A stretch of 64,000 bases of DNA from assembly GCA_021732995.1 (NCBI GenBank), contig JAKFWA010000068.1, positions 115,099 through 179,098 of the forward strand, given 5' to 3'. This DNA is from Planctomycetaceae bacterium (lineage in GTDB: Bacteria > Planctomycetota > Planctomycetia > Planctomycetales > Planctomycetaceae). Position numbers and translations under genes: made by a program. The notes beneath the pieces are model-generated. The model saw only the letters and a list, made by a program, of their open reading frames with translations. It did not search any database and had not been told where the DNA came from. Positions 1-64,000 of the stretch are shown piece after piece. Positions within the stretch are counted from its first letter, which is position 1; each line of letters begins with the position of its first letter.

Positions 1-928
1 TCGAGGATCGGAATCAGCCGCCGTTCCGTGTCGGACAGCGGACGGATTTCCTCGTACGCCTTGAGGCCGCACAGCCAGCCTTCGGTTGATGAACCAATCA
101 AGCTGCCCAACAGTCGAGACAGGTCCGCCGCGATGGTATCCGTTTGAGCGGCGTTGAAGTCGATCAATCCGGTGACCTCGTTACCCGTGAAGAGCACATG
201 GTCGTGCCAGATATCTCGCATGACCGGCTGAAGCGGAACTTCCCAGCATGCGGCAGACATCAGTTCCCCGAGCACAGTCGGCGCGAGTCGCCGCACGTAA
301 GTCGTCAACGGGATACCAAGATCGCGCCACGTCGCAGACGGCTCCCGGATCAACGCGCGTTCGATCTGGTCGAGGGTTCCGTCAAGGTACCACTTCAAAG
401 TCTGAATTCGCTCGTGAACAACCGGTGCAGTTGCAGAGGCCTGTGTCGTGAACCAGCCATTACCTTCGGCGCTCGCGACTGCCGCGCGATGCCAGCGAGC
501 CAGCATGTGGCACGCCGCAGCCAACCGTTCGTCTGAAGGAGCAGCCCAGTAGTCCGCACGACCGGGCATCCACGGCTCCAACTGCCAGACGCCTTCCTTC
601 GTCGTCACGCTGCTGGAACCGCTGCGGGTTTGGCATGGCACGGGAATGCAGGTCATCCCCAGCTCAAACATCCGCGCGAGCAATCGATGAGTTGCCAGCA
701 ATTTACTAACGCTCAGCGACGTTGGCTGACACTTCAGGCAATATGTATTCAGCCCGTCCCGGACCCGATAGACCCGCGTTCCGGAGAAGCCCTGAGCGCC
801 TTCCGGACAGTCAATCTCGTTCGAGCGTAACTGTGGAAAATGCTCGTTGACTACGATTCGTGCGAGATGGATGTTCACACTTCGACTTTCCGTACGACGC
901 GGTCGGTCAAGGACTTCTGGCGACTCAT
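1..928 (-). CDS. Phosphotransferase-family (APH/CotS/choline-kinase-like) protein, C-terminal part truncated by the window edge
   Basis: My translation of the minus strand is open from an ATG at 926-928 to position 1. Motifs WHDHVLFTGN and LIDFNAA resemble the HGDLHPGN catalytic loop and IDF[DGN]xA motif of the PF01636 family. It is not in the ORF track because it runs off the edge. Confidence 0.5.
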
Positions 929-1167
929 GACGGCTGTGCGCCTGATGCCCAGGTAAGAAAACCGTCATTCCGAGGAAACGCGGGGAAACCTGCCTCGCAG
1001 ATTAGATTTTGACCTATTGGTTTCTGTGTGTCTCAGGCTAAGCCCTGCTGATCAGAACGTTTGTGACGTTGCACACCCGCAGTCCAAACCACGTTGATGG
1101 GCGAACACGAGCACAGCTCGCCGTCGACCAGACAAGTTATAGCAATCGAGCGGATGACAAGGATTGA

Positions 1168-2163
1168 ATGATGATCGCACTAGAGGATTCTGTGGATGAG
1201 TTTGCGAAGGATCCTGAATTCGTCGCGATGTTCGTGAACAAGGCCAATCAACTGATCAGTAAAGTTGAAGAGGATCTCGCGGCCCTTGAGGATTGCCCCC
1301 CGAGGAAGCGCGGCGAACTGCTCAACCAGATCTTCCGCTCGGTCCACACGATCAAAGGTGAAGCCGGTTTCGTCGCGATGCAGAACATCGGCCGACTGGC
1401 ACACTGCATCGAGAACATCCTCGATCGCGCCCGTGAATTCGAAATCGATCTGACTCACGAAATCGTCATGCGGCTGATGGCTTCGCTGGACGTGCTGCGT
1501 GACCTCGTCGGGCACGTTGATACTTCGGAGTCGATTGACATCAGCCACGCTCTCGCCGCGCTGGAAGGTCGCGAGGTCAGCTCACCGGCGATTGCTCCGA
1601 CGCCAGCTCCCGTCGCGGCAACTCCTCCCGTGGCCGTGGCCAGCCCGATCGTTGAGCCTGTTCAACCAGCGGCCGCGCAACCGCAACCGGCGAGCACCGG
1701 CCCGGTTGCCAGCACGGCCGCCAACACAACTGAGCCAGTGGCTGCCGTCCGACAGACGGCCCGAAAGCGTACACTCATCGTCGATGATGAACCGATCATC
1801 ACGCGCATCGCAGCTCAGCAATTGGCTGCTGCGGGCATTCCTGCGGATGAAGTCGCATCCGCTGAAGAGGCACTCAACTTGATGCGGCGCAATCTTTACA
1901 ACGTCGTGGTGTGCGACATTGACTTGCCAGGCATGTCTGGCCTTGAACTGATCCCAAAGCTGAAAGAGATCAGCCCCTTGGTTCAGGTGGTGATGCTGAC
2001 GGGAAAACCTAATTTCGCGACGGTACTGAACTCGCTAACTTCCGGCGCAATCGACTTCCTGCCCAAGACGCAGGACTACAAACCGCTGATCGAAAGCGTT
2101 CAGCATGCCCTGAGCCGCGTGGACCGCTGGGTACCGCTCATGCGCAGTCGCCGCGAACGATAG
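1168..2163 (+). CDS. Hpt-REC fusion protein: histidine phosphotransfer domain, Pro/Ala-rich linker, CheY-like receiver domain
   Basis: N-terminus carries the Hpt motif VHTIKGEAGF. C-terminus carries receiver signatures LIVDDEP, VVVCDIDLPGMSG, VVMLTGKP and DFLPKT. The two are joined by a long linker (PAIAPTPAPVAATPPVAVASP). Confidence 0.8.
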   Translation: MMIALEDSVDEFAKDPEFVAMFVNKANQLISKVEEDLAALEDCPPRKRGELLNQIFRSVHTIKGEAGFVAMQNIGRLAHCIENILDRAREFEIDLTHEIVMRLMASLDVLRDLVGHVDTSESIDISHALAALEGREVSSPAIAPTPAPVAATPPVAVASPIVEPVQPAAAQPQPASTGPVASTAANTTEPVAAVRQTARKRTLIVDDEPIITRIAAQQLAAAGIPADEVASAEEALNLMRRNLYNVVVCDIDLPGMSGLELIPKLKEISPLVQVVMLTGKPNFATVLNSLTSGAIDFLPKTQDYKPLIESVQHALSRVDRWVPLMRSRRER

Positions 2164-2188
2164 TGGTTCCGTTGGCACCACATCGTGG

Positions 2189-2232
2189 GCGCCTCGGCAC
2201 TGGTGAGATCCGGCCGAGGCGTTCCCGTTTGG
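2189..2232. terminator. GC hairpin (CGCCTCGGC / GCCGAGGCG) followed by a T-rich run, between convergent genes
   Basis: Seen directly: inverted repeat at 2190-2198 / 2213-2221 followed by TTCCCGTTTGGTTG. It lies between the stop of the Hpt-REC gene and the stop of the minus-strand Zn-ribbon gene. Confidence 0.45.
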
Positions 2233-2293
2233 TTGTGCGACACACTCCAACTCGCCGCAAGCCCTGCGGACAGAGTGACGGCAACGTGTGCGC

Positions 2294-2659
2294 TTAGTTG
2301 TCGCTGATGCGAATGCGGCGCGGGCGGTGCAGCGCCAGCGGATCTTTAACGAACTGGTTACGGCATTCGGGACACAGGTCGTAGCGAAACTTTCGCGGCG
2401 AGTTCTGTTCGAGTTCCAGTTCGCCGGTCTCTTCCATGTGACTGATGATGTCCGCGATCTCTTCGAGGTTATCGCGTTCCAGGTCTTCTTCGGTGATCTC
2501 TTCGGGATCGAACGACGGGAAGACTTCGAGGCGAACTACGAATCTGCGGTCGTCCAGCTTTTGCCCACAAATGTCGCAGGAATAGTGCAGCATCTTGCTT
2601 ATGTCCTTTCGACGCTCAGGCGGCAGTTCATCCACCAGACAGATGCTAAGCGTCTGCAT
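2294..2659 (-). CDS. Small acidic zinc-ribbon protein (two CxxC pairs), hypothetical
   Basis: 121-aa ORF with CDICGQ...CPECRNQ. It is more protein-like than the overlapping plus-strand ORF 2288-2668. Confidence 0.45.
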   Translation of the reverse strand: MQTLSICLVDELPPERRKDISKMLHYSCDICGQKLDDRRFVVRLEVFPSFDPEEITEEDLERDNLEEIADIISHMEETGELELEQNSPRKFRYDLCPECRNQFVKDPLALHRPRRIRISDN

Positions 2660-2885
2660 TCGATTTAATCAGATGCCGTTACGCACCGGAAGCAACTGCA
2701 TGGGCCTTTTCATGAAAGGTTCCAAATCCAATTCAAGGCGACATATTCTTGCGCGTTGATTGATTTGTAGACTGCGCTCATCCTCTGAATGAGTTCTTTT
2801 CCGCTCGCATCCCGCCCTCCTTGCTTTCCTCCCACATTACTGGCTGCGTGTCTGGTCTCGCGTTGTCAGTTCATGGAACGTCCCC

Positions 2886-5800
2886 ATGTGGCGATTGATC
2901 GCTCTCACTCTGCTGCTTCAAGTCACGACCGCGTGGGCTCAAACGCCTGATGCTGCGTCGGATGATTTCTTTGAGAAGCAGATCCGCCCGGTCCTCGCAG
3001 CTCGCTGCTGGGACTGTCATGGTCCCGACCAACAAGAAAGCGACCTGCGTCTGGACTCGCGCGAAGCACTGCTCGATGGTGGTTCGCGCGGAGCCGTCGT
3101 CGTGCCGGGCATGCCTGAGAAGAGCCTGCTGATCACGGTCATCAATCATGCGGACACCTTGGCGATGCCGCCCAAAGAGAAGATGCCGCTGAAAGAGATC
3201 GTCGCGATCACTCAATGGGTCAAGGCCGGAGCCGTCTGGCCGAACAGCCAGGCGACCACAGTCAACAAGAAGCCTCAAAACAAAGGGAGCGCCTTTTCGG
3301 AAGAGCAACTCAAGCACTGGGCGTTCCAGCCGATAGCTCGTCCACAACCTCCCAGCGTGCGCAGCCAGGACTGGGTCAAGTCGCCGATCGATCAGTTCAT
3401 CCTCGCGAAGCTGGAAGAGAACAGCTTGCAGCCAGCACCTCGAGCCGAAAAGCGAGCGCTGATTCGCCGCGCGACGTTCGATCTCACCGGACTGCCGCCG
3501 ACCTATGACGAAGTGACCGCTTTCGTAGCAGACGATTCACCTGATGCATTCGCGCGCCTGATCGATCGCCTGCTCGATTCCCCGGCTTACGGAGAACGCT
3601 GGGGACGCCACTGGCTCGATGTGGCCCGTTACGGCGATTCGAACGGGCTCGACGAAAATCTGTCCCAAGCCAATGCGTTTCGCTATCGCGACTATGTTGT
3701 CGATGCTCTGAATGCGGACCTGCCTTTCGACACCTTCATTCACGAGCAACTGGCCGGTGACCTGCTAGGTGGTGACGACGCTCGTGCAACTCAGCGGCTG
3801 ACAGCGACCGGTTTTCTGGTGATCGGCGCGAAGATGCTGGCCGAGGATGACCCCCTCAAAATGCAGATGGACATCATCGACGAGCAGGTGGATACGCTCA
3901 GCAAGGCGTTCATGGGCATGACGCTAGGCTGCGCCCGTTGTCACGACCACAAGTTCGACCCGATTTCAATCAAGGACTACTACTCGCTGGCAGGCATCTT
4001 CAAGAGCACGACGACGATGGAGAACTTCAGCGTCGTCGCTCGCTGGCAAGAACGCCCGCTGGCTACGGCTGACGAACTCCAGCAGCGTGATGTTGCTCAG
4101 AACAAAGTGAATGCTCAGCAGGCCGAGATCAAACGCATTTCGCAAGTCGCGACGGACGTCTTGCTGCAGGACGCGCGTGATCGCGTTGACGAATACGTCA
4201 TGGCTGCGGCTGAGCAACTCTGGTTGAACTTGAAGGCCAAGTCCTTCGGCGCACGACTCGATGCCAAGCCACCGCAATCGTTGCCAGAAGGCGCGATCCT
4301 CGTTGAAGCTGAGAACTATCAGCGCGGCAACGTACTGAAGTCATCGACGGGTTACGGTGAGGGAATCGGCGTCATCCTGAATGCAGGCAAGTTGCCGAAC
4401 GTGGCCGAGTATGACATCGAAGTTCCGGAGGCTGGCTGGTACCAGTTTGAGACTCGTTACGCGGCAGCTTCAGCCCGTCCCGTGCAATTCATGTTGAACG
4501 ATGAGGTTGTCAGTTCCAAAGTCGCGGGCGGAGTCACTGGCTCGTGGAATCCAGACACCCAACGCTGGCAGGTCGAAGGCCAGTACCAATTCCGCGTGGG
4601 CCGGAACGTGCTGCGTCTGTTCGCCGAACATCCCTTCCCGCACATCGACAAACTGCTGCTGGTGAAACGTGCCGTTCCCGCTGTCGAAGCTGTCACACTG
4701 CGAACGGCCGATGCTCGGACAAAAGACCGGCCAGAGCTGCTCAAGCAATTCGTGGCTCAATGGGCCGACTACCTGAGCAAGGAAGCCGCCGGCCTAACAC
4801 CGTTGTGGCCCGAGTGGCGAGACCAGGTCGTCGCCTTGCAGATCAAGGGCGAAGACGGCGTTGCGGTAACCGACTTCTTCAGCGCCGCCCGCCAGGTTGG
4901 TGAATCGCTGCGTGCCGCCGAAGGAGAATGGAAAGCACTGAAAGCGACGGCACCGTCCGCCAAAGGTCTGCCAGATCGCACTCAGGACGCGCGACGGAAG
5001 TTGCTCTACGAGACCAACGACGATGCCCCTTTTCAGACGAAGGGCATCGAAGATCAGTTCGATGCCACAACCAAATCCACTCTGGCGCAGAAGCGTGAAG
5101 AACTGAAAGTTCTCGAAGCGGCAGTTCCGAAGTTTCCGGAGGTCATGGCGGTCTCTAACAGCAAGATTGAAGACCTGCCTGTGCACCTGCGTGGCAATCA
5201 CACAACCTTGGCCAGAGAACTTGAGCCACGTCGTTTTCCGCAAGTTATGCAACTCGGTCACGCTCCATTGGCCAAAGATGTCAGCGGCCGTCTTGAGCTG
5301 GCTCGCTGGCTCACTGATCCGGCTCATCCGCTGACCAGTCGAGTCATCGTGAATCGAGTCTGGTTGTGGCACTTCGGTGAGGGGCTGGTGCGATCACCCG
5401 ACAACTTCGGGCTGCTCGGCGAACGACCGACTCATCCCGAGTTACTGGATTGGCTCGCGCAACGCTTCATGAGTTCCGGTTGGTCGCTCAAGCAATTGCA
5501 TCGCGAGCTGATGCTCTCAGCGACCTATCAGATGAGTTCCCAGTTCGACGCTCGTGCCAACGAACTGGACCCTGATCATCGCCTGTGGTGGCGGCGCCCC
5601 ATTAAGCGACTGGAAGTGGAGGCCGTACGCGATGCGGTCCTCGCCGTTTCAGGATCGCTCGATCAGCGTCTCGGCGGCTCGCTGTTGCCCACACCCAATC
5701 GCAACTACGTCACCAGTACCGCCAACGTGAACCCGGCCATCTACGATGCACCGCGGCGAGCGATCTATCTGCCGGTCGTGCGTAGCGCACTTTACGACCT

Positions 5801-6161
5801 GTATCAGGCTTTCGATTTCGCCGAACCCACCGTACTTAATGGCCGCCGTGAAGTGACGACCATTCCGACGCAAGCGCTGTTCATGCTGAACAGCAAGCTG
5901 GTTTCTCAGCAAAGCCGCGCCTTGGCGCTCTCACTGCTCAACGATGAGGCAACTGCCCCGAATCGCGTCCGTGAGGCGTATCGCAGAATCTTGCAGCGGG
6001 AGGCATCTGCCGCCGAAGTTGCGCGGGCTGAAGAGTTCCTCAAACAGCTCGAAAACACGTCGGAAACCACAGTAAAAATTTCTCAAGAACGCGAAATCCG
6101 TTGCTGGCAAAGCCTGATTCGCACATTGATCTCGACCAACGAGTTCATCTATTTAAACTAG
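2886..6161 (+). CDS. Planctomycete PSCyt1 (c-type cytochrome) / DUF1549 / DUF1553 multidomain protein with signal peptide
   Basis: N-terminal signal peptide, then a CxxCH motif (CWDCHGPD). The DUF1549-type motif RRATFDLTGLPPT follows. A carbohydrate-binding-like beta-sandwich insert comes next, and the C-terminus is DUF1553-like. The 1091-aa size matches this family. Confidence 0.85.
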   Translation: MWRLIALTLLLQVTTAWAQTPDAASDDFFEKQIRPVLAARCWDCHGPDQQESDLRLDSREALLDGGSRGAVVVPGMPEKSLLITVINHADTLAMPPKEKMPLKEIVAITQWVKAGAVWPNSQATTVNKKPQNKGSAFSEEQLKHWAFQPIARPQPPSVRSQDWVKSPIDQFILAKLEENSLQPAPRAEKRALIRRATFDLTGLPPTYDEVTAFVADDSPDAFARLIDRLLDSPAYGERWGRHWLDVARYGDSNGLDENLSQANAFRYRDYVVDALNADLPFDTFIHEQLAGDLLGGDDARATQRLTATGFLVIGAKMLAEDDPLKMQMDIIDEQVDTLSKAFMGMTLGCARCHDHKFDPISIKDYYSLAGIFKSTTTMENFSVVARWQERPLATADELQQRDVAQNKVNAQQAEIKRISQVATDVLLQDARDRVDEYVMAAAEQLWLNLKAKSFGARLDAKPPQSLPEGAILVEAENYQRGNVLKSSTGYGEGIGVILNAGKLPNVAEYDIEVPEAGWYQFETRYAAASARPVQFMLNDEVVSSKVAGGVTGSWNPDTQRWQVEGQYQFRVGRNVLRLFAEHPFPHIDKLLLVKRAVPAVEAVTLRTADARTKDRPELLKQFVAQWADYLSKEAAGLTPLWPEWRDQVVALQIKGEDGVAVTDFFSAARQVGESLRAAEGEWKALKATAPSAKGLPDRTQDARRKLLYETNDDAPFQTKGIEDQFDATTKSTLAQKREELKVLEAAVPKFPEVMAVSNSKIEDLPVHLRGNHTTLARELEPRRFPQVMQLGHAPLAKDVSGRLELARWLTDPAHPLTSRVIVNRVWLWHFGEGLVRSPDNFGLLGERPTHPELLDWLAQRFMSSGWSLKQLHRELMLSATYQMSSQFDARANELDPDHRLWWRRPIKRLEVEAVRDAVLAVSGSLDQRLGGSLLPTPNRNYVTSTANVNPAIYDAPRRAIYLPVVRSALYDLYQAFDFAEPTVLNGRREVTTIPTQALFMLNSKLVSQQSRALALSLLNDEATAPNRVREAYRRILQREASAAEVARAEEFLKQLENTSETTVKISQEREIRCWQSLIRTLISTNEFIYLN

Positions 6162-6385
6162 AAGTGCGAATCTTAAGTTTTCAGGAGGCCGACCTCCAAA
6201 AAAACGAAAGAAATCCGATTTGGCAGGTATGACACTTCCCGTCTAAGACGTCTGTCTTAGGTGGAGACAAACTTGGCACCTGCCGATGAAACTAGAACGC
6301 ATCGGTCCGCCTTGTGACCTATCGATTGTGAGACATATCTCAATGTCATCCACGCATACTCATTCATTCTGGCGGAGGATTGGTC

Positions 6386-6583
6386 ATGGTTGCTGCTGTT
6401 GCCCGGAGCGTCTCGAAACCTGCAGCGTCTTATGAGCCCCTGAGTGCTCACTGGCGGCAAGTGGGACGATTCTCCACTGTGGAGCAAGCTGAGGCGACGG
6501 TCTCGCGCCTCGAAGCGGAAGGCGTGCACGCTGTCCTGTCCATGGTGGACGGCCTGTGCGTGTTGGCGGAAGACCACGAGTAA
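6386..6583 (+). CDS. Small hypothetical protein (65 aa)
   Basis: ORF preceded by GGAGGA 6 nt upstream of the ATG at 6386. No recognisable domain. Confidence 0.3.
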   Translation: MVAAVARSVSKPAASYEPLSAHWRQVGRFSTVEQAEATVSRLEAEGVHAVLSMVDGLCVLAEDHE

Positions 6584-6674
6584 GCGACAACCTGGTTAGT
6601 CGCGGGTCGTTGAAATAACCGTTGGGGCGAACAGCTCGTCGCCCCAAACGGAAGCTCTCAATTCGCGTCCACTG

Positions 6675-8753
6675 CTAAGAATTCGGACCTGGACGCCGAC
6701 GATCAGGTCGATAGCCCTTGCCAGGGGCGAATCGCGATTGCTTCTGCGCGGCTTTCTTGGAACCTCCAGCCTTGTCCTGGCTGTGAACATAGTTGCCCGG
6801 AAAGCGATCATTCGCGTCCTTGCGGCGAGCGTCCATTGCCGCCTGCGGAGCGCGTGCGGGAATCAGGCAGTCGCAGCCGCTGCCAATCAAGTCCTGACGG
6901 CCAGCTTCTTCCAGCGCCTTGCGAACCTCGAAATAATTCTCGGGTTTGAAGAACTGCATCAACGCACGTTGCAGCTTGCGATCTCGCAAATGCTTGGCGA
7001 TATAGACCGGTTCCTTAGTGAAGGGATTGATGCCGGTGTAGTACATCGCGGTCGCCACATCGAACGGGGCGGGAATGAAGTCCTGCACCTGATCCGGGCG
7101 ATACCCGTTCCGCTTCAGGAACACGGCCAGATCAATCATCGCATGCAGGTCACTGCCGGGGTGGCTGGCGATGTAATACGGGATCAAATACTGCTTCTTG
7201 CCCGCCTTCTGTGACTCCGCGTTGAAGACGTCGGCGAACTTCTCAAAGTCGTCTGAGGCGGGCTTGCGCATGAGTTCCAGCACACCCGCGTCCGTGTGTT
7301 CCGGAGCCACTTTCAGATGGCCGCCGACGTGGTGCTTGACCAGCTCGCGCATGTATTCGGGCGAGCGTCGTGCTAAATCCATGCGGATGCCACTGGCGAC
7401 CAGCACCTTGCGAATGCCGGGGGTCTCACGAGCTTCCTTCATCAGTTTGATGAGCGGCGCGTGATCGGTGCCCAGCAGCTTGCAGATCGTCGGATGCACG
7501 CATGACTGGCGACGGCACTTGGCCTCCACTTCGGGGCGCGTGCACTTCATCTCATACATGTTGGCGGTCGGTCCGCCGATATCGCTGACGATCCCCTTGA
7601 ACTGCGGGTCGTCGGTCATGCGTTTGAGTTCGCCGACAATTGATGTCTGGCTGCGTGACTGAATCGTGCGGCCCTGATGCGTCGTGATCGAACAGAACGT
7701 GCAGCCGCCAAAGCAGCCGCGCATGATCGTGACCGAATCCTTGATCATCTCATGCGCCGGAATTGGTTCCGTGTAACTCGGGTGCGCATGACGATCGAAG
7801 GGCAGGTCGTAGATGGCATCCATCGCTGTTTGAGAAATCGGCAAGCGAGGCGGATTCACCACTGCGGCTTGTCGATCATGCATCTGCACCAGACGCCGCG
7901 CGTTCCACGGATTCGTTTCCGTGTGAATGATCTTGGTGGCTTCGGCGAACTGAGCCTTATCCGCCACGACGGCTTCGAAGCTGGGGATGAGCGTGGTGGG
8001 AAAAACGGATGCTGTTGAATCCGGCTGCAGTTCGTTGACCAGTTCGGCAGACTCTTTCGCTCCGAGCATGTAGGCCACGCCGCGCATGTCGCGGAGATCT
8101 TTGACCGTCGCCCCAATCTGCATGCGCTGAGCGATTTCGAGAATCGCGTCCTCGCCCATGCCGTAGACAACAAGGTCCGGCTTCGCGTCCAGCAGGATCG
8201 AGCGCTTAACGGTGTCGCTCCAGTAGTCGTAGTGCGCGAGTCGCCGCAGCGATGCTTCAACTCCGCCTGCAATGACTGGAACACCCTTGTAGGCTTCTCG
8301 CGCCCGCTGGCAGTAAGCGAGCGTCGCGCGATCAGGACGTAAACCAATGCGACCGCCGGGTGAATAAGCGTCTGCGTTGCGCACCTTTCGGTTCGCCGTG
8401 TAGTGGTTCAGCATCGAGTCCATGTTGCCGGCGCTGACTGCGAAGAACAGCTTCGGCTGACCGAAGCGCCGCCAGGCATCGCACGTCTTCCAATCGGGCT
8501 GACTGATGATGCCGACTCGAAAACCGGCGGCCTCAAGGACTCGTCCCAGAATCGCCATCGCGAAACTGGGATGGTCGATATAGGCGTCGCCCGTCACGAA
8601 CACGATGTCAATCTCGTCCCAGCCGCGTGCCCGAGCCTCATCCATCGACATGGGCAACGGTCGGCGATCGCAACGGCTGGCGCCGCGTTGCAACGCGGCG
8701 ATCAGTCGATCACCGCTGTAATGAGAATCGTGAATGATGGGCAGTTCGATCAT
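6675..8753 (-). CDS. ygiQ: YgiQ-family (UPF0313) radical SAM protein
   Basis: Radical-SAM motif MRGCFGGCTFCSITTHQGR. The 692-aa length and Lys/Arg-rich C-terminal tail are typical of YgiQ. Confidence 0.9.
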   Translation of the reverse strand: MIELPIIHDSHYSGDRLIAALQRGASRCDRRPLPMSMDEARARGWDEIDIVFVTGDAYIDHPSFAMAILGRVLEAAGFRVGIISQPDWKTCDAWRRFGQPKLFFAVSAGNMDSMLNHYTANRKVRNADAYSPGGRIGLRPDRATLAYCQRAREAYKGVPVIAGGVEASLRRLAHYDYWSDTVKRSILLDAKPDLVVYGMGEDAILEIAQRMQIGATVKDLRDMRGVAYMLGAKESAELVNELQPDSTASVFPTTLIPSFEAVVADKAQFAEATKIIHTETNPWNARRLVQMHDRQAAVVNPPRLPISQTAMDAIYDLPFDRHAHPSYTEPIPAHEMIKDSVTIMRGCFGGCTFCSITTHQGRTIQSRSQTSIVGELKRMTDDPQFKGIVSDIGGPTANMYEMKCTRPEVEAKCRRQSCVHPTICKLLGTDHAPLIKLMKEARETPGIRKVLVASGIRMDLARRSPEYMRELVKHHVGGHLKVAPEHTDAGVLELMRKPASDDFEKFADVFNAESQKAGKKQYLIPYYIASHPGSDLHAMIDLAVFLKRNGYRPDQVQDFIPAPFDVATAMYYTGINPFTKEPVYIAKHLRDRKLQRALMQFFKPENYFEVRKALEEAGRQDLIGSGCDCLIPARAPQAAMDARRKDANDRFPGNYVHSQDKAGGSKKAAQKQSRFAPGKGYRPDRRRPGPNS

Positions 8754-9060
8754 GAAACAAATCTAACGCAGCAGAGCCGCAAAGACCCGGCAAGGGTCGA
8801 GCTGACAGTTCTTGTAGGTCGGACAATCCTGTCCGACAGCCGGACAAGATGTCCGGCTTACTTCGCAGTCCAATTTCGCTGTTCCACGCTTCGCGCGCAG
8901 AGGGAGTAGCAAAGCCGCGAAACAGCCCCGATTGTTGAGCATTCGCAGTAGAGATGCCAAGCAACTCTCCCGGCCCGCGGAAAAGTCGTGGTCTTTTCTG
9001 CTGGCGGGTCGGATTGCAGTGCCCGCAGCTTTCCGCCGAAAGCTGTAACCGTTGTGGCCG

Positions 9061-10272
9061 TTAAGGTTTGGCTGCTTTCGTATCCAGCGAGAAGTACGTC
9101 GGCAGCTCGCCAATCAAGGGTTGGGCGTAGTCCAGAAACGCCTTCGTCACGAACAATCCGTCCTTCGTGATGTACTTGGCTGGCATCGGACGGGCGCTGA
9201 TCGCGACTTTGGACAGTTCGATCGTCCCAAAGTCGGACGCGTAGGGCTCGCCGGGTTTGGACGTGCGTTCGAGGGTGACCATCACTTCGGAAGTCCCTGC
9301 TTCGGCAAGTTTCACCGCGCGCTGGCCGCAGCCAAAAGCTTCTTCGATGTCCAGCTTCACGGCGCGATCGGCCGCGCACATCTGCAGTGATTCGGTGACC
9401 TGAAACTCGCCACGCCAGCCGAACTGCTGCGAGATCATGCGATGCAAAAACATCGCTGCGCTGGTGCCTCCCATGGCACCGAACTCGACGTTGCCGAACT
9501 TGTCCTTCACGGTCGATGCGCTAACCGGATTTCCATCGCGATCTGTGATGCCTTCGCCGCAGACGATCGACACAAAGCCGTACTTCTTCTGCGCCTTACT
9601 GACGGCTTCTAAAAACTTGTCCTGCTCGAACGGAACTTCCGGCATGAGGATGATGTGCGGCGCGTCAGATGGATCACGCTTTGCGCAGGCCGCCGCTGCT
9701 GGCAACCAGCCCGCACTACGTCCGACCGTCTGGAAGATCACGAACTGATCAACACGCTGCATGTCGCGAGCCAGCAAGCCGCTCTGCTGAACACTCTGAG
9801 CGACATATCGCGCCGCGCTCGGGAAGCCCGGCGTGTGGTCGGTGCCGAACAGATCGTTGTCGACCGTCTTGGCGATGCCGACACCCAGCATCTCGTAGCC
9901 GGTGCTCTTGGCGTATTCGACGACGCGATGGATGGTGTCCATCGTGTCGTTGCCGCCGATCATGAAGAAGTAGCGAATGTTGAACTTCTTCAGTGTCTTC
10001 AGAATGGGCTCGAAGTGCTCATCCTTCAGTTTCAGACGGCTCGATCCCAACGCGCTACTGGGCGTGAGTTGCAGTTGCTTCAAGGCCGCCTTGTCGTAGC
10101 CTGACAGGTCCAGCAAATGCTGATCGAGCACACCTTGAATCGCGAACCGCATGCCGAACACTCGGTCGATCCGCTTCGACTTCTGAGCGGCATCAATGAC
10201 ACCTGCCAGCGATGCGTTGATAACGGACGTGGGACCTCCCGACTGACCGACAAGTGCGTTGCCCTTAAGCAT
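9061..10272 (-). CDS. 6-phosphofructokinase (long PFK-A family, likely PPi-dependent type)
   Basis: N-terminus GQSGGPTSVINASLAGV and the GGNDTMDT motif. 403 aa. Confidence 0.85.
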   Translation of the reverse strand: MLKGNALVGQSGGPTSVINASLAGVIDAAQKSKRIDRVFGMRFAIQGVLDQHLLDLSGYDKAALKQLQLTPSSALGSSRLKLKDEHFEPILKTLKKFNIRYFFMIGGNDTMDTIHRVVEYAKSTGYEMLGVGIAKTVDNDLFGTDHTPGFPSAARYVAQSVQQSGLLARDMQRVDQFVIFQTVGRSAGWLPAAAACAKRDPSDAPHIILMPEVPFEQDKFLEAVSKAQKKYGFVSIVCGEGITDRDGNPVSASTVKDKFGNVEFGAMGGTSAAMFLHRMISQQFGWRGEFQVTESLQMCAADRAVKLDIEEAFGCGQRAVKLAEAGTSEVMVTLERTSKPGEPYASDFGTIELSKVAISARPMPAKYITKDGLFVTKAFLDYAQPLIGELPTYFSLDTKAAKP

Positions 10273-10379
10273 GAGATTCCTTCAAAGTGCGAAGCGATAC
10301 CGACGAGCCAGCTCGTATGTTGGGGACCAAGCCCGGACCCGGCAAGTTAGGCGCAGGGGCGACGCGATTGCTGTTCTTC

Positions 10380-10653
10380 GGATTTCCCGCAGAGGCGAGG
10401 AGTGCGCAGAGAAAAGCATGAGATCAGGCCTCGGACCGGAAACCCTCTCGGCGGCATCGGCTCCAAGAGGAAAACTTGAACCACAGAGGAACAGAGGTCA
10501 CAGAGAAGGGAGCTTTGCAGACTCGGTGCATGCTCTCTGTGGCCTCTGTGTCTCCGTGTTTCTCTCTTCTGGATCCGGTCTCGATACTAGGCTGCGCTTT
10601 TGAGGGAGGCGACGCGTTTTTTTCTGCGAGCTCTGCGCCTCTGCGGGAAATCC
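10380..10653. repeat. ~275-bp nested imperfect palindrome with 18-bp perfect terminal inverted repeats (MITE-like)
   Basis: GGATTTCCCGCAGAGGCG at 10380-10397 is the exact reverse complement of CGCCTCTGCGGGAAATCC at 10636-10653. The internal arms are also mutually complementary (CACAGAGGAACAGAGGTCACAGAGAAG vs CTCTCTGTGGCCTCTGTGTCTCCGTG). It sits between the sulfatase and pfk genes. Confidence 0.5.
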
Positions 10654-10707
10654 CATTCAACCACTCGCGATTCCAACAAGCTCTCTTCTCGAACGCACTT
10701 CAAAGAA

Positions 10708-12120
10708 TCAATCGTGAGTCGCTTTCTCTTCTGAGTCGCCAAGTTCTGCCATTTTGGCTCGCAGCTTGGCTTCCAGATCCGCGCGGACGCGTTGATCTTC
10801 GGAGTTGCCGCTCTTCGTCAGGTTGTCGGTTTCGCCGGGATCAACTGACAGATGATAAAGTTCAGACCGCCCCGGGTTCGCGAAGTCGATCATCAGCTTC
10901 CATTCGGGAGTGCGGTAGCAGCGCATGGCGGTGGTTGCTCCATTCCGCATGTTGTACTCACCGAAATAATCGTTGTTCCAAGCGGGCGATTCTCCCTTGA
11001 GCAATGGCATGATGCTGCGACCGCGCAACACCACGTTTTCTGGAATGGCTGCTCCGGCAGCGGCACACAAGGTCGGGAACCAGTCGAGGTTGGTCACCGT
11101 TTGTGAAATCGTCGAACCGGGCTTGATATGTTCCGGCCAGCGAACGACCGTCGGCAGGCGCAGCGACGTATCGAACATGTTGGGCCGAGTTCCCGCAGGA
11201 ATATGCGGCCACTCTTTGGCCGGCGTCTTATTGAGCATCCATGCGGCATTGCCCTTGTGCCAGATGCCATGCTGTCCGACGTTGTAGCCATGATCTGAAG
11301 TGAAAATGACCAGCGTGTTGTCCGTCAGCTTGAGATCATCCAGCTGCTTCAAAACTCGCCCGACGTTGCGGTCCACACACGCGACGGAAGCCAGATACGC
11401 CCGCATGTTGTTACGCGTCTTGGCGACGTCCAGATCTGGATACGCGGGAAGCGTGAGTTTCTGCCCATCGATATGTTCCAGGTCTTCATCTCGCACCGGC
11501 AAGTAAGCCGTATGAGGCGCCCGGAAGTGAAGCGAGAGAGCGAACGGCGCCGACCGATGCTGTTCAATGAATCCCAATGCGTGATCCGTAAAAATATCCT
11601 CGGCCAGACCCTCAAAGGTTTGTTCCTGGCCGTCCTTCTCGAGCGTGGGGTTCTTCGTGGCGCAGCCACCTTTCAACAGTCCCATGAAGTAGCCGTAACC
11701 ACGCTTGGTGGGATGATGCTCGGCGGTGTGGCCCACGTGCCATTTGCCGACCAGTCCGGTCTTATACCCCGCCTTCTGCAACATCTGGGGCCACGTTGGC
11801 ATGTTGTCAGGCAGACCTTGCGTTGATGCGGGCACGATCCAGTCATAGATGCCAATCTCCGATGAGTAGCGACTGGTCAGCGTCGCCGCGCGCGACGGGC
11901 TGCAGACGGGTGTCACGATCAGCGACGTCGTCAGCCACGCTCCTTCGTTTCGCAAGCGATCGAGATTCGGCGTGTGCGCGTCCTTGTTACCGGAGAAGCC
12001 GGTCGTCCACGCGGCTTGATCGTCGGTGCAAATGAAAAGGATGTTCGGCTTCGTGTCGGCCGCCTGAGCAACCAGCGAACTCGCGAACACGACGAGTGCC
12101 ATCCAGAGCCAGCGTGCCAT
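10708..12120 (-). CDS. Sulfatase (arylsulfatase family) with signal peptide
   Basis: The FGly motif CSPSR lies within [19 protein letters not shown]. The N-terminal LFICTDDQ is typical, and there is a signal peptide. Confidence 0.9.
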
Positions 12121-12210
12121 AGACTGTTCCTTTCCGTACCGATCATGATCCCGTCAGCAGCGTCTGCTGAAGCAACTGCACAGCGGCTTGAACCATCGAG
12201 AACTTTTGAC

Positions 12211-13686
12211 ATGACAGCAACTCATCTGCTGGATCGCCGTCGGTTTCTGGGGAGCATGGGCACCGGACTGAGCAGTATCGCGCTCGCTCATCTGTTGAAC
12301 TCAGACGGGTTGCTGGCCAACGACGAACCGCGACCACCGATTCGTCCGCAGATTGATCCGTCGCGTCCGTTCGGGGCTCGCAAAACGCACTTCACTCCAC
12401 CTGCGAAGAATCTGATAGTCATCTTTTGTTCCGGAGCGTGCAGCCATCTCGACACGTTCGATTACAAGCCGGAACTCATCAAACGCGACGGCCAGCCGAT
12501 GCCCGGTGCGGAGAAACTCATCACGTTTCAAGGGGCCAATGGCAACCTCACAAAGAGTCCGTGGGCGTTCAAGCCGCGCGGCGAATGTGGCAAGCACGTT
12601 TCCGATCTGGTGCCACACCTCGGCGGGCTGGTCGATGACATGTGCTTCATGCACTCATTGACCAGCAAGACCAACACGCACGGTCCCGGCGAAAACTTCA
12701 TGTCGACCGGCAACACGCTCGACGGTTTCCCGAGCGTCGGTGCCTGGGTGACTTATGCGCTCGGCAGTGAGAATCAAGATCTGCCCGCGTACATCGCGAT
12801 CCCCGATCCGCGCGGGAAGCCTCAAGCCAGCGTCAACAACTGGGGAGCAGGCTTCCTGCCAGCTGCTTATCAGGGAGCGGACTTCAACGCCACGACACCC
12901 ATTCGCAACCTCGCCAAACCAGCGGCGATTTCGGCGGAATCAGACCGAGCCACTCAGGACTTTCTGAAACGCTTGAACGAACGCCATCTCGAAAAGTTTC
13001 CGGGCGACAGCGAACTCGCCGCACGCATTTCGAGCTACGAACTCGCAGCCCGCATGCAGGTCAGCGTGCCTGCGATTATGGATCTCAGCTCCGAGCCTGA
13101 GCACATCAACAAGCTCTACGGGGCCGACGATACTCAGAACAAACTGAAGGCCAGTTACGCCCGCAACTGCATTCTCGCCCGCAAACTGATCGAACGCGGC
13201 GTGCGGTTCGTGCAACTCTTCAATGGTGCGTATCAAACCGGCGGCGAAGGCGTCAGCAATTGGGACGGCCATAAGGCACTGGCTCAACAATACGCGCTGC
13301 ACGGCCCCGTGCTGGACCAGCCTACGGCCGGACTAATCACGGACCTCAAACAACGCGGCTTGCTGAAAGATACCCTCGTCGTCTGGTGCACCGAGTTCGG
13401 TCGCATGCCGACGTTCCAGCAAGGTGCCAGCGGTCGCGATCATAACCCGTCGGGTTTCACATGCTGGATGGCGGGAGCTGGAGTGAAAGCTCCGTTCTCT
13501 TACGGTGCTACCGACGAGTTCGGCTACAAAGCCGTTGAGCATGTAACGTCGGTCTATGAGTTCCACGCCACGATCCTGCACCTGCTCGGCCTGGAGCACG
13601 ATCGCCTGACGTTCTACTACAACGGCCTGGAGCGACGCCTTACGGACGTGCATGGCAAAGTCGTAACGGACGTTTTGAAGAGCTAG
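12211..13686 (+). CDS. DUF1501 domain protein with Tat signal
   Basis: The track ORF 11974-13686 overlaps the sulfatase gene, so I trimmed it to the in-frame ATG at 12211 ([14 protein letters not shown]). The body is sulfatase-fold DUF1501-like. Confidence 0.85.
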
Positions 13687-13702
13687 TGACGCGTCTAACA
13701 TC

Positions 13703-13740
13703 GGAATTGGGTGCCACTGGCTTTGCCAGTGCCCAATTCC
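13703..13740. repeat. REP-like extended hairpin; a related element occurs at 57925-57981
   Basis: GGAATTGGG-TGC-CACTGGC-TTT-GCCAGTG-CCCAATTCC: a 9-bp outer stem, a 3-nt bulge, a 7-bp inner stem and a 3-nt loop. It lies between convergent gene ends, so it may also act as a bidirectional terminator. Confidence 0.5.
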
Positions 13741-13756
13741 TGTGACGAGCGCGCCG

Positions 13757-14923
13757 CTAGCCGATCAGCGAGATTCCGCGGCGTTCCTCTTTGACGATCA
13801 TCTGGATGAAATGCATTTTGCGCAACACCGGGCGTGACATCACGAACGGATAGAAATCGTGCTGGCCCATGCTCCGCGCCAGTTCGTTCAAAACTGTCGT
13901 GAGCTGCACCCAGGAGTTGGTCAACAGGATCACGCGTTGAGCATCCGGTGCGTTCGGGTCGTAGAGGTCATCGACAGTAAAGGGTTCGATGGCCTGCTCC
14001 ACTTCCTCACCGCGCAGACCAAACCGCAAGGCTGTGTCGAGGCTATCGACCACGTGCAGATAGTGAGCCCAGGTCTCGGCCCAATCCTCCCACGGATGGA
14101 CTGAGGCGTATGAGCTGATGTGCTGGTCGGCCCAATTCGGCGGCGGGCCTTGCTCATAATTCCTTTTGAGTGCCTCGCTGTAGTCTTGCCTCTCGTCGCC
14201 AAATAGCTCACGGAATTTTTCCAGCCAGGGTGTGTCCGCGACCAAGCGATCCCAGTAGTAATGTCCTACTTCGTGACGAAAATGCCCCAGCAAAGTCCGA
14301 TACGGCTCGCGCATGTTATGCCGTATCCTCTCCCGAATGGAGTCATCCGCTTCTTCCACGTTCAACGTGATCAATCCATTGGCGTGCCCAGTGAGAACCC
14401 GCGGGCCCTCGGGGGGACTACGCAGGAAATCGAACATGAAGCCGCGTTCGGGGTCTTCGCTCACCTTTGAAACCACCGGCAATCCAAGATTCAGTAGCTG
14501 CGCCACCAGGCGGCGTTTCGCGTTCTCGATCTTCCGCCACCACAGTTTATTATCTGCGTCATCCAGAATCGGAATGATGTTGTTCAGGCGGCAGGATCGG
14601 CAGAGGGTCTCTTCCTCGTCCGCCTGCACCAGCCAGTTGCAGCCGGCAGGCGATTCAAAGTTTTCGCAACGTTTCCACGTTTTGCCGTCGTCCTGGGTTC
14701 CATCGAGCTTCCAAGTTCCCTGCTCCGGCCCCGGTGTCAGTGACCGAACTTGTTGTAGTTCGGGTTCGTAGCCCAGCGGCGCGTTACATCCGAGGCACAG
14801 GCTGTTATTAAAAAACACAGGCCGTCCGCAACTACAACTGAACGAACTCCTGCGCCCCGACGGCTCGTCCAGTCTCCATGCGTCGACCAGCCGCTTTGTG
14901 ATTGACTCGAAGATATTCAGCAT
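13757..14923 (-). CDS. Putative zinc metallopeptidase (HExxH) with N-terminal zinc-ribbon
   Basis: HEVGH motif within GHFRHEVGHYYWD. The N-terminus has CSCGRPVFFNNSLCLGCNAPLGY and CRSCRLNN Cys clusters. Confidence 0.7.
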   Translation of the reverse strand: MLNIFESITKRLVDAWRLDEPSGRRSSFSCSCGRPVFFNNSLCLGCNAPLGYEPELQQVRSLTPGPEQGTWKLDGTQDDGKTWKRCENFESPAGCNWLVQADEEETLCRSCRLNNIIPILDDADNKLWWRKIENAKRRLVAQLLNLGLPVVSKVSEDPERGFMFDFLRSPPEGPRVLTGHANGLITLNVEEADDSIRERIRHNMREPYRTLLGHFRHEVGHYYWDRLVADTPWLEKFRELFGDERQDYSEALKRNYEQGPPPNWADQHISSYASVHPWEDWAETWAHYLHVVDSLDTALRFGLRGEEVEQAIEPFTVDDLYDPNAPDAQRVILLTNSWVQLTTVLNELARSMGQHDFYPFVMSRPVLRKMHFIQMIVKEERRGISLIG

Positions 14924-15012
14924 TGATGGCCCACGTTCCCGGTTGATGAATGTCCTTGAAGCAGTGACTGATTCTAGGAAGTCGTCATCCGGAAAACACG
15001 ACGAAGCAGTGG

Positions 15013-16461
15013 CTAGAACTCAACCTGATAACGCTTGGTCATCTCCTTACGGATGGCCGCAGAGGCGTCCTCCATCTCCTTCCACGTGTTGTATCGTACG
15101 TTCCGTGCTTGAGACTTTTCTTCAGTGTCGATCTGTGATCGCACGCTCTGACTGCCACGCGTCGTGCTATAGCCGCTGCCGTTGTAGCCGTACTGGTAAT
15201 TGCCGTAGACGCTCGATTTGCGCACGCCGGCTTTGATGCCGCTCGTGCGTTGCGCGAGTGCCATATTGCGGAATGCCTCGCCGACCTTCGCGCCCCAGGC
15301 GAGCAAATCCTCATCGACATTCAGCACCGGCAACGCATCCACTTTGCGAGCGTACCGCTCCATCCACACCATGTGATTGTCGCGCGTGTTACCAAGGGTC
15401 TTGCGCAGATCCTCAATCAAAACAGTGACTCCCTTGTAGTATGACTTCGACGCAGCAGCCTTCGCGGTGGGGCTGGCCACGCTCGATTCGCTCGCGGTCT
15501 CTGGAACGTCATCTTTCAGAGTACTGAACTTCGTCGAGGGAAGTTCCAGCAGGCTGAAGACTCGACGCAATGCGTCCGTCGATAGCGGTCCTTCCAGCAC
15601 AATGGCTTTGGCTTCGATCTTCGCCGTCCATTGATCGAGTCCCGGCAACTGAGCCCCGAAGGTATCGAGGACTTCCAGCAACAACGGCTTGGCCTGAGTT
15701 CCCAAAACTTGAGGACTGTCGCTGAACTCAACTTTCAGAGTGCCTTTCGCCGCTTGGCCAACCGCGACCTTCATGGTCACACCTTGTACTCCCAGGATCA
15801 GCTTTTCGATCTGATCAAGCTTAGCGGACAGCGTCTTCAACGCGGGCGAATCCTGTAGCCGCTCCCGCAGGCGATGCGGCTGCGGCACGTCCTTGAGATC
15901 TACAGCCATCACGATCTGGTTGGTGCGATCAGCTTGATTGCTCGCGAGTGACAGGAAGCCAGACGACATCGCTCCCGCAGTATTTTGCTTCCACCGTGAT
16001 ACCAACTGTCGATTCGCCGGAAAGACGACACCCAATTGCTTCGGCTGTAATGACACAAAGTAGGCGTCACTGGGAATCCAGGCGCACTCGGCACCGGCAA
16101 TCGTATCGACATAGCCGCCTTCAGCCCGGGCGATCGAACGCATCGCGATAGGCTCATTCAAGTTCATTGCGGAGACTTGCCACTCAACATTCATCTCACC
16201 AGCGAAATTGAGTTGCGAGCCGATCACAATTCGAGTTGCTTCAGGCGGCAGCATCATAGGACGTTCAACAAATGCCGCTTCATGTTTCTTCGACCATCCT
16301 TGAGCCTTTGCCAACGGCGCGGATTCCAATGCCGTGACGTCAATCACCATTAAGGCGTTTGCGCCCGCAGGAATCCGTTCGGTCAGTTCATCGGCCACAG
16401 CCAAGGTAGATCGAGCAGCCAACAGACACGCGATTACGGCAGTCAAAGAGCGAAGTGTCAT
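15013..16461 (-). CDS. Secreted hypothetical protein (signal peptide)
   Basis: Start taken at MTLRSLTAVIACLLAARSTLAVA, with GGAGA upstream. No recognisable domain. Confidence 0.55.
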   Translation of the reverse strand: MTLRSLTAVIACLLAARSTLAVADELTERIPAGANALMVIDVTALESAPLAKAQGWSKKHEAAFVERPMMLPPEATRIVIGSQLNFAGEMNVEWQVSAMNLNEPIAMRSIARAEGGYVDTIAGAECAWIPSDAYFVSLQPKQLGVVFPANRQLVSRWKQNTAGAMSSGFLSLASNQADRTNQIVMAVDLKDVPQPHRLRERLQDSPALKTLSAKLDQIEKLILGVQGVTMKVAVGQAAKGTLKVEFSDSPQVLGTQAKPLLLEVLDTFGAQLPGLDQWTAKIEAKAIVLEGPLSTDALRRVFSLLELPSTKFSTLKDDVPETASESSVASPTAKAAASKSYYKGVTVLIEDLRKTLGNTRDNHMVWMERYARKVDALPVLNVDEDLLAWGAKVGEAFRNMALAQRTSGIKAGVRKSSVYGNYQYGYNGSGYSTTRGSQSVRSQIDTEEKSQARNVRYNTWKEMEDASAAIRKEMTKRYQVEF

Positions 16462-16699
16462 GGGGTGTTCTCCGGAGGTGCGTGTCGTTCGTAGTTTGCC
16501 ATTTGCCAAACCTGCTGCTGCGACAACGGCAATGCAAGAGGCTGCAGACGCTCAAACTGCGAGGATGTTCATAGGGTCGGATTGGTAGTGTCGCAACCAT
16601 TCGCCAGCGGCGGTATCAGCCTGCGAGTTGACTTGGCAGTTTCTTAACAAGCACCTCAACCTCAACAGGACCAGTAGCGTTCCCCGTTGAGACACGACA

Positions 16700-18037
16700 T
16701 CAGCCAAAGTGCTTCTGCACGGCGGAACGATTCAGCGAAACTCCATGGCTGAGCAGGACGGCCATCATGCGGGTCAGTGCGTTCGAGGCATCGGAGCCCT
16801 TCTGATCAATCGAGACCACGGCGTTTGGACGATCACCAAGAATGCTGCGAATCCAGGTCGCACAGTTTTGTCGCGGGCCGATTTCTACGAACACGCGCGA
16901 ACCTTGCTGCCAAGCCGTTTCGACAATCTGCGGGAAGTCGACGGCGTTCAGAGCCGTATTCACCAGAGTTCGCGCGATGATGCGGGCGTCATGCGGAATG
17001 CGAATGAACGGCACCATTGAAGCAAACACGATCTCCGGTCGCGCATCGAGTTCCAGGCTGTAGATCTCGCCGAGTTCTGCAGCACTCGGTTCACACATGC
17101 GAGAATGATACGCCAATTGGAAAGGCAGTCGCTGACCGACAAGCCCCAGTTCGCTCAGCAGTCTCAACACCTGCGGCGGGTCGCCTCCGATCACGACCTC
17201 ATCCACGGTGTTGATATGAGTCAGGCAGACGCGTTGCTCTTGCGCAACTCGCTGTCGGATGACCTCCGCCGGTGCTTTGACGAGGTACAGAACCCAATCG
17301 GCATCTGGTCCCCAAACATCATGCACCGCAGTCAGCGGACCGGAAATCCGCTGCGGAAAGATGTCGGATCCGCGCATGTGAGCGGCTAGATCCTGCGGTC
17401 GTCGCCAGACTCCACACGCGGCGAACATGGACAACTCACCCAGCGAATTTCCGATGGCAGCAACCGGCTGCAGTCCGAATTCACTGCGCAGGAGATGAGT
17501 CAGCACATAGCAGAGGCTGACGCAAAGTTCGGCTTGAGTGGTGATGTCTTCCGAAAGCGTGGTCGCAGCGGATTCCATTCTGTCAGGTTCAGGCCATAGC
17601 AGATCCCGATGCAGCAGAGCCGAAATCTCTGCTCTGCTGATCCGCGGCAAGGTATCCAGCAATGTGGGAAAAACGTCCTCAAGGCCGCTCAAGCATCCCG
17701 GATACAAGCTGCCAATGCCCGGATAAACAAACGTCAAACGCCCCGACTGGCCCTGCGGTTTGGGAGTCAAAAAGGAGCCATTGGGAGTTTTCCAGTCGCG
17801 ATTCTGCGCCAAGGCAGCTCCGGCCGTCGCGCTGGCCATCCTCAGTTCGCGCTGCAGTTCCGCAGCATCACGAGCGACCAGCGACGCCACAAACGCAGGC
17901 TCGCCGGTGACTCCGAATTCCTGCCAGCACTCCGCTGAGATCGCGGCCAGATCCGGCTTTTGCTCCAGTTGTTGGCTCAGCCGTTGCAACAAGAGCATGA
18001 AGTCGGAGAGAGCGTTCAACGCGAATGGCAACAGCAC
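16700..18037 (-). CDS. Stand-alone acyltransferase (malonyl-CoA:ACP transacylase / PKS AT-type) domain protein
   Basis: Motifs FVYPGIGS (cf. FVFPGQGSQ), GNSLGE (cf. GHSLGE), AYHS and VEIGP. Confidence 0.7.
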   Translation of the reverse strand: MLLPFALNALSDFMLLLQRLSQQLEQKPDLAAISAECWQEFGVTGEPAFVASLVARDAAELQRELRMASATAGAALAQNRDWKTPNGSFLTPKPQGQSGRLTFVYPGIGSLYPGCLSGLEDVFPTLLDTLPRISRAEISALLHRDLLWPEPDRMESAATTLSEDITTQAELCVSLCYVLTHLLRSEFGLQPVAAIGNSLGELSMFAACGVWRRPQDLAAHMRGSDIFPQRISGPLTAVHDVWGPDADWVLYLVKAPAEVIRQRVAQEQRVCLTHINTVDEVVIGGDPPQVLRLLSELGLVGQRLPFQLAYHSRMCEPSAAELGEIYSLELDARPEIVFASMVPFIRIPHDARIIARTLVNTALNAVDFPQIVETAWQQGSRVFVEIGPRQNCATWIRSILGDRPNAVVSIDQKGSDASNALTRMMAVLLSHGVSLNRSAVQKHFG

Positions 18038-18218
18038 GATGGATGGTTGTCCTTACAGCCGATCGGCGCGCGATCCGTCGCGATGTCAGAGCGGCGGAAT
18101 CTTGAACTTTTGCGGCGCCGCTTGCGATCGAAGTTCAGAGTTCACAGATTGCAGTTTAACGTTGCGACTCAACAACCGAAGTCATCCTCGCCTCAACGAT
18201 CACGAAGAGAAATCCGAC

Positions 18219-19622
18219 ATGACATCGCACGTCTCACGAAGACAGTTCTTGCAGTACTCGTCAGGAAGTTTGGCACTGTTGGCGGGTGGATTCAGTCCCT
18301 TGCAGTCTGGTCTTGCCGCTGAAGATACCGCCTGGAAGGCCGGTATCGCCAAGGCCGTCATCACTCCCGAAAAAGCCGTCTGGCTGGCGGGATACGGATC
18401 GAAACGAGTCCCCGACGGCAAGTTGCACGACCTGTGGATGAAGGCGCTCGCGCTGGAAGACAAGGCTGGTCAGCGCGTCGTGCTGATCACCAGCGACTTC
18501 CAAGGCGTACCCAAAGTCATGAGCGATCGCGTGTTTCAGCAGGCCCGCGAGCGATTCAAGCTGGAGCGGTCGCAGATCATGCTGACGTTCTCTCACAATC
18601 ACTGCGGTCCGCGACTGGGCGACGACCTCATTGATTACTACCCGGTCGAAGCCGAACAAGAGGCACTGGTCGCAGAGTACACGGACCAGATGGTCGCCAA
18701 GTGCGTGACGATGATTGGCGAAGCTCTGGCGGCTCTGGCACCGGCGAGTCTGCAAACCGGCAGCGGGCAGACGACGTTTGCCGTGAATCGCCGCAACAAC
18801 CGCGAGGCCGACGTCCCCATGCTGCTGGAACAAGGCAAGCCGCTGGTCGGCCCCGTCGATCACATGGTGCCCGTGCTCACAGTGACGCGCCCGGATGGAA
18901 AGCTTGAAGCCCTGCTGTTCGGTTACGCCTGCCACCCGACGACGCTCAGCTTCCTCACGTGGTGCGGCGACTATCCGGGCTTCGCTCAACTGGAACTGGA
19001 GAAGGCTCATCCCGGAACGACGGCCATGTTCGTCAACACCTGTGGTGGCGATCAGAACCCACTGCCACGCCGCAAAGTGGAACTCTGCGAAAAGTACGGT
19101 CACATGCTGGCCGTTGCCGTAGAGGACGTCTTGAAGAAACCTCTCAAACCTGTTTCTCCCGGCATCAAGACAGCGTTTGAATTGATCGACTTGCCGTACT
19201 TGAAAGTCGTCACACGTGAAGAACTGACCGCCACACTGAAAGATCCGAACACGCTTAAGGTCCGCTGGGCGACGCGACTACTGAAAAAACTCGATGCTGG
19301 CGACAAGTTTGAAGACGCGTACCCCTATCCCATCCATGCGTGGCAGCTCGGCAAAGAGATGCTCATGATCGGCATGGGGGCTGAAACCGTGGTGGACTAT
19401 GCACTGCGGTTCAAGCGCACCTACGGCTACAGCACCTGGGTCTGCGGCTACACCGACGACATGATTTCTTACATCCCCTCGCGCCGAGTCTGGGAAGAAG
19501 GCGGTTACGAAGGCGGCTCGAATCTTTTCGAATACGGCCGCCCTGCTCTCCGCTGGGCGGGCGACATGGAAGACCGCATTGCCGCGTCGGTCAACAAGTT
19601 AGTGAGTCAGGTGCGCAAGTAA
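18219..19622 (+). CDS. Tat-secreted hydrolase, neutral/alkaline ceramidase-like (tentative)
   Basis: The long track ORF is trimmed to ATG 18219 (MTSHVSRRQFLQYSSGSLALLAG, a Tat motif). LTFSHNHCGP resembles the ceramidase metal-binding motif, but the family call is uncertain. Confidence 0.5.
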   Translation: MTSHVSRRQFLQYSSGSLALLAGGFSPLQSGLAAEDTAWKAGIAKAVITPEKAVWLAGYGSKRVPDGKLHDLWMKALALEDKAGQRVVLITSDFQGVPKVMSDRVFQQARERFKLERSQIMLTFSHNHCGPRLGDDLIDYYPVEAEQEALVAEYTDQMVAKCVTMIGEALAALAPASLQTGSGQTTFAVNRRNNREADVPMLLEQGKPLVGPVDHMVPVLTVTRPDGKLEALLFGYACHPTTLSFLTWCGDYPGFAQLELEKAHPGTTAMFVNTCGGDQNPLPRRKVELCEKYGHMLAVAVEDVLKKPLKPVSPGIKTAFELIDLPYLKVVTREELTATLKDPNTLKVRWATRLLKKLDAGDKFEDAYPYPIHAWQLGKEMLMIGMGAETVVDYALRFKRTYGYSTWVCGYTDDMISYIPSRRVWEEGGYEGGSNLFEYGRPALRWAGDMEDRIAASVNKLVSQVRK

Positions 19623-19634
19623 TCGGAATCACGT

Positions 19635-19670
19635 CAACAAGCAGAGGCACCACGTGACCTCTGCTTGTTG
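19635..19670. terminator. 13-bp-stem hairpin between convergent genes
   Basis: CAACAAGCAGAGG-(loop CACCACGTGA)-CCTCTGCTTGTTG. Confidence 0.5.
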
Positions 19671-19682
19671 AATCCGCGAGTG

Positions 19683-20735
19683 CTACTTGCGAGTTGCGTA
19701 CTCGCGAACCTTGCCATTGGTTCCGATTTGCACGGTGTAGCTCGTCCCGTCCTTAGCGACGGACAGCTTCACGTGCGTGCCTTCGCAACCTTCCGTTAGC
19801 CCCCTATTCGCAATGAATTCAGCAGGAGTCTGCTCCGCTTCCGAGATCCGCACATTTCGATGCAACTGGTAAGAATCCTTCAGCGACTTCACCTGCTTCA
19901 GAGTCGCCAGAGTCGAGGGCTCACCACCCTTCGTCGGCCCGTTGCACATCACGGTGACGACCGGATCAATCGCTCGTACCAAGGTGGGGTTGTTGCTGAC
20001 TCCCAAGCCATGATGAGTCACCATAAACACATCCACGTGCCCCAACGGATTGTTCGGCGTCATGAGCTTCGCTTCGATATTCCAAGTCAGGTCACCACAC
20101 GTCAGGAACTTGAAGTTTCCAAACTTCAACAGTGTGCTGACGCTGGCGGCATTGTCGCTGTCATCCACCGGCTGAGGCTTGTTCTCTTTGGCATAAGGAT
20201 TCGGCTCGCCGGTGTTCGGAATCACGTCACGGCTGGCCGTCACAACCTGCATCGTCAGGGACGTTGTGCCGTTCTTCAGCGGAACCATATCGCCAGCCTT
20301 GACCGCCTTGGACTGATTCTGAGACGCCTTGCGATAGTCCGCGATCCGATCGATAAACTTCCCGTCTTCCTTGAGCGTCTCAGGAATCCCGCGATCCCAG
20401 AACGTGCCGATCTTGATCTTCTCGGTGAGCGACGCATGGTTGCCGTAGTGATCCAGGTGCCAATGCGACACCAGCGCATGATCAATCTGCTTCAGTTGAG
20501 CGATTTCTCTGGCAACTTTGACGATCCGGTCCCGGTCGCGCCCGCCGTAGTCGGGATACCCCGAGTCAATCAACATCGACTCGCCTTGCGGCGTCACAAT
20601 CAGCGTGGCGGCTCCGCCTTCGACGTCAACGAAGTAGATCTCAAGCCGTCCATCATTCTGATCCGCCCGCACGGCGGCCTGATTCAGCAGGGCAGCCATC
20701 GCAAACAGCCAGAGCGCAGTAATTCGAACTCGCAT
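19683..20735 (-). CDS. Secreted metallo-beta-lactamase-fold hydrolase
   Basis: HWHLDHYGNH (HxHxDH) motif. Signal peptide. Confidence 0.85.
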   Translation of the reverse strand: MRVRITALWLFAMAALLNQAAVRADQNDGRLEIYFVDVEGGAATLIVTPQGESMLIDSGYPDYGGRDRDRIVKVAREIAQLKQIDHALVSHWHLDHYGNHASLTEKIKIGTFWDRGIPETLKEDGKFIDRIADYRKASQNQSKAVKAGDMVPLKNGTTSLTMQVVTASRDVIPNTGEPNPYAKENKPQPVDDSDNAASVSTLLKFGNFKFLTCGDLTWNIEAKLMTPNNPLGHVDVFMVTHHGLGVSNNPTLVRAIDPVVTVMCNGPTKGGEPSTLATLKQVKSLKDSYQLHRNVRISEAEQTPAEFIANRGLTEGCEGTHVKLSVAKDGTSYTVQIGTNGKVREYATRK

Positions 20736-20926
20736 CTCGAACCTCGACAGAACGGGGGAAGTGAATCACAAGACGTTGATGCGAAACGATATCGCCGCTC
20801 GCGCACTTCCGACCAGCGACCGGCCACAATCGTCGAATGCGGCAGTCGCAGCCTTGTCTGCAAGTCCTCATCCGGTAGACTCCCGCCCGGTGCGACTCAG
20901 TTGCCTTAGGCTACAGCGCCGCCCAT

Positions 20927-21000
<74 letters not shown>

Positions 21001-21030
21001 CTTCGCTAACTTGAATACCAGCAATGAATT

Positions 21031-21077
21031 AAAGGCAATTGGCTACCTGCAAGCCAATTGCCTTTTGTCGTTTGTTG
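21031..21077 (+). terminator. Rho-independent terminator after the tRNA-Arg gene
   Basis: Perfect 13-bp stem AAAGGCAATTGGC / GCCAATTGCCTTT with a 9-nt loop, followed by TTTTGTCGTTTGTTG. Confidence 0.7.
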
Positions 21078-21478
21078 CTACCCAGTTGCTACTTTGCGGA
21101 GCGAAGCAGAAGCGGACTGAAGGAATGTGTGTGGGTGTCATGAGGCAGCGGGGGAACACCTTTCGGCATGCTACCGAGCGGAGGACCCAAGAAGCCGGGG
21201 GTAAGGTAGGCGCTTCCAGTATTCTTGCCGCTCAGCAACGGTACTTCTCCCCGCGAAAGGGATAACCGACATACCTCGCGCGCAGGGATAACGGTGTTAG
21301 CTCGCGCGCGGGTTAACAAGGTACAGCCACTCGAAAGATCCTCAACCAATTTGGTTGACAGATTGCTATTTGCTCGGCATTTTGCCCGCTGTCACAAACG
21401 AGCAGTCCTACGAGTCGAGCCGAGTTAGCTCGCGCGCTGCTCAATAAGACTGTTAGCCCTCACGATGAAGTCGCGGTA

Positions 21479-21994
21479 GTGCAACCACGAATTGAAATCG
21501 ACGACGCATTCTATCCGGATCACGCCGCTCTTTTCTCGATGCTGGTCTCCTCGGTTGCCTGGGACAATCGAATGACTGCGCGACGCACCGCTTCCTTCGG
21601 GCGTCCCTACAACTACTCGCAAATTGAATATCCTGAAACGCCGTTCCCATCTGACCTGTTACCGCTCATTGACATGCTGGACGCACGGTTGGGTGTGCGG
21701 TTCAACAATTGCTTGCTGAATTACTACGAAACCGGCGACAACACAATGGGGTTCCACTCGGATGACACAGCCGGGCTGTTTCCGGCAACCGGCGTAGCCA
21801 TCGTCTCATTGGGTAGTGTGCGACACATCACATACCGTTCGAAAGACAAACCCGACATTCAAAAATCATTCGCACTGCAACCCGGTTCGTTGCTTTACAT
21901 GGATGACTCCATTCAGGAAAAATGGCTGCATGCAATCAAGCGGCAAAAAGATGCCGGTCCACGAATCAGTCTTACGTGGCGGGCATTCAGGTAA
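21479..21994 (+). CDS. Cassette 1: AlkB-like 2OG-Fe(II) dioxygenase
   Basis: GFHSDD (HxD), WLHAIKR and RISLTWR motifs match AlkB family signatures (RxNLTFR). GTG start. Confidence 0.75.
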   Translation: MQPRIEIDDAFYPDHAALFSMLVSSVAWDNRMTARRTASFGRPYNYSQIEYPETPFPSDLLPLIDMLDARLGVRFNNCLLNYYETGDNTMGFHSDDTAGLFPATGVAIVSLGSVRHITYRSKDKPDIQKSFALQPGSLLYMDDSIQEKWLHAIKRQKDAGPRISLTWRAFR

Positions 21995-21998
21995 TCAG

Positions 21999-22088
21999 GG
22001 CTAACAATCGGTTCAACCGGAGCCGCGGGCCGCGCGGTTTTCCTGTGGAGACTCGTTTGCCGCGGCCCGGTTAACCGTGTCGTTGGGC
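21999..22088 (+). repeat. attC-like site 1 (GGCTAAC ... GTTGGGC)
   Basis: Begins at the stop codon of cassette 1. Left arm AATCGGTTCAACCGGAGCCGCGGGC and right arm GCCGCGGCCCGGTTAACCGTGTC are complementary apart from two unpaired bases. Confidence 0.8.
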
Positions 22089-22226
22089 GATCCGAACCGC
22101 AGAAACCAATGAACCACAATTCCGCCCCGCGCTCGATGCGTTATCGCCGTTCGATGTCGTGTCCTGCGCCCGCCTGCGAATGACAGTCCGTCAAAATGCT
22201 CGGAGAAGCGTACTGGAGAACCAACC

Positions 22227-22772
22227 ATGTTTCAGTGGCTCTACAATCCAACGTATCGAACTGTGTCGTCTGCTGTGCGACCGGATTTGGCGGTTATCCG
22301 TTCGCAATTGAAGAAGTACGCTGACTACGGCTGTTGTTGTCCAAGATGCGGAACAATGCTCACGTCGGCGATGACTTACGCGTCCGGTAATGCGGATACG
22401 GCGATATCGATAATCGGTGAATGGCGTCGCTTCATTGAGCAAGCCCAAACGGAGATTGACCAATACGTCACAACGACCGTTCCGTTTTCAATTGCATTGG
22501 ACCGCAAACAATTGTTTGTCCATTTCGAAGCCGTCGCTTCGGCTAACAAACAATGGCAGGTCCGCGCTGAGGTCAAAGATTCCTATCGCGACGAATTCGT
22601 GCAGTCCGACGATGGGACTGAATTCGGCGGCTCGCACTTAGATGAGATGCCGTTTGTCAGCAGTTGGGGGCGAATGGCTAGCGTGTGGAGTCACCGAGAG
22701 GTCAGTCTTGTTGTGGACCGCATACCGTCGGTCCCGCAAATGATTCCGCTCATGGAATTAGTAAGCCGTTGA
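22227..22772 (+). CDS. Cassette 2: hypothetical protein (181 aa, CCCPRCG motif)
   Basis: ORF between attC-like sites 1 and 2. No known domain recognised. Confidence 0.55.
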   Translation: MFQWLYNPTYRTVSSAVRPDLAVIRSQLKKYADYGCCCPRCGTMLTSAMTYASGNADTAISIIGEWRRFIEQAQTEIDQYVTTTVPFSIALDRKQLFVHFEAVASANKQWQVRAEVKDSYRDEFVQSDDGTEFGGSHLDEMPFVSSWGRMASVWSHREVSLVVDRIPSVPQMIPLMELVSR

Positions 22773-22779
22773 AGGCATC

Positions 22780-22870
22780 GCCCAACAAGCCGGTCAACGC
22801 GAGCGGCGGCTCGCGCGTTCTCTGTCTTCCATTTCGCTGGCCGCCGCCCGCGTTACCTTGGACGTTACAC
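22780..22870 (+). repeat. attC-like site 2 (GCCCAAC ... GTTACAC)
   Basis: Inverse core GCCCAAC is the reverse complement of the GTTGGGC that ends site 1. Internal CGAGCGGCGG / CCGCCGCCCG inverted repeat. Confidence 0.8.
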
Positions 22871-22884
22871 CAGAGAGTTGGCGC

Positions 22885-23574
22885 ATGCCCGAAGAATCAA
22901 CCGCTGACTCTGAGATCGTTCATCTCACGGCGCTGCAGAGTATCCGGCACAGACCATCCATGTACATCGGCGATGAATCTGGGAAGATCAATCCGAATAC
23001 GCTCGTGATTGAAGCAATGTGTTTGGCATGGTCGAACGCATGTGATGGTTGCTGCAGCACAATCAGCATCAGCCTGGTTGATGATACGGTTACGATCTGG
23101 GACGATGGCCCGGGATTGGATGTCACCAAACAATTGTCGGATACTCATTCCCTGATTCGTGCTGTATTCAGTGAAATCCACGCTTGCCGTGACGCAAAAG
23201 CAAATCAGAGTCGAGATGTTTGCCGAGTTGGCATCGCCGTGGTGACTGCGTTAAGCAAGGCAACGATTTACGAAACAGCCCAATGTGGCTTTGTTTGGCG
23301 GCAGTCGTTTACTGCCGAGGACTCCAATCGTAAGCTTGAAAAAATTGCCGCAACAACCGAACAATGGCAGCGCGTCACGTTCGTACGCGACCCCACAATA
23401 TTTGGCCCAAACAAAATTACTTGTGACGGGGTCATCGAGGTTCATAACGCCGCGTCAAACGGCCTGCCGCCGTACGAGAAGAACAGATTGCCAGCAGCCA
23501 ACGTACGGCTTACACTGGCGGACGCTGCGACGAACAGTTGTATCGTTCTAAATGCAGGTGTAACAAAACGCTGA
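22885..23574 (+). CDS. Cassette 3: stand-alone GyrB N-terminal (24-kDa GHKL ATPase subdomain)-like protein with degenerate ATP-lid
   Basis: LTALQSIRHRPSMYIGD aligns to GyrB LDAVRKRPGMYIGD. WSNACDG aligns to VDNAIDE, and DDGPGLD to DDGRGIP. The C-terminal VTFVRDP...VRLTLAD aligns to the GyrB VRFWPS...IRLRD region. The glycine-rich G2 box is degenerate. The start is moved to the second ATG (22885) because the first ATG overlaps the attC-2 core. Confidence 0.65.
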   Translation: MPEESTADSEIVHLTALQSIRHRPSMYIGDESGKINPNTLVIEAMCLAWSNACDGCCSTISISLVDDTVTIWDDGPGLDVTKQLSDTHSLIRAVFSEIHACRDAKANQSRDVCRVGIAVVTALSKATIYETAQCGFVWRQSFTAEDSNRKLEKIAATTEQWQRVTFVRDPTIFGPNKITCDGVIEVHNAASNGLPPYEKNRLPAANVRLTLADAATNSCIVLNAGVTKR

Positions 23575-23647
23575 ACCCGAGTTGCCGAAGACGGGTTCTT
23601 GAAATGGAAGCTCACTCGCGGCAACCGGGTTAGCGTAGTCGTTCGCC
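23558..23647 (+). repeat. attC-like site 3 (GTGTAAC ... GTTCGCC)
   Basis: Inverse core GTGTAAC overlaps the last codons of cassette 3 and is the reverse complement of the GTTACAC ending site 2. Arms AAAACGCTGAACCCGAGTTGCCG and CGCGGCAACCGGGTTAGCGTAGTC are complementary apart from two unpaired bases (G and A). Confidence 0.8.
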
Positions 23648-23657
23648 GAGAGATTGC

Positions 23658-24248
23658 ATGCTTGCACCACTCGTCCTGCCCTTCCAGATTACTGTCGCTT
23701 CCTTCGCAGTACTTTGGTGCGTGGGAGCGCTTACACTCCGGACTCCAAAGCGAATTGCTTGGCTTTCAGTTGCCGCCGTTTTCCTCTTAATCCCATCCTG
23801 TGTCGGCGTAATGGCTGTCGTCGACTTACAGCGCTACGGGCGATTCGACTACGCACGTGCATCTGACATTCCCAACGACGGTTACATTGAACTTCCCGTA
23901 AATGCCACGGACATTACTCTCTACCGAAATGGTGCAGGTCACTGGGCGAAATTCACTATCGACATTGCATCGTTGCGATCTTGGATCGACGAACGTCGTT
24001 CATTGCGGCCGGACTTGAATCGACATCATGACGACGAAAACTGGTTGACAAAGACCACCGACCCCCAACGTCCTGTTATGCATGAACTGAACCAGCAGAT
24101 TTTCGGCGACCGTTTTCCGGAAACCGGATGGACTTACGACCCATCAATGCTGCAGTTGCAAGTTAGCCGTTCTGACAGAGGTGGCGGCTATACCGTGTGG
24201 CATGTCCCATCAACTGGCGATACATTCATCAGTGCCGGATACTGGTAA
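23658..24248 (+). CDS. Cassette 4: membrane protein (2 predicted TM helices), hypothetical
   Basis: Hydrophobic segments LVLPFQITVASFAVLWCVGALTL and WLSVAAVFLLIPSCVGVMAVV. Confidence 0.55.
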   Translation: MLAPLVLPFQITVASFAVLWCVGALTLRTPKRIAWLSVAAVFLLIPSCVGVMAVVDLQRYGRFDYARASDIPNDGYIELPVNATDITLYRNGAGHWAKFTIDIASLRSWIDERRSLRPDLNRHHDDENWLTKTTDPQRPVMHELNQQIFGDRFPETGWTYDPSMLQLQVSRSDRGGGYTVWHVPSTGDTFISAGYW

Positions 24249-24252
24249 CGAC

Positions 24253-24342
24253 GGCGAACAAAGCGTTGAACGCGAGCGGGCGATCACGCCGGTCTTGAAG
24301 TCAAGATCCAACGCGCCCGCCGCGTTAACGCAAGCGTTAGGC
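24253..24342 (+). repeat. attC-like site 4 (GGCGAAC ... GTTAGGC)
   Basis: Reverse complement of the previous core GTTCGCC. Arms AAAGCGTTGAACGCGAGCGGGCG and CGCGCCCGCCGCGTTAACGCAAGC. Confidence 0.8.
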
Positions 24343-24355
24343 GGAGGGGTGGCGG

Positions 24356-24736
24356 ATGGCATTGCTGGCGTGGGGCGCAAGTCGGTGTTCGATCTGCCAC
24401 GAGTTGCTGATCCCGGGCCAACTGATCATGGCCACCACCCACTTCATCGCCGATCCGGCCGATCCGCTCTGCCGGTTCTCCGACACCGGTATGCACGCGG
24501 CGTGCTTCGTTAGATGGGAGCACCGGGACGAATTCGCGGCCCGCTACCAAGCGGTAATGGGCCGCACGCTGTCCGGGTGGGTTCCTGCGGTACCTGCCAA
24601 CCCAGACGCTCCGCCACTACCAAGGTTCCGGCTGGCGGTGTTGAGCACACCGGAGTCACGAGCCGATTACTTCGCGGCGTTGCTGGCGAGTGTGGCACCA
24701 GACGCCGTACCTGGCGGATTGGATTGTGAATCGTAA
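24356..24736 (+). CDS. Cassette 5: hypothetical Cys/His-containing protein (126 aa)
   Basis: ORF between attC-like sites 4 and 5. CSICHE motif. Confidence 0.5.
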   Translation: MALLAWGASRCSICHELLIPGQLIMATTHFIADPADPLCRFSDTGMHAACFVRWEHRDEFAARYQAVMGRTLSGWVPAVPANPDAPPLPRFRLAVLSTPESRADYFAALLASVAPDAVPGGLDCES

Positions 24737-24749
24737 ATTCAACCATACC

Positions 24750-24839
24750 GCCTAACAAAAAAATGCACCCGACCGCCCGGTCTTGGTCGAATATAATGGT
24801 TCACCCACTCCGGGCGGCGGGTGATTTTTGGCGTTCGCC
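24750..24839 (+). repeat. attC-like site 5 (GCCTAAC ... GTTCGCC)
   Basis: Arms AAAAAAATGCACCCGACCGCCCGG and CCGGGCGGCGGGTGATTTTTGGC. The unpaired G and A sit at the same relative positions as in site 3. Confidence 0.8.
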
Positions 24840-24850
24840 TTGGAGGCACG

Positions 24851-25342
24851 ATGGACGAGGAGATTGCTGAGATCATCCGCCAGCACGGCTGGTACGCCGC
24901 AAACGTAAACGATGCGGACCCGCCGTTTCTCTACACCATCGGCCTCATGGAAAGGTGCAAGCATCCTGAATTCATCATCTTCGGTATTGACGCGGACAGT
25001 GCATATACCCTTTTTGCTGGCCTGATCGCTGACATTCAACGCGGCCAGACGTACTCGGAAAATGGCGTGCGTACAATCGAATTGGGCGGCGACAAACACC
25101 AAGTTGGCTTTCGACGTGTCCATCCAACGCAGCATCCGTTGTATCTTGGATTTGCAATGGGATTCCTGACCAACTCCGGGCGGATCGGTGAACTCAGCGC
25201 AATGCAGGCGTTTTGGCCAGATGACAAAGGGCGATTCCCTTTCGACACCGGTTGTGATATCGCCGTGTACAATTTGCAGCCACGTCTCGATATTGGCTTG
25301 ACGCCCCGCGAAATTCGGGAATTTGAACGTCGCTGGCAATAA
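24851..25342 (+). CDS. Cassette 6: DUF4262-like protein
   Basis: [35 protein letters not shown] matches my recollection of the DUF4262 N-terminal signature. The start is trimmed to the ATG at 24851, which has GGAGG 5 nt upstream, because the longer ORF overlaps the attC-5 core. Confidence 0.55.
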
Positions 25343-25345
25343 CGA

Positions 25346-25436
25346 GGCGAACAAGGCGGTCAATCCGAGCGGCGGATCGGGTGTTGTCGCAAATCAAAGG
25401 ATTCTGGCCGCCGCCGGGTTACCTTGGTCGTTAGGC
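25346..25436 (+). repeat. attC-like site 6 (GGCGAAC ... GTTAGGC)
   Basis: Close paralogue of sites 2 and 4. Internal GAGCGGCGG / CCGCCGCCGGG inverted repeat. Confidence 0.8.
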
Positions 25437-25518
25437 AGGAAAGGTCTTCTCCATTTCCTTCAAAGCACGATTAGACGTATACCGCCTGAATTCCGATGGC
25501 CATGTCGCTCCACTCGAC

Positions 25519-25779
25519 TTGCAGTTGGCGCGGTCTATTACATCTGACCTTGTTGACCGACTTCCAGATGGTTCAGTTCCAGAGTGTCGACCTGAAATGC
25601 TTGGACGTTTCGACGGCGAACCGGCATATGTGGACCGCCGAGGCGTATTGATTGTCAATATTGGTTACCAAGATACGGCTCGCTTGTTTGCCGCCTTGTG
25701 TCGGCTTGTCAAACAACTTCACATTGAAGTATGGCTGGGCGACAGCAACGAATGTTGGACTGATCGGGTGCGTGCCTAA
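25519..25779 (+). CDS. Cassette 7: small hypothetical protein (86 aa)
   Basis: Its stop codon TAA lies inside the inverse core GCCTAAC of the next site. Confidence 0.45.
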   Translation: MQLARSITSDLVDRLPDGSVPECRPEMLGRFDGEPAYVDRRGVLIVNIGYQDTARLFAALCRLVKQLHIEVWLGDSNECWTDRVRA

Positions 25780-25855
25780 CAAGCGGTACCACCCGACGTA
25801 TGGTTGCGTCTTGATGCTAGCTTCGAGCTTCAGCAGTCGCATCCGATTGTTCATG
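25774..25855 (+). repeat. attC-like site 7, degenerate (GCCTAAC ... GTTCATG?)
   Basis: The inverse core is the exact reverse complement of the GTTAGGC ending site 6. The arms are poorly complementary and the 3' core is non-canonical, so this is probably the decayed end of the array. Confidence 0.4.
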
Positions 25856-25857
25856 GC

Positions 25858-26100
25858 CTACCGCCTTTGAGTCGCCTGCCACTCTGCCACAAGTTCCTCA
25901 ATGAATCGCAGCCCTTCTTCTTGCTCGGCTGTCGGGGGCGGCGCCTCCCACTGCCTGCCAGTCTCTTCGAAGTAGCAAGCTCGGCGTTCTTCGACCTCAA
26001 GCAACTCAGTGCGAAGTTCTCGAATGTATTCCCGAACGAACGCAGCTCTTCGCGCAGCGTGCCTCGACTCGAGCATCATTAGTTTACCGAGCCGGTTCAT
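25858..26100 (-). CDS. Small charged helical hypothetical protein, opposite strand to the cassettes
   Basis: The 80-aa ORF is protein-like (RELRTELLEVEERRACYFEETGRQWE). It is better than the overlapping plus-frame ORF. Confidence 0.35.
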   Translation of the reverse strand: MNRLGKLMMLESRHAARRAAFVREYIRELRTELLEVEERRACYFEETGRQWEAPPPTAEQEEGLRFIEELVAEWQATQRR

Positions 26101-26259
26101 TCCAGGGTCTCCAGTCGCTCAAGGCGAGTGGCGAACTCGACTGAGTCGCGGAGCTTGGTCCCCAGTTCCAAGAGCTTCACTGCAGCCGAGAGCTTCGCAG
26201 CGTCGCTGTCGGCCTCGTCGACCAGCGTGACACGCCGATCCACTGCCTTGCCTGATGCA

Positions 26260-26538
26260 TCAGCCAATCGGCCCAGGGCAGCATTCCACAGTTCGCCGCG
26301 AACGCGATTCAGCTCGCTGACGAATGCGGCATTCTTCAGCCGACGCTTCCAGGCTCGTGAAGTTGATCATGCCGATGGTCAGGCCGACCGTGCCGGTGCC
26401 ATTCGTTGTGCCGTCCGGTGAGTAGTTCGGGTTCTGCGTGCCATCACCCACCACCACCAGCCGATCCTTGCCCGCACCGGCGTCGAACGTCAGACCGCCA
26501 GCAGGAATCGGATCGCCATTAGACCTCCCCGCATTCAA
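26260..26538 (-). pseudogene. Fragment resembling an RTX / hemolysin-type Ca-binding repeat protein
   Basis: GGLTFDAGAGKDRLVVVGDGT resembles GGxGxDxL nonapeptide repeats. The ORF is short and flanked by frame breaks. Confidence 0.3.
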
Positions 26539-26680
26539 AGCGCATCCCTATCCCGCAGCTTCTGCACAATCCGCTCCGGGCCGTGATGCTTTCGTCTCTT
26601 CGCTGACATCGAGAATCTCCTCGCCCTCTCCGGTCTGCACAAACTCTCATACCACCTGGCTCAGGAAATGGGCAGCAGGC

Positions 26681-28234
26681 TCATGAAACGGGGCCCGCGA
26701 CTTCTGCATTGCTGCCAGCTTCGCTCGGTGCCTTCACGCAGCCGAGGCACGCTTCCGCCGGGCCAGCGAGCACCTCGCCGGTGGCCTGGAATCTTGAACC
26801 ATGGCATGGGCAATCCCAGGCCTGCTCGGCACCATTCCAATTCACCAAGCAGCCCATGTGAGTGCAATACGGCGACAACTGAGTGACCTGCCCATTCCCG
26901 TCGCGGTACACAGCCACCCTCTTGCCATCAATCTTCAGGATCTTGCCTTCCCGCCGCTTAACGTCCCTGAGCGACGTTCCCTCACCGCCCGTTAATCGGT
27001 CCTTGATCATATAATACGGGTAGTCAATGTTCTCTTTGATATAGTTGAAGATCGAGCTGAGCTTTTTGCGACGAATCGTGAACAGATCTCGCCACGGATT
27101 TTCTTTACCCTGCACCGCGTCCCGCGCCATCATGGCGGCGAGAGTCCCGTACGTGAGTCCGTTGCCGGAAAATCCTGTGGCGACAAACTGGCCCGGCACC
27201 GTCTCACCAATGAATGGCAAGCCATCAACAGATTCTATTACCTGCCCCGACCAGCGGTGGTTGACGTTCGCTTCAGGAAAATACTTCTTTAATAACTCTT
27301 CAAGCTGCGCGAAGTGAGCCTTCGGGTCGGAGTCCTGACCGGTCTTGTGGTCCAGACCACCAAATACTGCATAGTCGTATTTAGCACGACGCTCTGAGCG
27401 AAAGTAGTAGTACGGGTCCGACGTATCCCAAAACAGCGCATCCGGAACTGCACCATGCGAGATCTTGGCACCAATCACGTAGCTGACGTACGGTGAAATC
27501 TTGGTCTGAAACAAGGTCGCATCAATCAGACCGGTCTTTCCCATCAGAGGGACATCAGTCGCAATCACGATGAATCGACAACTGACAGTTTTGCCATTTG
27601 CCTGGAAGCTCAGGGAGTCACTGGAGAATTCCGTTGCTTCAGTGTGTTCAAAAACATGGCTACCGTCACCAGGAATTCGCTGCACTAAGGCATCCAGGTA
27701 ACGAAGTGGATGAAACCGCGCCTGATTCGAGAACTGAATCCCCGGTCGATTAAATACTGGCACCGATTCGACGTATGTCGCTGGAAATCCAAGTGTCTCA
27801 GCAAGCCGCGCATCTTCCAGCAGCTCCTTCGATTCGTCTCGCTCTTCTTGAAGGGCAGCATGCAAAAAACCGGGGACCCGCGCGAAGTCACAGTCGATGC
27901 CCTCATCCGCGACAATCTGTTCGATCTGTTGAATCGCAGCTTCCCCGGCGTCCCAGATGGCTTGTGCATGATCCTGGCCGAACTTTGATACCAGCTCACT
28001 CAATCGAAGATCTGTCACACATGTCAAGTGCGCGGACGTGTGAGCTGTATCCGCCGCCCCAACACGATCTCGTTCAATGAGAGCGACTTTGAGCCCCGCC
28101 TTCTTCATCAGGTAGGCGGCTGTAACTCCAGTATTGCCGCCTCCAATAACCGCGACATCCACAGTGATGTCTTCTGCAATTGCCGGAAATGTGGGCGGAT
28201 TTGAAGTGGCAATCCAGGATGAATTCGTTGTCAT
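26681..28234 (-). CDS. FAD-dependent oxidoreductase fused to a C-terminal Rieske [2Fe-2S] domain
   Basis: GxGxxG within VAVIGGGNTGVTAAYLM at the N-terminus. Rieske motifs CTHMGC ... CPCHGSRF at the C-terminus. Confidence 0.85.
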   Translation of the reverse strand: MTTNSSWIATSNPPTFPAIAEDITVDVAVIGGGNTGVTAAYLMKKAGLKVALIERDRVGAADTAHTSAHLTCVTDLRLSELVSKFGQDHAQAIWDAGEAAIQQIEQIVADEGIDCDFARVPGFLHAALQEERDESKELLEDARLAETLGFPATYVESVPVFNRPGIQFSNQARFHPLRYLDALVQRIPGDGSHVFEHTEATEFSSDSLSFQANGKTVSCRFIVIATDVPLMGKTGLIDATLFQTKISPYVSYVIGAKISHGAVPDALFWDTSDPYYYFRSERRAKYDYAVFGGLDHKTGQDSDPKAHFAQLEELLKKYFPEANVNHRWSGQVIESVDGLPFIGETVPGQFVATGFSGNGLTYGTLAAMMARDAVQGKENPWRDLFTIRRKKLSSIFNYIKENIDYPYYMIKDRLTGGEGTSLRDVKRREGKILKIDGKRVAVYRDGNGQVTQLSPYCTHMGCLVNWNGAEQAWDCPCHGSRFQATGEVLAGPAEACLGCVKAPSEAGSNAEVAGPVS

Positions 28235-28889
28235 GATAATTCACTCTCGTTGATCGACGGTGATTGAATTCGCGCGTAAACGGCGCGATTCCGAAGAACC
28301 CCGGGTTCTTCCCGTCAGAGGTGGGCTTACGTAAGTGGCCTTCCGGAACTTCAGCGCCGCGAAGTGTCATGACGCAATTGGCATGCCTACGTTATCAGCA
28401 GCGCAACGATCAAGGATCTCTGCTGAAAACTGATGCGACAGGTAAACAGGCGAAATCCACCTGCGGCTTCATGCATCTGGTGCTGACGCCGTCCCCGTAA
28501 TTCGACTTTGATGTGTCGCTGCATGGAGTTGGACTCGTTCGTCGCGTCACAAAACCAAAGGGCGCGTTGACGGATTATGCGCCTGCAAGTATTACCAACG
28601 GGCATCTGGCAAGACTGGGTCAGAATGTGATCCAGCAGGTTTGTTTTGTTCCCCTCGGCCGGAACGACGAATAGACACTCTTTGATTGTATCCGTCATGG
28701 AAGCTCAACAAATTCGCGGCCAAACTCACCGACGTCCTCGCATGACCCGCGGAGCTTCAACTGCCCTGCCGCCCCACTGATTCACTGTGGAATGCAACTT
28801 GCGGAACGAGAAAGCCGTGGATCAATGGCCAGATTACTGAGCCAGGAACAATTCGTTGATCCAGCTTATTTATCTGCGAGGAGCGAATA

Positions 28890-29423
28890 ATGGCGAGTTC
28901 ATGGTTTTCAAAGATGCTGGGTACATCCATGACCCTCGGCAATCTGCAGAACGTCTTAGTGATGCAATTGTCGGATTTGGCCAGCGCGGAAGATCAGTTG
29001 ATCAAGGCTCTTCCCAAGATGGTGGACGCGGCCAGCACTGAAGACCTCAAGAACGCCTTCCAATCGCATCTGGAAGAGACTCTCGAGCAGCGTAAGCGCT
29101 TGGATGAAGTCTTTGAGCTGTTGAACGTGAAGCCCGACATTCATAAGTGCGAAGCCATGGAGGGTCTAATCGCGGAGGGTCAGCAGATCATTTCCACCGA
29201 GGGCGATCCACAAGTCAAAGATGCGGCGCTGATCGCCGCCGCGCAGCGCGTGGAACATTATGAAATTGCTGGCTATGGCTGCGTGCGGACATTCGCCCGG
29301 CGACTCGGCTTGCTGCAAGTGGCGGCTTTGTTGCAGGAAACGTTGGACGAGGAAGGTGATGCCGACAAGAAATTGACTGATATCGCCGAGAACAGCGTCA
29401 ACATTGAGGCCGCATTCGCCTGA
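28890..29423 (+). CDS. DUF892 / YciE-YciF ferritin-like protein
   Basis: A 177-aa helical protein. LSDLASAEDQLIKALPKM resembles the YciE family N-terminus. Confidence 0.7.
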   Translation: MASSWFSKMLGTSMTLGNLQNVLVMQLSDLASAEDQLIKALPKMVDAASTEDLKNAFQSHLEETLEQRKRLDEVFELLNVKPDIHKCEAMEGLIAEGQQIISTEGDPQVKDAALIAAAQRVEHYEIAGYGCVRTFARRLGLLQVAALLQETLDEEGDADKKLTDIAENSVNIEAAFA

Positions 29424-29632
29424 AGGTGGAGGGCTCGTCGACATGCCCGCTCGTAAATGAGATACGCGAACGATGCATATAGCATATATGCGCGACCATC
29501 GCGTCTTCGTTCCCGCTGATTGCGTTGCGGCGCTAAGCGATGAAATCAATCACCTCGCACTGGACCAAATCAGGCATTTCCTGAAAGCGGATATATCACC
29601 CTCCACGGAGATTTCATTCGAGGACTTGCGAC

Positions 29633-29947
29633 GTGAGGGCATATCAACACACGCGTAATTTGCTCACCTTCTGGAGGAGTCTTCGAACGGTTACTGGTGT
29701 TGCGATGTTCTTTCTTTACGGAATTAAACCGGGTACGCCTCGTAAACTCGTCGCGACGTTCGACACCGAGGCACAGCTATTGGCTTATGTCGGATGGGCC
29801 ACTCTGCGCACAAATCCCGATACGACGCGGAACTTTGAGCAAGGCAGTGCCTTGGCGAGTTATCGGTCCTGCGAGCACGCACCGCATCCGCTGACAGCAG
29901 AAGACGCTGAGCAGGTCCTGCACAATCCCAGTCCGAGCATGCTCTAG
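29633..29947 (+). CDS. Hypothetical protein (weak)
   Basis: ORF only. No motif. Confidence 0.25.
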   Translation: MRAYQHTRNLLTFWRSLRTVTGVAMFFLYGIKPGTPRKLVATFDTEAQLLAYVGWATLRTNPDTTRNFEQGSALASYRSCEHAPHPLTAEDAEQVLHNPSPSML

Positions 29948-30175
29948 CCGAAAGTGACCGCCGGCGGATCCAACGACTGCGCGTGGAAGCTTCCGCACCA
30001 CTTAGGCCGGCGGGGCGTTGGACAGGCTGTATTCCCCCGAAAAGGAACCGACAATCATGGCTCGTTTTACTTACACAGAAAGAGATCAGCTCAGGCCATC
30101 AACGTAACGATGTCCTGAGCTGACCAGTCTATTCTGCCGGGCGAGTGCCCCGACAAATGCAGTGACGGGAGCAGT

Positions 30176-31165
30176 TCAGCTCTGCTTCGCCATGCCGATG
30201 TTGATGTAGGCATGCACGTGTGGAGCGCCGCGGAAGTGCCAAACGAACGACGGGCCTTCGACGCGCCAGATGTCCCACGTCTTGTCGTTGCCCAGATCGC
30301 CTTGCTGATAGAAGGCCATGTGCAGCTTATCGGTGCCGCCAGAGTTCTTGACGATCTCCATCGCCTCATCAACGTCTTCCTGGCGATAGGGAGCCAGCAG
30401 CACTTGCAGCGTCTTGTTGACCAGTTGCTTCTGATCGGCACTCAGTTGGCCAACCGCGATGCCGGGGAAGGTTCCCTTCTCGCCCTGCAACTTCACAGCG
30501 TCCTCTTTCGGAGCCGTCGCCACCAGAGCCTGCTGGGACTGCTTGGCGTCGAGGGCCTTGAAGACTTCATTCACTTGCTGAGTCTGGTAGTAGAACAGGT
30601 TCTGCTTGGGATCTTCTTCGCCGTGACCGTAGACGATCGGACCACCGAACGCGGCCTTGTCGCCTGAGTCGCCGTCAGCTCGCAGCGTGAGATGGCGGCC
30701 GGTCAGTTCCCATTCAAACGCACCGCTGCCGGGCTCACCGAACATGGCGATGCTGTATTCATCAATGCCACCGCTGTCGAATTCCATCTGCTTCTTCAGC
30801 CGCTCGTAGCCATCAGCGGAAGTGACGTTCTTGACGATTTCATTGATCAAGGCCTTCTGGTCCTTGTTGTAGAAGTCGTCGCCCACTGACGGCTTGGTGA
30901 TGTGCCAGTTGGCATTGATCTTGTTGCGCAGTTCGTGATTGAACGCGAAGCAGATCTGCTTCTTCTGATCCGCCGACATGGACGCGTACAGACGTCCGGC
31001 CGCACCTTCCGCTGCACTGGTCTTGCTGGGAGCCGCGAACAGCGCGGGCTGACCGACCAGCATTGGCATGGCAACTCCGGCGACGGTGGCACCCGCCGCG
31101 GCTTTCAGAAACGAACGGCGATCCAGCTGATCGCAGTCTGAGCATTTTTGAGAAGCGCGTTTCAT
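30176..31165 (-). CDS. Tat-secreted hypothetical protein
   Basis: Start taken at MKRASQKCSDCDQLDRRSFLKAAAGATVAGVAMP, a twin-arginine signal. Confidence 0.65.
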   Translation of the reverse strand: MKRASQKCSDCDQLDRRSFLKAAAGATVAGVAMPMLVGQPALFAAPSKTSAAEGAAGRLYASMSADQKKQICFAFNHELRNKINANWHITKPSVGDDFYNKDQKALINEIVKNVTSADGYERLKKQMEFDSGGIDEYSIAMFGEPGSGAFEWELTGRHLTLRADGDSGDKAAFGGPIVYGHGEEDPKQNLFYYQTQQVNEVFKALDAKQSQQALVATAPKEDAVKLQGEKGTFPGIAVGQLSADQKQLVNKTLQVLLAPYRQEDVDEAMEIVKNSGGTDKLHMAFYQQGDLGNDKTWDIWRVEGPSFVWHFRGAPHVHAYINIGMAKQS

Positions 31166-31447
31166 CGGAATATCTCCTGAGGCGATCTGAAGACCAGCGA
31201 ACTGCACATGGCAAAATGCAAGTCGCAACTAGGAACGAATAAAACTCCGCCGAGCGAAAGTCAAACTCGGCGGTCGCATCAGGAGGTTCACGTCCCGAAT
31301 TGCGGCCCCCGGCAACCTGGCGGATTCTATTCGTTGCGGCCTTGAGAAGAGGTTAAGCAGGCGGGCACAGCCACAGCGATCATTCAAAACAAACACCCCG
31401 GCTCGAAGACTCGAACCGGGGTGTTCTTTGACATTGCTGCGAGGCGA

Positions 31448-32554
31448 TCACAGCAGGTTGACGACCTTTTCGGCCAGGCCCTTGTCGCCGAGGAAGATGC
31501 TGAGCTTGCTGCTGGAGGCAATCTTTTCGAGAGCTTCCAGTTCGCGCAGCCGCATCAACGTGGGAGTTTCAGCCAGCAGCTTGGCCGTGTTGGCCTGACT
31601 GCGGATAGCTGCCGTCTCCTCACGACGAGCGATGAGGTTGGCTTCAGCGGCCTTCTTAGCCTCCGTGACCTTGTTCATCAGCTCCTTCATGTCGCCGGGC
31701 AGGATCACATCGCGGATGCCGACAGACGCGATCTCCAGACCGAGTTCGCCCGCTCGACGACGCACGTTGTCCTCGATGTCCTTCGCCACCGCATCCTTGT
31801 CGGTCAGGAAGGCGTCGAGTTCCCGCACACCGATAACGCTGCGCAACACAAGTTGTGTCTCGCGATAGAGTGCTTGCCGGAAGTCGTCTGTCTGGCTGAC
31901 GGCTTTGCGCGCGTCGACGATCTTGTAGTTCACGACCGCGTTCATCCGCAGAGTGACCTTGTCGGCCGTCATGATTTCCTGACCGCCGACATCAACCATC
32001 GTCTCGCGCTGGCTGACTTCGATCACCTTGGCATCCGCCGGACCTCGCCAGAACGCGTACTCGCCCGGAGGCAAGGTCTCGACGTAGCGGCCATCAATGA
32101 ACAGCACGCCCACGTGGTCGCGCTGAATCGTGCACACATCGAGAGTCTTGCTGGCCAGCGGCGATTGGACGATGACCTTGAACTGCTCGTGCTGGAAGCG
32201 CACCGACCGGATGTTGATGACTTCCACACGAACCTGCTTCTGGCCGGTCCAGTAGGCGTACAGACCCGCCGGCAGGATGTGGCTGAAACGGTTCTCAATC
32301 CAGACGAGCGCCCGCTCGTTGTCCTTCAGATCCAACACGACAGCGCGATCCTGCAGCGCACCCGATTTGATAATCAGGTCGAGCTTCTCATGAGCCAGCC
32401 ACGGATCGCGCTGAGACACGACGTCAACTCGAACCTTGTTGAGCGGATCGAAGAACCAGTGCTTACCTTCGGCCAGCACGCCCCGGAACTCACCATCGCG
32501 AAACAGCAAGCCAGCTTCGTAGCTGCGAACTGTGTATTTCTTGTAAAAGAGCAT
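31448..32554 (-). CDS. SPFH/band-7 (flotillin/YqiK-like) domain protein
   Basis: C-terminal DVILPGDMKELMNKVTEAKKAAEANLIARREETAAIRSQ coiled region is typical of SPFH proteins. N-terminal beta-rich repeats. Confidence 0.8.
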   Translation of the reverse strand: MLFYKKYTVRSYEAGLLFRDGEFRGVLAEGKHWFFDPLNKVRVDVVSQRDPWLAHEKLDLIIKSGALQDRAVVLDLKDNERALVWIENRFSHILPAGLYAYWTGQKQVRVEVINIRSVRFQHEQFKVIVQSPLASKTLDVCTIQRDHVGVLFIDGRYVETLPPGEYAFWRGPADAKVIEVSQRETMVDVGGQEIMTADKVTLRMNAVVNYKIVDARKAVSQTDDFRQALYRETQLVLRSVIGVRELDAFLTDKDAVAKDIEDNVRRRAGELGLEIASVGIRDVILPGDMKELMNKVTEAKKAAEANLIARREETAAIRSQANTAKLLAETPTLMRLRELEALEKIASSSKLSIFLGDKGLAEKVVNLL

Positions 32555-32629
32555 GATCTTCCTTCTGCCGAAATGCGTTCTCTATTTGTCACATTCGAGA
32601 CGTGTCGCAGCCTCATCAAGTTCGCGAAG

Positions 32630-33700
32630 ATGTCGGACCATCCACTCACAAAATGTGAAGAAGAGGACGCATCCGTTTGCAACGACGGTCGAGTAACCGA
32701 TTTCTATCTCGCTCCCGAGTACCGCAGGACGGCCATCTGGGGCATGCTAGGGTGCCTGCTAATCTTCGTGGCAGGACTCGCAGTCCAGCGATTTCATGCG
32801 GGACGCATCGAGGCGGATCGCACCCTCGGACTGGCAGTGTTTCTCGTAATTTTCTGCTGGCTGTCTCAGTTCCTGCTGCCGCGGATCCGCGTTGATGGAG
32901 CCGGGGTCCGCAGGCGAGTGCTGTGGTGGTGGACTCTCTGGCCTTGGGATGCCTTCCGGGCAGGCAGAATCTGCCATGGGCGCGTCGGGATATACACTTA
33001 CGTATTTCCCGAACGACCATCGTTTATCCGAGATTTGACACTCGAATTTCTGAGCACTTCAGACGCGGATCAGATCAATCGGCTTATACGCCGCGTCTGG
33101 GTGCCTCCACCTGTTCAGCCATTACCCGCGGTACTTAGGCTTCAGCGCTACAGGCCTGACGGCAGTGTCCTGGAAATAACTGCTGACCATCTCTGCGTAA
33201 TCTCGGACGATCAGTCGGCGACCTACCCGTGGGATGACGTTCTTGCTGTTGAGATCTGGCGAATCGAACACGGTCGGCATGACTTTCAGCGATTGAGTAT
33301 TCAACTCTCCGATCAGGAGATCGTGCTGCGGGGTAGACATGGATCGAACGAGGCAATCTCCGGAATGATCCTTCGACACGTACCGGCTTCACGAATTGGC
33401 GATTTCGCCAAATTCGGTACTCCGCATTCTATTAAGGAACTTGACTCGCGTATCTCTCGAATTGCGTTGCAACGAACATCGCTTACGTCTTTACGTCGCG
33501 TAATTCCATACGTTTTCGGGATTATACTTCTTTGCGCCATCCTGATTGATCGGAATGAGAGATCAGCCAAGCTGCTAAGCTCTCTGCCGCTGATTTACGC
33601 TGCATATCGGATGGCTTGGGACCGGATTCGATCGCTGGAAGAAGAAACCACCACTCTCGAAGCCAAGAGAGAACCTCTGCAAGAAACTGCCGGGCTGTAA
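32630..33700 (+). CDS. Membrane protein, hypothetical (3 predicted TM segments)
   Basis: Only the part of the 759-aa track ORF downstream of the SPFH gene start is kept. ATG at 32630. Hydrophobic stretches IWGMLGCLLIFVAGLAV, LGLAVFLVIFCWLSQFLL and VIPYVFGIILLCAILI. Confidence 0.55.
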   Translation: MSDHPLTKCEEEDASVCNDGRVTDFYLAPEYRRTAIWGMLGCLLIFVAGLAVQRFHAGRIEADRTLGLAVFLVIFCWLSQFLLPRIRVDGAGVRRRVLWWWTLWPWDAFRAGRICHGRVGIYTYVFPERPSFIRDLTLEFLSTSDADQINRLIRRVWVPPPVQPLPAVLRLQRYRPDGSVLEITADHLCVISDDQSATYPWDDVLAVEIWRIEHGRHDFQRLSIQLSDQEIVLRGRHGSNEAISGMILRHVPASRIGDFAKFGTPHSIKELDSRISRIALQRTSLTSLRRVIPYVFGIILLCAILIDRNERSAKLLSSLPLIYAAYRMAWDRIRSLEEETTTLEAKREPLQETAGL

Positions 33701-34071
33701 TCTGCCTTGTGGTAGAAAGACACCCTCAGAAGGTGAAACGCTGGTCGATCGCATGCGAGAACGCGGAGTGATGCTTGAGCCGTGGTCTCAAACTGCGTCG
33801 AAGCGAGTTGAATGCTACCTTCAGCATCAAGAGTGTCTTGATACTCGCAGGCAGTTCCAATCTCGCATCGTTGCAGAGTGAGCGCCGCGGCGGAATCTGC
33901 GTCCTGCAGAGCGTTGTCGCATGGTGCCGAGAACCAACTCGTCGCCGAGAGTCGTCCGGGCAGTCGCCCGCCGGGCTCGCGACAAGACTGGTCGCTTGCT
34001 GATCTCTCGAACGTTCACCTCCGTTGGGCTTTCCTGAGACGCGGTAAGCGTCGCCGATTTTCGAGATCGGT

Positions 34072-34146
34072 TGGTGGTTGGTACGGGATTCGAACCCGTG
34101 ACATGCAGATTGTTAGTCTGCTGCTCTACCGTTGAGCTAACCAGCT
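34072..34146 (-). tRNA. tRNA-like gene with an Asn-type body but anticodon loop CUAACAA (nominal anticodon AAC); possible pseudo-tRNA
   Basis: Minus-strand fold: D arm GCTC-AACGGTA-GAGC, anticodon stem GCAGA/TCTGC, variable loop ATGTC, T arm ACGGG-TTCGAAT-CCCGT, acceptor 3' side ACCAACC then A then CCA (encoded). The acceptor stem AGCTGGT/ACCAACC has two mismatches. Confidence 0.5.
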
Positions 34147-34279
34147 TGACATCGTCGGGACAGACACCATGTTCGGAACGCACGCGACCAAACCCGCGAG
34201 GGTGATGCGTGTGCCTCTGGAAAGACGACATCAGTACCTTGCCTGTGAGGCCGCAGCCTTCCGGGTGCGGCCTGCGAAG

Positions 34280-34349
34280 CACGAGCGTGAGGATTCGAAC
34301 CCCATCCAGCGGTTTTGGAGGCCACCCGCTCTCCCAGGAGCTCGCTCGT
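34280..34349 (-). tRNA. tRNA-Trp(CCA)-like gene with a shortened D region; possibly a pseudo-tRNA
   Basis: Perfect 7-bp acceptor ACGAGCG/CGCTCGT. Anticodon loop CUCCAAA is identical to the E. coli tRNA-Trp loop. T arm TGGGG-TTCGAAT-CCTCA. There is only 1 nt between the acceptor and D stems, the D loop is 6 nt, and the anticodon stem has one mismatch. CCA is not encoded. Confidence 0.4.
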
Positions 34350-34490
34350 ATAAAAGTTGGCAAAAATAGCAGTATCAACAGCAACCCTGCTGTTAATACT
34401 GCAGCGAGGGCTCCTGGCCCGGTGGGCGGGAAGAGAACGGATGAAGTCCTCTTCCCGCCTTGAGCCCTCAACGCCGGGGTTGCAGTATGC

Positions 34491-35288
34491 TTAATCCAGA
34501 AACGCCACGTGCCGCATCGCAGCCGCTTGCGTTTCTGTATTCATCATGACCTCATGCCAGTCCTGCAACACGATCGTTGCGTGATCGGCATGTCGGACTC
34601 GCCCCTTCACATACACCGACGGGTTACGCCGCATGGTCGTCCAGGACCAATGCTTGGCGTCCGGTGTGCGTGAAATCAGCGTGTTGAACTGCGTCTGCGT
34701 CAAACCGTTGGGGTGTCGCGAGCACACGTAGACCGCTTCACCGCCGGATCGATACAGAAAATCCACCATGTGGGGCTTGCCGCCACCACGTCGCAACGGC
34801 TCGTTCGTGAGTACCATTCGCGAGTTCACAATCATTTGCGACTCGGGCACAAAGAACCATTCCCCCTGACGGACGAACGCTTCGTTCCGTCGACGGTTCC
34901 GGTTCTTTCGTCGCACGTTAACTCGCTGCTGGCGACTGACGACGTCGGCCGGCTTGAGTGCTTCCATCGCCGTGCGAACAGTGGAAGCGGAAGCGGTTTC
35001 CGGAATTGCTGCCACAAACCAGTGACGTTCGTCGTGTCCGCATAAGAACTTGTGCTTCTCACCTTGCGACCGAGCCATCAGCAGCAGGTGTCGCAGCTTG
35101 GGCTCGGAGTGCAGAACGTCGACATCGGCGGGAGCTTCACCCGGCACACGAATATCAAACAGCTCACCGCGACGATCATTGATAATGTCGAGTGAAACCT
35201 GTCCGCGGACTCGCAAGCCAGATCGTTCGCTGACTTGCGCACGGGCACCGATGCGGGCAAATTGCCGCTGGAGAACATTCACGTCCAT
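34491..35288 (-). CDS. Hypothetical protein (265 aa)
   Basis: ORF with basic central region RRKNRNRRRNEAF. No domain recognised. Confidence 0.5.
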   Translation of the reverse strand: MDVNVLQRQFARIGARAQVSERSGLRVRGQVSLDIINDRRGELFDIRVPGEAPADVDVLHSEPKLRHLLLMARSQGEKHKFLCGHDERHWFVAAIPETASASTVRTAMEALKPADVVSRQQRVNVRRKNRNRRRNEAFVRQGEWFFVPESQMIVNSRMVLTNEPLRRGGGKPHMVDFLYRSGGEAVYVCSRHPNGLTQTQFNTLISRTPDAKHWSWTTMRRNPSVYVKGRVRHADHATIVLQDWHEVMMNTETQAAAMRHVAFLD

Positions 35289-35836
35289 CTGAATAACCTT
35301 GCGTGAGCGATGACGTGAAGCTCAGAGGTTCACGTCAGAAGATGGTGACCCGCGTGGACCATCCACGGGGGTGAGAGGCGGGCGTTCGCTGTAAAAGATT
35401 CGTCCTCATGGCATCCCCTTTCTGTGGTTAGATTATTGAGGGCAAGTTTCTGGCACCGCAGACTCCACCAGGCGATGGCAGGTTCGTGGTTGTTGATACG
35501 AATCTGACAGAAGCCAGTTTCGCGGTCGCAGAGTTGCGAGGGGTGTTTGAACGGAATCGAACCGTCACCTTCGGATTCACAATCCGGTATGCAGCGACCA
35601 CTACACCACAAACACCAGAACGAGGCCGTAGCCAGTGTTCCGGACGCTCACGGCAGATTTGAGGTTCGCGGTCAAAACGAAGTTCGCGCCAACCAAAAGA
35701 TATACTTGACCTTTAGGCTTGAGCAGTTACATCTCACAATCGCTTGGGAGACCAAGTACCGCGAAACTCGTAGCTGAGTACGGCGGAGTCGGACAATTTA
35801 TTATGTGGTCTAGTCGGCCACGAACGAGGAGAACTC

Positions 35837-36271
35837 ATGTCGAAAGACATCACGGAGTCGCTCGCGCGCATTGGCGAGCAAACCGCACGACTCAATCAAC
35901 TGTGCGATGAAGGCGCGGCAACAATTCGCGACCTTGAAGACACGCTGGAGAAGATGAACGTGGGGGTGTCCGCGTCGCTCACGATTCACAGCTATGAAGA
36001 TCATAGCGGTTGGTATGAATACGAGCATTTCGTGTATCGCCGAATTGGTGGTCGATTCCGGATTGGCTATGCGTCAGGAGATTGCTCACCTGAGTCCGAG
36101 ATCGAAAAGCCTTGGTCGGACTGCTCCCGACAAATCAAGATCGACACGTTACATCGGCTTCCTGAGTTGGTTGCCAAGATCGCCGAAGAGGTCGAAACGC
36201 GTGCAAAAGAGGCTGAAAAAGCAATTGCCAGTGTGAAAAAGCTAGCTACATCCATGAAGAAGAAGGGCTAG
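35837..36271 (+). CDS. Hypothetical coiled-coil protein (144 aa)
   Basis: ORF. C-terminal KKLATSMKKKG. Confidence 0.45.
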   Translation: MSKDITESLARIGEQTARLNQLCDEGAATIRDLEDTLEKMNVGVSASLTIHSYEDHSGWYEYEHFVYRRIGGRFRIGYASGDCSPESEIEKPWSDCSRQIKIDTLHRLPELVAKIAEEVETRAKEAEKAIASVKKLATSMKKKG

Positions 36272-36272
36272 C

Positions 36273-36500
36273 ATGTCGAATCGACCTACAAAGCCACCAG
36301 TTTCTGGTTGGGCGTTGAACGTAATCGCGTTGATCGCGCCAGTGGCCGTTCTGGGCCTGGGGGTTGCCACTCTCTTTGGAAATAACGTTCCGTGGCATGT
36401 TTCTGGATGCACGCTTAGTTTTTCGGCCATCACCGTTTCTTACGCGTTTGGTAGACCGCTCGCACGGCTTCGCGTCCTTAGCCAAAGGTTCCAAAAGTGA
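36273..36500 (+). CDS. Small membrane protein (75 aa)
   Basis: The ATG is immediately after the previous stop (TAGCATG). Hydrophobic segment LNVIALIAPVAVLGLGVATLF. Confidence 0.35.
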   Translation: MSNRPTKPPVSGWALNVIALIAPVAVLGLGVATLFGNNVPWHVSGCTLSFSAITVSYAFGRPLARLRVLSQRFQK

Positions 36501-36646
36501 TGCTTTACTCGTTCCCAAGCTCTGCTTGGGGACGCCTCTTCGGAAGCTCTGCTTCCAGTGTTGTCGATTGCTAGTCGTTGTGTTGCTCGTGGAGCAGAGC
36601 TTACGAGAGCCCGATCCAGAGCAGAGCTTGGGATCGAGTGCGTTGC

Positions 36647-39600
36647 TTACTTCGTCGCTCGCGATGCCAGCGATTCCAGGAAGGCAATCAAAGACGAAAA
36701 ATCGTCGAGCGTCAGGTCTTTCACGAGACCTTCGGGCATGACGGAGATCGCTTGCTTGGCGCGTTCGTCGATGTCTTCGACTTTGATCTTCACCTCGTTG
36801 CCATCAGCGTTGCGGATGGTGACTTCATCTGCCGCCTCGTTGGTGACGAAACCGACGACTGACTTGCCGTCGTTCAGGATGAAGATGTTCGTCACGAAGC
36901 CTTGCGCCAGCGTCTTGCTCGGCAGCAAGATTGATTCGATCAGTTGCTCGCGCTTGTAGGTCTTGGCGACGTTCGGCAAGTAGGGGCCTCGGATGGGCTC
37001 GTCGGGTTTGATGGTGTGACACTTGTTGCAGGTGAGCTTCGCATACACACCTTCGCCTCGAGCAGCATCGCCCTTCGACTTCATCACCGCAGCCAGGATC
37101 TCTTCCGGCTTCAGCGTGCTGAGCTTGGGGCCGGTTGGAGCGGCGGCGGCGATTTTCCACGCGGCAGCCAGTTTCTTGGCCAACGTGGCAACGTCGGTGT
37201 TCGAGTCGCTTAATCCGTTACGCACCAAGTCTTCCTGAGACCTGGCATTGAACTGTTCTGCGGCTTGCAGGAGCTTCAAACGTCGCGCCGGCTTGAACCA
37301 CGCGGCGGCCAGTGCTTCTTCGGCGTCGTCCTTGTTGGAGTTCTTCTTGCTCTTCTTCCGGTCCTCGGCGAGCAACAGCACGCCACCGTCAGTCCAGATG
37401 CTGGTGGAGTCCGCTGCCGACAACGCCAGCAAGGACTTCGCATGGCGGTTCAACGTGGCTGGTTCCTTGAAGAAGTTCACAGCCTCGCTGACGGTTGCTT
37501 CCTGCTTGACCTTCTGAAGTTCCTCCAGTCCCGCAATGGCTGTCTGCAGAGCTTCAGGCTGAGACGATTTTAGTAATGCCACGACCGCTTGAGCGCGCAG
37601 TTCAGCGGTCGAGTCAGGCGCCGTCGCGACTTTTGAAACGATCGCCACGGCCTCCGGCGGCAGATTGCCGCTGCGATAGATTGAGGCCACGACCGACGGT
37701 GTGAATCGAGCATCCGTCTGCACTTTGGCCAGCAGAGATTTCAAGCCATCTTTGAGCTCGATGCGATGCCGAGCCAATTGAGTTGCCAGAAACTGGGTGC
37801 CCTCGGCGTCAGCTTGATCGAGTTCACGTTGCAGGGCCGCAGCGATCTTGTCGGTCTCGGCCCAGGCTTCCGGTTGGAAGTACGGCCCGCGCGTATCCGG
37901 TCGAGTTCCCCAGCTATTGCCTTTCCAGACTCCGTCCACAAAGTGCAGGCGGCACAACGCGACAAGTAAGCCCTGACGCTTCTCGGCATCACTTTCCTTG
38001 GCAAGCCGAGTGATCAAGCCATCGACCACACGGCCCTCGTGAATGGATTGCAGAGCACGCAATGCGCCGACTCTGAGTTTGTCGCCGGCGCTCGTTTGAT
38101 CCAGCGCCGCGAAGCATGCGTCAGATGCCTTCAGCCGAATCAGGCTTTGCACTGCCGTATGCACAATCACGGGATCGGCATCTGACAGCAACGTCACGAT
38201 CGCACCGGCTCGATCTGCTCGGTTGAGTCGCGCAATCGCCACCGCAGATTCCAAGCGGACTCGCGGATTGGTGTCGTTCGTGCCTGCCACCAACGGCTCA
38301 ACCGGCACATTGCGGGACTGCTCGCCGCGATCTCCCAAGGATCGAACAGCCCAAGGCCGCAGCCCTTCGTCCTTTGCGGCTTCTGCGAGCATATCGTTGG
38401 CTTTCGACAGATCAGTCGCTTGCTTCAGCGTAAACAGGGCGGCGATTCGAGTTTCGAGTTTCAGCGACGTATCCAGTAACAGAGTCCGCAGCTCTGCTGC
38501 AGTCACATCGTCCACCCCCTTGCGCAACAAGGATCGCTGTGCGTCCAGGCGCCGACGATGGCTGGGTGATTTCAACAAGGCAACCAGTTCGGCCTTCGAG
38601 GCCTTGTTGAAATCCGGCAGCGGGTCGACCTTCAGCCCCTTCGGTCGCAGGCGGATCAGCGAGCCGACGTCTTCGCCGTTGTAGGTAAAGGTCGCTCCCT
38701 TCCAGCTTGTGGCGTAGAGAGTGCTGTTCGCGTCAACGTCGAGATCGGTCACGCGGTTCAGGCCGAGGAACTCGTTCTGGTCGGCTTTGAAAGTTGCTCC
38801 GTTGGGCGTCATCTCATGGCGGAAGACCATCGAGCGGCCCCAGTCGGCGGTGTAGAGCGCCGGCGAAAAGCCCTTTGGAAAACCAGGCTCGTCGAGGAAC
38901 AACGCTCCGCAACCGGAACCTCCACCGTAGTCGGCCAGTGGCTTGATGATCTCATCGCCGAAGTTCATGTAGAGGCGCGGGTAGCCGTGATCTTCGAGGC
39001 CCGAGAAGTGGTGCAGGCGGATATCCCAACCGCCGCCGTCGTTCGTGTTGTCGCGGGTAAATCCATTGAGCAGCGGGTCCATCGCGACTTCGAGAATGTT
39101 GCGCGTGCCGTTCGAATAGAGTTCGAGGCCCGTTCCATCAGGTCGGACTCGCACCACACCGCCGCCGCGCAGTTGCAGTTTGCGACCGTCCGTGCCTTCG
39201 GCCTGCATGAAGCCGAAGTCGCCGATCGCCAGATACAGCCAACCGTCGATGCCCAGCGTCACACCGTTGGACGTGTGATCCGCAGGCCGGTCCTTGAAGC
39301 CGAAGGCGATATTCTTCACGAGCACCTTTTGTTCGTCCGAGATGCCGTCGCCGTCTTTGTCGATGAAGGCACTCAGGTGCGGCGGGTGCATCAGGTAGAT
39401 TCGGTCATGATCCCACACGAGCCCGCGCGGTGAATCGACATCGGGAATGAAATACTTCGACTCGTCCGCTCGACCATCTCCGTCGACGTCTCGCAGACGC
39501 ACAACCGAGCCACGCTTCAACTGCCGATCGAGCGAACCGTTCTTGTCGACCGAGACATAGACGACTCCGTCTGGAGCCGCGGCCACGAACGTCGGATAGC

Positions 39601-41023
39601 TCACGGCCGGCGGCGCGGCGAAGAGCGTCGCTTCGAAGCCTTCGGGCACTTTGACGTCCGCCATGCGACTTCGATCCGCCTCAGCTTTCGCGGCGAGCGG
39701 ATCGACTTTGACCTTCTCATCACCGAAGACCTGCAACTCCCACATGCTGACCCAACGACCGGGCAACGTGCCGGTGCAATGCACGCGGACGTAACGCGTC
39801 GTCGCGTCGAACTCGTGCGTCGACTTCGAGTCCTTGTAGTGCGAGTGATCAACGACCGGCTTCCAGCTCTTCGCATCGTCGGACGTTTCGACGGTGTAGG
39901 AGTAAGCCGCCTTGCGATCTTCCCAATCGATATTGCAGCCGGTGATATGCGTTGGCTTGCCGAGATCCACTTCGATCCACTGCGGGACGCTGCCGCCATC
40001 CGCACACCAGCGCGAGCCCTGTATTCCGTCAACAGCATTCTTCGCGTCGTTGCCCGCTTGTGTACTCGACACCTTGGTCGGCTTCTTCAACGCCAGGTTG
40101 ACCGGCACCCATTGAGCTTCGGAAGGCGCTACAGTTTTGAGGTAGGGTGATTGGGAGGGCGAGGCTCCCGCCAAGCCGTTGTTGGTATCTGCGCCTTTGC
40201 TCGTTCGCGGCTCGGCAGGAGCCTCGCCCTCCCGTGCGCTCGCTGCTTTGGAGTCTATCTCCAACTTCCCGCAAGCCCACAGCACGCCGCGCGTCAGCAG
40301 ATCCAGAAACTTCGGATCGCTGACTGTTTCGTTGTGATGCCCGAGCGTGGTGCCGAAGACGCGAGTCTTCTTCTCGCCGTACTCGTTGGTCCAGACGCAA
40401 ACTTCCTCATTGCCTTTCTCACGATTCTTGGCCGATGCCAGCGGATGTGCGGTCGGCCAGACTTTCTCGATCCAGTACAGCTCACCAGCGGGATTGGCCC
40501 AGCCTGCTCCCCAGCCACGCATGATGGGATGCTCGGCATCGCGGTTGAGCACTTCATGCGGATATGCCGCTCCGTGCTGTCGCGAGGTGACTCCGCAGAA
40601 CTTGAACCACTCATCCCGCCCATCGCGGTAGCAGTGCATTGCGCAGTGAATAACCACTGCCGGTAACCCGTCCTGATGCGGCTTCAGAATATTGTCGACC
40701 CACGCCTGATCTTTTACGTCCGCAAAGCATTCGTCATGAATGACAACATCAAATCCCTGGGACCAGTCCTTCGACTCATACAGCGGGATCTTCGAGTTCG
40801 TCGCTCCACCGCCCTGCCGCACGACGGTCACATCAATGTTCCCGCGCAACTGCAGCCCCTTGGCGATGATGTCCTTCTGAGCGTCATAGTCATGACAACA
40901 ACCGCCTGTGACGAGCAGTGCCTTGATGGGCTTTACACCACCCTCAGCCTTGTCGGCGGCGGACAGTGAGAACGCAGGAAACACGACGAACAGCACCGCC
41001 GCGAGCGCAGATGAAAGTTTCAT
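36647..41023 (-). CDS. PVC-type giant secreted protein: ThuA-like domain, F5/8 type C (discoidin) domain, beta-propeller (membrane-bound dehydrogenase type), HEAT/PBS-lyase repeats and C-terminal c-type cytochrome (CxxCH) domain
   Basis: Signal peptide. GGCCHDYDAQKD (ThuA-like). WCADGGSVPQWIEVDLGKP (discoidin). HEAT repeats such as DTNPRVRLESAVAIARL. C-terminal CNKCHTIKPDEPIRGPYL. Confidence 0.85.
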   Translation of the reverse strand: MKLSSALAAVLFVVFPAFSLSAADKAEGGVKPIKALLVTGGCCHDYDAQKDIIAKGLQLRGNIDVTVVRQGGGATNSKIPLYESKDWSQGFDVVIHDECFADVKDQAWVDNILKPHQDGLPAVVIHCAMHCYRDGRDEWFKFCGVTSRQHGAAYPHEVLNRDAEHPIMRGWGAGWANPAGELYWIEKVWPTAHPLASAKNREKGNEEVCVWTNEYGEKKTRVFGTTLGHHNETVSDPKFLDLLTRGVLWACGKLEIDSKAASAREGEAPAEPRTSKGADTNNGLAGASPSQSPYLKTVAPSEAQWVPVNLALKKPTKVSSTQAGNDAKNAVDGIQGSRWCADGGSVPQWIEVDLGKPTHITGCNIDWEDRKAAYSYTVETSDDAKSWKPVVDHSHYKDSKSTHEFDATTRYVRVHCTGTLPGRWVSMWELQVFGDEKVKVDPLAAKAEADRSRMADVKVPEGFEATLFAAPPAVSYPTFVAAAPDGVVYVSVDKNGSLDRQLKRGSVVRLRDVDGDGRADESKYFIPDVDSPRGLVWDHDRIYLMHPPHLSAFIDKDGDGISDEQKVLVKNIAFGFKDRPADHTSNGVTLGIDGWLYLAIGDFGFMQAEGTDGRKLQLRGGGVVRVRPDGTGLELYSNGTRNILEVAMDPLLNGFTRDNTNDGGGWDIRLHHFSGLEDHGYPRLYMNFGDEIIKPLADYGGGSGCGALFLDEPGFPKGFSPALYTADWGRSMVFRHEMTPNGATFKADQNEFLGLNRVTDLDVDANSTLYATSWKGATFTYNGEDVGSLIRLRPKGLKVDPLPDFNKASKAELVALLKSPSHRRRLDAQRSLLRKGVDDVTAAELRTLLLDTSLKLETRIAALFTLKQATDLSKANDMLAEAAKDEGLRPWAVRSLGDRGEQSRNVPVEPLVAGTNDTNPRVRLESAVAIARLNRADRAGAIVTLLSDADPVIVHTAVQSLIRLKASDACFAALDQTSAGDKLRVGALRALQSIHEGRVVDGLITRLAKESDAEKRQGLLVALCRLHFVDGVWKGNSWGTRPDTRGPYFQPEAWAETDKIAAALQRELDQADAEGTQFLATQLARHRIELKDGLKSLLAKVQTDARFTPSVVASIYRSGNLPPEAVAIVSKVATAPDSTAELRAQAVVALLKSSQPEALQTAIAGLEELQKVKQEATVSEAVNFFKEPATLNRHAKSLLALSAADSTSIWTDGGVLLLAEDRKKSKKNSNKDDAEEALAAAWFKPARRLKLLQAAEQFNARSQEDLVRNGLSDSNTDVATLAKKLAAAWKIAAAAPTGPKLSTLKPEEILAAVMKSKGDAARGEGVYAKLTCNKCHTIKPDEPIRGPYLPNVAKTYKREQLIESILLPSKTLAQGFVTNIFILNDGKSVVGFVTNEAADEVTIRNADGNEVKIKVEDIDERAKQAISVMPEGLVKDLTLDDFSSLIAFLESLASRATK

Positions 41024-41241
41024 GGAATCGGGTTACTCAACAAGAAAGGCTGCGATGAGATTGAGAATCGCGGGACGTCGAACTCCAATCACGCGGCTTT
41101 GGGACACGTGTTCGAGTCGTCGCCTCAGACTCTTCAGGCGGAAGTTTAGGCGGTTACTAGCAAGGATGTAGAGCATGGACGATGGACGTTTTCGGAGTCA
41201 CTGCGATCGCATCGCCGATTATCAATGCGAGGACCTCTCAC

Positions 41242-43071
41242 ATGCTGCGTCGATTGATTGCCATCGTGATGCTCCTGGTTGCTCAGTTTGCCCGCGCTGG
41301 TGGCGCTCCCGAGCAGGCTGTCATCGTCATAAACGGAGCGAGCGAGACGTCACGTCTGGTGGCGAATGAGTACCGTGTTGCTCGCCAGATTCCGGGTCGG
41401 CATGTGATTGAAGTGACGGGGCTATCCAATCTGGAGCAGATCGGCGTTGAAGAGTTTCGTGAGCGGATTCTGAAGCCCGTGTTGGGTGAGATCGAAAGCC
41501 GGGGGCTGACGCCGCAGATTGATTACTTGCTGTATTCAGCGGATATCCCGACGGCGATTGATGTCACGGCGGACATCGGCGAACGCAAGCTGCCGCGAGT
41601 GATTACGCCGCTGGCGTCGATCAACGGGCTGACGTTCCTGCATCAATTCGTGCTGGAAAAGGATCTTACGTACCTCGATTTGAATGTGAACTTCTATGCG
41701 CGACGGGCGGGGCCGAAGAGTCGAGACACGATCTGGGACGAAGCAGATACGCGCCGCTATGCGGATATGCTGCAGAAGTTGCAGGCGATCGAGTCAGCTC
41801 GCAAAGACACCAAGCCGGATGATTCAAAGGACAGCGCACAGCCAGCAACTCCAGAGTTGAAAGACGTTGCTTCCGCGCTACAGGACTTGCGAACGCGACA
41901 TCCGCTGTCGGGAGATCTGCTTTACAACCTGACGTGTGTGCTGGCGGCTCAAGGGGAGCAGGAGACAGCTCTCAAGACTTTGAACGAAGCCGTTGATGCC
42001 GGTTGGGCGAACCATCGGCATGCGCTTCGGGACAACGATCTGAAACCACTGCGCGCAAACGAGGAGTTTCAAAAACTCATCGAACGCATGAAGACCATTC
42101 CCGTCGAGACGCAGCCGAGCATCGGCTTTCGCTCAAACGTGGGTTGGACAGCGACGGGCGCGGTGTCGCCGAAGATCGGAAAACCGGCTGCCGAAGCTGG
42201 ACCTCGTTATCTGCTGTCGACGGTGCTGGCCGTCACACAAGGCCGTGGCCTCACCGCGAAGGAGTCCATTGAAGGGCTGCAACGCAGCGTGCAGGCAGAT
42301 CGAACTCGGCCGAAGGGTACGATCTACTTCGAGCAGAATGGCGACATCCGTTCGACGACTCGCGAATGGGCGTTTCGCAGTGCTGCCGCCAAGCTGGAGT
42401 CGCTCGGGCTGAAAGCGGTCATCGAATCCGGAGTCCTGCCGCAGCAACGTGACGACGTGGCCGGCGGCGTCATCGGCATCGCCGACTTCGACTGGCCCAA
42501 GAGCGGCAGCAAGATCCTGCCCGGTGCGATTGTGGAACACCTCACCAGCTTTGGCGGTGTGATGAAAGCCGGAGCAGGCCAAACGCCTCTCACCGAATTC
42601 CTGCGTCACGGCGCAGCGGGTTCATCGGGCACCGTAACGGAGCCGTTCGCCATCCAAGCCAAGTTCCCGTCACCTTTCATCCACGTACATTATGCGGAAG
42701 GCTGCTCGCTGGCCGAGGCCTTCTATCAATCGGTCACGGGGCCTTATCAATTGCTAATCGTCGGCGATGCTCTGTGCCAGCCCTGGGCGAAAGATCTGCA
42801 AGTGAAGCTCGAAGGCCTCCCAGAATCCGGTGAGGTCTCCGGCAAACTGCAGCTGACGGCGACAACCACATCAAAAGACGGCATTGAAGTCGCTGCGTTC
42901 GAACTGTTCATCGACGGACGACGGCATCAAGTCTGTCGCGCGGGCGATCCAATCGAACTCGACCTGACCGGCATCGCTGCAGGCCCTCACGAACTCAGTT
43001 GCGTGGCTATCGGCAAGGACGCCGTCCTGACGACCGGCCGCTGGGCACGCACGGTCAACGTGAGAGACTGA
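41242..43071 (+). CDS. Secreted hypothetical protein (610 aa)
   Basis: Start taken at MLRRLIAIVMLLVAQFARAGGAPEQA, a signal peptide. Confidence 0.6.
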   Translation: MLRRLIAIVMLLVAQFARAGGAPEQAVIVINGASETSRLVANEYRVARQIPGRHVIEVTGLSNLEQIGVEEFRERILKPVLGEIESRGLTPQIDYLLYSADIPTAIDVTADIGERKLPRVITPLASINGLTFLHQFVLEKDLTYLDLNVNFYARRAGPKSRDTIWDEADTRRYADMLQKLQAIESARKDTKPDDSKDSAQPATPELKDVASALQDLRTRHPLSGDLLYNLTCVLAAQGEQETALKTLNEAVDAGWANHRHALRDNDLKPLRANEEFQKLIERMKTIPVETQPSIGFRSNVGWTATGAVSPKIGKPAAEAGPRYLLSTVLAVTQGRGLTAKESIEGLQRSVQADRTRPKGTIYFEQNGDIRSTTREWAFRSAAAKLESLGLKAVIESGVLPQQRDDVAGGVIGIADFDWPKSGSKILPGAIVEHLTSFGGVMKAGAGQTPLTEFLRHGAAGSSGTVTEPFAIQAKFPSPFIHVHYAEGCSLAEAFYQSVTGPYQLLIVGDALCQPWAKDLQVKLEGLPESGEVSGKLQLTATTTSKDGIEVAAFELFIDGRRHQVCRAGDPIELDLTGIAAGPHELSCVAIGKDAVLTTGRWARTVNVRD

Positions 43072-43374
43072 AAGGCACCGCCGGGATGTGATCATTGTTC
43101 GCTGCGAGAAATTCAAACGCGAACGCATCAGTTTGTGCTGAGTTAGCGACTTCCCGTTCGACTGCTGGTGTATTCCTGGGCAGGCTGTTGAACTTTGTGG
43201 ATCGCGCCGACTTGGCGGCCGCCGCAAGGTTTCGCCAATCGCTGAAATCCGTGAACTGCCGTCAATAGTCGGTTCAACTTGCGAGAGTCGCGGGCGCGCT
43301 GGCTCGAACCGGGAATAGACTGCAGTGCGCGCTCGGTGCGCGCGATGCCTGGTCTCGCCTCTGGTTGGGTCATC

Positions 43375-45189
43375 ATGCGACTTCTGCTGCAGCGGCTTCT
43401 GATCGTGGTCCTCGCCGTCGTGACAACGCTGGCTGTGGGCAACGCTGATGATGCGCCGTCAACTCCGATGCAGAAGCCGCATCCGAATCCTGATAGTCGC
43501 GGTCGCAATACGGCTGTGGCGCTCAACTACTGCCGCGCGTCGTTTCATCGCATCCGCCGCTATCAGTCCAAACGAGTGCTCATTGAAGAGCAGGAAAAGA
43601 TCCTCAACAACCTGAACCTCAACGGTATCGGAGATGAAGAGGTCATCAAGCTATACTCGTCGGTGCTGGATGAGATCAGCCGCACGCAGATTGCTGATCG
43701 CGAAATGGCGTTTCTGCAGGACAAATTCAAGAAGGGCCTGCAGCGTCAGGTTGGGGCTTCGGTGCTGACGATGGGCACCCAGATGGCGTTGTGCTCGGTC
43801 GAAGGCGCGGTCCGGACCGGCGTCAATAGTTGGCTGGATTACCGCGACCTCTCCTGGTCGCGTGAGCTCGATGTCTGGAAGGTCGACAAGGACCGGATGC
43901 AGGCGGTTGTTGAGAAGTCGACCAGCTTCCTCGACACGTTCTGGAAGCTGGCTCAGAAGAACAATATCCCGGACCGCTGGCTCGTCCGTGGTGACGATCT
44001 GGACGCGCTTGAAGAGGCGGTGCGCGAGCCTGAACCGGAGAAGCGGCTGCGCATCCTGCGACGGATGGAACCGTTTATGGAGTGCTACCCGCCCTACTGG
44101 TACTACGTCGCGCGAGCGTTGCAAACGAGGGGTCAGGCTCAGGAAGCTGCCGTCGTTTACAATCGAGTGGCGGACCTCGCCTACGGCCATTTCCGCAAGG
44201 ATGACATGCTGGCCGCGTCACTGGCCAATCGCGCCATCATTCAGGAATACCTCAAAGACGAAAACGCAGTCCGGTCTGCAGAAGAGTCGCTGGCCCACTC
44301 GGCAGGCGTGTGGGAAGCGAATCTGATGTGTGCTCACGTGCTGGAACGGCACGGACAGATCCAGCAGGCAGAAGACGCGATCTTACGAAATCTTGATGTC
44401 GATCTCGAACGCCCTAGCAGCGCGCTGGCGCTGCTGAGTCTTTACTATCGGAACAGCCGCCACGACGGGATCGTCCGCATGCTGGAGTCGGAAGAGCTCC
44501 TGGCGGTTCTGCCTGTTCAGAACGTGCTGCAGTGTGCGGAGAAGATCGGCGCCGAACGCGTGCCAGTCGGAACAGTGGTCAAGCTGCGCGAGTCTTTGTC
44601 GGTTTCCACAGAGCCACGTTTCGGACTGGACGACGTCAACCTGACGTGCGATGCCAACTGGCTCGCCCACACCGCCCGGATTCGATACCTGACTCCCGGA
44701 GCGAATGGACCACCTCAGTACGCAGAGCTGCCTCCGTCCTCACAGAGCCCTGCAGGTGATTTAAACACCCGTTTTCGGTCTGCGATTGAAGCAGGACATG
44801 CGCTGAACCCCGCAAACAATGCGTTGCAAGGCACCGTTTTGAGTTTCCACTACCCCAGCCAGACTCCAGATGCACAGCCTATCGTGGTGGTCTTGGGAAA
44901 TTCCGTCGCCAAACGCAACTCGAAGTCTGCCCCGCGCGGCATCTCAGCCTCTCCGGCCGAAGTGCGAATTGGCGAGTTTCGCCTGAGGCTGCAAACAGAA
45001 GTTCCAGTGGCTCTCGCACCTCCGCCCGAGCAGGTTGCCGAACGCAAACCAGACGCCAGCCCCTCGCCCGAACGTCGCGGTCCCAAAGCTCGCATTCTGG
45101 ACATCATCCCGCTGCCTCAAACTGGCTTGTCTGGCCCGCAGAAGCAGACCACTCCACCACCGCCGGAAGCGAGCGGCGCTTCGCCCTGA
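43375..45189 (+). CDS. Secreted hypothetical protein with Pro-rich C-terminus
   Basis: Start taken at MRLLLQRLLIVVLAVVTTLAVGNA. Confidence 0.6.
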   Translation: MRLLLQRLLIVVLAVVTTLAVGNADDAPSTPMQKPHPNPDSRGRNTAVALNYCRASFHRIRRYQSKRVLIEEQEKILNNLNLNGIGDEEVIKLYSSVLDEISRTQIADREMAFLQDKFKKGLQRQVGASVLTMGTQMALCSVEGAVRTGVNSWLDYRDLSWSRELDVWKVDKDRMQAVVEKSTSFLDTFWKLAQKNNIPDRWLVRGDDLDALEEAVREPEPEKRLRILRRMEPFMECYPPYWYYVARALQTRGQAQEAAVVYNRVADLAYGHFRKDDMLAASLANRAIIQEYLKDENAVRSAEESLAHSAGVWEANLMCAHVLERHGQIQQAEDAILRNLDVDLERPSSALALLSLYYRNSRHDGIVRMLESEELLAVLPVQNVLQCAEKIGAERVPVGTVVKLRESLSVSTEPRFGLDDVNLTCDANWLAHTARIRYLTPGANGPPQYAELPPSSQSPAGDLNTRFRSAIEAGHALNPANNALQGTVLSFHYPSQTPDAQPIVVVLGNSVAKRNSKSAPRGISASPAEVRIGEFRLRLQTEVPVALAPPPEQVAERKPDASPSPERRGPKARILDIIPLPQTGLSGPQKQTTPPPPEASGASP

Positions 45190-45545
45190 TCTCTTGAGCC
45201 GCCGAAACCTGCCCTGCAATCGCCGCTCGTCTTCGCCGCTGGCTGCTTTCTGATTGGGCCCAGTTTACCATCCAACACCCGCAGCGATTCAAACTCGACG
45301 CGAGGCAGGATCTCAGCCACCATTTGCCGTAAGCCAATATGCTGATGTAGCTTGCATGGATCATGCGTAACTTTCGCGGGTGCTGAACTTGCCGTTACAG
45401 TCGTCAAAGTCGGAATATTTTCACAAGTTTCCCTCAGTCCGCGAACGATACATACACCGAACATTCTTCGGATGAGGAATGCGGAATCGTTCTTCCGAGT
45501 CGTTCTGGTTCGTCTGGAGCCAGTCGATTCTGACATCGGACCGAG

Positions 45546-46124
45546 GTGAAGCAGATGAAACGGATGTCTCTCTTTGCGGTTCTCGCACTGCTGGTCATCA
45601 GCACGTCGGGCTGCGTGGCGGTCAAGGATGTGGTCGTCAACTCCCTGATCTTCTCCGAGTTCTGGGGCACCACACCGCTGATTCCCGTCAGTCCTTATTA
45701 CAGCCAACTGATCGAAGACACCTACCACGAAGAAGAGCGCTACAGCAAAGTGCCGGTGCTCGACGCGGTGGAAGGTGAAAACGCCCCTCTGTACTGCCTG
45801 GATCCACCAAGCCCGGACGAAGTCATCCGCGCGTTGCCAGCCAGCGAAAAGGGAGCTGGCGGGTTCGCGTTCCTGGCGGAAACGAGCCTGAACAACGTTC
45901 GCATGGTGATTGAGCCAATCGTCGATCGCGTGGACGAATGCCGGTTCTACCCGCTAGTCGGCCCAGCTCGCCTGCATCACTGCCACTACAAGTGCACGAT
46001 TTATTATGACAAGAGCATCCGATCGAACTGGCCAGTGCCGTTCACTCACACCGATCAGAGCCAGGAAGTGGTCTACATCGACCACGATCATCTGATCCGC
46101 TGCACGTCGCTCGCTGGTCAGTAA
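45546..46124 (+). CDS. Lipoprotein, hypothetical
   Basis: MKQMKRMSLFAVLALLVISTSGC lipobox-like signal. Confidence 0.6.
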   Translation: MKQMKRMSLFAVLALLVISTSGCVAVKDVVVNSLIFSEFWGTTPLIPVSPYYSQLIEDTYHEEERYSKVPVLDAVEGENAPLYCLDPPSPDEVIRALPASEKGAGGFAFLAETSLNNVRMVIEPIVDRVDECRFYPLVGPARLHHCHYKCTIYYDKSIRSNWPVPFTHTDQSQEVVYIDHDHLIRCTSLAGQ

Positions 46125-46148
46125 GCGGTTGAGCATCCGAAGATCTTT

Positions 46149-46183
46149 GAAAGCCCGATGGTTATGCCATCGGGCTTTTTTTG
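46149..46183 (+). terminator. Rho-independent terminator after the lipoprotein gene
   Basis: AAAGCCCGATGG-TTATG-CCATCGGGCTTT followed by TTTTTTGTT. Confidence 0.7.
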
Positions 46184-46618
46184 TTACCGGAACGGTTTAC
46201 AGTGCCAGTAGCAGTGTCAGCGATTGGAAACAGGTCGCGAGAAACATCGCCCGCCAAATCGCCCTGCTTGCCCAAGCTCACCAAAGAATGCAGCAATGGC
46301 TGCCGGCAGCCCGCATCACCTGACATCCCGTCGAGACAGCGATCAGAAGCCTTTCCGGGAACGCCTTTCAATCCGATCGAACCTGTTCTGGCTCGCTAAT
46401 GTCGCGCCTACCGGAGTCGGGAACAGCGCCAACGTTGTAAACCACGGGTAGCGCAGGACTTTGAACTTCGACCTAAATCCCGCTGTTTTACCGGGAAGTC
46501 CGAGGTGGCACGAGCTGTGCATTAGGAGTGGGCCAGCAGGCTGTCTGTTTGCGCTGGGATGTCTGCAGCTTCCAGCGCGGCGTCTGTTACGTCCACCCTA
46601 ATGACAAGGAGAGGTTCG

Positions 46619-46963
46619 ATGCGAAATCTTGCGATGCGACTGTGGCAAGATGATGCTGGTTTCGTCGTGTCGACGGAACTGGTCCTCATTGCCACAATCA
46701 TCGTCCTCGGCGCCCTCGTTGGTCAGGCCACACTGCGTGACGCAGTGATCTCGGAACTGGCTGACACCGCCGAATCGATTAACGAGCTCAATCAGAGCTA
46801 CTCGTTCTCAACCGTGACTGGACACTCCAGCTCGGTGACCGGCACCGTCTTCGCTGACGTTGCTGACTTCTGCGAAGGTCTCGGTACCGATGGTCAACAG
46901 GGCACCGCTGGCAACGGCCATTGCGTGAACCTGACTGTCACCGTCGGAACGATCGACGGCTAG
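46619..46963 (+). CDS. Atypical Flp/type-IV-like prepilin 1 (114 aa)
   Basis: Strong SD AAGGAGAGG 7 nt before the ATG at 46619. Leader MRNLAMRLWQDDAG followed by FVVSTELVLIATIIVLGALVG (Gly-Phe junction, acidic residue at +6, hydrophobic helix). Confidence 0.55.
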   Translation: MRNLAMRLWQDDAGFVVSTELVLIATIIVLGALVGQATLRDAVISELADTAESINELNQSYSFSTVTGHSSSVTGTVFADVADFCEGLGTDGQQGTAGNGHCVNLTVTVGTIDG

Positions 46964-47032
46964 TCCGAGCGTCGATCTGTGCGAAAAAACGGGCCGTCCG
47001 CCGATACTCGTGCCCCCGATGCGGCGGGCCTT

Positions 47033-47067
47033 CCACCAGCGGGGGGAACTGTTCCCCCCTCTGGTGG
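47033..47067 (+). terminator. GC-rich hairpin between the two pilin-like genes (possible attenuator)
   Basis: CCACCAGC-GGGGGG-AACTGTT-CCCCCC-TCTGGTGG followed by TTTCGC. Confidence 0.4.
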
Positions 47068-47135
47068 TTTCGCATGGAACTCCGTTTGCAGGCTCGACGC
47101 TCGGCGTCCGAGCCTTTTCGCATTCATGAAACAGT

Positions 47136-47465
47136 TTGAGGTTGTCTGTGTCGTCACGCAGTCTTACCCATCGACTTTGGCGGGATGAAGCCGGTTTCCT
47201 TTCGGCCACCGACTACATCCTGGCAACAACGATACTCACGTTCGGCGCCATCGTGGGATTGGTGACTCTGCGCGACGCGGTGATCCAGGAGTTTGGTGAC
47301 GTGGCAGTGGCATTGGAGTTTCTGCCGCAAACTTACTCTGTGACGATCACTCTGAAGAACGGCTCGATGAAATCCTTCGGTTACACAGATACAAATTCTC
47401 TCACAGATCCTGTTGGCCAGGCACCGGCGGGGATCAATCTGTCATTGCCGCCCAATCAGGAATAG
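47136..47465 (+). CDS. Atypical Flp/type-IV-like prepilin 2 (109 aa), paralogue of prepilin 1
   Basis: Leader MRLSVSSRSLTHRLWRDEAG followed by FLSATDYILATTILTFGAIVGLVTLRDAV. It shares RLW[QR]D[DE]AGF...LRDAV with prepilin 1. Confidence 0.5.
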   Translation: MRLSVSSRSLTHRLWRDEAGFLSATDYILATTILTFGAIVGLVTLRDAVIQEFGDVAVALEFLPQTYSVTITLKNGSMKSFGYTDTNSLTDPVGQAPAGINLSLPPNQE

Positions 47466-47474
47466 AGGCTCGCG

Positions 47475-48605
47475 ATGTCGCGTATCACTCCAGGGACGAT
47501 GACGGTTGTTCTGTTCGCATTGCTGGTTGGCCTGGGCGGGGCATACGTCGTCAGGCACCACATTTCCGACCAAATAATCGTCTCATCGCCATCTCGTTCG
47601 CTGCCAGTGCGAAATGAGCAGGTCATTGTGCCGGTGGCACTGACCGACCTTGAACCAGGACGGGTTGTTGCCATCGGCGACATCGGTTTGGTTCGCATGA
47701 GCCAGGACGACTACAAGAAGAGTCGTTACTTCAATACGACTTACATGGCTACGCCCGACCAGATTGCGGGCCGTACTCTGAAGTCCGCCATGAAGAAAGA
47801 AGCGGTCTTCTCGCCCGAGGATCTGTATCCGGCAGGCAGTGCTCCTGGCATTGCTGAGCGCCTGGAAGCTGGTTACCGGGCCGTTTCGGTGCCATTGAAA
47901 AACGTTGGCGCCGTGCACGGTTTCGCCCGACCGGGATCTTACGTCGATGTCATGTTCCGTTCGGCTCCGGCAGGTTCGCGGCCTCAAGTGACGATGACCC
48001 TGTTTGAGCGCGTTCAGGTTCTTGCGATCAACAGCAATGTCGTCAAAGATCAGCGAGTCGATCTCAACGCGGACGGCACCGTCACTCTGGCTGTCACTCC
48101 GACGCAGGCGAAGCTCCTGAAGGTCGTCGAAGGCAACGGCGAAGTGTCACTCGCCTTGCGTCGTGAAGATGACGAATTTCAGTTCATTCCTTTCGATCCA
48201 GCACTTGAAAAATCCCTTTCGCAGCTCGGCATCGATACATCGGCCATGCGAAATGTGAGCTACCCGACCAGCACGACATCGACAGCTTCCAAGACCTCGA
48301 AGCGCGGTATGGCGGCTGATGCGGACAGCATCGACGGTGTGGATCGCGTCATCGGCAATTCTGCGGAGCGAGTCACGATGGATGACTTGATCGGTTTCAG
48401 TGCCGAGCCGGAGAAGACCAGCATGGAAGTCTACTACGGTCGCTCTAAAGAAGTTCTGACGTTTGAGGCCTCTGACGAGCCCGCACTGGAGACGCTTCGA
48501 CGCGGCGGTCGAATCCGAACTCCGATTGTGGATCACCCCCTGCTTCGCAAGAAGCCAATCGGCACCGCTGCTGTTGGTAAGCCGAGTGCCGCTGGTCAGA
48601 ACTAG
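47475..48605 (+). CDS. cpaB: CpaB/RcpC-family Flp pilus assembly protein
   Basis: N-terminal TM helix, SAF-like segment VPVALTDLEPGRVVAIGDIGLV, and a CpaB C-terminal domain. Confidence 0.75.
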   Translation: MSRITPGTMTVVLFALLVGLGGAYVVRHHISDQIIVSSPSRSLPVRNEQVIVPVALTDLEPGRVVAIGDIGLVRMSQDDYKKSRYFNTTYMATPDQIAGRTLKSAMKKEAVFSPEDLYPAGSAPGIAERLEAGYRAVSVPLKNVGAVHGFARPGSYVDVMFRSAPAGSRPQVTMTLFERVQVLAINSNVVKDQRVDLNADGTVTLAVTPTQAKLLKVVEGNGEVSLALRREDDEFQFIPFDPALEKSLSQLGIDTSAMRNVSYPTSTTSTASKTSKRGMAADADSIDGVDRVIGNSAERVTMDDLIGFSAEPEKTSMEVYYGRSKEVLTFEASDEPALETLRRGGRIRTPIVDHPLLRKKPIGTAAVGKPSAAGQN

Positions 48606-48626
48606 TTGCCGGTCAGGACATCTCTC

Positions 48627-49982
48627 ATGGCTCCGATGCAGTCTCGGACTTTAATGCTCGACCCCGCTCAAGTAGGCGGCGATGTCGATGACCACGAGTT
48701 GCAGTATCAGCGATTCAAGGTCCACATTCATGAACGGCTGGTCGATTCACTCGACCTGTCGATGCTCGCGCACGTTCCCCAGAAAGAGTTGGAGGTCGAA
48801 GTCCGGCAATTGGCGACCGAGCTGATTGCTGAGGAATCTCGCTCCAAGAAGCTCACGGGTAACGACAAGGAACGTCTGCTCGACGAAATCTTCGACGAAG
48901 TCTTCGGCTTGGGCCCCCTCGAGCCGTTGATGCGTGACGACTCCGTCTGCGACATCCTGGTCAACAACCCGTTTGAGGTGTACGTCGAGCGACACGGCCG
49001 CCTGGAACCTACGTCTGTGATGTTTGCTGACCAGGCACATCTGCTGCGCATCATTCAGCGGATCGTGTCCCGCGTCGGCCGCCGGATCGACGAAGTCAGC
49101 CCGCTGGTTGACGCTCGTCTGCCGGACGGTTCACGTATCAATGCGGTCATTCCGCCGCTGGCTCTCGATGGCCCAACGCTGTCTATTCGTCGCTTCGGCC
49201 GCAAGCCGCTGCAGATCGAGGACCTGCTGGACGTCGGCTCGATCCACGGCGACGTGGTGGAGTTCCTCGCTGCGGCCATCGATGCTCGCATCAGCTTTCT
49301 GGTTTCCGGTGGAACTGGTGCCGGCAAGACCACGATGCTCAATGCGCTGGCGAAGTTCATTCCGACCGATGAACGTATCGTGACAGTCGAGGACTCGGCT
49401 GAATTACAGTTGCAACACAAGCACGTGGTCCGCATGGAAACGCGTCCGCCGAACAACGAAGGTGCGGGTGAAATCACTCCACGTTCGCTGGTTCGTAACA
49501 GCTTGCGTATGCGTCCTGACCGGATCGTCATCGGCGAAGTGCGCGGGGGCGAGGCCCTCGACATGCTGCAAGCCATGAACACCGGCCACGAAGGCTCGCT
49601 GACAACGATTCACGCCAACGATTCACGCGATGCATTGGCCCGACTGGAATTGATGGTCGCCATGAGTGGTTTTGACCTGCCGATTCCGGTCGTGCGCCAA
49701 TACATCGCTTCGGGAATCGCCCTGATCGTGCATCTGGCGCGACTCAAGGGTGGTGTCCGCCGTGTGATGCAGGTCTCGGAGATCATTGGCGTCAAAGAAG
49801 GTGGCTTCCATATCGAAGACATCTTCGGGTTTGAACAGACCGGCGTGGATGAACTCGGCGTCGCTCAGGGCGAGTTCTTCTTCACGGGTTATCGACCGGT
49901 ATGTCTGGGCCGACTGCGGGCCGCTGGCATCCGCCTGCCGGATGAGATCTTCGACAAGCGTCGTATTCCGATCAAAGCTTAG
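48627..49982 (+). CDS. cpaF: CpaF/TadA-type pilus assembly ATPase
   Basis: Walker [45 protein letters not shown] region. The start is ambiguous: TTG at 48606 or ATG at 48627. Confidence 0.9.
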
Positions 49983-50082
49983 CGTGCAGCCAAATACTTC
50001 TTGAGAACGGTCTGAGGTTAAATCAACGTTCTCACGAGGTCGCATCGCGGACCGTCATTGAGCCGCGATCACCATCGCCAGG

Positions 50083-51045
50083 ATGAGCGATGAGGTTTTT
50101 CAAAAGGAGACGTTGAAGACAAGGTTTCTGTTCATGGGTAGCTCGCAGTTAGTGCTCCTGGCCTTCGGATCCGGCACGTTGGTGGCCGGCGCAGGAGCCT
50201 GGTTCATCCGAGCACTCGTGTTTCCGCCACCGTCGCGACGAATTCGTCGTGCGCCGGATGTCTTCGATGAGAACCCCGCGCGTGGTTTAGGCGGGAAGAT
50301 CGACCAGGAATTCAATCGTCTGGCGATCGAGAGTGGCTTGGGAATTCTGCCAGTCACGATGTTCATGCTGCTGCTCTGCACGACGTTGATCGGCGGCGGT
50401 GTCGTGTGGTTCGTCCAGGAAGAGCCCCTGCTGTCAGTCAGCGGCGCCCTGGCTGGATTCCTGATTCCGTTGTGCTTTATCGCTGCCAAGCGGTTGCTGC
50501 GTTTGCATACCGTTCGCACCGAACTGCCGCACGTGCTGGACATGCTGGCTCGAGCCACTCGCGCGGGCCGCAGCATCGATCAGGCGATCGACTTGATCGC
50601 TCACGAAGCAGGCGGCATCCTCGGAGAAGAGTTCACCCTGTGTTCTCAGCAACTCGGCATGGGCCGTTCGTTTGAACGCGTCATGAAGACACTGGCCACT
50701 CGCGTACGACTCGTTGAGATGCGCATTCTTTCCACGACTCTGATCGTGCAAAAGCAGTCGGGCGGCAAATTGTCTGAGACCCTGGAACGCATGGCGTCGG
50801 TCGTGCGCGACCGCCTGTCTTCGCGTCGCCAGATTCAGGCGGCAACGGGTGCTGGTCGTGCTTCGACCTTAATCATCGCAACGGTATCTCCGCTGGCATA
50901 TGCCTTTGTTTGGGCGTTTCATCGTCAGCACCTGCAGGTCATGTTGAATGAGCCTGTCGGCCGCGCGATGCTGCTGGTGGCTCTGGTGCTGGAAGTGATC
51001 GGGCTCTTCTGGGTCCTCTACTTATTGAGGACAGAGAGCCAATGA
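50083..51045 (+). CDS. tadB: TadB-like type II secretion system F-family inner-membrane protein
   Basis: 320-aa membrane protein with a T2SSF-like layout. Confidence 0.75.
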   Translation: MSDEVFQKETLKTRFLFMGSSQLVLLAFGSGTLVAGAGAWFIRALVFPPPSRRIRRAPDVFDENPARGLGGKIDQEFNRLAIESGLGILPVTMFMLLLCTTLIGGGVVWFVQEEPLLSVSGALAGFLIPLCFIAAKRLLRLHTVRTELPHVLDMLARATRAGRSIDQAIDLIAHEAGGILGEEFTLCSQQLGMGRSFERVMKTLATRVRLVEMRILSTTLIVQKQSGGKLSETLERMASVVRDRLSSRRQIQAATGAGRASTLIIATVSPLAYAFVWAFHRQHLQVMLNEPVGRAMLLVALVLEVIGLFWVLYLLRTESQ

Positions 51046-52004
51046 ACAACAGCACGATCATCATCTCGACATTTGCCGGGCTGGTCATTTTGGTCTACAT
51101 GCTGGGCATGGCGATCATCAATGCCCGTCGTCGCGTGCACAACATCAACGACGTCGAACGCCAATTGCGTAATAAGCATAACAGTACGCTTCGTCGCTGG
51201 CTGGCGGATGCGATTCCGCAGCCGCAAGGCGAAATGGAGCGACTGGAGCAGGACCTCAAACGCGCGGGCTTCTATGGTTCGAACTCGGTCATCGAATTCC
51301 GCAGCATCCGCAACCTGCTCGTGATGGTGGTGATTTTCGTCGGAGTCGGAGCGGCCATCGCCGCGAAGCCCGGCAGCGACTTGCCTCGATCCATCCTGCT
51401 GGTCACGGCAATCACAACCGTGGCCGCATATGTGGCGCCACGCCTGGTGCTACACCTGCAGGCTATGAAGCGACTGGACAGCATCCAGCGGGGATTGCCC
51501 GATGCGCTGGACATCATCCGCATGTGTCTGACCGGTGGTTTGCCGTTGCGTGATTGTCTGGTGCGAGTCTCCCGCGAAGTCGAGTTCTTCCATCCCGATG
51601 TAGCGATCGAACTCGAAGTGGTGCGTCGTCATGCGGAAATCGACACGATGGCCAAAGCGCTGCGCGAGTTCTCACGCCGCATGAACGCTCCAGACGTGAA
51701 TGCTCTGGCGTCGCTGGTTTCGCAGAGCGAGCGCACCGGTACCAACGTCGCCGTGGCGGTGACCGAGTTCGCGGACAGTATTCGTCAGCAGTTCCGCCAA
51801 CGAGCGGAAGAGCGTGCCAACAAGACCAGTATTCGCATGCTGTTCCCGGTCATTCTATGCCTGGCACCGCCGATCTTCATCCTGCTGCTGGGGCCTCCAG
51901 CCCTGCAACTGCGCACGTTCCTCAACGCCGCCCGTAACCCCGGCGGCATCATGGACACGGCCACCTACAGCGACCGCATCTCAGATCGCTTGTCGAATCG
52001 CTAG
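51042..52004 (+). CDS. tadC: TadC-like type II secretion system F-family inner-membrane protein
   Basis: 4-bp ATGA overlap with tadB. 320-aa membrane protein. Confidence 0.75.
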   Translation: MNNSTIIISTFAGLVILVYMLGMAIINARRRVHNINDVERQLRNKHNSTLRRWLADAIPQPQGEMERLEQDLKRAGFYGSNSVIEFRSIRNLLVMVVIFVGVGAAIAAKPGSDLPRSILLVTAITTVAAYVAPRLVLHLQAMKRLDSIQRGLPDALDIIRMCLTGGLPLRDCLVRVSREVEFFHPDVAIELEVVRRHAEIDTMAKALREFSRRMNAPDVNALASLVSQSERTGTNVAVAVTEFADSIRQQFRQRAEERANKTSIRMLFPVILCLAPPIFILLLGPPALQLRTFLNAARNPGGIMDTATYSDRISDRLSNR

Positions 52005-52243
52005 AGCTGACTCGCTACAGCGTGAGAGCATCCTGCTGCCTGGGGCATTCCATTGTCGCAGCGGAACCGCTCGGTGAACCTGACCTCGCGATCAAACCGA
52101 GCCGCAGTCAATCACTCTGCGTCAGAAGCGAGTTACCCCTGACGCTTCGTGATGACAACCTTCCAGCGCTTCATTTTGATACCTGACGACAAATCGTCCT
52201 CCGCAGCGTGTGATTGTCGTGTGGATTGCTCTGCCAGCCACGG

Positions 52244-52999
52244 TCACCCGAGTAGTGGCCAATGCCCACCACCATCAATGTGTTTGATCATTCTATCACA
52301 TTTGAGGCGGACGCTATCAGTAATTGGTGATCGATGTCCTGGGCAAAGGGTATCAATTTCGAACGTCAGGCAACGCCGCATCGAATCCCGAGCCCGATTG
52401 ACGTCCGGAGTCACTGCGCGAGCCATGAAATGGACGTCGTTATGAACTACGGCAAGTGCGTCACCCGCAAACAGAACTCGCTCTGGTTTGTAATAGAAAC
52501 TCAGGTGCCCTGGGGTGTGCCCCGGCGTTTCGATGACCTCAAAATACTCGTCGATGAGACCTCCATCTGACACGATCTGCGGATTGAGTATCGCGCGAGG
52601 GGTTGCTTCGCCAAGCAGCCCTTTGAACAGAACCAGCACGCCCCATTCGGGAATGAGTTCGCTGATCTTGCCAGACATACCTTTTCGGGCAGTCTGGCGT
52701 GTCAGTTGTGGCACATCGTTGGTGTGACAATAAGCCGGAACATCCAGCTTGTCCTGCACGGCGCGAGCTCCGGCGGCATGATCATTGTGCCAATGCGTCA
52801 ACAAGATGGAACGGACCTCATCCGGCCGTGCGCACATGGCATCGAGTCCTCGATAAATGTCTGCGCCCGACGAATCCATACCCGCATCAACCAGCACGAC
52901 ACCGCGCGGCGTGCGGACGAGGTAAGAGCACGTCAGATACGAAGGTCTGCGGATGCACCAGACGTTCTCGGTGACGGCAAATACTTGCACTCCGATCAT
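52244..52999 (-). CDS. MBL-fold metallo-hydrolase
   Basis: LTHWHNDHAAGA (HxHxDH) motif. Confidence 0.85.
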   Translation of the reverse strand: MIGVQVFAVTENVWCIRRPSYLTCSYLVRTPRGVVLVDAGMDSSGADIYRGLDAMCARPDEVRSILLTHWHNDHAAGARAVQDKLDVPAYCHTNDVPQLTRQTARKGMSGKISELIPEWGVLVLFKGLLGEATPRAILNPQIVSDGGLIDEYFEVIETPGHTPGHLSFYYKPERVLFAGDALAVVHNDVHFMARAVTPDVNRARDSMRRCLTFEIDTLCPGHRSPITDSVRLKCDRMIKHIDGGGHWPLLG

Positions 53000-53098
53000 T
53001 TTCGATCTGCTGCTCTTCGTGCGGACACAGGCGCGTGTTTTCCATTTCTTATCGTTACCAAGCTCCGGCCTGGTAAACCGTGAAGCAAATCAACCGAC

Positions 53099-53938
53099 TC
53101 AACCCTCTTTCAAATCATCGAGAAACATCCGCCGGGTTTCACACGCTTCATTCGCCTGCCAGATCATCCCTGAATCGACATCAAGGCAGGTGAGCCAACC
53201 GCGACCGCACGCCCAAGTATCGATGCACACCGCGTGTCCATGATTCAGTGGCAGTCCCGATCTTTGCGAGGTGTGTCCGCAGACCATGATTTTCCCGGAT
53301 TCATGAATCGCCGGAAACTGAAACGGCTCCCAATACAGCATGAAATCGGGTTGGTCATCAATGGCCATGTTCGGATAGGCGTTGGCATGCACGAAGAAGT
53401 GTCGGTCGGTCTCGCAGGACGCGCGCAGGTTGTTCTCAAGGAAGTCCCAGTGCTCGTCGGGGATGTCGCTGATTCGCCCATTGCCGCCTTCAAACGGTGC
53501 ATAAGACTCCAGCGTCTGCCGTCCGCCAACATCCAACCAGATCTTGTAGGCGTCGGCGTTTTCGCGTGCGTTGAGCATCATGATCTCATGATTGCCGCGC
53601 AGCGCGATGAGCTGTCCTCCAGCATGCTGCCGGATCAACCACTCCAGAACAGCCTTCGTATCTGGGCCGCGATTGACGTAGTCGCCGAGCGTTATCAGGG
53701 TGTCGTTCGAGTTGATACCAATGAAATCGACCAGCGTGCGAAGCGCATTGAAACAACCGTGAATGTCGCCAACCGCCAGATGTCGCGCCAATTTCTGCTC
53801 TCCCGCCATCGAAAACAGCAAACTTCCTGAGAACCAGGCGCAATTGGCCTTCATCTCTCGGAGCCATGACTTTCGCAGATCAAGGATTGGTTTCGCCAGT
53901 GCCACAACGGAACGCAGTTGAGTATCAGCCAGCAGCAA
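53099..53938 (-). CDS. PPP-family metallophosphoesterase (ApaH/PrpA-like Ser/Thr phosphatase)
   Basis: GDIHG, GDYVNRGPD and GNHE motifs. Confidence 0.85.
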   Translation of the reverse strand: MLLADTQLRSVVALAKPILDLRKSWLREMKANCAWFSGSLLFSMAGEQKLARHLAVGDIHGCFNALRTLVDFIGINSNDTLITLGDYVNRGPDTKAVLEWLIRQHAGGQLIALRGNHEIMMLNARENADAYKIWLDVGGRQTLESYAPFEGGNGRISDIPDEHWDFLENNLRASCETDRHFFVHANAYPNMAIDDQPDFMLYWEPFQFPAIHESGKIMVCGHTSQRSGLPLNHGHAVCIDTWACGRGWLTCLDVDSGMIWQANEACETRRMFLDDLKEG

Positions 53939-54072
53939 CCTGCGCGAGGTTCACCACACTCGATGCGAATCGTGTCGCGGCGGGGTGCTTGCTATGCTGC
54001 ATCGGTTCGGTGCCGGCCTATCCCGTCACGGCATCTGATTGCCTGATCCTTCTTCTCGCTGGGGAGTGTCAC

Positions 54073-54819
54073 ATGATCAAGAGCATTGCCATCAAGTCCG
54101 CCTTGGTTGCAGCCGTGATGGGCGCAAGCCTGTCGGTTGCTCAGGACACAACGCCGAGCCGCTCGAGTTCGGTATCGGAACGGGGCGGTTTTCCTGTTTT
54201 CGTCCCGTCGCCGCCAACGACGACTCTGTTGCGTACGCCCGAAGTGAAGACCGAACTGAAGCTCGAAGAGTCTCAGACGAAGAAGCTGGACGAGATCAAC
54301 TCCGAGGCCAGTCGGGAACGTGCGAAGCTGACCGAGGAGTACAACGCCAAGCTGCGGGAGCTCAACAAGAAGACCGAGAGCAACACGCTGGCGACACTCA
54401 ATGACGCCCAGCGCCGGCGAGCCGAGCAACTCCAATTACAACAGCAGGGCATTCGCGCGCTGAGCACCAATGAGGTTGCCGAGAAGCTCGCGCTGACTCA
54501 GGAGCAGCGGGCGGAGATCTCCAAGCTGACGCAGCGCGGGTCAAGCTTCGGCGGTCCGCGCGACCGGTCCACGACTGCTGGCAATCCCAACGCGTCTGGA
54601 GCTGACCGATTCCAGCAGGCGATTGATGAAGCCGCGAAGCGAGCGGCCGAGACTCGCGACAAGGTCATGGCTGTTCTGACCGCCGAACAGAAAGCCAAAT
54701 GGACCGAGATGACCGGCGAGACGTTCAAGTTCCCGACACGCTCACGATCATCCACACGCGGCCCCGGTAATTCGTCGCCGCAGCCAGCCAGACCAGACGC
54801 AGAAAAACGAGATCAATAA
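54073..54819 (+). CDS. Secreted coiled-coil protein, hypothetical
   Basis: Start trimmed to MIKSIAIKSALVAAVMGASLSVAQD, a signal peptide. Confidence 0.5.
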   Translation: MIKSIAIKSALVAAVMGASLSVAQDTTPSRSSSVSERGGFPVFVPSPPTTTLLRTPEVKTELKLEESQTKKLDEINSEASRERAKLTEEYNAKLRELNKKTESNTLATLNDAQRRRAEQLQLQQQGIRALSTNEVAEKLALTQEQRAEISKLTQRGSSFGGPRDRSTTAGNPNASGADRFQQAIDEAAKRAAETRDKVMAVLTAEQKAKWTEMTGETFKFPTRSRSSTRGPGNSSPQPARPDAEKRDQ

Positions 54820-54833
54820 CCGCTGGAACGGCT

Positions 54834-55553
54834 ATGCCACTGTCAGGCCATCATCAACCTGCCGAACCGACCGGCAAGCCTGCGAATGGTTATCAGCCCA
54901 CACTGATAGCGATCAGTATGGTCGTCTTTGGATGCACAGGCTTGTCTGGAGTGGGGGATGTCTCCTGGCTGTTCATGCGCCTGTTGCTCACCATGGTGTG
55001 GCTGGGCTCGGTTGGCATCGGGGCGCTGTTGCTCATTTCTCAAGCCAATTCCTGGCGACGGAGCCGTAGCGCGCCGGGGCTAGAACCATTCGGGTCCCAC
55101 TCAGCCGATCATGGGTCTGGCGGACAGACCAGAGAACGTTGGAATGGCCACGTGTCAACACGTTTGGCGATCGGCCTGATTCTCGTTGGAGGCATCGGCT
55201 TATTCGAGGGGCGGTATTTACCCTGGAGGTTAGTAGGCCAGTTGCTCACCACGGTGTCGCTCGGCTCCATTGGACTCGGGGCATGGACCTTCATTTCTCG
55301 AGCCCTTTCCTCTGTGCAGATCCGTCGCATGGGCACGCTGGAGCGAATGCTCATGGGTGCCGTAATGGGCGGATTCGCGGCCTTTTTTTGCACAGCCGTG
55401 TACCTCGATTCCGGGCCTTCGAGCGGCTCAACGGCCGAAGACTCGATGGCGAAATCTTATTTTCTGCTTTTCGCCATTCCGTTTATCTTTTTTCCCAGTG
55501 GAATTGTCGGCGCATTGGTGATGTTAAGCATCGGGCGAGAGCATGATGATTAG
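54834..55553 (+). CDS. Polytopic membrane protein, hypothetical
   Basis: Multiple hydrophobic segments. Confidence 0.5.
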   Translation: MPLSGHHQPAEPTGKPANGYQPTLIAISMVVFGCTGLSGVGDVSWLFMRLLLTMVWLGSVGIGALLLISQANSWRRSRSAPGLEPFGSHSADHGSGGQTRERWNGHVSTRLAIGLILVGGIGLFEGRYLPWRLVGQLLTTVSLGSIGLGAWTFISRALSSVQIRRMGTLERMLMGAVMGGFAAFFCTAVYLDSGPSSGSTAEDSMAKSYFLLFAIPFIFFPSGIVGALVMLSIGREHDD

Positions 55554-55625
55554 CCTGCGAAGTAGTTTTGCCCGCGTGCTGAGCGGCGAGGCGCAATTAC
55601 CCGCCGCTAGCGCGTTGCGGCTTAC

Positions 55626-56051
55626 TCAACTGTCTGTTGGATTTGTATCAACAGGACCGACCCAGAAGTGGGGGTTATACGCAATTTCCCAGAGGTGGCC
55701 ATCCGGGTCCTGGAAGTAGCCGCAGTAACCGCCCCAGAAGACTTTTTGCGGACGCTTGGTTGCCGTAGCTCCTGCGGCAATCGCTTGAGCGAACACGGCA
55801 TCGACCTCGGCTTCCGACGCGACGTTGTGGGACAGCGAGAAGCCTTTGAAGCCCGTGCCTTCGTGGGAAACGTGAGCGTCCTCGGCCAGCGAAATTCGCG
55901 AGAACAGGCCCAGCCACGTGCCATTCAAGGTGAAGAAGGCGACTTCGGGCGGCGAGTCCATGCGGGGAAAGCCCAGCCCGACCTCGTAGAAGTGAATGGA
56001 CTTGGCGAGGTCGTTGACTCCCAACGTGATCATACTGATGCGCGGCTGCAT
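55626..56051 (-). CDS. VOC-family (glyoxalase/bleomycin-resistance) protein
   Basis: Start taken at MQPRISMITLGVNDLAKSIHFYEVGLGF. Confidence 0.75.
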   Translation of the reverse strand: MQPRISMITLGVNDLAKSIHFYEVGLGFPRMDSPPEVAFFTLNGTWLGLFSRISLAEDAHVSHEGTGFKGFSLSHNVASEAEVDAVFAQAIAAGATATKRPQKVFWGGYCGYFQDPDGHLWEIAYNPHFWVGPVDTNPTDS

Positions 56052-56433
56052 GTTCGTTCTCCTGGTCAAAATCGGAATGTCGTTGATACCACAACGCAGC
56101 GACCAACGAGCAGGCCAGAAGAGGAACGCACACACGACCTCTCCTGAGCGCACCAGTTGCGCTGGACGTAGGTCGCGGGTTTGGCCGAGCCAAACAGAGT
56201 TCCCGGCAAAGGAACGGGCGGACTAACCATACCGCCCCCTCTTTTTCGACAAACGAAAACTAATGACGCCGTGCGAGGTGGTCAATTCGCCCAGAGAGAT
56301 CCGAGTCACCAGGGAATTGCGGCTCGGAGGAGATACGGGAGTGCCGCTCAGTAAACACTCTCATTCGAGGCACATTGAAAACGAGCCCACGTTGTTCAAG
56401 AGGTTGTTAATTGCCGCACACGCATTCGGTTCG

Positions 56434-57417
56434 TCAATGACTGGCGGCGATGGCTGTCGTTGCGGGACCGTCGAGGCTCTCGGGATCATGGCCCAGGCGG
56501 CAGATACCCCAGCCGGATGTGCAGAATCTAAAGCGGCAGGTCCCGGTTGTGGCGTCGAAGCCTTCGGCGTACATGGCGTGAGCTCCACAACCGTAGACGA
56601 TCACGGTGCCCTCCTGCTGATGGATCTCGACCGGGCCGGGACTGGCAGGACCTAAGATGATACTGCGGCGAGCAGCCCAGATCGTGGCTTCCCAGAGACT
56701 CCGACCGGTTCTGGAACCCACGCAGACCATGCGAAAGGGGACACCCGCAATCGAGGGCCGGGCGATGAACGACAACTTGTCTCCAGACAATGCGACTGCC
56801 GGAGTATCACTGAAACTGTCGCCCTCGGGAAAGAAATGAATCCAGTCCAGCTCCTCTTTGTGAGCCCGGATTGTTTGATCTTCGCCTTCCAGCTTCAGCA
56901 GCACCTCAGTTCCGTCGGTCTCAACGATTGGGCTTTCGGGGAAGAGCAAGCCGGGGATTTCTCCGTACTGGTCGAAGATGTCGATGTGCTTTTCGGGAAT
57001 GGTCTCGCCGTGCTTCAGCAGAGCCGCCCACCAGGCTGGTGGTTCATCCTGCAGACGCTGAGCTGCGACTCGCAAGAATCCCTCAATGGCCGACTGGTCG
57101 AAGACCCAGTCCGGCCGGCCCTCAACGGGCGTGGCTCGCTTGGCGATCTTGCGATGCCGCTCCCACGCCGCCTGCAGGGCAATGCTGGTATCCGCGTCCT
57201 GCTCCAGGTCCTTCAGGCCTGTGGGACCGGCGTCATCAAACAGTCGCTCGTAGGCATCCCGAGTCTTCCATGCACCGAGTTCGCCGCCGTAGAGGTGCCT
57301 GAGAACGTCGGAACGCAACTCCGCAGCGCGTTCCGCTCGCTCGTCGTCCCGGCTGGTGCGAGCTGCGACCAGAGCGGACACCGCCAGAAGTAACAAGCTG
57401 CAAAACAAAAACCGCAT
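56434..57417 (-). CDS. Secreted hypothetical protein
   Basis: Signal peptide MRFLFCSLLLLAVSALVAA. Confidence 0.55.
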   Translation of the reverse strand: MRFLFCSLLLLAVSALVAARTSRDDERAERAAELRSDVLRHLYGGELGAWKTRDAYERLFDDAGPTGLKDLEQDADTSIALQAAWERHRKIAKRATPVEGRPDWVFDQSAIEGFLRVAAQRLQDEPPAWWAALLKHGETIPEKHIDIFDQYGEIPGLLFPESPIVETDGTEVLLKLEGEDQTIRAHKEELDWIHFFPEGDSFSDTPAVALSGDKLSFIARPSIAGVPFRMVCVGSRTGRSLWEATIWAARRSIILGPASPGPVEIHQQEGTVIVYGCGAHAMYAEGFDATTGTCRFRFCTSGWGICRLGHDPESLDGPATTAIAASH

Positions 57418-57838
57418 GAACGTCCCTTTCGGTTACGGCCATCCGGTGTTGAATGTCACCGGGTGACAACCAGAAGCGAGTCGATCAAGCCTGCGTTCTG
57501 CGCGATGCAGATTCCGCAGAGTGCTCACGCGTTAAGCTAACTGCCTTCGAGGTTTTTGCATCAATAACTCTTGATGTCTACACAATTCTGGCCAATTCCA
57601 GCGGAGCGGAACGGTCTGGCGGACTCCCGACTTGGCAGAGAGAAACGGCGGCGGGTGTCTAGGTTGCAGAGTGGCGCGCCGCGAACGAACTAGCGCTCTG
57701 TCACGTCAAGGAATTGGGGTACCACCCAACGCCGTTCAGAGTTTGGGTAAGCTGGTAGCAAAAGTCCCTGGGTGGCACCGGTCGCCATCTTGACGGCTGT
57801 TGGACATCTTCGGTCCTCGGCGTGTGGCCAGCCTTGTG

Positions 57839-57981
57839 GTCGGCACTCTTCGTGTGCCGACATGCCCGCACACGGAGAGTGCGGGCCACACAGGACAACA
57901 TGACCCAGTTTCTGCTCGGCGTTGGGGTGCCACTGGCTCTGCCAGTGCCCAATTTCCGCACTGGCAAAGCCAGTGGCACCC
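57839..57981. repeat. Cluster of four GC hairpins including two tandem inverted copies of the REP-like CACTGGC-NNN-GCCAGTG element
   Basis: Hairpins GTCGGCAC-TCTTCGT-GTGCCGAC (57839-57861) and GCCCGCAC-ACGGAGAG-TGCGGGC (57864-57886). Then GGGTGCCACTGGCTCTGCCAGTGCCCAATT followed by GCACTGGCAAAGCCAGTGGCACCC (57925-57981). Confidence 0.5.
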
Positions 57982-58004
57982 ATGCACTAAGCTGTGACAA
58001 AGCA

Positions 58005-58994
58005 CTACGGCCTCAAATGCGCAACCAGCCAGTCGACGACGCGCCAATCCATCCAGTGCCGGTCGGGGTCCAGGTTGCGGCGACCGATGTAGCCCATGTG
58101 GCCGCCGCTCGGTGCCAGGTAGATGCGGACGGTGGGTGGAGTTTCCAACTGCTTGAAGGACTCACTGGGGATCAATGGGTCATCGCAAGCGCTGAGGATC
58201 AGAGTGGGAACTTCGATCGAGGGGACGAAGAGTTTACCGGAGCAGCTTGAGTAGTAGTCTTGCGCTCCGTCGAATCCAGACACGGGCGCGGTGTAGAGAT
58301 CGTCAAAATCGCGCAGCCGAGTGGGAAACGCGGAGTAACGCGGCCGAGGCGCTTCCGGAAAACGTCGGATGCGTTCAGCAACCTGCTTCGTCAGGAACCC
58401 GATAAAGTGCTTCTGATAGATGCGATTTGAGCGCTGCTCCAGCACCTGGTTGCAAAGCGGCAGATCCAGCGGCGGATTGACGGCGACCGCGCACGCCAGC
58501 TCAGGCGGCAGCAGCGCGCGATGCTGATCTGATCCCAGCATCTTCAGCGTGATGTTGCCGCTCAACGAAAACCCAGCCATGCCGATCAGGGAACCTCGGC
58601 AGTAGCGACGCAGGTAGCTCAACGCTTCGTAAGCGTCTTCGGAACGGCCAGCGTGATACGGCAATTGCGACAGATGCTCACCAGCGCCGCAGCCACGATG
58701 GTCCAGACGAAAGCTACGAATGCCTAAGGCATTGAGCTTGGCGGCGATGCGAACCATGTACGCGCTTTGATGACTTCCCCCGAGGCCGTGCATCAGCAGG
58801 ACGATGGGTGCACCAGGTCCCCAGTCGGCCGGACAATCGTCATGCAGGACAAGAGTATCTCCGTCCGGCAGTGGCAGTTGATGCTGCTGGCCAGTGCGCC
58901 CCGATCCGGCCCCGCGAAGGTAAACTGCGGCGATCGTCTGACGGTGGCCGCCGCCTAATCCGAATGCGGCGCGGAAATCCGGAATCTGGATCAT
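58005..58994 (-). CDS. Alpha/beta-fold hydrolase, YheT-like
   Basis: GFSLSGN nucleophile elbow. Confidence 0.8.
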   Translation of the reverse strand: MIQIPDFRAAFGLGGGHRQTIAAVYLRGAGSGRTGQQHQLPLPDGDTLVLHDDCPADWGPGAPIVLLMHGLGGSHQSAYMVRIAAKLNALGIRSFRLDHRGCGAGEHLSQLPYHAGRSEDAYEALSYLRRYCRGSLIGMAGFSLSGNITLKMLGSDQHRALLPPELACAVAVNPPLDLPLCNQVLEQRSNRIYQKHFIGFLTKQVAERIRRFPEAPRPRYSAFPTRLRDFDDLYTAPVSGFDGAQDYYSSCSGKLFVPSIEVPTLILSACDDPLIPSESFKQLETPPTVRIYLAPSGGHMGYIGRRNLDPDRHWMDWRVVDWLVAHLRP

Positions 58995-59254
58995 GAAAGC
59001 CTGTGTCCATACAGCAGGGCACGGTCAGGAGACCTGCCCCAACAAAAGTTCCTTGACGGCTTCTGTACTCTAGAGAGTGCGGCGTTTCCGGCACATGCCT
59101 TTTTCCACGGCCTGCTGGAACAGCAGACGGGGCCCGGAATCTTCTCTACGAACTGCGTTCTGATTCGTATCATGCGGTGGCCCGCACAGCGTTTTGCCAT
59201 CGCAACTGCCGCGAAGTAACTGTCGCAACAGGCCGGTTGGGCCAGGAGACGTTC

Positions 59255-61663
59255 GTGACTACCTCTGAGGTGATGCCGCCGCAGAAACCCGAGCTATCGG
59301 TAGATGACTCGGTATTTCGCACGATCGTCGAGGGCTCGATTCAGGGCATCCTGATCCATCGTGAACAGAAACCGCTGTTTCTGAACGACGCCTGGGCTCG
59401 TATTCACGGGCTGACAGTCGACGAAGTGCTCGCCCTGCCGAACGTCCTGGGGCTGATCCATCCCGATGAACGCGAACGTATGCTCGGCTACATGCGGCTG
59501 CGGATGGCGGGTAAATCGGCACCGGATCGCTACGAGTATCGAGGCCTGCACCGCAATGGCTCGACGATCTGGCTGGAAAACATCGTGCGGCCGGTCGAAT
59601 GGCAGGGTGAGCCCGCCATTCAGGCCGTGATTGTGGACATCACCCAGCGAAAATATGCCGAGCACGAACTGCGCGAGAGCGAAGAGCGTTTTCGCAGGGG
59701 CTTTGAACATGGTCCGATCGGCGTGTTCTTCGTCGATCGCGAGTTGCAGTTCATACGCGCGAATCGTGCGTTCTGCGACCTTGTGGGTTACGACGAGTCG
59801 GAACTGAGCGGCATGAACCTTCGAGACATCACGCCGCAGCAGGAGTCGTGTGATGACGAGCCTTGTCCCGACACTGATGCGACCGATTTTCAGGACTTCA
59901 CGATCCGCAAGCAATATCGGCGTCGCGATGGTTCACTGGTGTGGACTCGAGTCTCATCGCACTGGGTGCGGGATGATGCCGGACAGCCGACGAATCGCAT
60001 GACGTTCGTTGAGAACATCACCGAACGTGTGCAGGCTCGGCAGGCACTGGAAGCGAGCGAACGACGGTTTCGCAACCTGGTCGAAGGCTCGATTCAGGGC
60101 ATTATCATTCATCGCGATGACCGGCCGCTGTTCGTGAATGATGCCTGGGCGAACATCCTCGGCTATTCCATCGAAGAGATTCTGCAGGCGAAGTCGACGC
60201 TGGACTTCATCGCGCCGCAGGACCGCGAACGCTTGCAAAGTTACCGGGTGGCGAGAACTCGCGGTGAGCCCGCCCCATCCCGCTACGAGTATCAGGGACA
60301 GAGAAAAGACGGTTCGCTGGTCTGGCTGGAGAACAATGTGCGCGTCGTCGACTGGGACGGGCGGCCCGCCGTTCAGTCGACCATTATCGACGTGACTGAG
60401 CGCAAGCTGCGCGAAGGCGAACTGGTTTCTTTCAACGCGGAACTGGAACGGCGAGTTCTGAAACGCACGGCAGAACTGGAAACGTCAAATGTGCGGCTGC
60501 AGAAGGAGATCGCCGAGCGAACTCGTATCGAGTACGAGCTGCGAAACGCACGCACGCTCTATGAGTCGCTGGTGGAATCGATTCCGCTGTGCGTGGCGCG
60601 AAAGAACCTGGCGGGCCAATTTGTCTTCGCGAACCGCGCGCTGCGGGATGTGCTCGGCGGGGACCTCGGCGAGATCATCGGCAAGGACGACTATGCGTTC
60701 TCGCCGCCGGAACTCGCTGACAAATATCGGGCAGACGATCTGCGGGTCATCCAGACGGGCGAACAACTTGATTTCGTCGAAATGACCAACTTCGGTCGGC
60801 CCGAGGGTGAGCGTTACATCCACACGCTGAAGACTCCAATTCGGGACGCCGATGGGGTCGTCAACGGGACACAGCTCATCTTCTGGGACGTCACCGCGGA
60901 AACCCGGGCGCGGCAGGCTCAGGCGCAAGCTCAGGAAGAACTCCAGCACAAGAACCGGGATCTCACGTCCCTACTGTATGTGATTTCGCACGATCTCAAG
61001 GAGCCGGTGCGGGCGATTCAGTCTTTTGCCATGCTGGTCGTGGATCGGTATGCGGGCCAACTCGAAGAAAAGGGACGCGACTTCCTGCGACGTGTCATTG
61101 ACGCTTCCAGCCGCATGCAGCACCTGCTGGATGACGTGCTGATGCTGTCTCGCGCGCAGCGAACGATCGACCCGAAAGACACGGTGGATCTTAACACCAT
61201 CGCGCGGGACGTCTTGATTCAGGCGCAGGCGAGGATTGAGGAGACGCAGGCCCAGGTTCAAATCGTCGGCACGCTCCCGACCATTCGCGGCGATCGACGC
61301 TGGCTGAATCAGGCGGTGCTCAACCTGGTGGTCAACGCGCTCAAGTTCACGAATCCCGGTGCTGCCCCCGAAATCGAGATCGCTGGCTGCGAGATCACGG
61401 AAGGCGACTGGGTTCTGCCGGGCATCGTGATTCGTGATCGCGGCCCGGGCGTTGATTCTGAACATCACGAGCGGATCTTCGAGCTGTTTCAGCGTGCCGT
61501 GTCCCGACAGGTCGAAGGCACGGGAGCCGGACTCGCGATTGTCCGGCAAGTGGCCGAGGGACATCTCGGCCGGGCCTTTGTGCGATCGCGCGAAGGTGGC
61601 GGTTCCGAGTTTGTGATGACCTTCGGCACGACGTTCAACGGGTTCGATCAGGCAGCTCAGTAA
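59255..61663 (+). CDS. Multi-PAS sensor histidine kinase
   Basis: Four PAS/PAC-like repeats, then a HisKA box VISHDLKEPVRAIQSF and a HATPase_c domain. Start taken at GTG 59255, 6 nt after AGGAGA; the ORF is open from 59177. Confidence 0.85.
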   Translation: MTTSEVMPPQKPELSVDDSVFRTIVEGSIQGILIHREQKPLFLNDAWARIHGLTVDEVLALPNVLGLIHPDERERMLGYMRLRMAGKSAPDRYEYRGLHRNGSTIWLENIVRPVEWQGEPAIQAVIVDITQRKYAEHELRESEERFRRGFEHGPIGVFFVDRELQFIRANRAFCDLVGYDESELSGMNLRDITPQQESCDDEPCPDTDATDFQDFTIRKQYRRRDGSLVWTRVSSHWVRDDAGQPTNRMTFVENITERVQARQALEASERRFRNLVEGSIQGIIIHRDDRPLFVNDAWANILGYSIEEILQAKSTLDFIAPQDRERLQSYRVARTRGEPAPSRYEYQGQRKDGSLVWLENNVRVVDWDGRPAVQSTIIDVTERKLREGELVSFNAELERRVLKRTAELETSNVRLQKEIAERTRIEYELRNARTLYESLVESIPLCVARKNLAGQFVFANRALRDVLGGDLGEIIGKDDYAFSPPELADKYRADDLRVIQTGEQLDFVEMTNFGRPEGERYIHTLKTPIRDADGVVNGTQLIFWDVTAETRARQAQAQAQEELQHKNRDLTSLLYVISHDLKEPVRAIQSFAMLVVDRYAGQLEEKGRDFLRRVIDASSRMQHLLDDVLMLSRAQRTIDPKDTVDLNTIARDVLIQAQARIEETQAQVQIVGTLPTIRGDRRWLNQAVLNLVVNALKFTNPGAAPEIEIAGCEITEGDWVLPGIVIRDRGPGVDSEHHERIFELFQRAVSRQVEGTGAGLAIVRQVAEGHLGRAFVRSREGGGSEFVMTFGTTFNGFDQAAQ

Positions 61664-62514
61664 AGCAGTGTGGCGAGCTTGTGGCGGTACTCATTCACGA
61701 GCGCGCTGCCGCCGAGAATCCCAAAGAGCTTCACCATCTGCTCCTTGGCTTCTTTCGCATTCGGTCCGCCGAGGTCCTTGTCGATCACGGCCAACAGAAT
61801 TTCAAAGGCGTCGCGGTGCCTGCTGTCAGCAGCGAGAGCATCGGCCAGACGCACCTGCAGCGCCAGGTCATTCGGATTCGCGTCCGCGGCTTGTCGGGCA
61901 GAGGCGATGCCACCCGACTCTTCCGCCGTGGCCTGCAGTTCGAGTTGCGACTTGATGGATTCGGCTTCGGGTTCCAGATAACCACGAGCTTCCAGCGCCG
62001 CGATGATCTCGCCAGCCTCATCAAACCGGCTTTGCGCGAACAGCACTCGCGCGAGGTGAATCTTGGTTTCGTCAACTTCTTCCAATTCGAGCGACTCACG
62101 CAACTTGGCTTCGGCGGTGACTTGATCTTTGGGTTCGAGCACCAGTGCTTGGGACACCAGTTCCTGAGCCTTTGACGGCACGAAACGCATTACCCACTGT
62201 CGCAACTGTTCTTCAGGAATGACGCCCATGAAGCTGTCGACTGGCTGACCACCGGAGAACATCGCAACGAGCGGAATCGACTGGACCCCGCACATCATGG
62301 CCAGTTCCTGAGCCTCATCAATGTTGACCTTCGCGAGAATGACCTTGCCGCCACATTCCTCGACGATCTTTTCGAGCAGAGGGGCCAGTTTCAGGCACGG
62401 CTGACACCACGGAGCCCAGAAATCGACGATGACCGGCACTTCGAGCGACTTTTTGACAATCAGCTCTTCGAACTGTTCAGTCCCGACATTCACAATCCAA
62501 GCCGACTCAGCCAT
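61657..62514 (-). CDS. Thioredoxin-domain protein with C-terminal TPR-like domain (YbbN/CnoX-like)
   Basis: WCQPC active site. Start at MAESAWIV. 7-bp convergent overlap with the kinase gene. Confidence 0.8.
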   Translation of the reverse strand: MAESAWIVNVGTEQFEELIVKKSLEVPVIVDFWAPWCQPCLKLAPLLEKIVEECGGKVILAKVNIDEAQELAMMCGVQSIPLVAMFSGGQPVDSFMGVIPEEQLRQWVMRFVPSKAQELVSQALVLEPKDQVTAEAKLRESLELEEVDETKIHLARVLFAQSRFDEAGEIIAALEARGYLEPEAESIKSQLELQATAEESGGIASARQAADANPNDLALQVRLADALAADSRHRDAFEILLAVIDKDLGGPNAKEAKEQMVKLFGILGGSALVNEYRHKLATLLY

Positions 62515-62833
62515 GACGTTCCTCTTGGTGCAAGATCTACCCGCAGAATCGCGTCGCAAGCTCTTTGCGGAGCGAAAGCCGACATTTGCCGCCGCAACTA
62601 TGCCGGTGAAGCGGTCGCGACGCGGACGATTCAGACAGGCTCTGCCAGCAGGATAGTGGAAGCGGATAGCGTCCCGCGAGCACGCTCCATAACCATGACC
62701 ATGATGAACTGCTCGCCATCAGAAACCACTCACGGTGATGTTTCCCTCGAACTCTCGCCATAATGACCGCGCAAGCCCTGATCAGTAGCGAAAAATCCAT
62801 TCAGCGGAGTTCGGTACGCTCAGCCGTCCCGAT

Positions 62834-63337
62834 TTGATGCCTTCAAACCCGTATTGCCTCAATTTTCTAAAGCCGGTATTTCACGGTCCCTTCATGACGT
62901 CCCCTCTCTTTAAGTCCGGACAACCTCTGAGTTCGCGCGGTCGCGTGATGCTCGGTTTAGGAAGTCTGGCACTTCTCAGCGGGTTCTGCGTCGCAGCGTG
63001 GATTCAACCGGATCCTCGCGGATTCGGAACTCACCATCAGCTCGGTCTCCCTCCTTGTAACTTCCTTGATCTCACTGGTTTCGCCTGTCCTGCCTGCGGC
63101 ATGACAACCTCCTTTTCCCACTTCGTTCGCGGTCATTGGATGCAGTCTGCTCGGTGCAGCCTCACCGGATTCACCCTCGCCAGCGTATGTGCGACAGGTG
63201 TTCTGTGGAGCTGGCTCAGTCTCTGGACAAAGCGGTTGTGCTTTGTCCAACGGCCTGATCGAGCGGCACTCGTCGTGATGGGCGTGCTGTACACGGTGGG
63301 ATTGGGTGAATGGGTCAGCCGCATCCTGTCTCAATAA
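62834..63337 (+). CDS. DUF2752-like membrane protein
   Basis: CPACGMTTSF motif plus TM segments. The start is uncertain; internal Met residues are possible. Confidence 0.55.
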   Translation: MMPSNPYCLNFLKPVFHGPFMTSPLFKSGQPLSSRGRVMLGLGSLALLSGFCVAAWIQPDPRGFGTHHQLGLPPCNFLDLTGFACPACGMTTSFSHFVRGHWMQSARCSLTGFTLASVCATGVLWSWLSLWTKRLCFVQRPDRAALVVMGVLYTVGLGEWVSRILSQ

Positions 63338-63355
63338 GCCTTCCCTCACAGACCT

Positions 63356-64000
63356 ATGGCCAGATCCCACATCAAAACGTTGCGAGTTGCCACGGGCCTG
63401 ATCTGCCTCGTGAGCCTGGTAACTTCCCTGGCCGGCTGCTCGCTGGGCGTGATGGCCGGCAAGATGCTCTTTGGAGATCCCAAGATCGACGCGGCTTTCA
63501 CGGCCCGTACCGGCGAGGACCTCACGAAGGGTGAGAAGAAGATCGTGCTGGTTTGCAAGACGCCGTATTCCGTCGAAAACAAGATGCCGACGCTGCGCTA
63601 CGACCTGAACTACGGCATCGTGCAGCGTCTGAAGCAACGGGGCATCAAGACGGGTTCTTCCGAGAAGGTCTCGACGTGGCTCGACGAGCACGGCGGCGAA
63701 GTCCGCAATCCCAAAGAGCTGGCGAAGGAATTCGACGCGGACTTCATCGCGATCGTCGAAGTCCACGGTCTCAAGTTCTATGAGGACAACAGCCCGGACA
63801 TGCTGCGCGGCAACGCTCACGGAAATATCCGAGTGTTTGAACTGCGTGGAAAAGGCGAAGACAAAAACGCGTTCCAGGTCTACGCTGGCGAGTTCTCAAC
63901 GCAGTACCCGCAGTTCAGCCCGGTCTCGATTCATCAGGTGACCGAGCGGACGTTTCAGAAACAGTTTGTGGATCACATCAGCATCAACATCGCTCGCCAC
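63356..64000 (+). CDS. Lipoprotein, hypothetical (3'-truncated by the window edge)
   Basis: Lipoprotein-type signal ending CLVSLVTSLAGCS. Open to the end of the window, so it is not in the ORF track. Confidence 0.55.
   Translation, partial: MARSHIKTLRVATGLICLVSLVTSLAGCSLGVMAGKMLFGDPKIDAAFTARTGEDLTKGEKKIVLVCKTPYSVENKMPTLRYDLNYGIVQRLKQRGIKTGSSEKVSTWLDEHGGEVRNPKELAKEFDADFIAIVEVHGLKFYEDNSPDMLRGNAHGNIRVFELRGKGEDKNAFQVYAGEFSTQYPQFSPVSIHQVTERTFQKQFVDHISINIARH

Follow-up and report, generated by a model that had tools for sequence, protein, structure and literature searches.

A CALIN-type array of integron gene cassettes beside a tRNA-Arg gene on a Planctomycetaceae chromosome

In the 64,000 nucleotides of a Planctomycetaceae bacterium analyzed here (the window), a row of co-directional open reading frames is interspersed with sites resembling integron attC sites, and no integrase lies beside them. 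This raises the question of what kind of element the locus represents and how it came to stand without an integrase. The locus is a genuine and ordinary integron gene-cassette array on the chromosome, with six complete cassettes and one broken cassette, and by definition it is a CALIN, as intI was not found in the 64 kb window. The initial annotation had likewise proposed an integron-type array, either a CALIN or one served in trans. The attC architecture, the IntI-type G|TT crossover rule and the integrase-free 64 kb uphold both proposals, but not the novelty that was attached to the array.

Between positions 21452 and 25797 we found six complete attC sites of 90-91 bp and one stub of 23 nt, so that the seven textbook sites reported at first were an overstatement. 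The complete sites lie on the plus strand of the array at 21999-22088 (attC1), 22780-22870 (attC2), 23558-23647 (attC3), 24253-24342 (attC4), 24750-24839 (attC5) and 25346-25436 (attC6), and all six are preceded by a plus-strand ORF. A covariance model (R1), whose training set consisted of these six sites alone, scored them with 90.7 (on the bottom strand), 77.5, 92, 89.9, 81.9 and 81.4 bits, respectively, and its next best match in the window reached only 12 bits. Folding of the bottom strand yielded the canonical attC hairpin for every site, with -18 to -28 kcal/mol and, on the 3' arm, two bulges of one base each. These extrahelical bases had been noticed in sites 1, 3, 4 and 5, where they are indeed present, but they are not confined there, as attC2 and attC6 carry them as well. 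The consensus structure comprises 22 pairs, and compensatory changes were observed in 13 of them across the six sites. Paired cells amounted to 94.7% compared with 76% in shuffles and 32-47% with a slid partner, and none of 500 shuffles attained any of the pairing measures, among them the 13 pairs with double changes. Similarly, the two-arm pattern occurred six times in the window and not once in 100 shuffles. The attC7 stub (25774-25796, plus strand) retains the R'' core GCCTAAC, 8 nt, the extrahelical base, 6 nt and an A; its second arm is absent, and a search across the window found the partner arm nowhere.

The sites are kin to a functional attC. The same layout of R'' (7 nt), 8-nt spacer, extrahelical base, 6 bp, extrahelical A (T on the bottom strand), stem and R' core is present in all six sites and in the aadA1 attC of the class 1 integron In2 on plasmid R100. 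Moreover, R1 recognized the aadA1 site end to end, at its exact ends and on the bottom strand (40.4 bits, E 2.6e-9). The sites of the window are longer than the 60 nt of the aadA1 attC because their terminal loop region, which is variable, is longer. Their extrahelical bases on the '' arm are T and either G or C, the first one being G or C in the window and G in aadA1, and the stem sequences are unrelated to the aadA1 stem. In metagenome contigs R1 gave 200 matches in 80 contigs, arranged in co-oriented arrays. At least 16 co-oriented sites were found in the public genome of Zavarzinella formosa and at least 10 in GCA_036704275.1, which is planctomycete-like and carries a DUF1501 gene on the contig. 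In one further contig (L155), 33 aa at the contig end match the N-terminus of IntI1 and are oriented divergently to a GTTAGAC core and a set of co-oriented cassettes, as in a classical integron. Judging from these matches, sites of the R1 type probably form a family tied to integrons.

The junctions between the cassettes follow the integron crossover rule throughout. When the R' core of each site was compared with the R'' core of the following one, 28 of 28 variable positions agreed over the seven junctions, compared with 10 of 24 for R' and R'' inside one linear site, and only 4 of 42 non-cognate core pairings were perfect. The rule had been described before with seven quoted pairs of 7-mers. 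It was kept at all seven junctions, and six pairs are exact at the coordinates given, but the first GTTAGCC had been placed at 21453-21459 and actually lies at 21452-21458 on the plus strand. This first crossover core is the exact complement of the attC1 R'', and cassette 1 begins at 21453. Assembly through IntI-catalyzed insertions would account for the agreement between the 3' core of each linear site and the 5' core of its successor, and would make each linear site a chimera. Several of the cores are merely GTTRRRY-like, for example GTTCGCC and GTTACAC.

The cassettes, all on the plus strand, are filled with ORFs that show no mutual kinship. Cassette 1 (21453-22082, 630 bp; ORF 21479-21994, then attC1) encodes an AlkB-like 2OG-Fe(II) oxygenase (Pfam PF13532, E 1.4e-21). 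The 181-aa product of cassette 2 (22083-22864, 782 bp; ORF 22227-22772, then attC2) had no family match in Pfam or NCBIfam. Cassette 3 (22865-23641, 777 bp; ORF 22885-23574, 229 aa) encodes an isolated ATPase-like domain of the GyrB N-terminal type (NCBIfam NF004189, E 7e-22, far under the cut-off for the full-length family), and its ORF overlaps attC3 by 17 nt. No family match was obtained for cassette 4 (23642-24336, 695 bp; ORF 23658-24248, 196 aa, with a hydrophobic N-terminus, then attC4) or for cassette 5 (24337-24833, 497 bp; ORF 24356-24736, 126 aa, then attC5). Cassette 6 (24834-25430, 597 bp; ORF 24851-25342, 163 aa, then attC6) encodes a DUF4262 protein (Pfam PF14081, E 6e-26). Its positions 1-530 share 95.3-95.7% nucleotide identity with two cassettes of a 17-cassette array (L204) and with L205 and L206, each time with different neighbors. 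The homology with L204 begins at cassette position 1, which is the predicted G|TT crossover. This recurrence in an otherwise unrelated array suggests that the cassette is the unit of exchange. At the other end the homology stops 18 nt inside attC6; therefore, ORF and attC have not always traveled together. Cassette 7 (25431-25796), which ends in the attC7 stub, is broken at both ends. An in-frame TAG (25432-25434) lies in the upstream core, and its open frame (25438-25779) has no start codon before the TTG at 25519. Homologues of cassette 7 in two other arrays (L214 and L215) begin within the upstream attC core.

We detected no integrase in any frame of the window, in agreement with the initial annotation, which had seen no tyrosine recombinase. 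The best tblastn match of IntI1 to the window had an E-value of 0.2, phmmer --max with three tyrosine recombinases against the six frames gave 0.05 at best, and none of the ORFs scanned with Pfam carried an integrase domain. Neither intI nor an intI pseudogene was found beside the array, within 21.4 kb to the left and 38.2 kb to the right. These features correspond to the definition of CALINs by Cury et al. with IntegronFinder (2016, PMC4889954), namely two or more attC sites on the same strand with single-ORF spacing, no nearby intI and mostly unannotated cassettes. CALINs are frequent, with 2961 in RefSeq and about six attC sites each (mean 5-6; PMC9024848), so six sites are typical. A recognizable intI pseudogene is missing in 95% of them (PMC4889954, PMC9024848), as it is here. 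We see no essential difference from this class, although the host is an uncultured Planctomycetaceae bacterium and, compared with CALINs in general, the array is truncated at one end near an IS3 remnant and bears a repeat-rich leader at the other.

The array is most likely a cut-off fragment of a larger integron, and we hold with considerable confidence that it is a CALIN built by IntI and now severed from a larger integron or array. Structure and comparative data argue for past IntI activity. Each cassette consists of a single promoter-less ORF with its own attC. When the bottom strand is single-stranded, its attC folds into a hairpin in which the R and L boxes pair. The tyrosine recombinase IntI would cut this hairpin in the conserved AAC, between its A and its C, equivalent to G|TT on the top strand. 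Successive insertions of this kind would have assembled the array. A later event independent of IntI would have removed the distal end, so that attC7 now stands cut short next to fragments of genes and what remains of an IS3 element. The window retains no integrase in cis. To the right of attC7 there is a patchwork on the minus strand (25797-26680). It comprises a pair of small ORFs that overlap (25858-26100 and 26097-26267), part of an adhesin-like gene (26260-26520) and the 5' portion of an orfA from an IS3-family transposase, a remnant that is frameshifted and cut (26521-26609). The remnant peptide had no match in Pfam, and in tblastn it matched annotated IS3 family transposases with E-values of 9e-4 to 6e-3. 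A 98%-identical strain (L213) parts from the window exactly at 26521. The distal end is decayed, as is evident from the stub, the IS3 remnant and this break; the role of IS3 in the truncation is only circumstantial because the remnant lies about 0.7 kb away from the stub.

The six intact cassettes may still be mobile today. With any compatible IntI in trans they would be expected to be excised and re-inserted; otherwise they would form a silent or weakly expressed reservoir. A possible, though tentative, explanation is that an IntI from outside the window, on this or another replicon, shuffles the cassettes in trans, the locus having been split from intI by a rearrangement. The conserved bulges and cores of the six intact attC sites, the existence of planctomycete integrases and the short intI-like match next to the same attC family in L155 are consistent with this. 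Moreover, Cury et al. reported that about half of the CALINs are located in replicons also encoding IntI and that their cassettes may be excised by an integrase from elsewhere (PMC4889954). Our search covered the 64 kb window, so an integrase may sit elsewhere in the genome, and the array would then belong functionally to an integron instead of being a relic. Nevertheless, the intI-free flanks on both sides speak against it, and the decayed cassette 7 and attC7 with the surrounding gene fragments suggest no recent upkeep at the distal end.

The left end bears on how the locus may have come to lack an integrase. A tRNA-Arg gene with the anticodon TCG (20927-21001, plus strand; ARAGORN, Rfam 67 bits) lies 451 bp from the near end of the array. 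Directly 3' of it follows a hairpin or terminator-like inverted repeat (21016-21080, plus strand) with a terminator-like match at 21031-21065 (14-bp stem, T-rich tail). The leader (21258-21464, plus strand) contains four in-register copies of a motif of about 21 nt (ATAAC-N3-GTTAGC-TCGCGCG) at 21262, 21288, 21416 and 21444, the last of which includes the first crossover core, and a palindrome at 21295-21318. It had no match to R1. The repeats make the leader a candidate attI-like region. In Logan, an independent assembly (L001) matches 20956-22031 at 100% identity, across part of the tRNA gene and the first junction. The intact left junction and the repeat-rich leader upstream are consistent both with a retained attI and loss of intI alone and with relocation of a fragment. 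Loot et al. demonstrated IntI-catalyzed insertion at genomic 5'-GWT sites and suggested that single-site elements and small CALINs arise in this way. Accordingly, an IntI acting in trans could have placed the first cassette in a chance GWT downstream of the tRNA-Arg and further ones at the hybrid site, with the integrase never adjacent. The clean left crossover (GTTAGCC) in ordinary-looking, non-attC DNA and the missing integron platform and intI pseudogene resemble such cases. We consider this origin unlikely, as the distal junction is an attC cut after 23 nt instead of the expected attC x attG hybrid, and the core belongs to a repeat family that resembles organized binding sites more than a chance GWT. 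Besides, attG cases hold one or two cassettes, and a piece broken from an array requires fewer assumptions than seven rounds of insertion at the same secondary site.

Slightly less plausible still is delivery of the array by a genomic island that inserted at the tRNA-Arg 3' end with a tyrosine integrase of its own, distinct from IntI, this integrase and the far border having been lost since. Colinearity with the closest relative (L003, 92.5% nucleotide identity) ends at 21003, where this relative carries a 392-aa Phage_integrase ORF directly after its tRNA, and the segment 21003-26680 has no counterpart beside the flanking genes in any relative examined. The tRNA-Arg gene is the left limit of a strain-specific segment, and its locus resembles a hot spot for islands or rearrangements. 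The neighborhood had been singled out as unusual for a cassette array: the tRNA gene and the ordinary chromosomal genes to its left are present, but they do not appear to reflect a property of integrons. Against island delivery, the 3' end of the tRNA was found nowhere else in the window, even when up to 3 mismatches were allowed over 20-25 nt, nor was an integrase remnant; the terminator hairpin after the tRNA appears native, and the GC content of the array (mostly 0.53-0.55, with 0.60-0.62 in cassette 5) is near that of the flanks (0.51-0.62). That the 90-bp elements, imperfect palindromes between genes, are ordinary REP or MITE repeats with core complementarity from tandem duplication is contradicted to the point of being negligible by their confinement to a single co-oriented cluster, with no stray copy in the window or in 80 orthologous loci (zero R1 matches in 1.17 Mb), by differing stems with compensatory changes, by cores that agree with the neighboring site and not their own, by the recognition of the aadA1 attC, and by mutually unrelated ORFs of which that of cassette 6 recurs elsewhere with its boundary at G|TT.

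The array is a further example of a documented kind. Contrary to the first impression that such arrays are poorly documented in Planctomycetota, both integrons and CALINs of Planctomycetes are on record. Integrons and attC arrays of these bacteria were described by Cury et al. (2016, PMC4889954), Ghaly et al. built an attC model specific for this phylum (2021, PMC8352920), and the list of Cambray et al. includes an integron integrase of Rhodopirellula baltica (2011, PMC3108266); to these we add the arrays detected here. As in such sedentary chromosomal integrons, represented by the R. baltica intI and the Z. formosa array, the cassettes of the window are chromosomal and co-oriented, with rather uniform attC sites some 90 bp long and cassettes of unknown function. 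In contrast, the window has no integrase, its leader is only a candidate attI, and there is no proven Pc. The DUF4262 cassette is common to the window and Z. formosa, with 68% amino acid identity between the two proteins, although the array of the window comprises six cassettes and that of Z. formosa at least 16 in 20 kb.

The array spans positions 21452-25797 on the + strand of the window and comprises seven ORFs in one direction, and behind six of them lies a complete 90-91 bp site. These are attC1 (21999-22088), attC2 (22780-22870), attC3 (23558-23647), attC4 (24253-24342), attC5 (24750-24839) and attC6 (25346-25436). The initial annotation had counted seven textbook attC sites; six stand as complete sites of this length, whereas the seventh is reduced to a stub of 23 nt. 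As sequence signature we used the top-strand 5' inverse core RYYYAAC (R'') and the 3' core GTTRRRY (R'). On the top strand all six sites start with NNNNAAC and end with GTTNNNN, with invariant AAC and GTT triplets, and the strict RRRY is not kept by four R' cores (GTTCGCC twice, GTTACAC and GTTAGCC).

attC sites have been described as structure-specific, their recombinogenic bottom strand being marked by extrahelical bases on the '' arm (Nivina 2016, PMC5027507). Folding of the bottom strands as single-stranded DNA, which had been proposed as a check, yielded the attC hairpin with extrahelical bases in all six complete sites: each folds into a single long hairpin whose 3' arm has two one-base bulges, at a minimum free energy of -18 to -28 kcal/mol. 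The two bulges previously ascribed to sites 1, 3, 4 and 5 are indeed found there but are not limited to them. In every site R'' (7 nt) is separated by 8 nt from an extrahelical base; after another 6 nt comes an extrahelical A (T on the bottom strand), and then a GC-rich stem. The first extrahelical base on the bottom strand is an invariant T and the second is G, G, C, C, C and G across the six sites, both at a fixed position. Moreover, an alignment of the six bottom strands gave 22 consensus pairs, 13 of them with compensatory double changes, and 94.7% of the cells in these columns were paired, whereas shuffling gave 76% and a shift of the partner by 1-3 columns gave 32-47%. None of 500 shuffles attained any of five pairing measures. 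Since the stem sequence varies while the structure is kept, the sites display a hallmark of attC, and by core, hairpin and extrahelical bases alike they are attC sites.

A covariance model trained on these six sites only (R1) recognized the attC of aadA1 on plasmid R100 on the bottom strand at 40.4 bits (E 2.6e-9), with exact ends and the two bulges in alignment. The aadA1 attC of In2 has the same extrahelical-base spacing and layout as the window sites, base for base. At the level of sequence and predicted structure this match connects the window sites with an attC established by experiment and may be taken as a proxy for a score with the IntegronFinder model. Rfam 15 at gathering score reported tRNAs alone and holds no usable attC family. 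With filters off, R1 reached at best 12 bits in the 64 kb beyond the six sites, and it had no match in the surroundings of the orthologous gene of 80 Planctomycetaceae genomes (1.17 Mb in total). Dispersed palindromes of the REP or MITE type were therefore rejected, as there are no copies outside the cluster in the 64 kb or in the 1.17 Mb of orthologous loci and all sites are co-oriented. Repeats scattered without complementary cores, which would have spoken against attC, were encountered in neither of the two data sets, and the junctions in the array are complementary.

This complementarity is best understood from the position of the cut. In the R' core, IntI cleaves between G and TT, so each site in a linear array is a chimera. 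The last six bases of a linear site would belong to the next cassette and would complement the R'' of the latter. At the seven cognate junctions 28/28 variable positions match, compared with 10/24 between R'' and R' within one linear site, and only four of the 42 non-cognate pairings are perfect. Six of the seven 7-mer pairs quoted in the initial annotation proved exact, and the first was off by one, with GTTAGCC at 21452-21458. Neither a tandem duplication nor a REP-like repeat would yield this junction pattern. Recombination by an integron integrase receives indirect support from two sequence features, the core chimerism at 7/7 junctions and a cassette that is shared with other arrays and starts between G and TT.

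This shared cassette is cassette 6, whose product is a DUF4262 protein of 163 aa with hundreds of relatives. An ENA metagenome contig with 17 small co-directional ORFs (L204) contains two cassettes which are 95.3-95.5% identical to cassette 6 at the DNA level, and two shorter contigs (L205 and L206) contain one copy each with 95.7% identity. In all three contigs the neighbours are entirely different from those in the window. The homology sets in at cassette position 1, the predicted crossover point between G and TT: window positions 24834-25363 align with L204:6428-6957 and 9036-9565 and the alignment ends 18 nt into attC6, which means that in L204 the ORF is joined to another attC. Accordingly, the DUF4262 ORF of L204 carries a different attC of 105 nt, and sites similar to attC6 (85% identical) follow other ORFs of this contig. 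The comparison of these sequences implies that the attC behind an ORF has been exchanged. Further DUF4262 homologues occur as a cassette in the array of an 81-kb contig (L207) and in Zavarzinella formosa (L210), where R1 gave at least 16 co-oriented matches in 20 kb. A homologue with 69% aa identity on a 463-kb contig (L211:10001-10492) is not part of an attC array; downstream of it follow a 566-aa ORF and groES/groEL/dnaJ/grpE. Therefore, the DUF4262 family exists both as a cassette and as an ordinary chromosomal gene.

The cargo as a whole has a profile typical of environmental cassettes. Cassette 1 encodes a 2OG-Fe(II) oxygenase of the AlkB-like superfamily, and the products of cassettes 2, 4, 5 and 7 belong to no family. 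Cassette 3 encodes a stand-alone GyrB N-terminal ATPase-like domain of 229 aa (22885-23574, + strand), which matches only the N-terminal ATPase (GHKL) part of GyrB/ParE; the hit to NF004189 of NCBIfam (E 7e-22) lies far below the full-length cut-off. One may speculate that this protein acts as a decoy or confers immunity against gyrase-targeting compounds.

Arrays of the same site family are widespread. A pattern of the two arms, taken from the window sites, matched more than 120 metagenome contigs, and in 80 of these, which were then scanned with R1, 200 sites were found, typically in co-oriented arrays. Very near to the window family are the at least ten co-oriented attC sites, scoring up to 81 bits, at positions 8090-13334 of L215 (GCA_036704275.1, JBAJGS010001714.1). 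They are flanked by recR/rpoN on one side and by DUF4011/AAA_11-12 helicase genes on the other, and as the 20 kb examined contain no integrase, this locus is another CALIN-like array. The classical integron layout is exhibited by metagenome contig L155: a 33-aa match to the N-terminus of IntI1, cut by the contig end, is divergent from a GTTAGAC core, and the first cassette after this core has an attC opening with GTCTAAC. Contig L130 contains an inverted duplication (131-2082 on the + strand and 2736-4687 on the - strand), each copy with a 288-aa tyrosine recombinase and a 362-aa ORF, and an attC match adjoins at 4805-4891. The recombinases are 33-35% identical to IntI1. They are probably not IntI and were left out of the evidence; the duplication may represent a recombinase-based mobile element that has inserted into an array.

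In the window itself we found no integrase, in agreement with the earlier observation that it has no tyrosine-recombinase ORF. In tblastn with IntI1 from R100 the best E value was 0.2. Three queries (IntI1, an IntI-like fragment and the integrase of a planctomycete island) were run with phmmer --max against all six-frame stop-to-stop translations of at least 30 aa, and the best E value was 0.05. Nor did Pfam reveal an integrase domain in the window ORFs that were scanned. Two weak matches turned out to be a Hpt/response-regulator protein (ORF 1168-2163) and a radical SAM protein (ORF 6675-8753). The searched sequence extends 21.4 kb to the left and 38.2 kb to the right of the array. A complete integron has an intI with the IntI-specific additional domain beside attI and the array, and such a gene is absent within the window; it also has an attI site and a Pc promoter ahead of its first cassette. 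A CALIN comprises at least two same-strand attC sites less than 4 kb apart and no nearby integrase. Here, six sites are found with start-to-start distances of 497-781 bp, and the window lacks an integrase in any frame. IntegronFinder clusters sites at a distance of 4 kb, and Cury et al. also re-ran their analysis at 10 kb (PMC4889954).

The distal end of the array is broken. The attC7 stub (25774-25796, 23 nt) consists of R'' GCCTAAC, 8 nt, the bulge base, 6 nt and A. It neither folds nor matches R1, and we searched the entire window for its second arm, whose expected sequence is absent. Homologues of the cassette 7 ORF (25431-25779) lie within arrays at L214:2336-2787, on a further comparison contig, and at L215:9926-10213. 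They start inside the upstream attC core, where GTTCGCA is read as V-R-T, and in the gene-caller product P0241 the reading frame is carried through an entire attC. In the window the core upstream of cassette 7 is GTTAGGC with an in-frame TAG, so that the ORF is left without its usual start.

Directly beyond the stub follows a patchwork of 880 bp (25797-26680). Two small ORFs on the - strand, of 80 aa (25858-26100) and 56 aa (26097-26267), share an ATGA overlap as in a two-gene module and have no match in Pfam, NCBIfam or PADLOC. They are followed by an ORF fragment, …GGLTFDAGAGKDRLVVVGDGTQNPNYSPDGTTNGTGTVGLTIGMINFTSLE (26260-26520, - strand), which resembles the C-terminal part of a large repeat/adhesin protein and, fused to an IS remnant, is probably a piece of a pseudogene. 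This IS remnant is the 5' part of an IS3-family transposase orfA (26521-26609, - strand), frameshifted (MSAKRRKHHGPERIVQKLRDRDAL/LNAGRS) and cut at 26521; it was identified solely by tblastn to annotated IS3 transposases, and Pfam gave no match. In another strain (L213, Logan SRR29476942), whose adjacent FAD/Rieske gene is 98% identical, the sequence departs from the window exactly at 26521, and an 83%-identical relative keeps DUF892 and the FAD/Rieske gene next to each other, with unrelated DNA beyond them. In 1.67 Mb of compared loci the patchwork recurred in the window's own Logan contig alone. These observations argue for a loss of the distal array end through a non-IntI event, in a stretch that has undergone IS-associated rearrangement in the past.

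On the proximal side, the tRNA-Arg(TCG) gene ends at 21001 and a strong hairpin follows directly. The closest genome, an uncultured Planctomycetaceae MAG (L003, CAYLTY010000147.1; 93% aa identity for the MBL-fold protein and 92.5% nt identity over the common stretch), is colinear with the window up to 21003 only. It encodes a 392-aa phage-type tyrosine integrase (L003:8391-9569, - strand) beside its tRNA-Arg (L003:9741-9815), and the large ORFs beyond have no family, one weak HTH_3 match excepted. In the place of the window's cassette array, this relative thus seems to have an integrated island. Since the colinearity ends at 21003 and an integrase is located there, the 3' end of tRNA-Arg is a variable hot spot. 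In the window no integrase lies by the tRNA and no direct repeat marks the far border, as a tRNA-targeting island would have; a duplicated tRNA-Arg 3' end as island border is absent, and so is an integrase remnant. None of the 80 relatives has an attC at the orthologous locus, and no empty site was recovered because synteny around the MBL gene is poor in Planctomycetaceae. At the locus of another Planctomycetaceae MAG (L007), the MBL-fold orthologue has, at a distance of about 400 bp, an 84-aa C-terminal fragment of a tyrosine recombinase (5068-5322, - strand) that shares 58% identity with residues 250-328 of IntI1, and attC sites were not detected there.

Between tRNA-Arg and cassette 1 lies a repeat-bearing leader (21258-21464). 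A motif of about 21 nt, ATAAC-N3-GTTAGC-TCGCGCG, occurs in four in-register copies at 21262, 21288, 21416 and 21444, the last of which contains the first crossover core GTTAGCC, and a palindrome is present at 21295-21318. The attI1 site is known to have accessory integrase-binding repeats. By analogy, the leader resembles in style an attI with such repeats. Apart from the window's own Logan contig, the 1.67 Mb of compared loci contained no homologue of the leader, and a promoter scan of 21003-21478 revealed no sigma-70-like promoter, and the counts did not exceed those in shuffles. An independent Logan assembly is 100% identical to window positions 20956-22031 and extends across the junction of tRNA and cassette 1. 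Therefore, this junction is not an assembly artefact.

The array is most likely a fragment of a larger integron or array built by IntI, now truncated distally and without a cis integrase in the window. Its six intact cassettes would remain potential substrates for IntI supplied in trans. Published routes to CALINs comprise intI loss and rearrangement (Cury et al., PMC4889954) as well as insertion at secondary sites (Loot et al.). The proximal junction, intact and rich in repeats, would fit a retained attI after intI loss as well as relocation. A more specific reading, which we regard as rather improbable, is that the leader represents an undescribed planctomycete attI of a decayed sedentary integron in the tRNA-Arg island hot spot or, alternatively, that the whole array was moved as cargo of a tRNA-targeting island. 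If the leader were an attI, intI would have been lost in the same rearrangements that truncated attC7. In either form, this reading would provide a concrete example of CALIN origin and the first attI candidate for the phylum. Pure insertion at a secondary site (attG) is argued against by the truncated distal end.

The array is thus real and cleanly resolved, and the kind of element is already known. The initial annotation considered integron arrays poorly documented in planctomycetes, which is not supported by the literature: integrons in Planctomycetes have been reported (Cury et al. 2016, PMC4889954), a Planctomycetes-specific attC model is available (Ghaly et al. 2021, PMC8352920) and the integron integrase of R. 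baltica has long been listed (Cambray 2011, PMC3108266). Moreover, the site family of the window also forms large arrays in public planctomycete genomes. In RefSeq, CALINs are as common as complete integrons and have about six sites each (PMC9024848). The significance is therefore modest and knowledge of integrons as such is unchanged. The locus adds one well-resolved CALIN with both ends interpretable from an uncultured Planctomycetaceae lineage, usable as a case study for the origin of integrase-less arrays. The DUF4262 cassette, present at 95% identity in another array, documents exchange among environmental planctomycete-like arrays. Besides, the cargo is worth a look, namely the AlkB-like oxygenase, the stand-alone GyrB ATPase-like domain, DUF4262 and the four orphans.

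Elsewhere in the window, tRNA-Val(AAC) and tRNA-Trp(CCA) form a pair at 34072-34349, and tRNA-His(GTG) follows at a distance of about 1.2 kb (34072-35615 in all, - strand); the tRNA-Trp was called by ARAGORN and not by Rfam at gathering score. Furthermore, a fragment of a Tad/Flp-type pilus operon at 47475-52004 (+ strand) encodes RcpC/CpaB, a T2SSE ATPase and two T2SSF proteins.

What the first reader, a model, noticed from the sequence alone, without database searches (positions are those of the whole stretch)
46619..52004. Compact Tad/Flp-like pilus locus lacking secretin, prepilin peptidase and CpaE
Order: two prepilin-like genes, cpaB, cpaF, tadB, tadC. tadB and tadC overlap by 4 bp, and cpaB and cpaF abut. 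I see no CpaC/RcpA secretin, no CpaA/TadV peptidase and no CpaE/TadZ ATPase within about 18 kb either side.

The flanking genes are secreted or lipoprotein unknowns (41242-46124) and an MBL hydrolase. Planctomycetes display pili linked to crateriform structures whose genetic basis is poorly defined. A minimal tad module with divergent pilins is a candidate for that machinery.
Basis: partly seen in the sequence, partly recalled or inferred. Interest (0 to 1): 0.6.

Follow-up and report, generated by a model that had tools for sequence, protein, structure and literature searches.

The report
Split Tad pilus operon, Planctomycetaceae
This is an intact six-gene operon for the inner-membrane motor and subunits of a Tad-type adhesive pilus in a planctomycete; the outer-membrane pore it seems to lack lies next door in some relatives and far away in others, so here it is probably displaced, not lost.

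Summary
Window 46619-52004 carries six co-oriented, intact genes: two small pilin-like genes, cpaB, cpaF, tadB and tadC. No secretin, A24 prepilin peptidase or TadZ/CpaE homologue exists anywhere in the 64 kb.

The "minimal machine" reading is only partly supported. The same module is conserved with unrelated flanks in other Planctomycetaceae, including Gimesia alba.

In two relatives (L013, L093) a second unit lies convergent and adjacent to tadC: lipoprotein, CpaC-type secretin, Gly/Phe-tailed lipoprotein and TadD-like TPR protein. In Thalassoglobus polymorphus that unit stands alone. This CpaB keeps a C-terminal motif that I read as the secretin-docking beta-hairpin.

So the window most likely holds the pilin and inner-membrane half of a two-unit Tad-like system, with the outer-membrane unit and peptidase elsewhere.

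New details:
- The pilins belong to a large Planctomycetaceae family without a Pfam model. They have an Flp-like leader, Glu at +6, and a roughly 55-residue extension with a conserved Cys pair in one type.
- A sigma-54 type promoter element precedes the first pilin gene in six of the eight loci examined.
- A terminator-like hairpin follows the Cys-type pilin gene.
- No TadZ lies near either unit.

The crateriform link is untested. This is a lineage-specific variant of a known system, of modest interest.

The parts
46149..46179 (+). Intrinsic terminator of the upstream lipoprotein gene. It marks the 5' boundary of the pilus transcription unit.
   Evidence: 14-bp stem followed by a T-run; read directly in the sequence.
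46506..46521 (+). Sigma-54 type -24/-12 promoter element, TGGCAC-GAGCT-GTGCA, starting 113 nt upstream of the pilin A start codon.
   Evidence: It is the only match in the 64 kb on either strand. On its own this is not significant: 0.33 matches are expected by chance. A slightly looser form of the element, YGGCAC-N5-NTGCH, lies 104-139 nt upstream of the first pilin gene in L008, L010, L013, L004 and L007. Its background rate is 1e-5 per nt over 1.9 Mb. A sigma-54 activator gene lies next to the module in Gimesia alba.
46619..46963 (+). Pilin A, 114 aa: a Flp-like prepilin and the probable major subunit. It has a 14-residue leader ending in DDAG, then FVVSTE (Glu at +6), a hydrophobic helix, and a C-terminal extension of about 55 residues with conserved Cys85 and Cys102.
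   Evidence: Strong AAGGAG ribosome-binding site upstream. The family has at least 3410 members, with invariant G14 and F15 and nearly invariant E20, C85 and C102. The leader, Gly and Glu align to Caulobacter PilA with a one-residue gap (hhalign P = 7e-4). AlphaFold2 predicts a confident helix over residues 12-56. Some homologues are named Flp pilin by JGI. A family member lies directly before an A24 peptidase in the full Tad cluster of L015.
47033..47073 (+). GC-rich hairpin (CCACCAGCGGGGGGAA-CUG-UUCCCCCCUCUGGUGG) followed by UUUCGC, between pilin A and pilin B. It is a probable partial terminator or transcript stabiliser.
   Evidence: The intergenic RNA folds at -86.7 kcal/mol, z = -3.9. Positionally equivalent hairpins with U-runs follow the Cys-type pilin gene in L008, L010 and L013.
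47148..47465 (+). Pilin B, 105 aa, GTG start: a paralogue without the Cys pair, with the motif G-FLSATDY. It is a probable minor or second pilin.
   Evidence: 35% identical to pilin A and shares the leader and helix motifs. Orthologues occupy the same position in L008, L010, L013 and L014. Called as a gene on metagenome contigs.
47475..48605 (+). CpaB/RcpC, 376 aa: the periplasmic alignment-complex protein. It has an N-terminal membrane anchor, an RcpC domain, a long Ser/Thr-rich linker, a beta-hairpin-like motif (SMEVYYGRSKEVLTFE) and an extra tail (GGRIRTPIV).
   Evidence: Pfam RcpC and TIGR03177 above cut-off. The C-terminal motif is conserved in canonical CpaBs that sit next to secretins. 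The role of the RcpC hairpin in docking the secretin comes from PMC12307814.
48627..49982 (+). CpaF/TadA motor ATPase, 451 aa from the ATG at 48627 (the open frame starts at 48606).
   Evidence: T2SSE 6.3e-65; best NCBIfam match is the TadA family. Walker A (GGTGAGKT) and the other ATPase boxes are visible in the translation. 50-61% identical to CpaF of complete Tad clusters and 79% to L013. 55% identical to a Burkholderia replicon sequence that is not annotated there.
50134..51045 (+). TadB inner-membrane platform protein, 303 aa as called (the ATG at 50083 is also possible).
   Evidence: T2SSF domain 1.4e-18; gene call of 303 aa.
51042..52004 (+). TadC inner-membrane platform protein, 320 aa. 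Its start overlaps the tadB stop by 4 bp.
   Evidence: T2SSF domain 1.5e-13; translation. The downstream MBL hydrolase gene is convergent, which ends the unit.

Best explanation
The locus is the pilin and inner-membrane unit of a Tad-like (type IVc) pilus system specific to Planctomycetaceae. The system is encoded in two separable gene units.

**Unit 1 (this window)**
- It is inferred to be transcribed from a sigma-54 type promoter.
- A terminator-like hairpin after the first gene is inferred to give excess transcript for pilin A, the probable major subunit, with read-through into pilin B, cpaB, cpaF, tadB and tadC.

**Proposed assembly steps (inferred)**
- Both prepilins are inserted in the inner membrane.
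- They are cut after the conserved Gly14 by an A24 prepilin peptidase encoded elsewhere.
- They are polymerised on the TadB/TadC platform by the CpaF ATPase.
- CpaB forms the periplasmic ring that guides the fibre to an outer-membrane CpaC-type secretin.

**Unit 2 (not in this window)**
- The secretin is encoded with a TadD-like TPR protein and two lipoproteins in a second unit.
- That unit is adjacent to unit 1 in some relatives and remote in others.
- In this genome it lies outside the 64 kb.

**What is shown and what is inferred**
- Shown: gene identities, intactness, conservation of the six-gene module, conservation and variable position of the secretin unit, and the recurring promoter element and hairpin.
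- Inferred: that this genome has unit 2 and a peptidase, that pilin A is the major subunit, that sigma-54 drives expression, and that the product is a surface fibre used for adhesion or substrate capture.
For: **Components**
- Four core Tad components are identified by curated models.

**Conservation of the module**
- All six genes are intact.
- They are conserved as a block against L008, L013 and L014, and against L010 (Gimesia alba), while the flanks differ.
- Identities: CpaF 64-80%, TadC 46-68%, TadB 42-58%, CpaB 38-54%, pilins 39-61%.

**The secretin unit in relatives**
- L013 has, convergent after tadC, a TPR protein, a secretin (PF13629 + PF00263), TadG-like and TadE-like proteins, a short Flp-like pilin and another TadE.
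- L093 has lipoprotein, secretin, a 200-aa protein and a TPR protein adjacent to four pilins plus cpaB-cpaF-tadB-tadC.
- L094 (Thalassoglobus polymorphus) has the same secretin unit alone.
- The unit's secretin, roughly 195-aa protein and TPR protein match among all three loci; the 150-aa lipoprotein matches between L013 and L093.
- The secretin family has at least 2265 members; its 120 best matches are 60-99% identical and come from several Planctomycetaceae genera.

**CpaB**
- It keeps the C-terminal beta-hairpin-like motif shared with canonical CpaBs that neighbour secretins.
- In P. aeruginosa RcpC that hairpin is needed for Tad function and is modelled onto the secretin N-domain (PMC12307814).

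**Pilin assignment**
- The leader, Gly and Glu align to Caulobacter PilA.
- AlphaFold2 predicts a long N-terminal helix.
- A family member sits immediately before an A24 peptidase in a complete cluster (L015).
- L013 carries a short relative with the canonical G-xxxx-EY motif.

**Regulation**
- The sigma-54 element and the hairpin after the pilin gene recur at the same positions in relatives whose intergenic sequences otherwise align poorly.

**Precedents**
- The prepilin peptidase is modelled as a gene that can lie apart, and multi-locus Tad systems are allowed for, in Denise et al. 2019.
- The Myxococcus Kil Tad-like system works from two clusters.
Against: - Only 64 kb of this genome are available, so the secretin unit and the peptidase have not been found in this organism.
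- No TadZ/CpaE lies within 10 kb of either unit in any window-type locus. TadZ is a mandatory component in the standard Tad detection models.
- None of 26 pilin family members reaches Pfam Flp_Fap or TadE, even at E <= 1.
- The profile-profile match to PilA is short and weak, with 26% probability.
- The C-terminal half of pilin A is modelled with low confidence, and no fold match was found.
- The sigma-54 element is not significant in this window alone.
- The related loci are not independent samples.
- No expression or microscopy data exist.
Confidence: 0.72

Rival explanations
1. It is a truly minimal, secretin-independent machine. The six genes would build a periplasmic or short fibre that acts like a type II secretion endopilus or an uptake piston in the enlarged planctomycetal periplasm. 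Alternatively the fibre would leave through a non-secretin pore such as a crateriform structure.
For: - No secretin, peptidase or TadZ lies in 64 kb.
- The module also lacks them within 10 kb in L008 and in Gimesia alba.
- About 13 Planctomycetaceae and Pirellulaceae loci carry only cpaF-tadB-tadC.
- CpaF can drive both extension and retraction in Caulobacter (abstract of PMC11300603).
- Fibres that bind dextran and start at crateriform structures have no known genes.
Against: - A dedicated CpaC-type secretin unit lies adjacent to the module in L013 and L093 and is highly conserved in the family.
- CpaB, whose known role is to link the platform to the secretin, is present and keeps its C-terminal hairpin-like motif.
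Confidence: 0.12
2. It is a partial duplicate of a complete canonical tad cluster elsewhere in the genome. It would be non-functional, or dependent on and redundant with that cluster.
For: Complete clusters (A24-TadE-CpaB-secretin-TadZ-CpaF-TadB-TadC) exist in other Planctomycetota, including Planctomycetaceae genomes assembled from metagenomes (L038, L041). Their CpaF is 52-54% identical to this one. A second, complete system in this genome is therefore possible and could lend its peptidase.
Against: - All six genes are intact and tightly spaced, and ribosome-binding sites are visible before pilin A, pilin B and cpaB.
- The module is conserved as a unit across genera with 38-80% protein identity.
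- It has its own pilin family, promoter element and, in relatives, its own secretin unit.
Confidence: 0.04
3. The two small proteins are not pilins. They would be membrane-anchored proteins or substrates, and the CpaF/TadBC/CpaB machine would export something else.
For: - There is no Pfam, NCBIfam or PDB sequence match.
- Glu lies at +6, not +5.
- The C-terminal part has no confident fold.
- Stand-alone family members lie next to PEP-CTERM proteins, far from any Tad gene.
Against: - The 14-residue leader ends in an invariant Gly and is followed by a hydrophobic helix, as in Caulobacter PilA.
- The genes always sit at the head of the Tad operon.
- One member lies directly before an A24 peptidase gene.
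- JGI annotates several homologues as Flp pilin.
- Scattered extra pilin genes are common for type IV filament systems (general knowledge).
Confidence: 0.1

Closest known systems
Canonical Tad / Flp (type IVc) pilus, such as Caulobacter cpa, Aggregatibacter flp-rcp-tad and P. aeruginosa flp-rcp-tad
   Same: - It has CpaF/TadA, the TadB/TadC pair and CpaB/RcpC.
- The prepilins have a short leader ending in Gly, as in PilA (both leaders are 14 residues), followed by an acidic residue and a hydrophobic helix.
- The gene order, pilin first then assembly genes, is the same.
- In relatives the secretin has the CpaC/RcpA domain pair PF13629 + PF00263, followed by a small lipoprotein and a TPR protein. 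This recalls rcpA-rcpB and tadD; the comparison to rcpB rests on my own knowledge.

   Different: - No TadZ/CpaE, A24 peptidase or secretin lies between cpaB and cpaF. These are present in that position in about 40 canonical loci.
- The system is split into two movable units.
- The pilins are about 100 residues when mature, against 45 for PilA. The acidic residue is at +6, and type A has a Cys pair.
- The pilins do not match Pfam Flp_Fap.
- CpaB is about 80-100 residues longer and has an extra conserved tail.
Myxococcus xanthus Kil Tad-like apparatus
   Same: It is a Tad-like machine encoded in two separate clusters that work together. TadZ is not mentioned among its components in the main text of that paper. 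Its prepilin peptidase is dispensable and thought to be replaceable by another peptidase (PMC8460266).
   Different: - In Kil the ATPase carries an FHA domain, and the ATPase, secretin and peptidase sit in one cluster with the platform and pilins in the other.
- Here the ATPase sits with the platform and pilins.
- Kil serves contact-dependent killing of prey. Nothing suggests that function here.
Type IVa/IVb pilins
   Same: - Phe follows the cleavage-site Gly.
- A C-terminal pair of Cys residues recalls the disulphide-bonded region of type IVa/b pilins (my own knowledge; the Cys conservation is).
   Different: - The assembly genes are of the Tad type (CpaF, split TadB/TadC, CpaB), not PilB/PilC/PilMNOP.
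- Glu is at +6, not +5.
- The protein is far smaller than type IVa/b pilins.
- No globular domain is confidently predicted.

Membership tests
Tad / type IVc pilus system (TXSScan/MacSyFinder definition) | TadA/CpaF-type ATPase | tested here: met
   T2SSE 6.3e-65; best NCBIfam match is the TadA family at 350 bits, just under its 373-bit cut-off. 50-61% identical to CpaF genes inside complete Tad clusters.
Tad / type IVc pilus system (TXSScan/MacSyFinder definition) | Two paralogous platform proteins, TadB and TadC | tested here: met
   Two adjacent genes, each with one T2SSF domain, overlapping by 4 bp.
Tad / type IVc pilus system (TXSScan/MacSyFinder definition) | RcpA/CpaC secretin encoded with the system | tested here: not met
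   No secretin in the 64 kb. It is adjacent in relatives L013 and L093 and remote in L094. Whether this genome has one cannot be tested with 64 kb.
Tad / type IVc pilus system (TXSScan/MacSyFinder definition) | TadZ/CpaE ParA-like ATPase | tested here: not met
   No hit in the window, nor within 10 kb of either unit in any window-type locus. It is present directly before cpaF in about 55 of the 80 loci found through CpaF.
Tad / type IVc pilus system (TXSScan/MacSyFinder definition) | RcpC/CpaB (accessory) | tested here: met
   TIGR03177 at 140 bits against a cut-off of 71; Pfam RcpC.
Tad / type IVc pilus system (TXSScan/MacSyFinder definition) | TadV/CpaA prepilin peptidase (may be encoded apart) | tested here: not met
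   No A24 domain in the window. Denise et al. 2019 allow it to lie apart. The rest of the genome cannot be tested.
Flp pilin family (Pfam PF04964 Flp_Fap) | Match to the family profile | tested here: not met
   0 of 26 family members match Flp_Fap or TadE at E <= 1.
Flp pilin family (Pfam PF04964 Flp_Fap) | Short leader ending in Gly, then G/xxxxEY and a hydrophobic helix | tested here: inconclusive
   The leader, the invariant Gly14 and the helix are present and align to PilA. The acidic residue is at +6 (FVVSTE in A, FLSATDY in B), one residue out of register. hhalign gives P = 7e-4 and 26% probability.
Flp pilin family (Pfam PF04964 Flp_Fap) | Cleavage by the prepilin peptidase and assembly into a fibre | not testable with these tools
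   This needs N-terminal sequencing or mass spectrometry of fibres.

The most novel reading that the evidence does not exclude
This sigma-54-driven, two-unit, TadZ-less Tad-like system, with its Planctomycetaceae-specific pilins of about 100 residues, builds one of the fibre types seen by electron microscopy on planctomycetes. These are the fibres that bind polysaccharide and start at large crateriform structures, or the thin polar holdfast and stalk fibres. The CpaC secretin with its two lipoproteins and TPR protein would form part of the crateriform pit, and CpaF-driven retraction would bring bound polymers to the cell.
Probability: 0.2. Interest if true: 0.7.

Novelty: new variant of a known kind. 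Interest (0 to 1): 0.35.

Why it matters
**The open question**
- Planctomycetes carry conspicuous fibres and crateriform pits whose genes are unknown. A 2025 review still calls the mechanisms and players unknown.
- This analysis does not solve that question. It turns a vague "incomplete tad locus" into a defined set of candidates for experiment.

**The candidates**
- A six-gene pilin and motor operon.
- A four-gene secretin unit.
- A pilin family with several thousand members and no Pfam model.
- A predicted sigma-54 promoter.

At least the operon is present in a cultured, fully sequenced strain, Gimesia alba Pan241w. Deletion followed by electron microscopy is the obvious test.

**A practical point for annotation**
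- Single-locus models that demand TadZ and a secretin will miss or under-call this system across the family. Denise et al. describe scattered Tad systems as very rare.

**If it is only an adhesion pilus**
- The result is then an ordinary lineage-specific Tad variant.

Tried and rejected
1. Looking up the window's CpaF from the TTG start found nothing, because the recorded gene starts at the ATG at 48627.
2. Pfam, NCBIfam and PDB sequence searches with the small proteins or their family profile gave only chance matches, such as Sec61_beta and a designed repeat protein.
3. AlphaFold2 of pilin A with 54 homologues gave a confident N-terminal helix only (mean pLDDT 68). Foldseek against the PDB returned nothing.
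4. Rfam found no riboswitch or other RNA family in 45900-52400. I had considered a c-di-GMP riboswitch in the 436-nt leader region.
5. I tried to collect canonical Flp sequences from plasmid tad loci. The Burkholderia replicon was unannotated, and the Rhizobium locus has only a divergent small protein.
6. A greedy longest-ORF gene caller failed on GC-rich loci. I replaced it with HMM searches of all six-frame ORFs.
7. I tried to identify the source genome through cluster members, so as to look for its secretin by locus tag. No accessions or names are recorded. None of the 120 best secretin homologues shares the window's 225,418-bp contig length.
8. The upstream genes (41182-46124) were considered as system parts and rejected. 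They have no counterparts next to the module in L008, L010, L013 or L014, and a terminator separates them from it.
9. The literature searches found no functional study of Tad genes in planctomycetes. They found only genome or transcriptome listings for Limnoglobus and Singulisphaera.

Full report
**1. What is in the sequence**

Between an intrinsic terminator at 46149-46179 and a convergent MBL-hydrolase gene at 52244-52999 lie six co-oriented ORFs.

| Gene | Coordinates | Size | Evidence |
|---|---|---|---|
| Small ORF A | 46619-46963 | 114 aa | No Pfam or NCBIfam match |
| Small ORF B | 47148-47465 | 105 aa, GTG start | No credible Pfam or NCBIfam match |
| CpaB | 47475-48605 | 376 aa | Pfam RcpC; TIGR03177 at 140 bits, cut-off 71 |
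| CpaF | 48627-49982 (frame opens at 48606) | 451 aa | T2SSE 6.3e-65; best NCBIfam match is the TadA family |
| TadB | 50134-51045 | 303 aa | One T2SSF domain |
| TadC | 51042-52004 | 320 aa | One T2SSF domain |

Independent gene calls on metagenome contigs carrying identical proteins give the same six genes.

The 4-bp tadB/tadC overlap is right. "cpaB and cpaF abut" holds only for the open frame.

**2. The missing components**

- Pfam scans of essentially every ORF of at least 150 aa in the window found no Secretin, Peptidase_A24 or ParA/CpaE-type domain.
- I then built HMMs for secretin, A24 peptidase, TadZ, TadE and TadG. The seeds were Pfam-verified or record-annotated genes in related loci.
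- I searched all six-frame ORFs of at least 45 aa with them. The window gave hits only for the six genes.
- The window is planctomycetal: it has PSCyt1/PSCyt2/PSD1, DUF1501 and sulfatase genes.

**3. Is the compact module real or a remnant?**

The same block occurs in several other places:
- L008;
- a 101-kb JGI contig;
- L013 and L014;
- Gimesia alba Pan241w (L010, with three pilin genes);
- L093 (with four pilin genes).

A protein-level comparison of L008, L010, L013 and L014 with the window shows that only these six genes are shared. The flanks are unrelated.

| Protein | Identity to the window across L008, L010, L013, L014 |
|---|---|
| CpaF | 64-80% |
| TadC | 46-68% |
| TadB | 42-58% |
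| CpaB | 38-54% |
| Pilins | 39-61% |

The module is a conserved, mobile-within-genome unit under selection. It is not a decaying duplicate.

**4. Where the secretin is**

Among 80 genome loci retrieved with CpaF, about 40 show the canonical order A24-(TadE)-CpaB-secretin-TadZ-CpaF-TadB-TadC. These include Acidobacteriota, Proteobacteria, Phycisphaerae and some Planctomycetota. The window type differs in that nothing lies between cpaB and cpaF.

- **L013** is the closest species genome (CpaF 79% identical). Directly after tadC, on the other strand, it carries:
  - a TPR protein;
  - a 552-aa secretin with the CpaC/RcpA domain pair PF13629 + PF00263;
  - TadG-like and TadE-like proteins;
  - a short Flp-like pilin and another TadE.
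- **L093** (a 7.8-Mb contig) has lipoprotein, secretin, a 200-aa protein and a TPR protein, convergent and adjacent to the module.
- **L094** (Thalassoglobus polymorphus, complete genome) has secretin, a 191-aa protein and a TPR protein standing among unrelated genes.
- The secretin, the roughly 195-aa lipoprotein with a Gly/Phe-rich tail and the TPR protein are orthologous among the three loci. The 150-aa lipoprotein matches between L013 and L093. None has a hit in the window.
- This secretin family has at least 2265 members; its 120 best matches are 60-99% identical and come from several Planctomycetaceae genera.

The system therefore consists of two units whose linkage varies. The window holds only the first.

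**5. CpaB points to a secretin partner**

- In P. aeruginosa, RcpC forms the periplasmic alignment ring. Its C-terminal beta-hairpin is needed for Tad function and is modelled onto the secretin N-domain (PMC12307814).
- Canonical CpaBs next to secretins end in a motif such as QVEIIRGLDRSTQQF. The window's CpaB has SMEVYYGRSKEVLTFE at the equivalent place, as do the window-type CpaBs of L008, L010, L013 and L014. That this motif is the hairpin is my inference from the alignment.
- Window-type CpaBs add a conserved tail, GGRI(R/Q)TP(I/V), after it. That tail is unexplained.
- Planctomycetota CpaBs are mostly longer (most are 326-418 aa) than the others (about 275-310 aa). A link to the wide planctomycetal periplasm is speculation.

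**6. The small proteins**

- A and B are paralogues, 35% identical.
- Family A has at least 3410 members in Planctomycetaceae (Gimesia, Thalassoglobus and others). None has a Pfam domain, and a few are named Flp pilin by JGI.
- Invariant or nearly invariant positions are D11, A13, G14, F15, S18, E20, R40, E46, D49, Q59-S60-Y61, H69, D80, C85 and C102.
- I verified the mature Caulobacter PilA sequence against PDB 8u1k. It starts after G14 of the prepilin.
- hhalign aligns MRNLAMRLWQDDAGFVVSTEL with MTKFVTRFLKDESGA-TAIEYGL. The leader has the same length, Gly aligns with Gly and Glu with Glu, with a one-residue gap. P = 7e-4 but the probability is only 26%.
- AlphaFold2 gives a confident helix over residues 12-56 and an unresolved C-terminal half.
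- A family member sits immediately upstream of the A24 peptidase gene in the complete cluster of L015. L013 carries a short relative with the canonical G-SIFVEY motif.
- None of 26 members matches Pfam Flp_Fap or TadE.

I conclude they are Flp-derived prepilins of a distinct family. They have Phe at +1, the acidic residue at +6, and a roughly 55-residue extension. Type A carries a conserved Cys pair; type B does not.

More distant family members occur alone, next to PEP-CTERM proteins.

**7. Regulation**

- TGGCAC-N5-GTGCA at 46506-46521 is the only such element in the window. Alone it is not significant, because 0.33 matches are expected by chance.
- A slightly looser form of the element, YGGCAC-N5-NTGCH, lies 104-139 nt upstream of the first pilin gene in L008, L010, L013, L004 and L007.
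- The background rate is 1e-5 per nt. The surrounding sequences align poorly.
- Gimesia alba has a sigma-54 activator gene next to tadC.
- A strong hairpin with a U-run follows the Cys-type pilin gene in the window (47033-47073), L008, L010 and L013. A terminator or attenuator after the major pilin gene is a familiar arrangement in pilus operons (my own knowledge).
- Rfam finds nothing here.

**8. Comparison with known systems**

- It works like a Tad/type IVc pilus.
- It fails the single-locus definition: the secretin and TadZ are not co-located, and TadZ is not seen near either unit.
- Its pilins fail the Pfam Flp model.
- Denise et al. call scattered Tad systems very rare and let the peptidase lie apart.
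- The Myxococcus Kil system is a working two-cluster precedent with a dispensable peptidase.
- Tad genes have been listed in planctomycete genome and transcriptome papers for Limnoglobus and Singulisphaera. I found no functional study.

**9. Verdict**

The locus is compact, but it is best read as half of a two-unit system rather than a minimal machine.
- The link to crateriform structures is untested.
- I file it as a lineage-specific variant of a known system, with modest interest.
- Its main value is a concrete candidate gene set, at least partly present in a cultured strain, for the unexplained planctomycetal fibres.

Noticed in passing
window 46506-46521: A sigma-54 type -24/-12 element lies upstream of pilin A. 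The same element recurs at the same distance in five related loci, and a sigma-54 activator gene lies next to the module in Gimesia alba (L010, 15592-17028).
   Followed up: partly
window 48440-48605 (CpaB C-terminus): Window-type CpaB proteins carry an extra conserved tail, GGRI(R/Q)TP(I/V), after the beta-hairpin-like motif. Planctomycetota CpaBs are mostly longer than those of other phyla by tens of residues, up to about 100. The function of the tail is unknown.
   Followed up: partly
L013 14322-14906 (-); L093 11741-12343; L094 11665-12240: A conserved lipoprotein of about 195 aa follows the CpaC-type secretin. It has the core motif GTISDPVWQQQExNAEASDFVI and a Gly/Phe-rich C-terminal tail (GGFGGGFGG), and has no Pfam domain. 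It occupies the position that RcpB holds in other tad loci.
   Followed up: partly
L003 8596-10366; L004 10001-12002: More distant members of the pilin family occur singly or in pairs, away from any Tad gene. They sit next to proteins with a PEP-CTERM (exosortase) sorting domain. L003 also has a 1258-aa secretin 5 kb upstream.
   Followed up: no
L020, L022, L024, L027, L030, L033, L034, L042, L044, L048, L052-L054: About 13 Planctomycetaceae and Pirellulaceae loci show only cpaF-tadB-tadC, with no detectable cpaB, pilin, secretin, TadZ or A24 gene within 10 kb. This is an even more reduced arrangement, and I did not examine it further.
   Followed up: no
window 36647-41023 (-): A 1458-aa protein combines ThuA, F5/8 type C (discoidin), DUF7133 and HEAT repeats. 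It is a large multi-domain planctomycete-type protein of unknown role.
   Followed up: no
window 2886-6161 and 11974-13686: A PSCyt1/PSCyt2/PSD1 protein and a DUF1501 protein, both hallmark planctomycete families, lie together with a sulfatase gene (10708-12120). They confirm the taxonomic origin of the window.
   Followed up: no
window 41182-43071: This protein combines a TIGR03790-family region with a TPR_END_plus / ABhydrolase-like_N domain. It is followed by a 636-aa protein with weak TPR matches. Neither is conserved next to the pilus module in relatives.
   Followed up: partly
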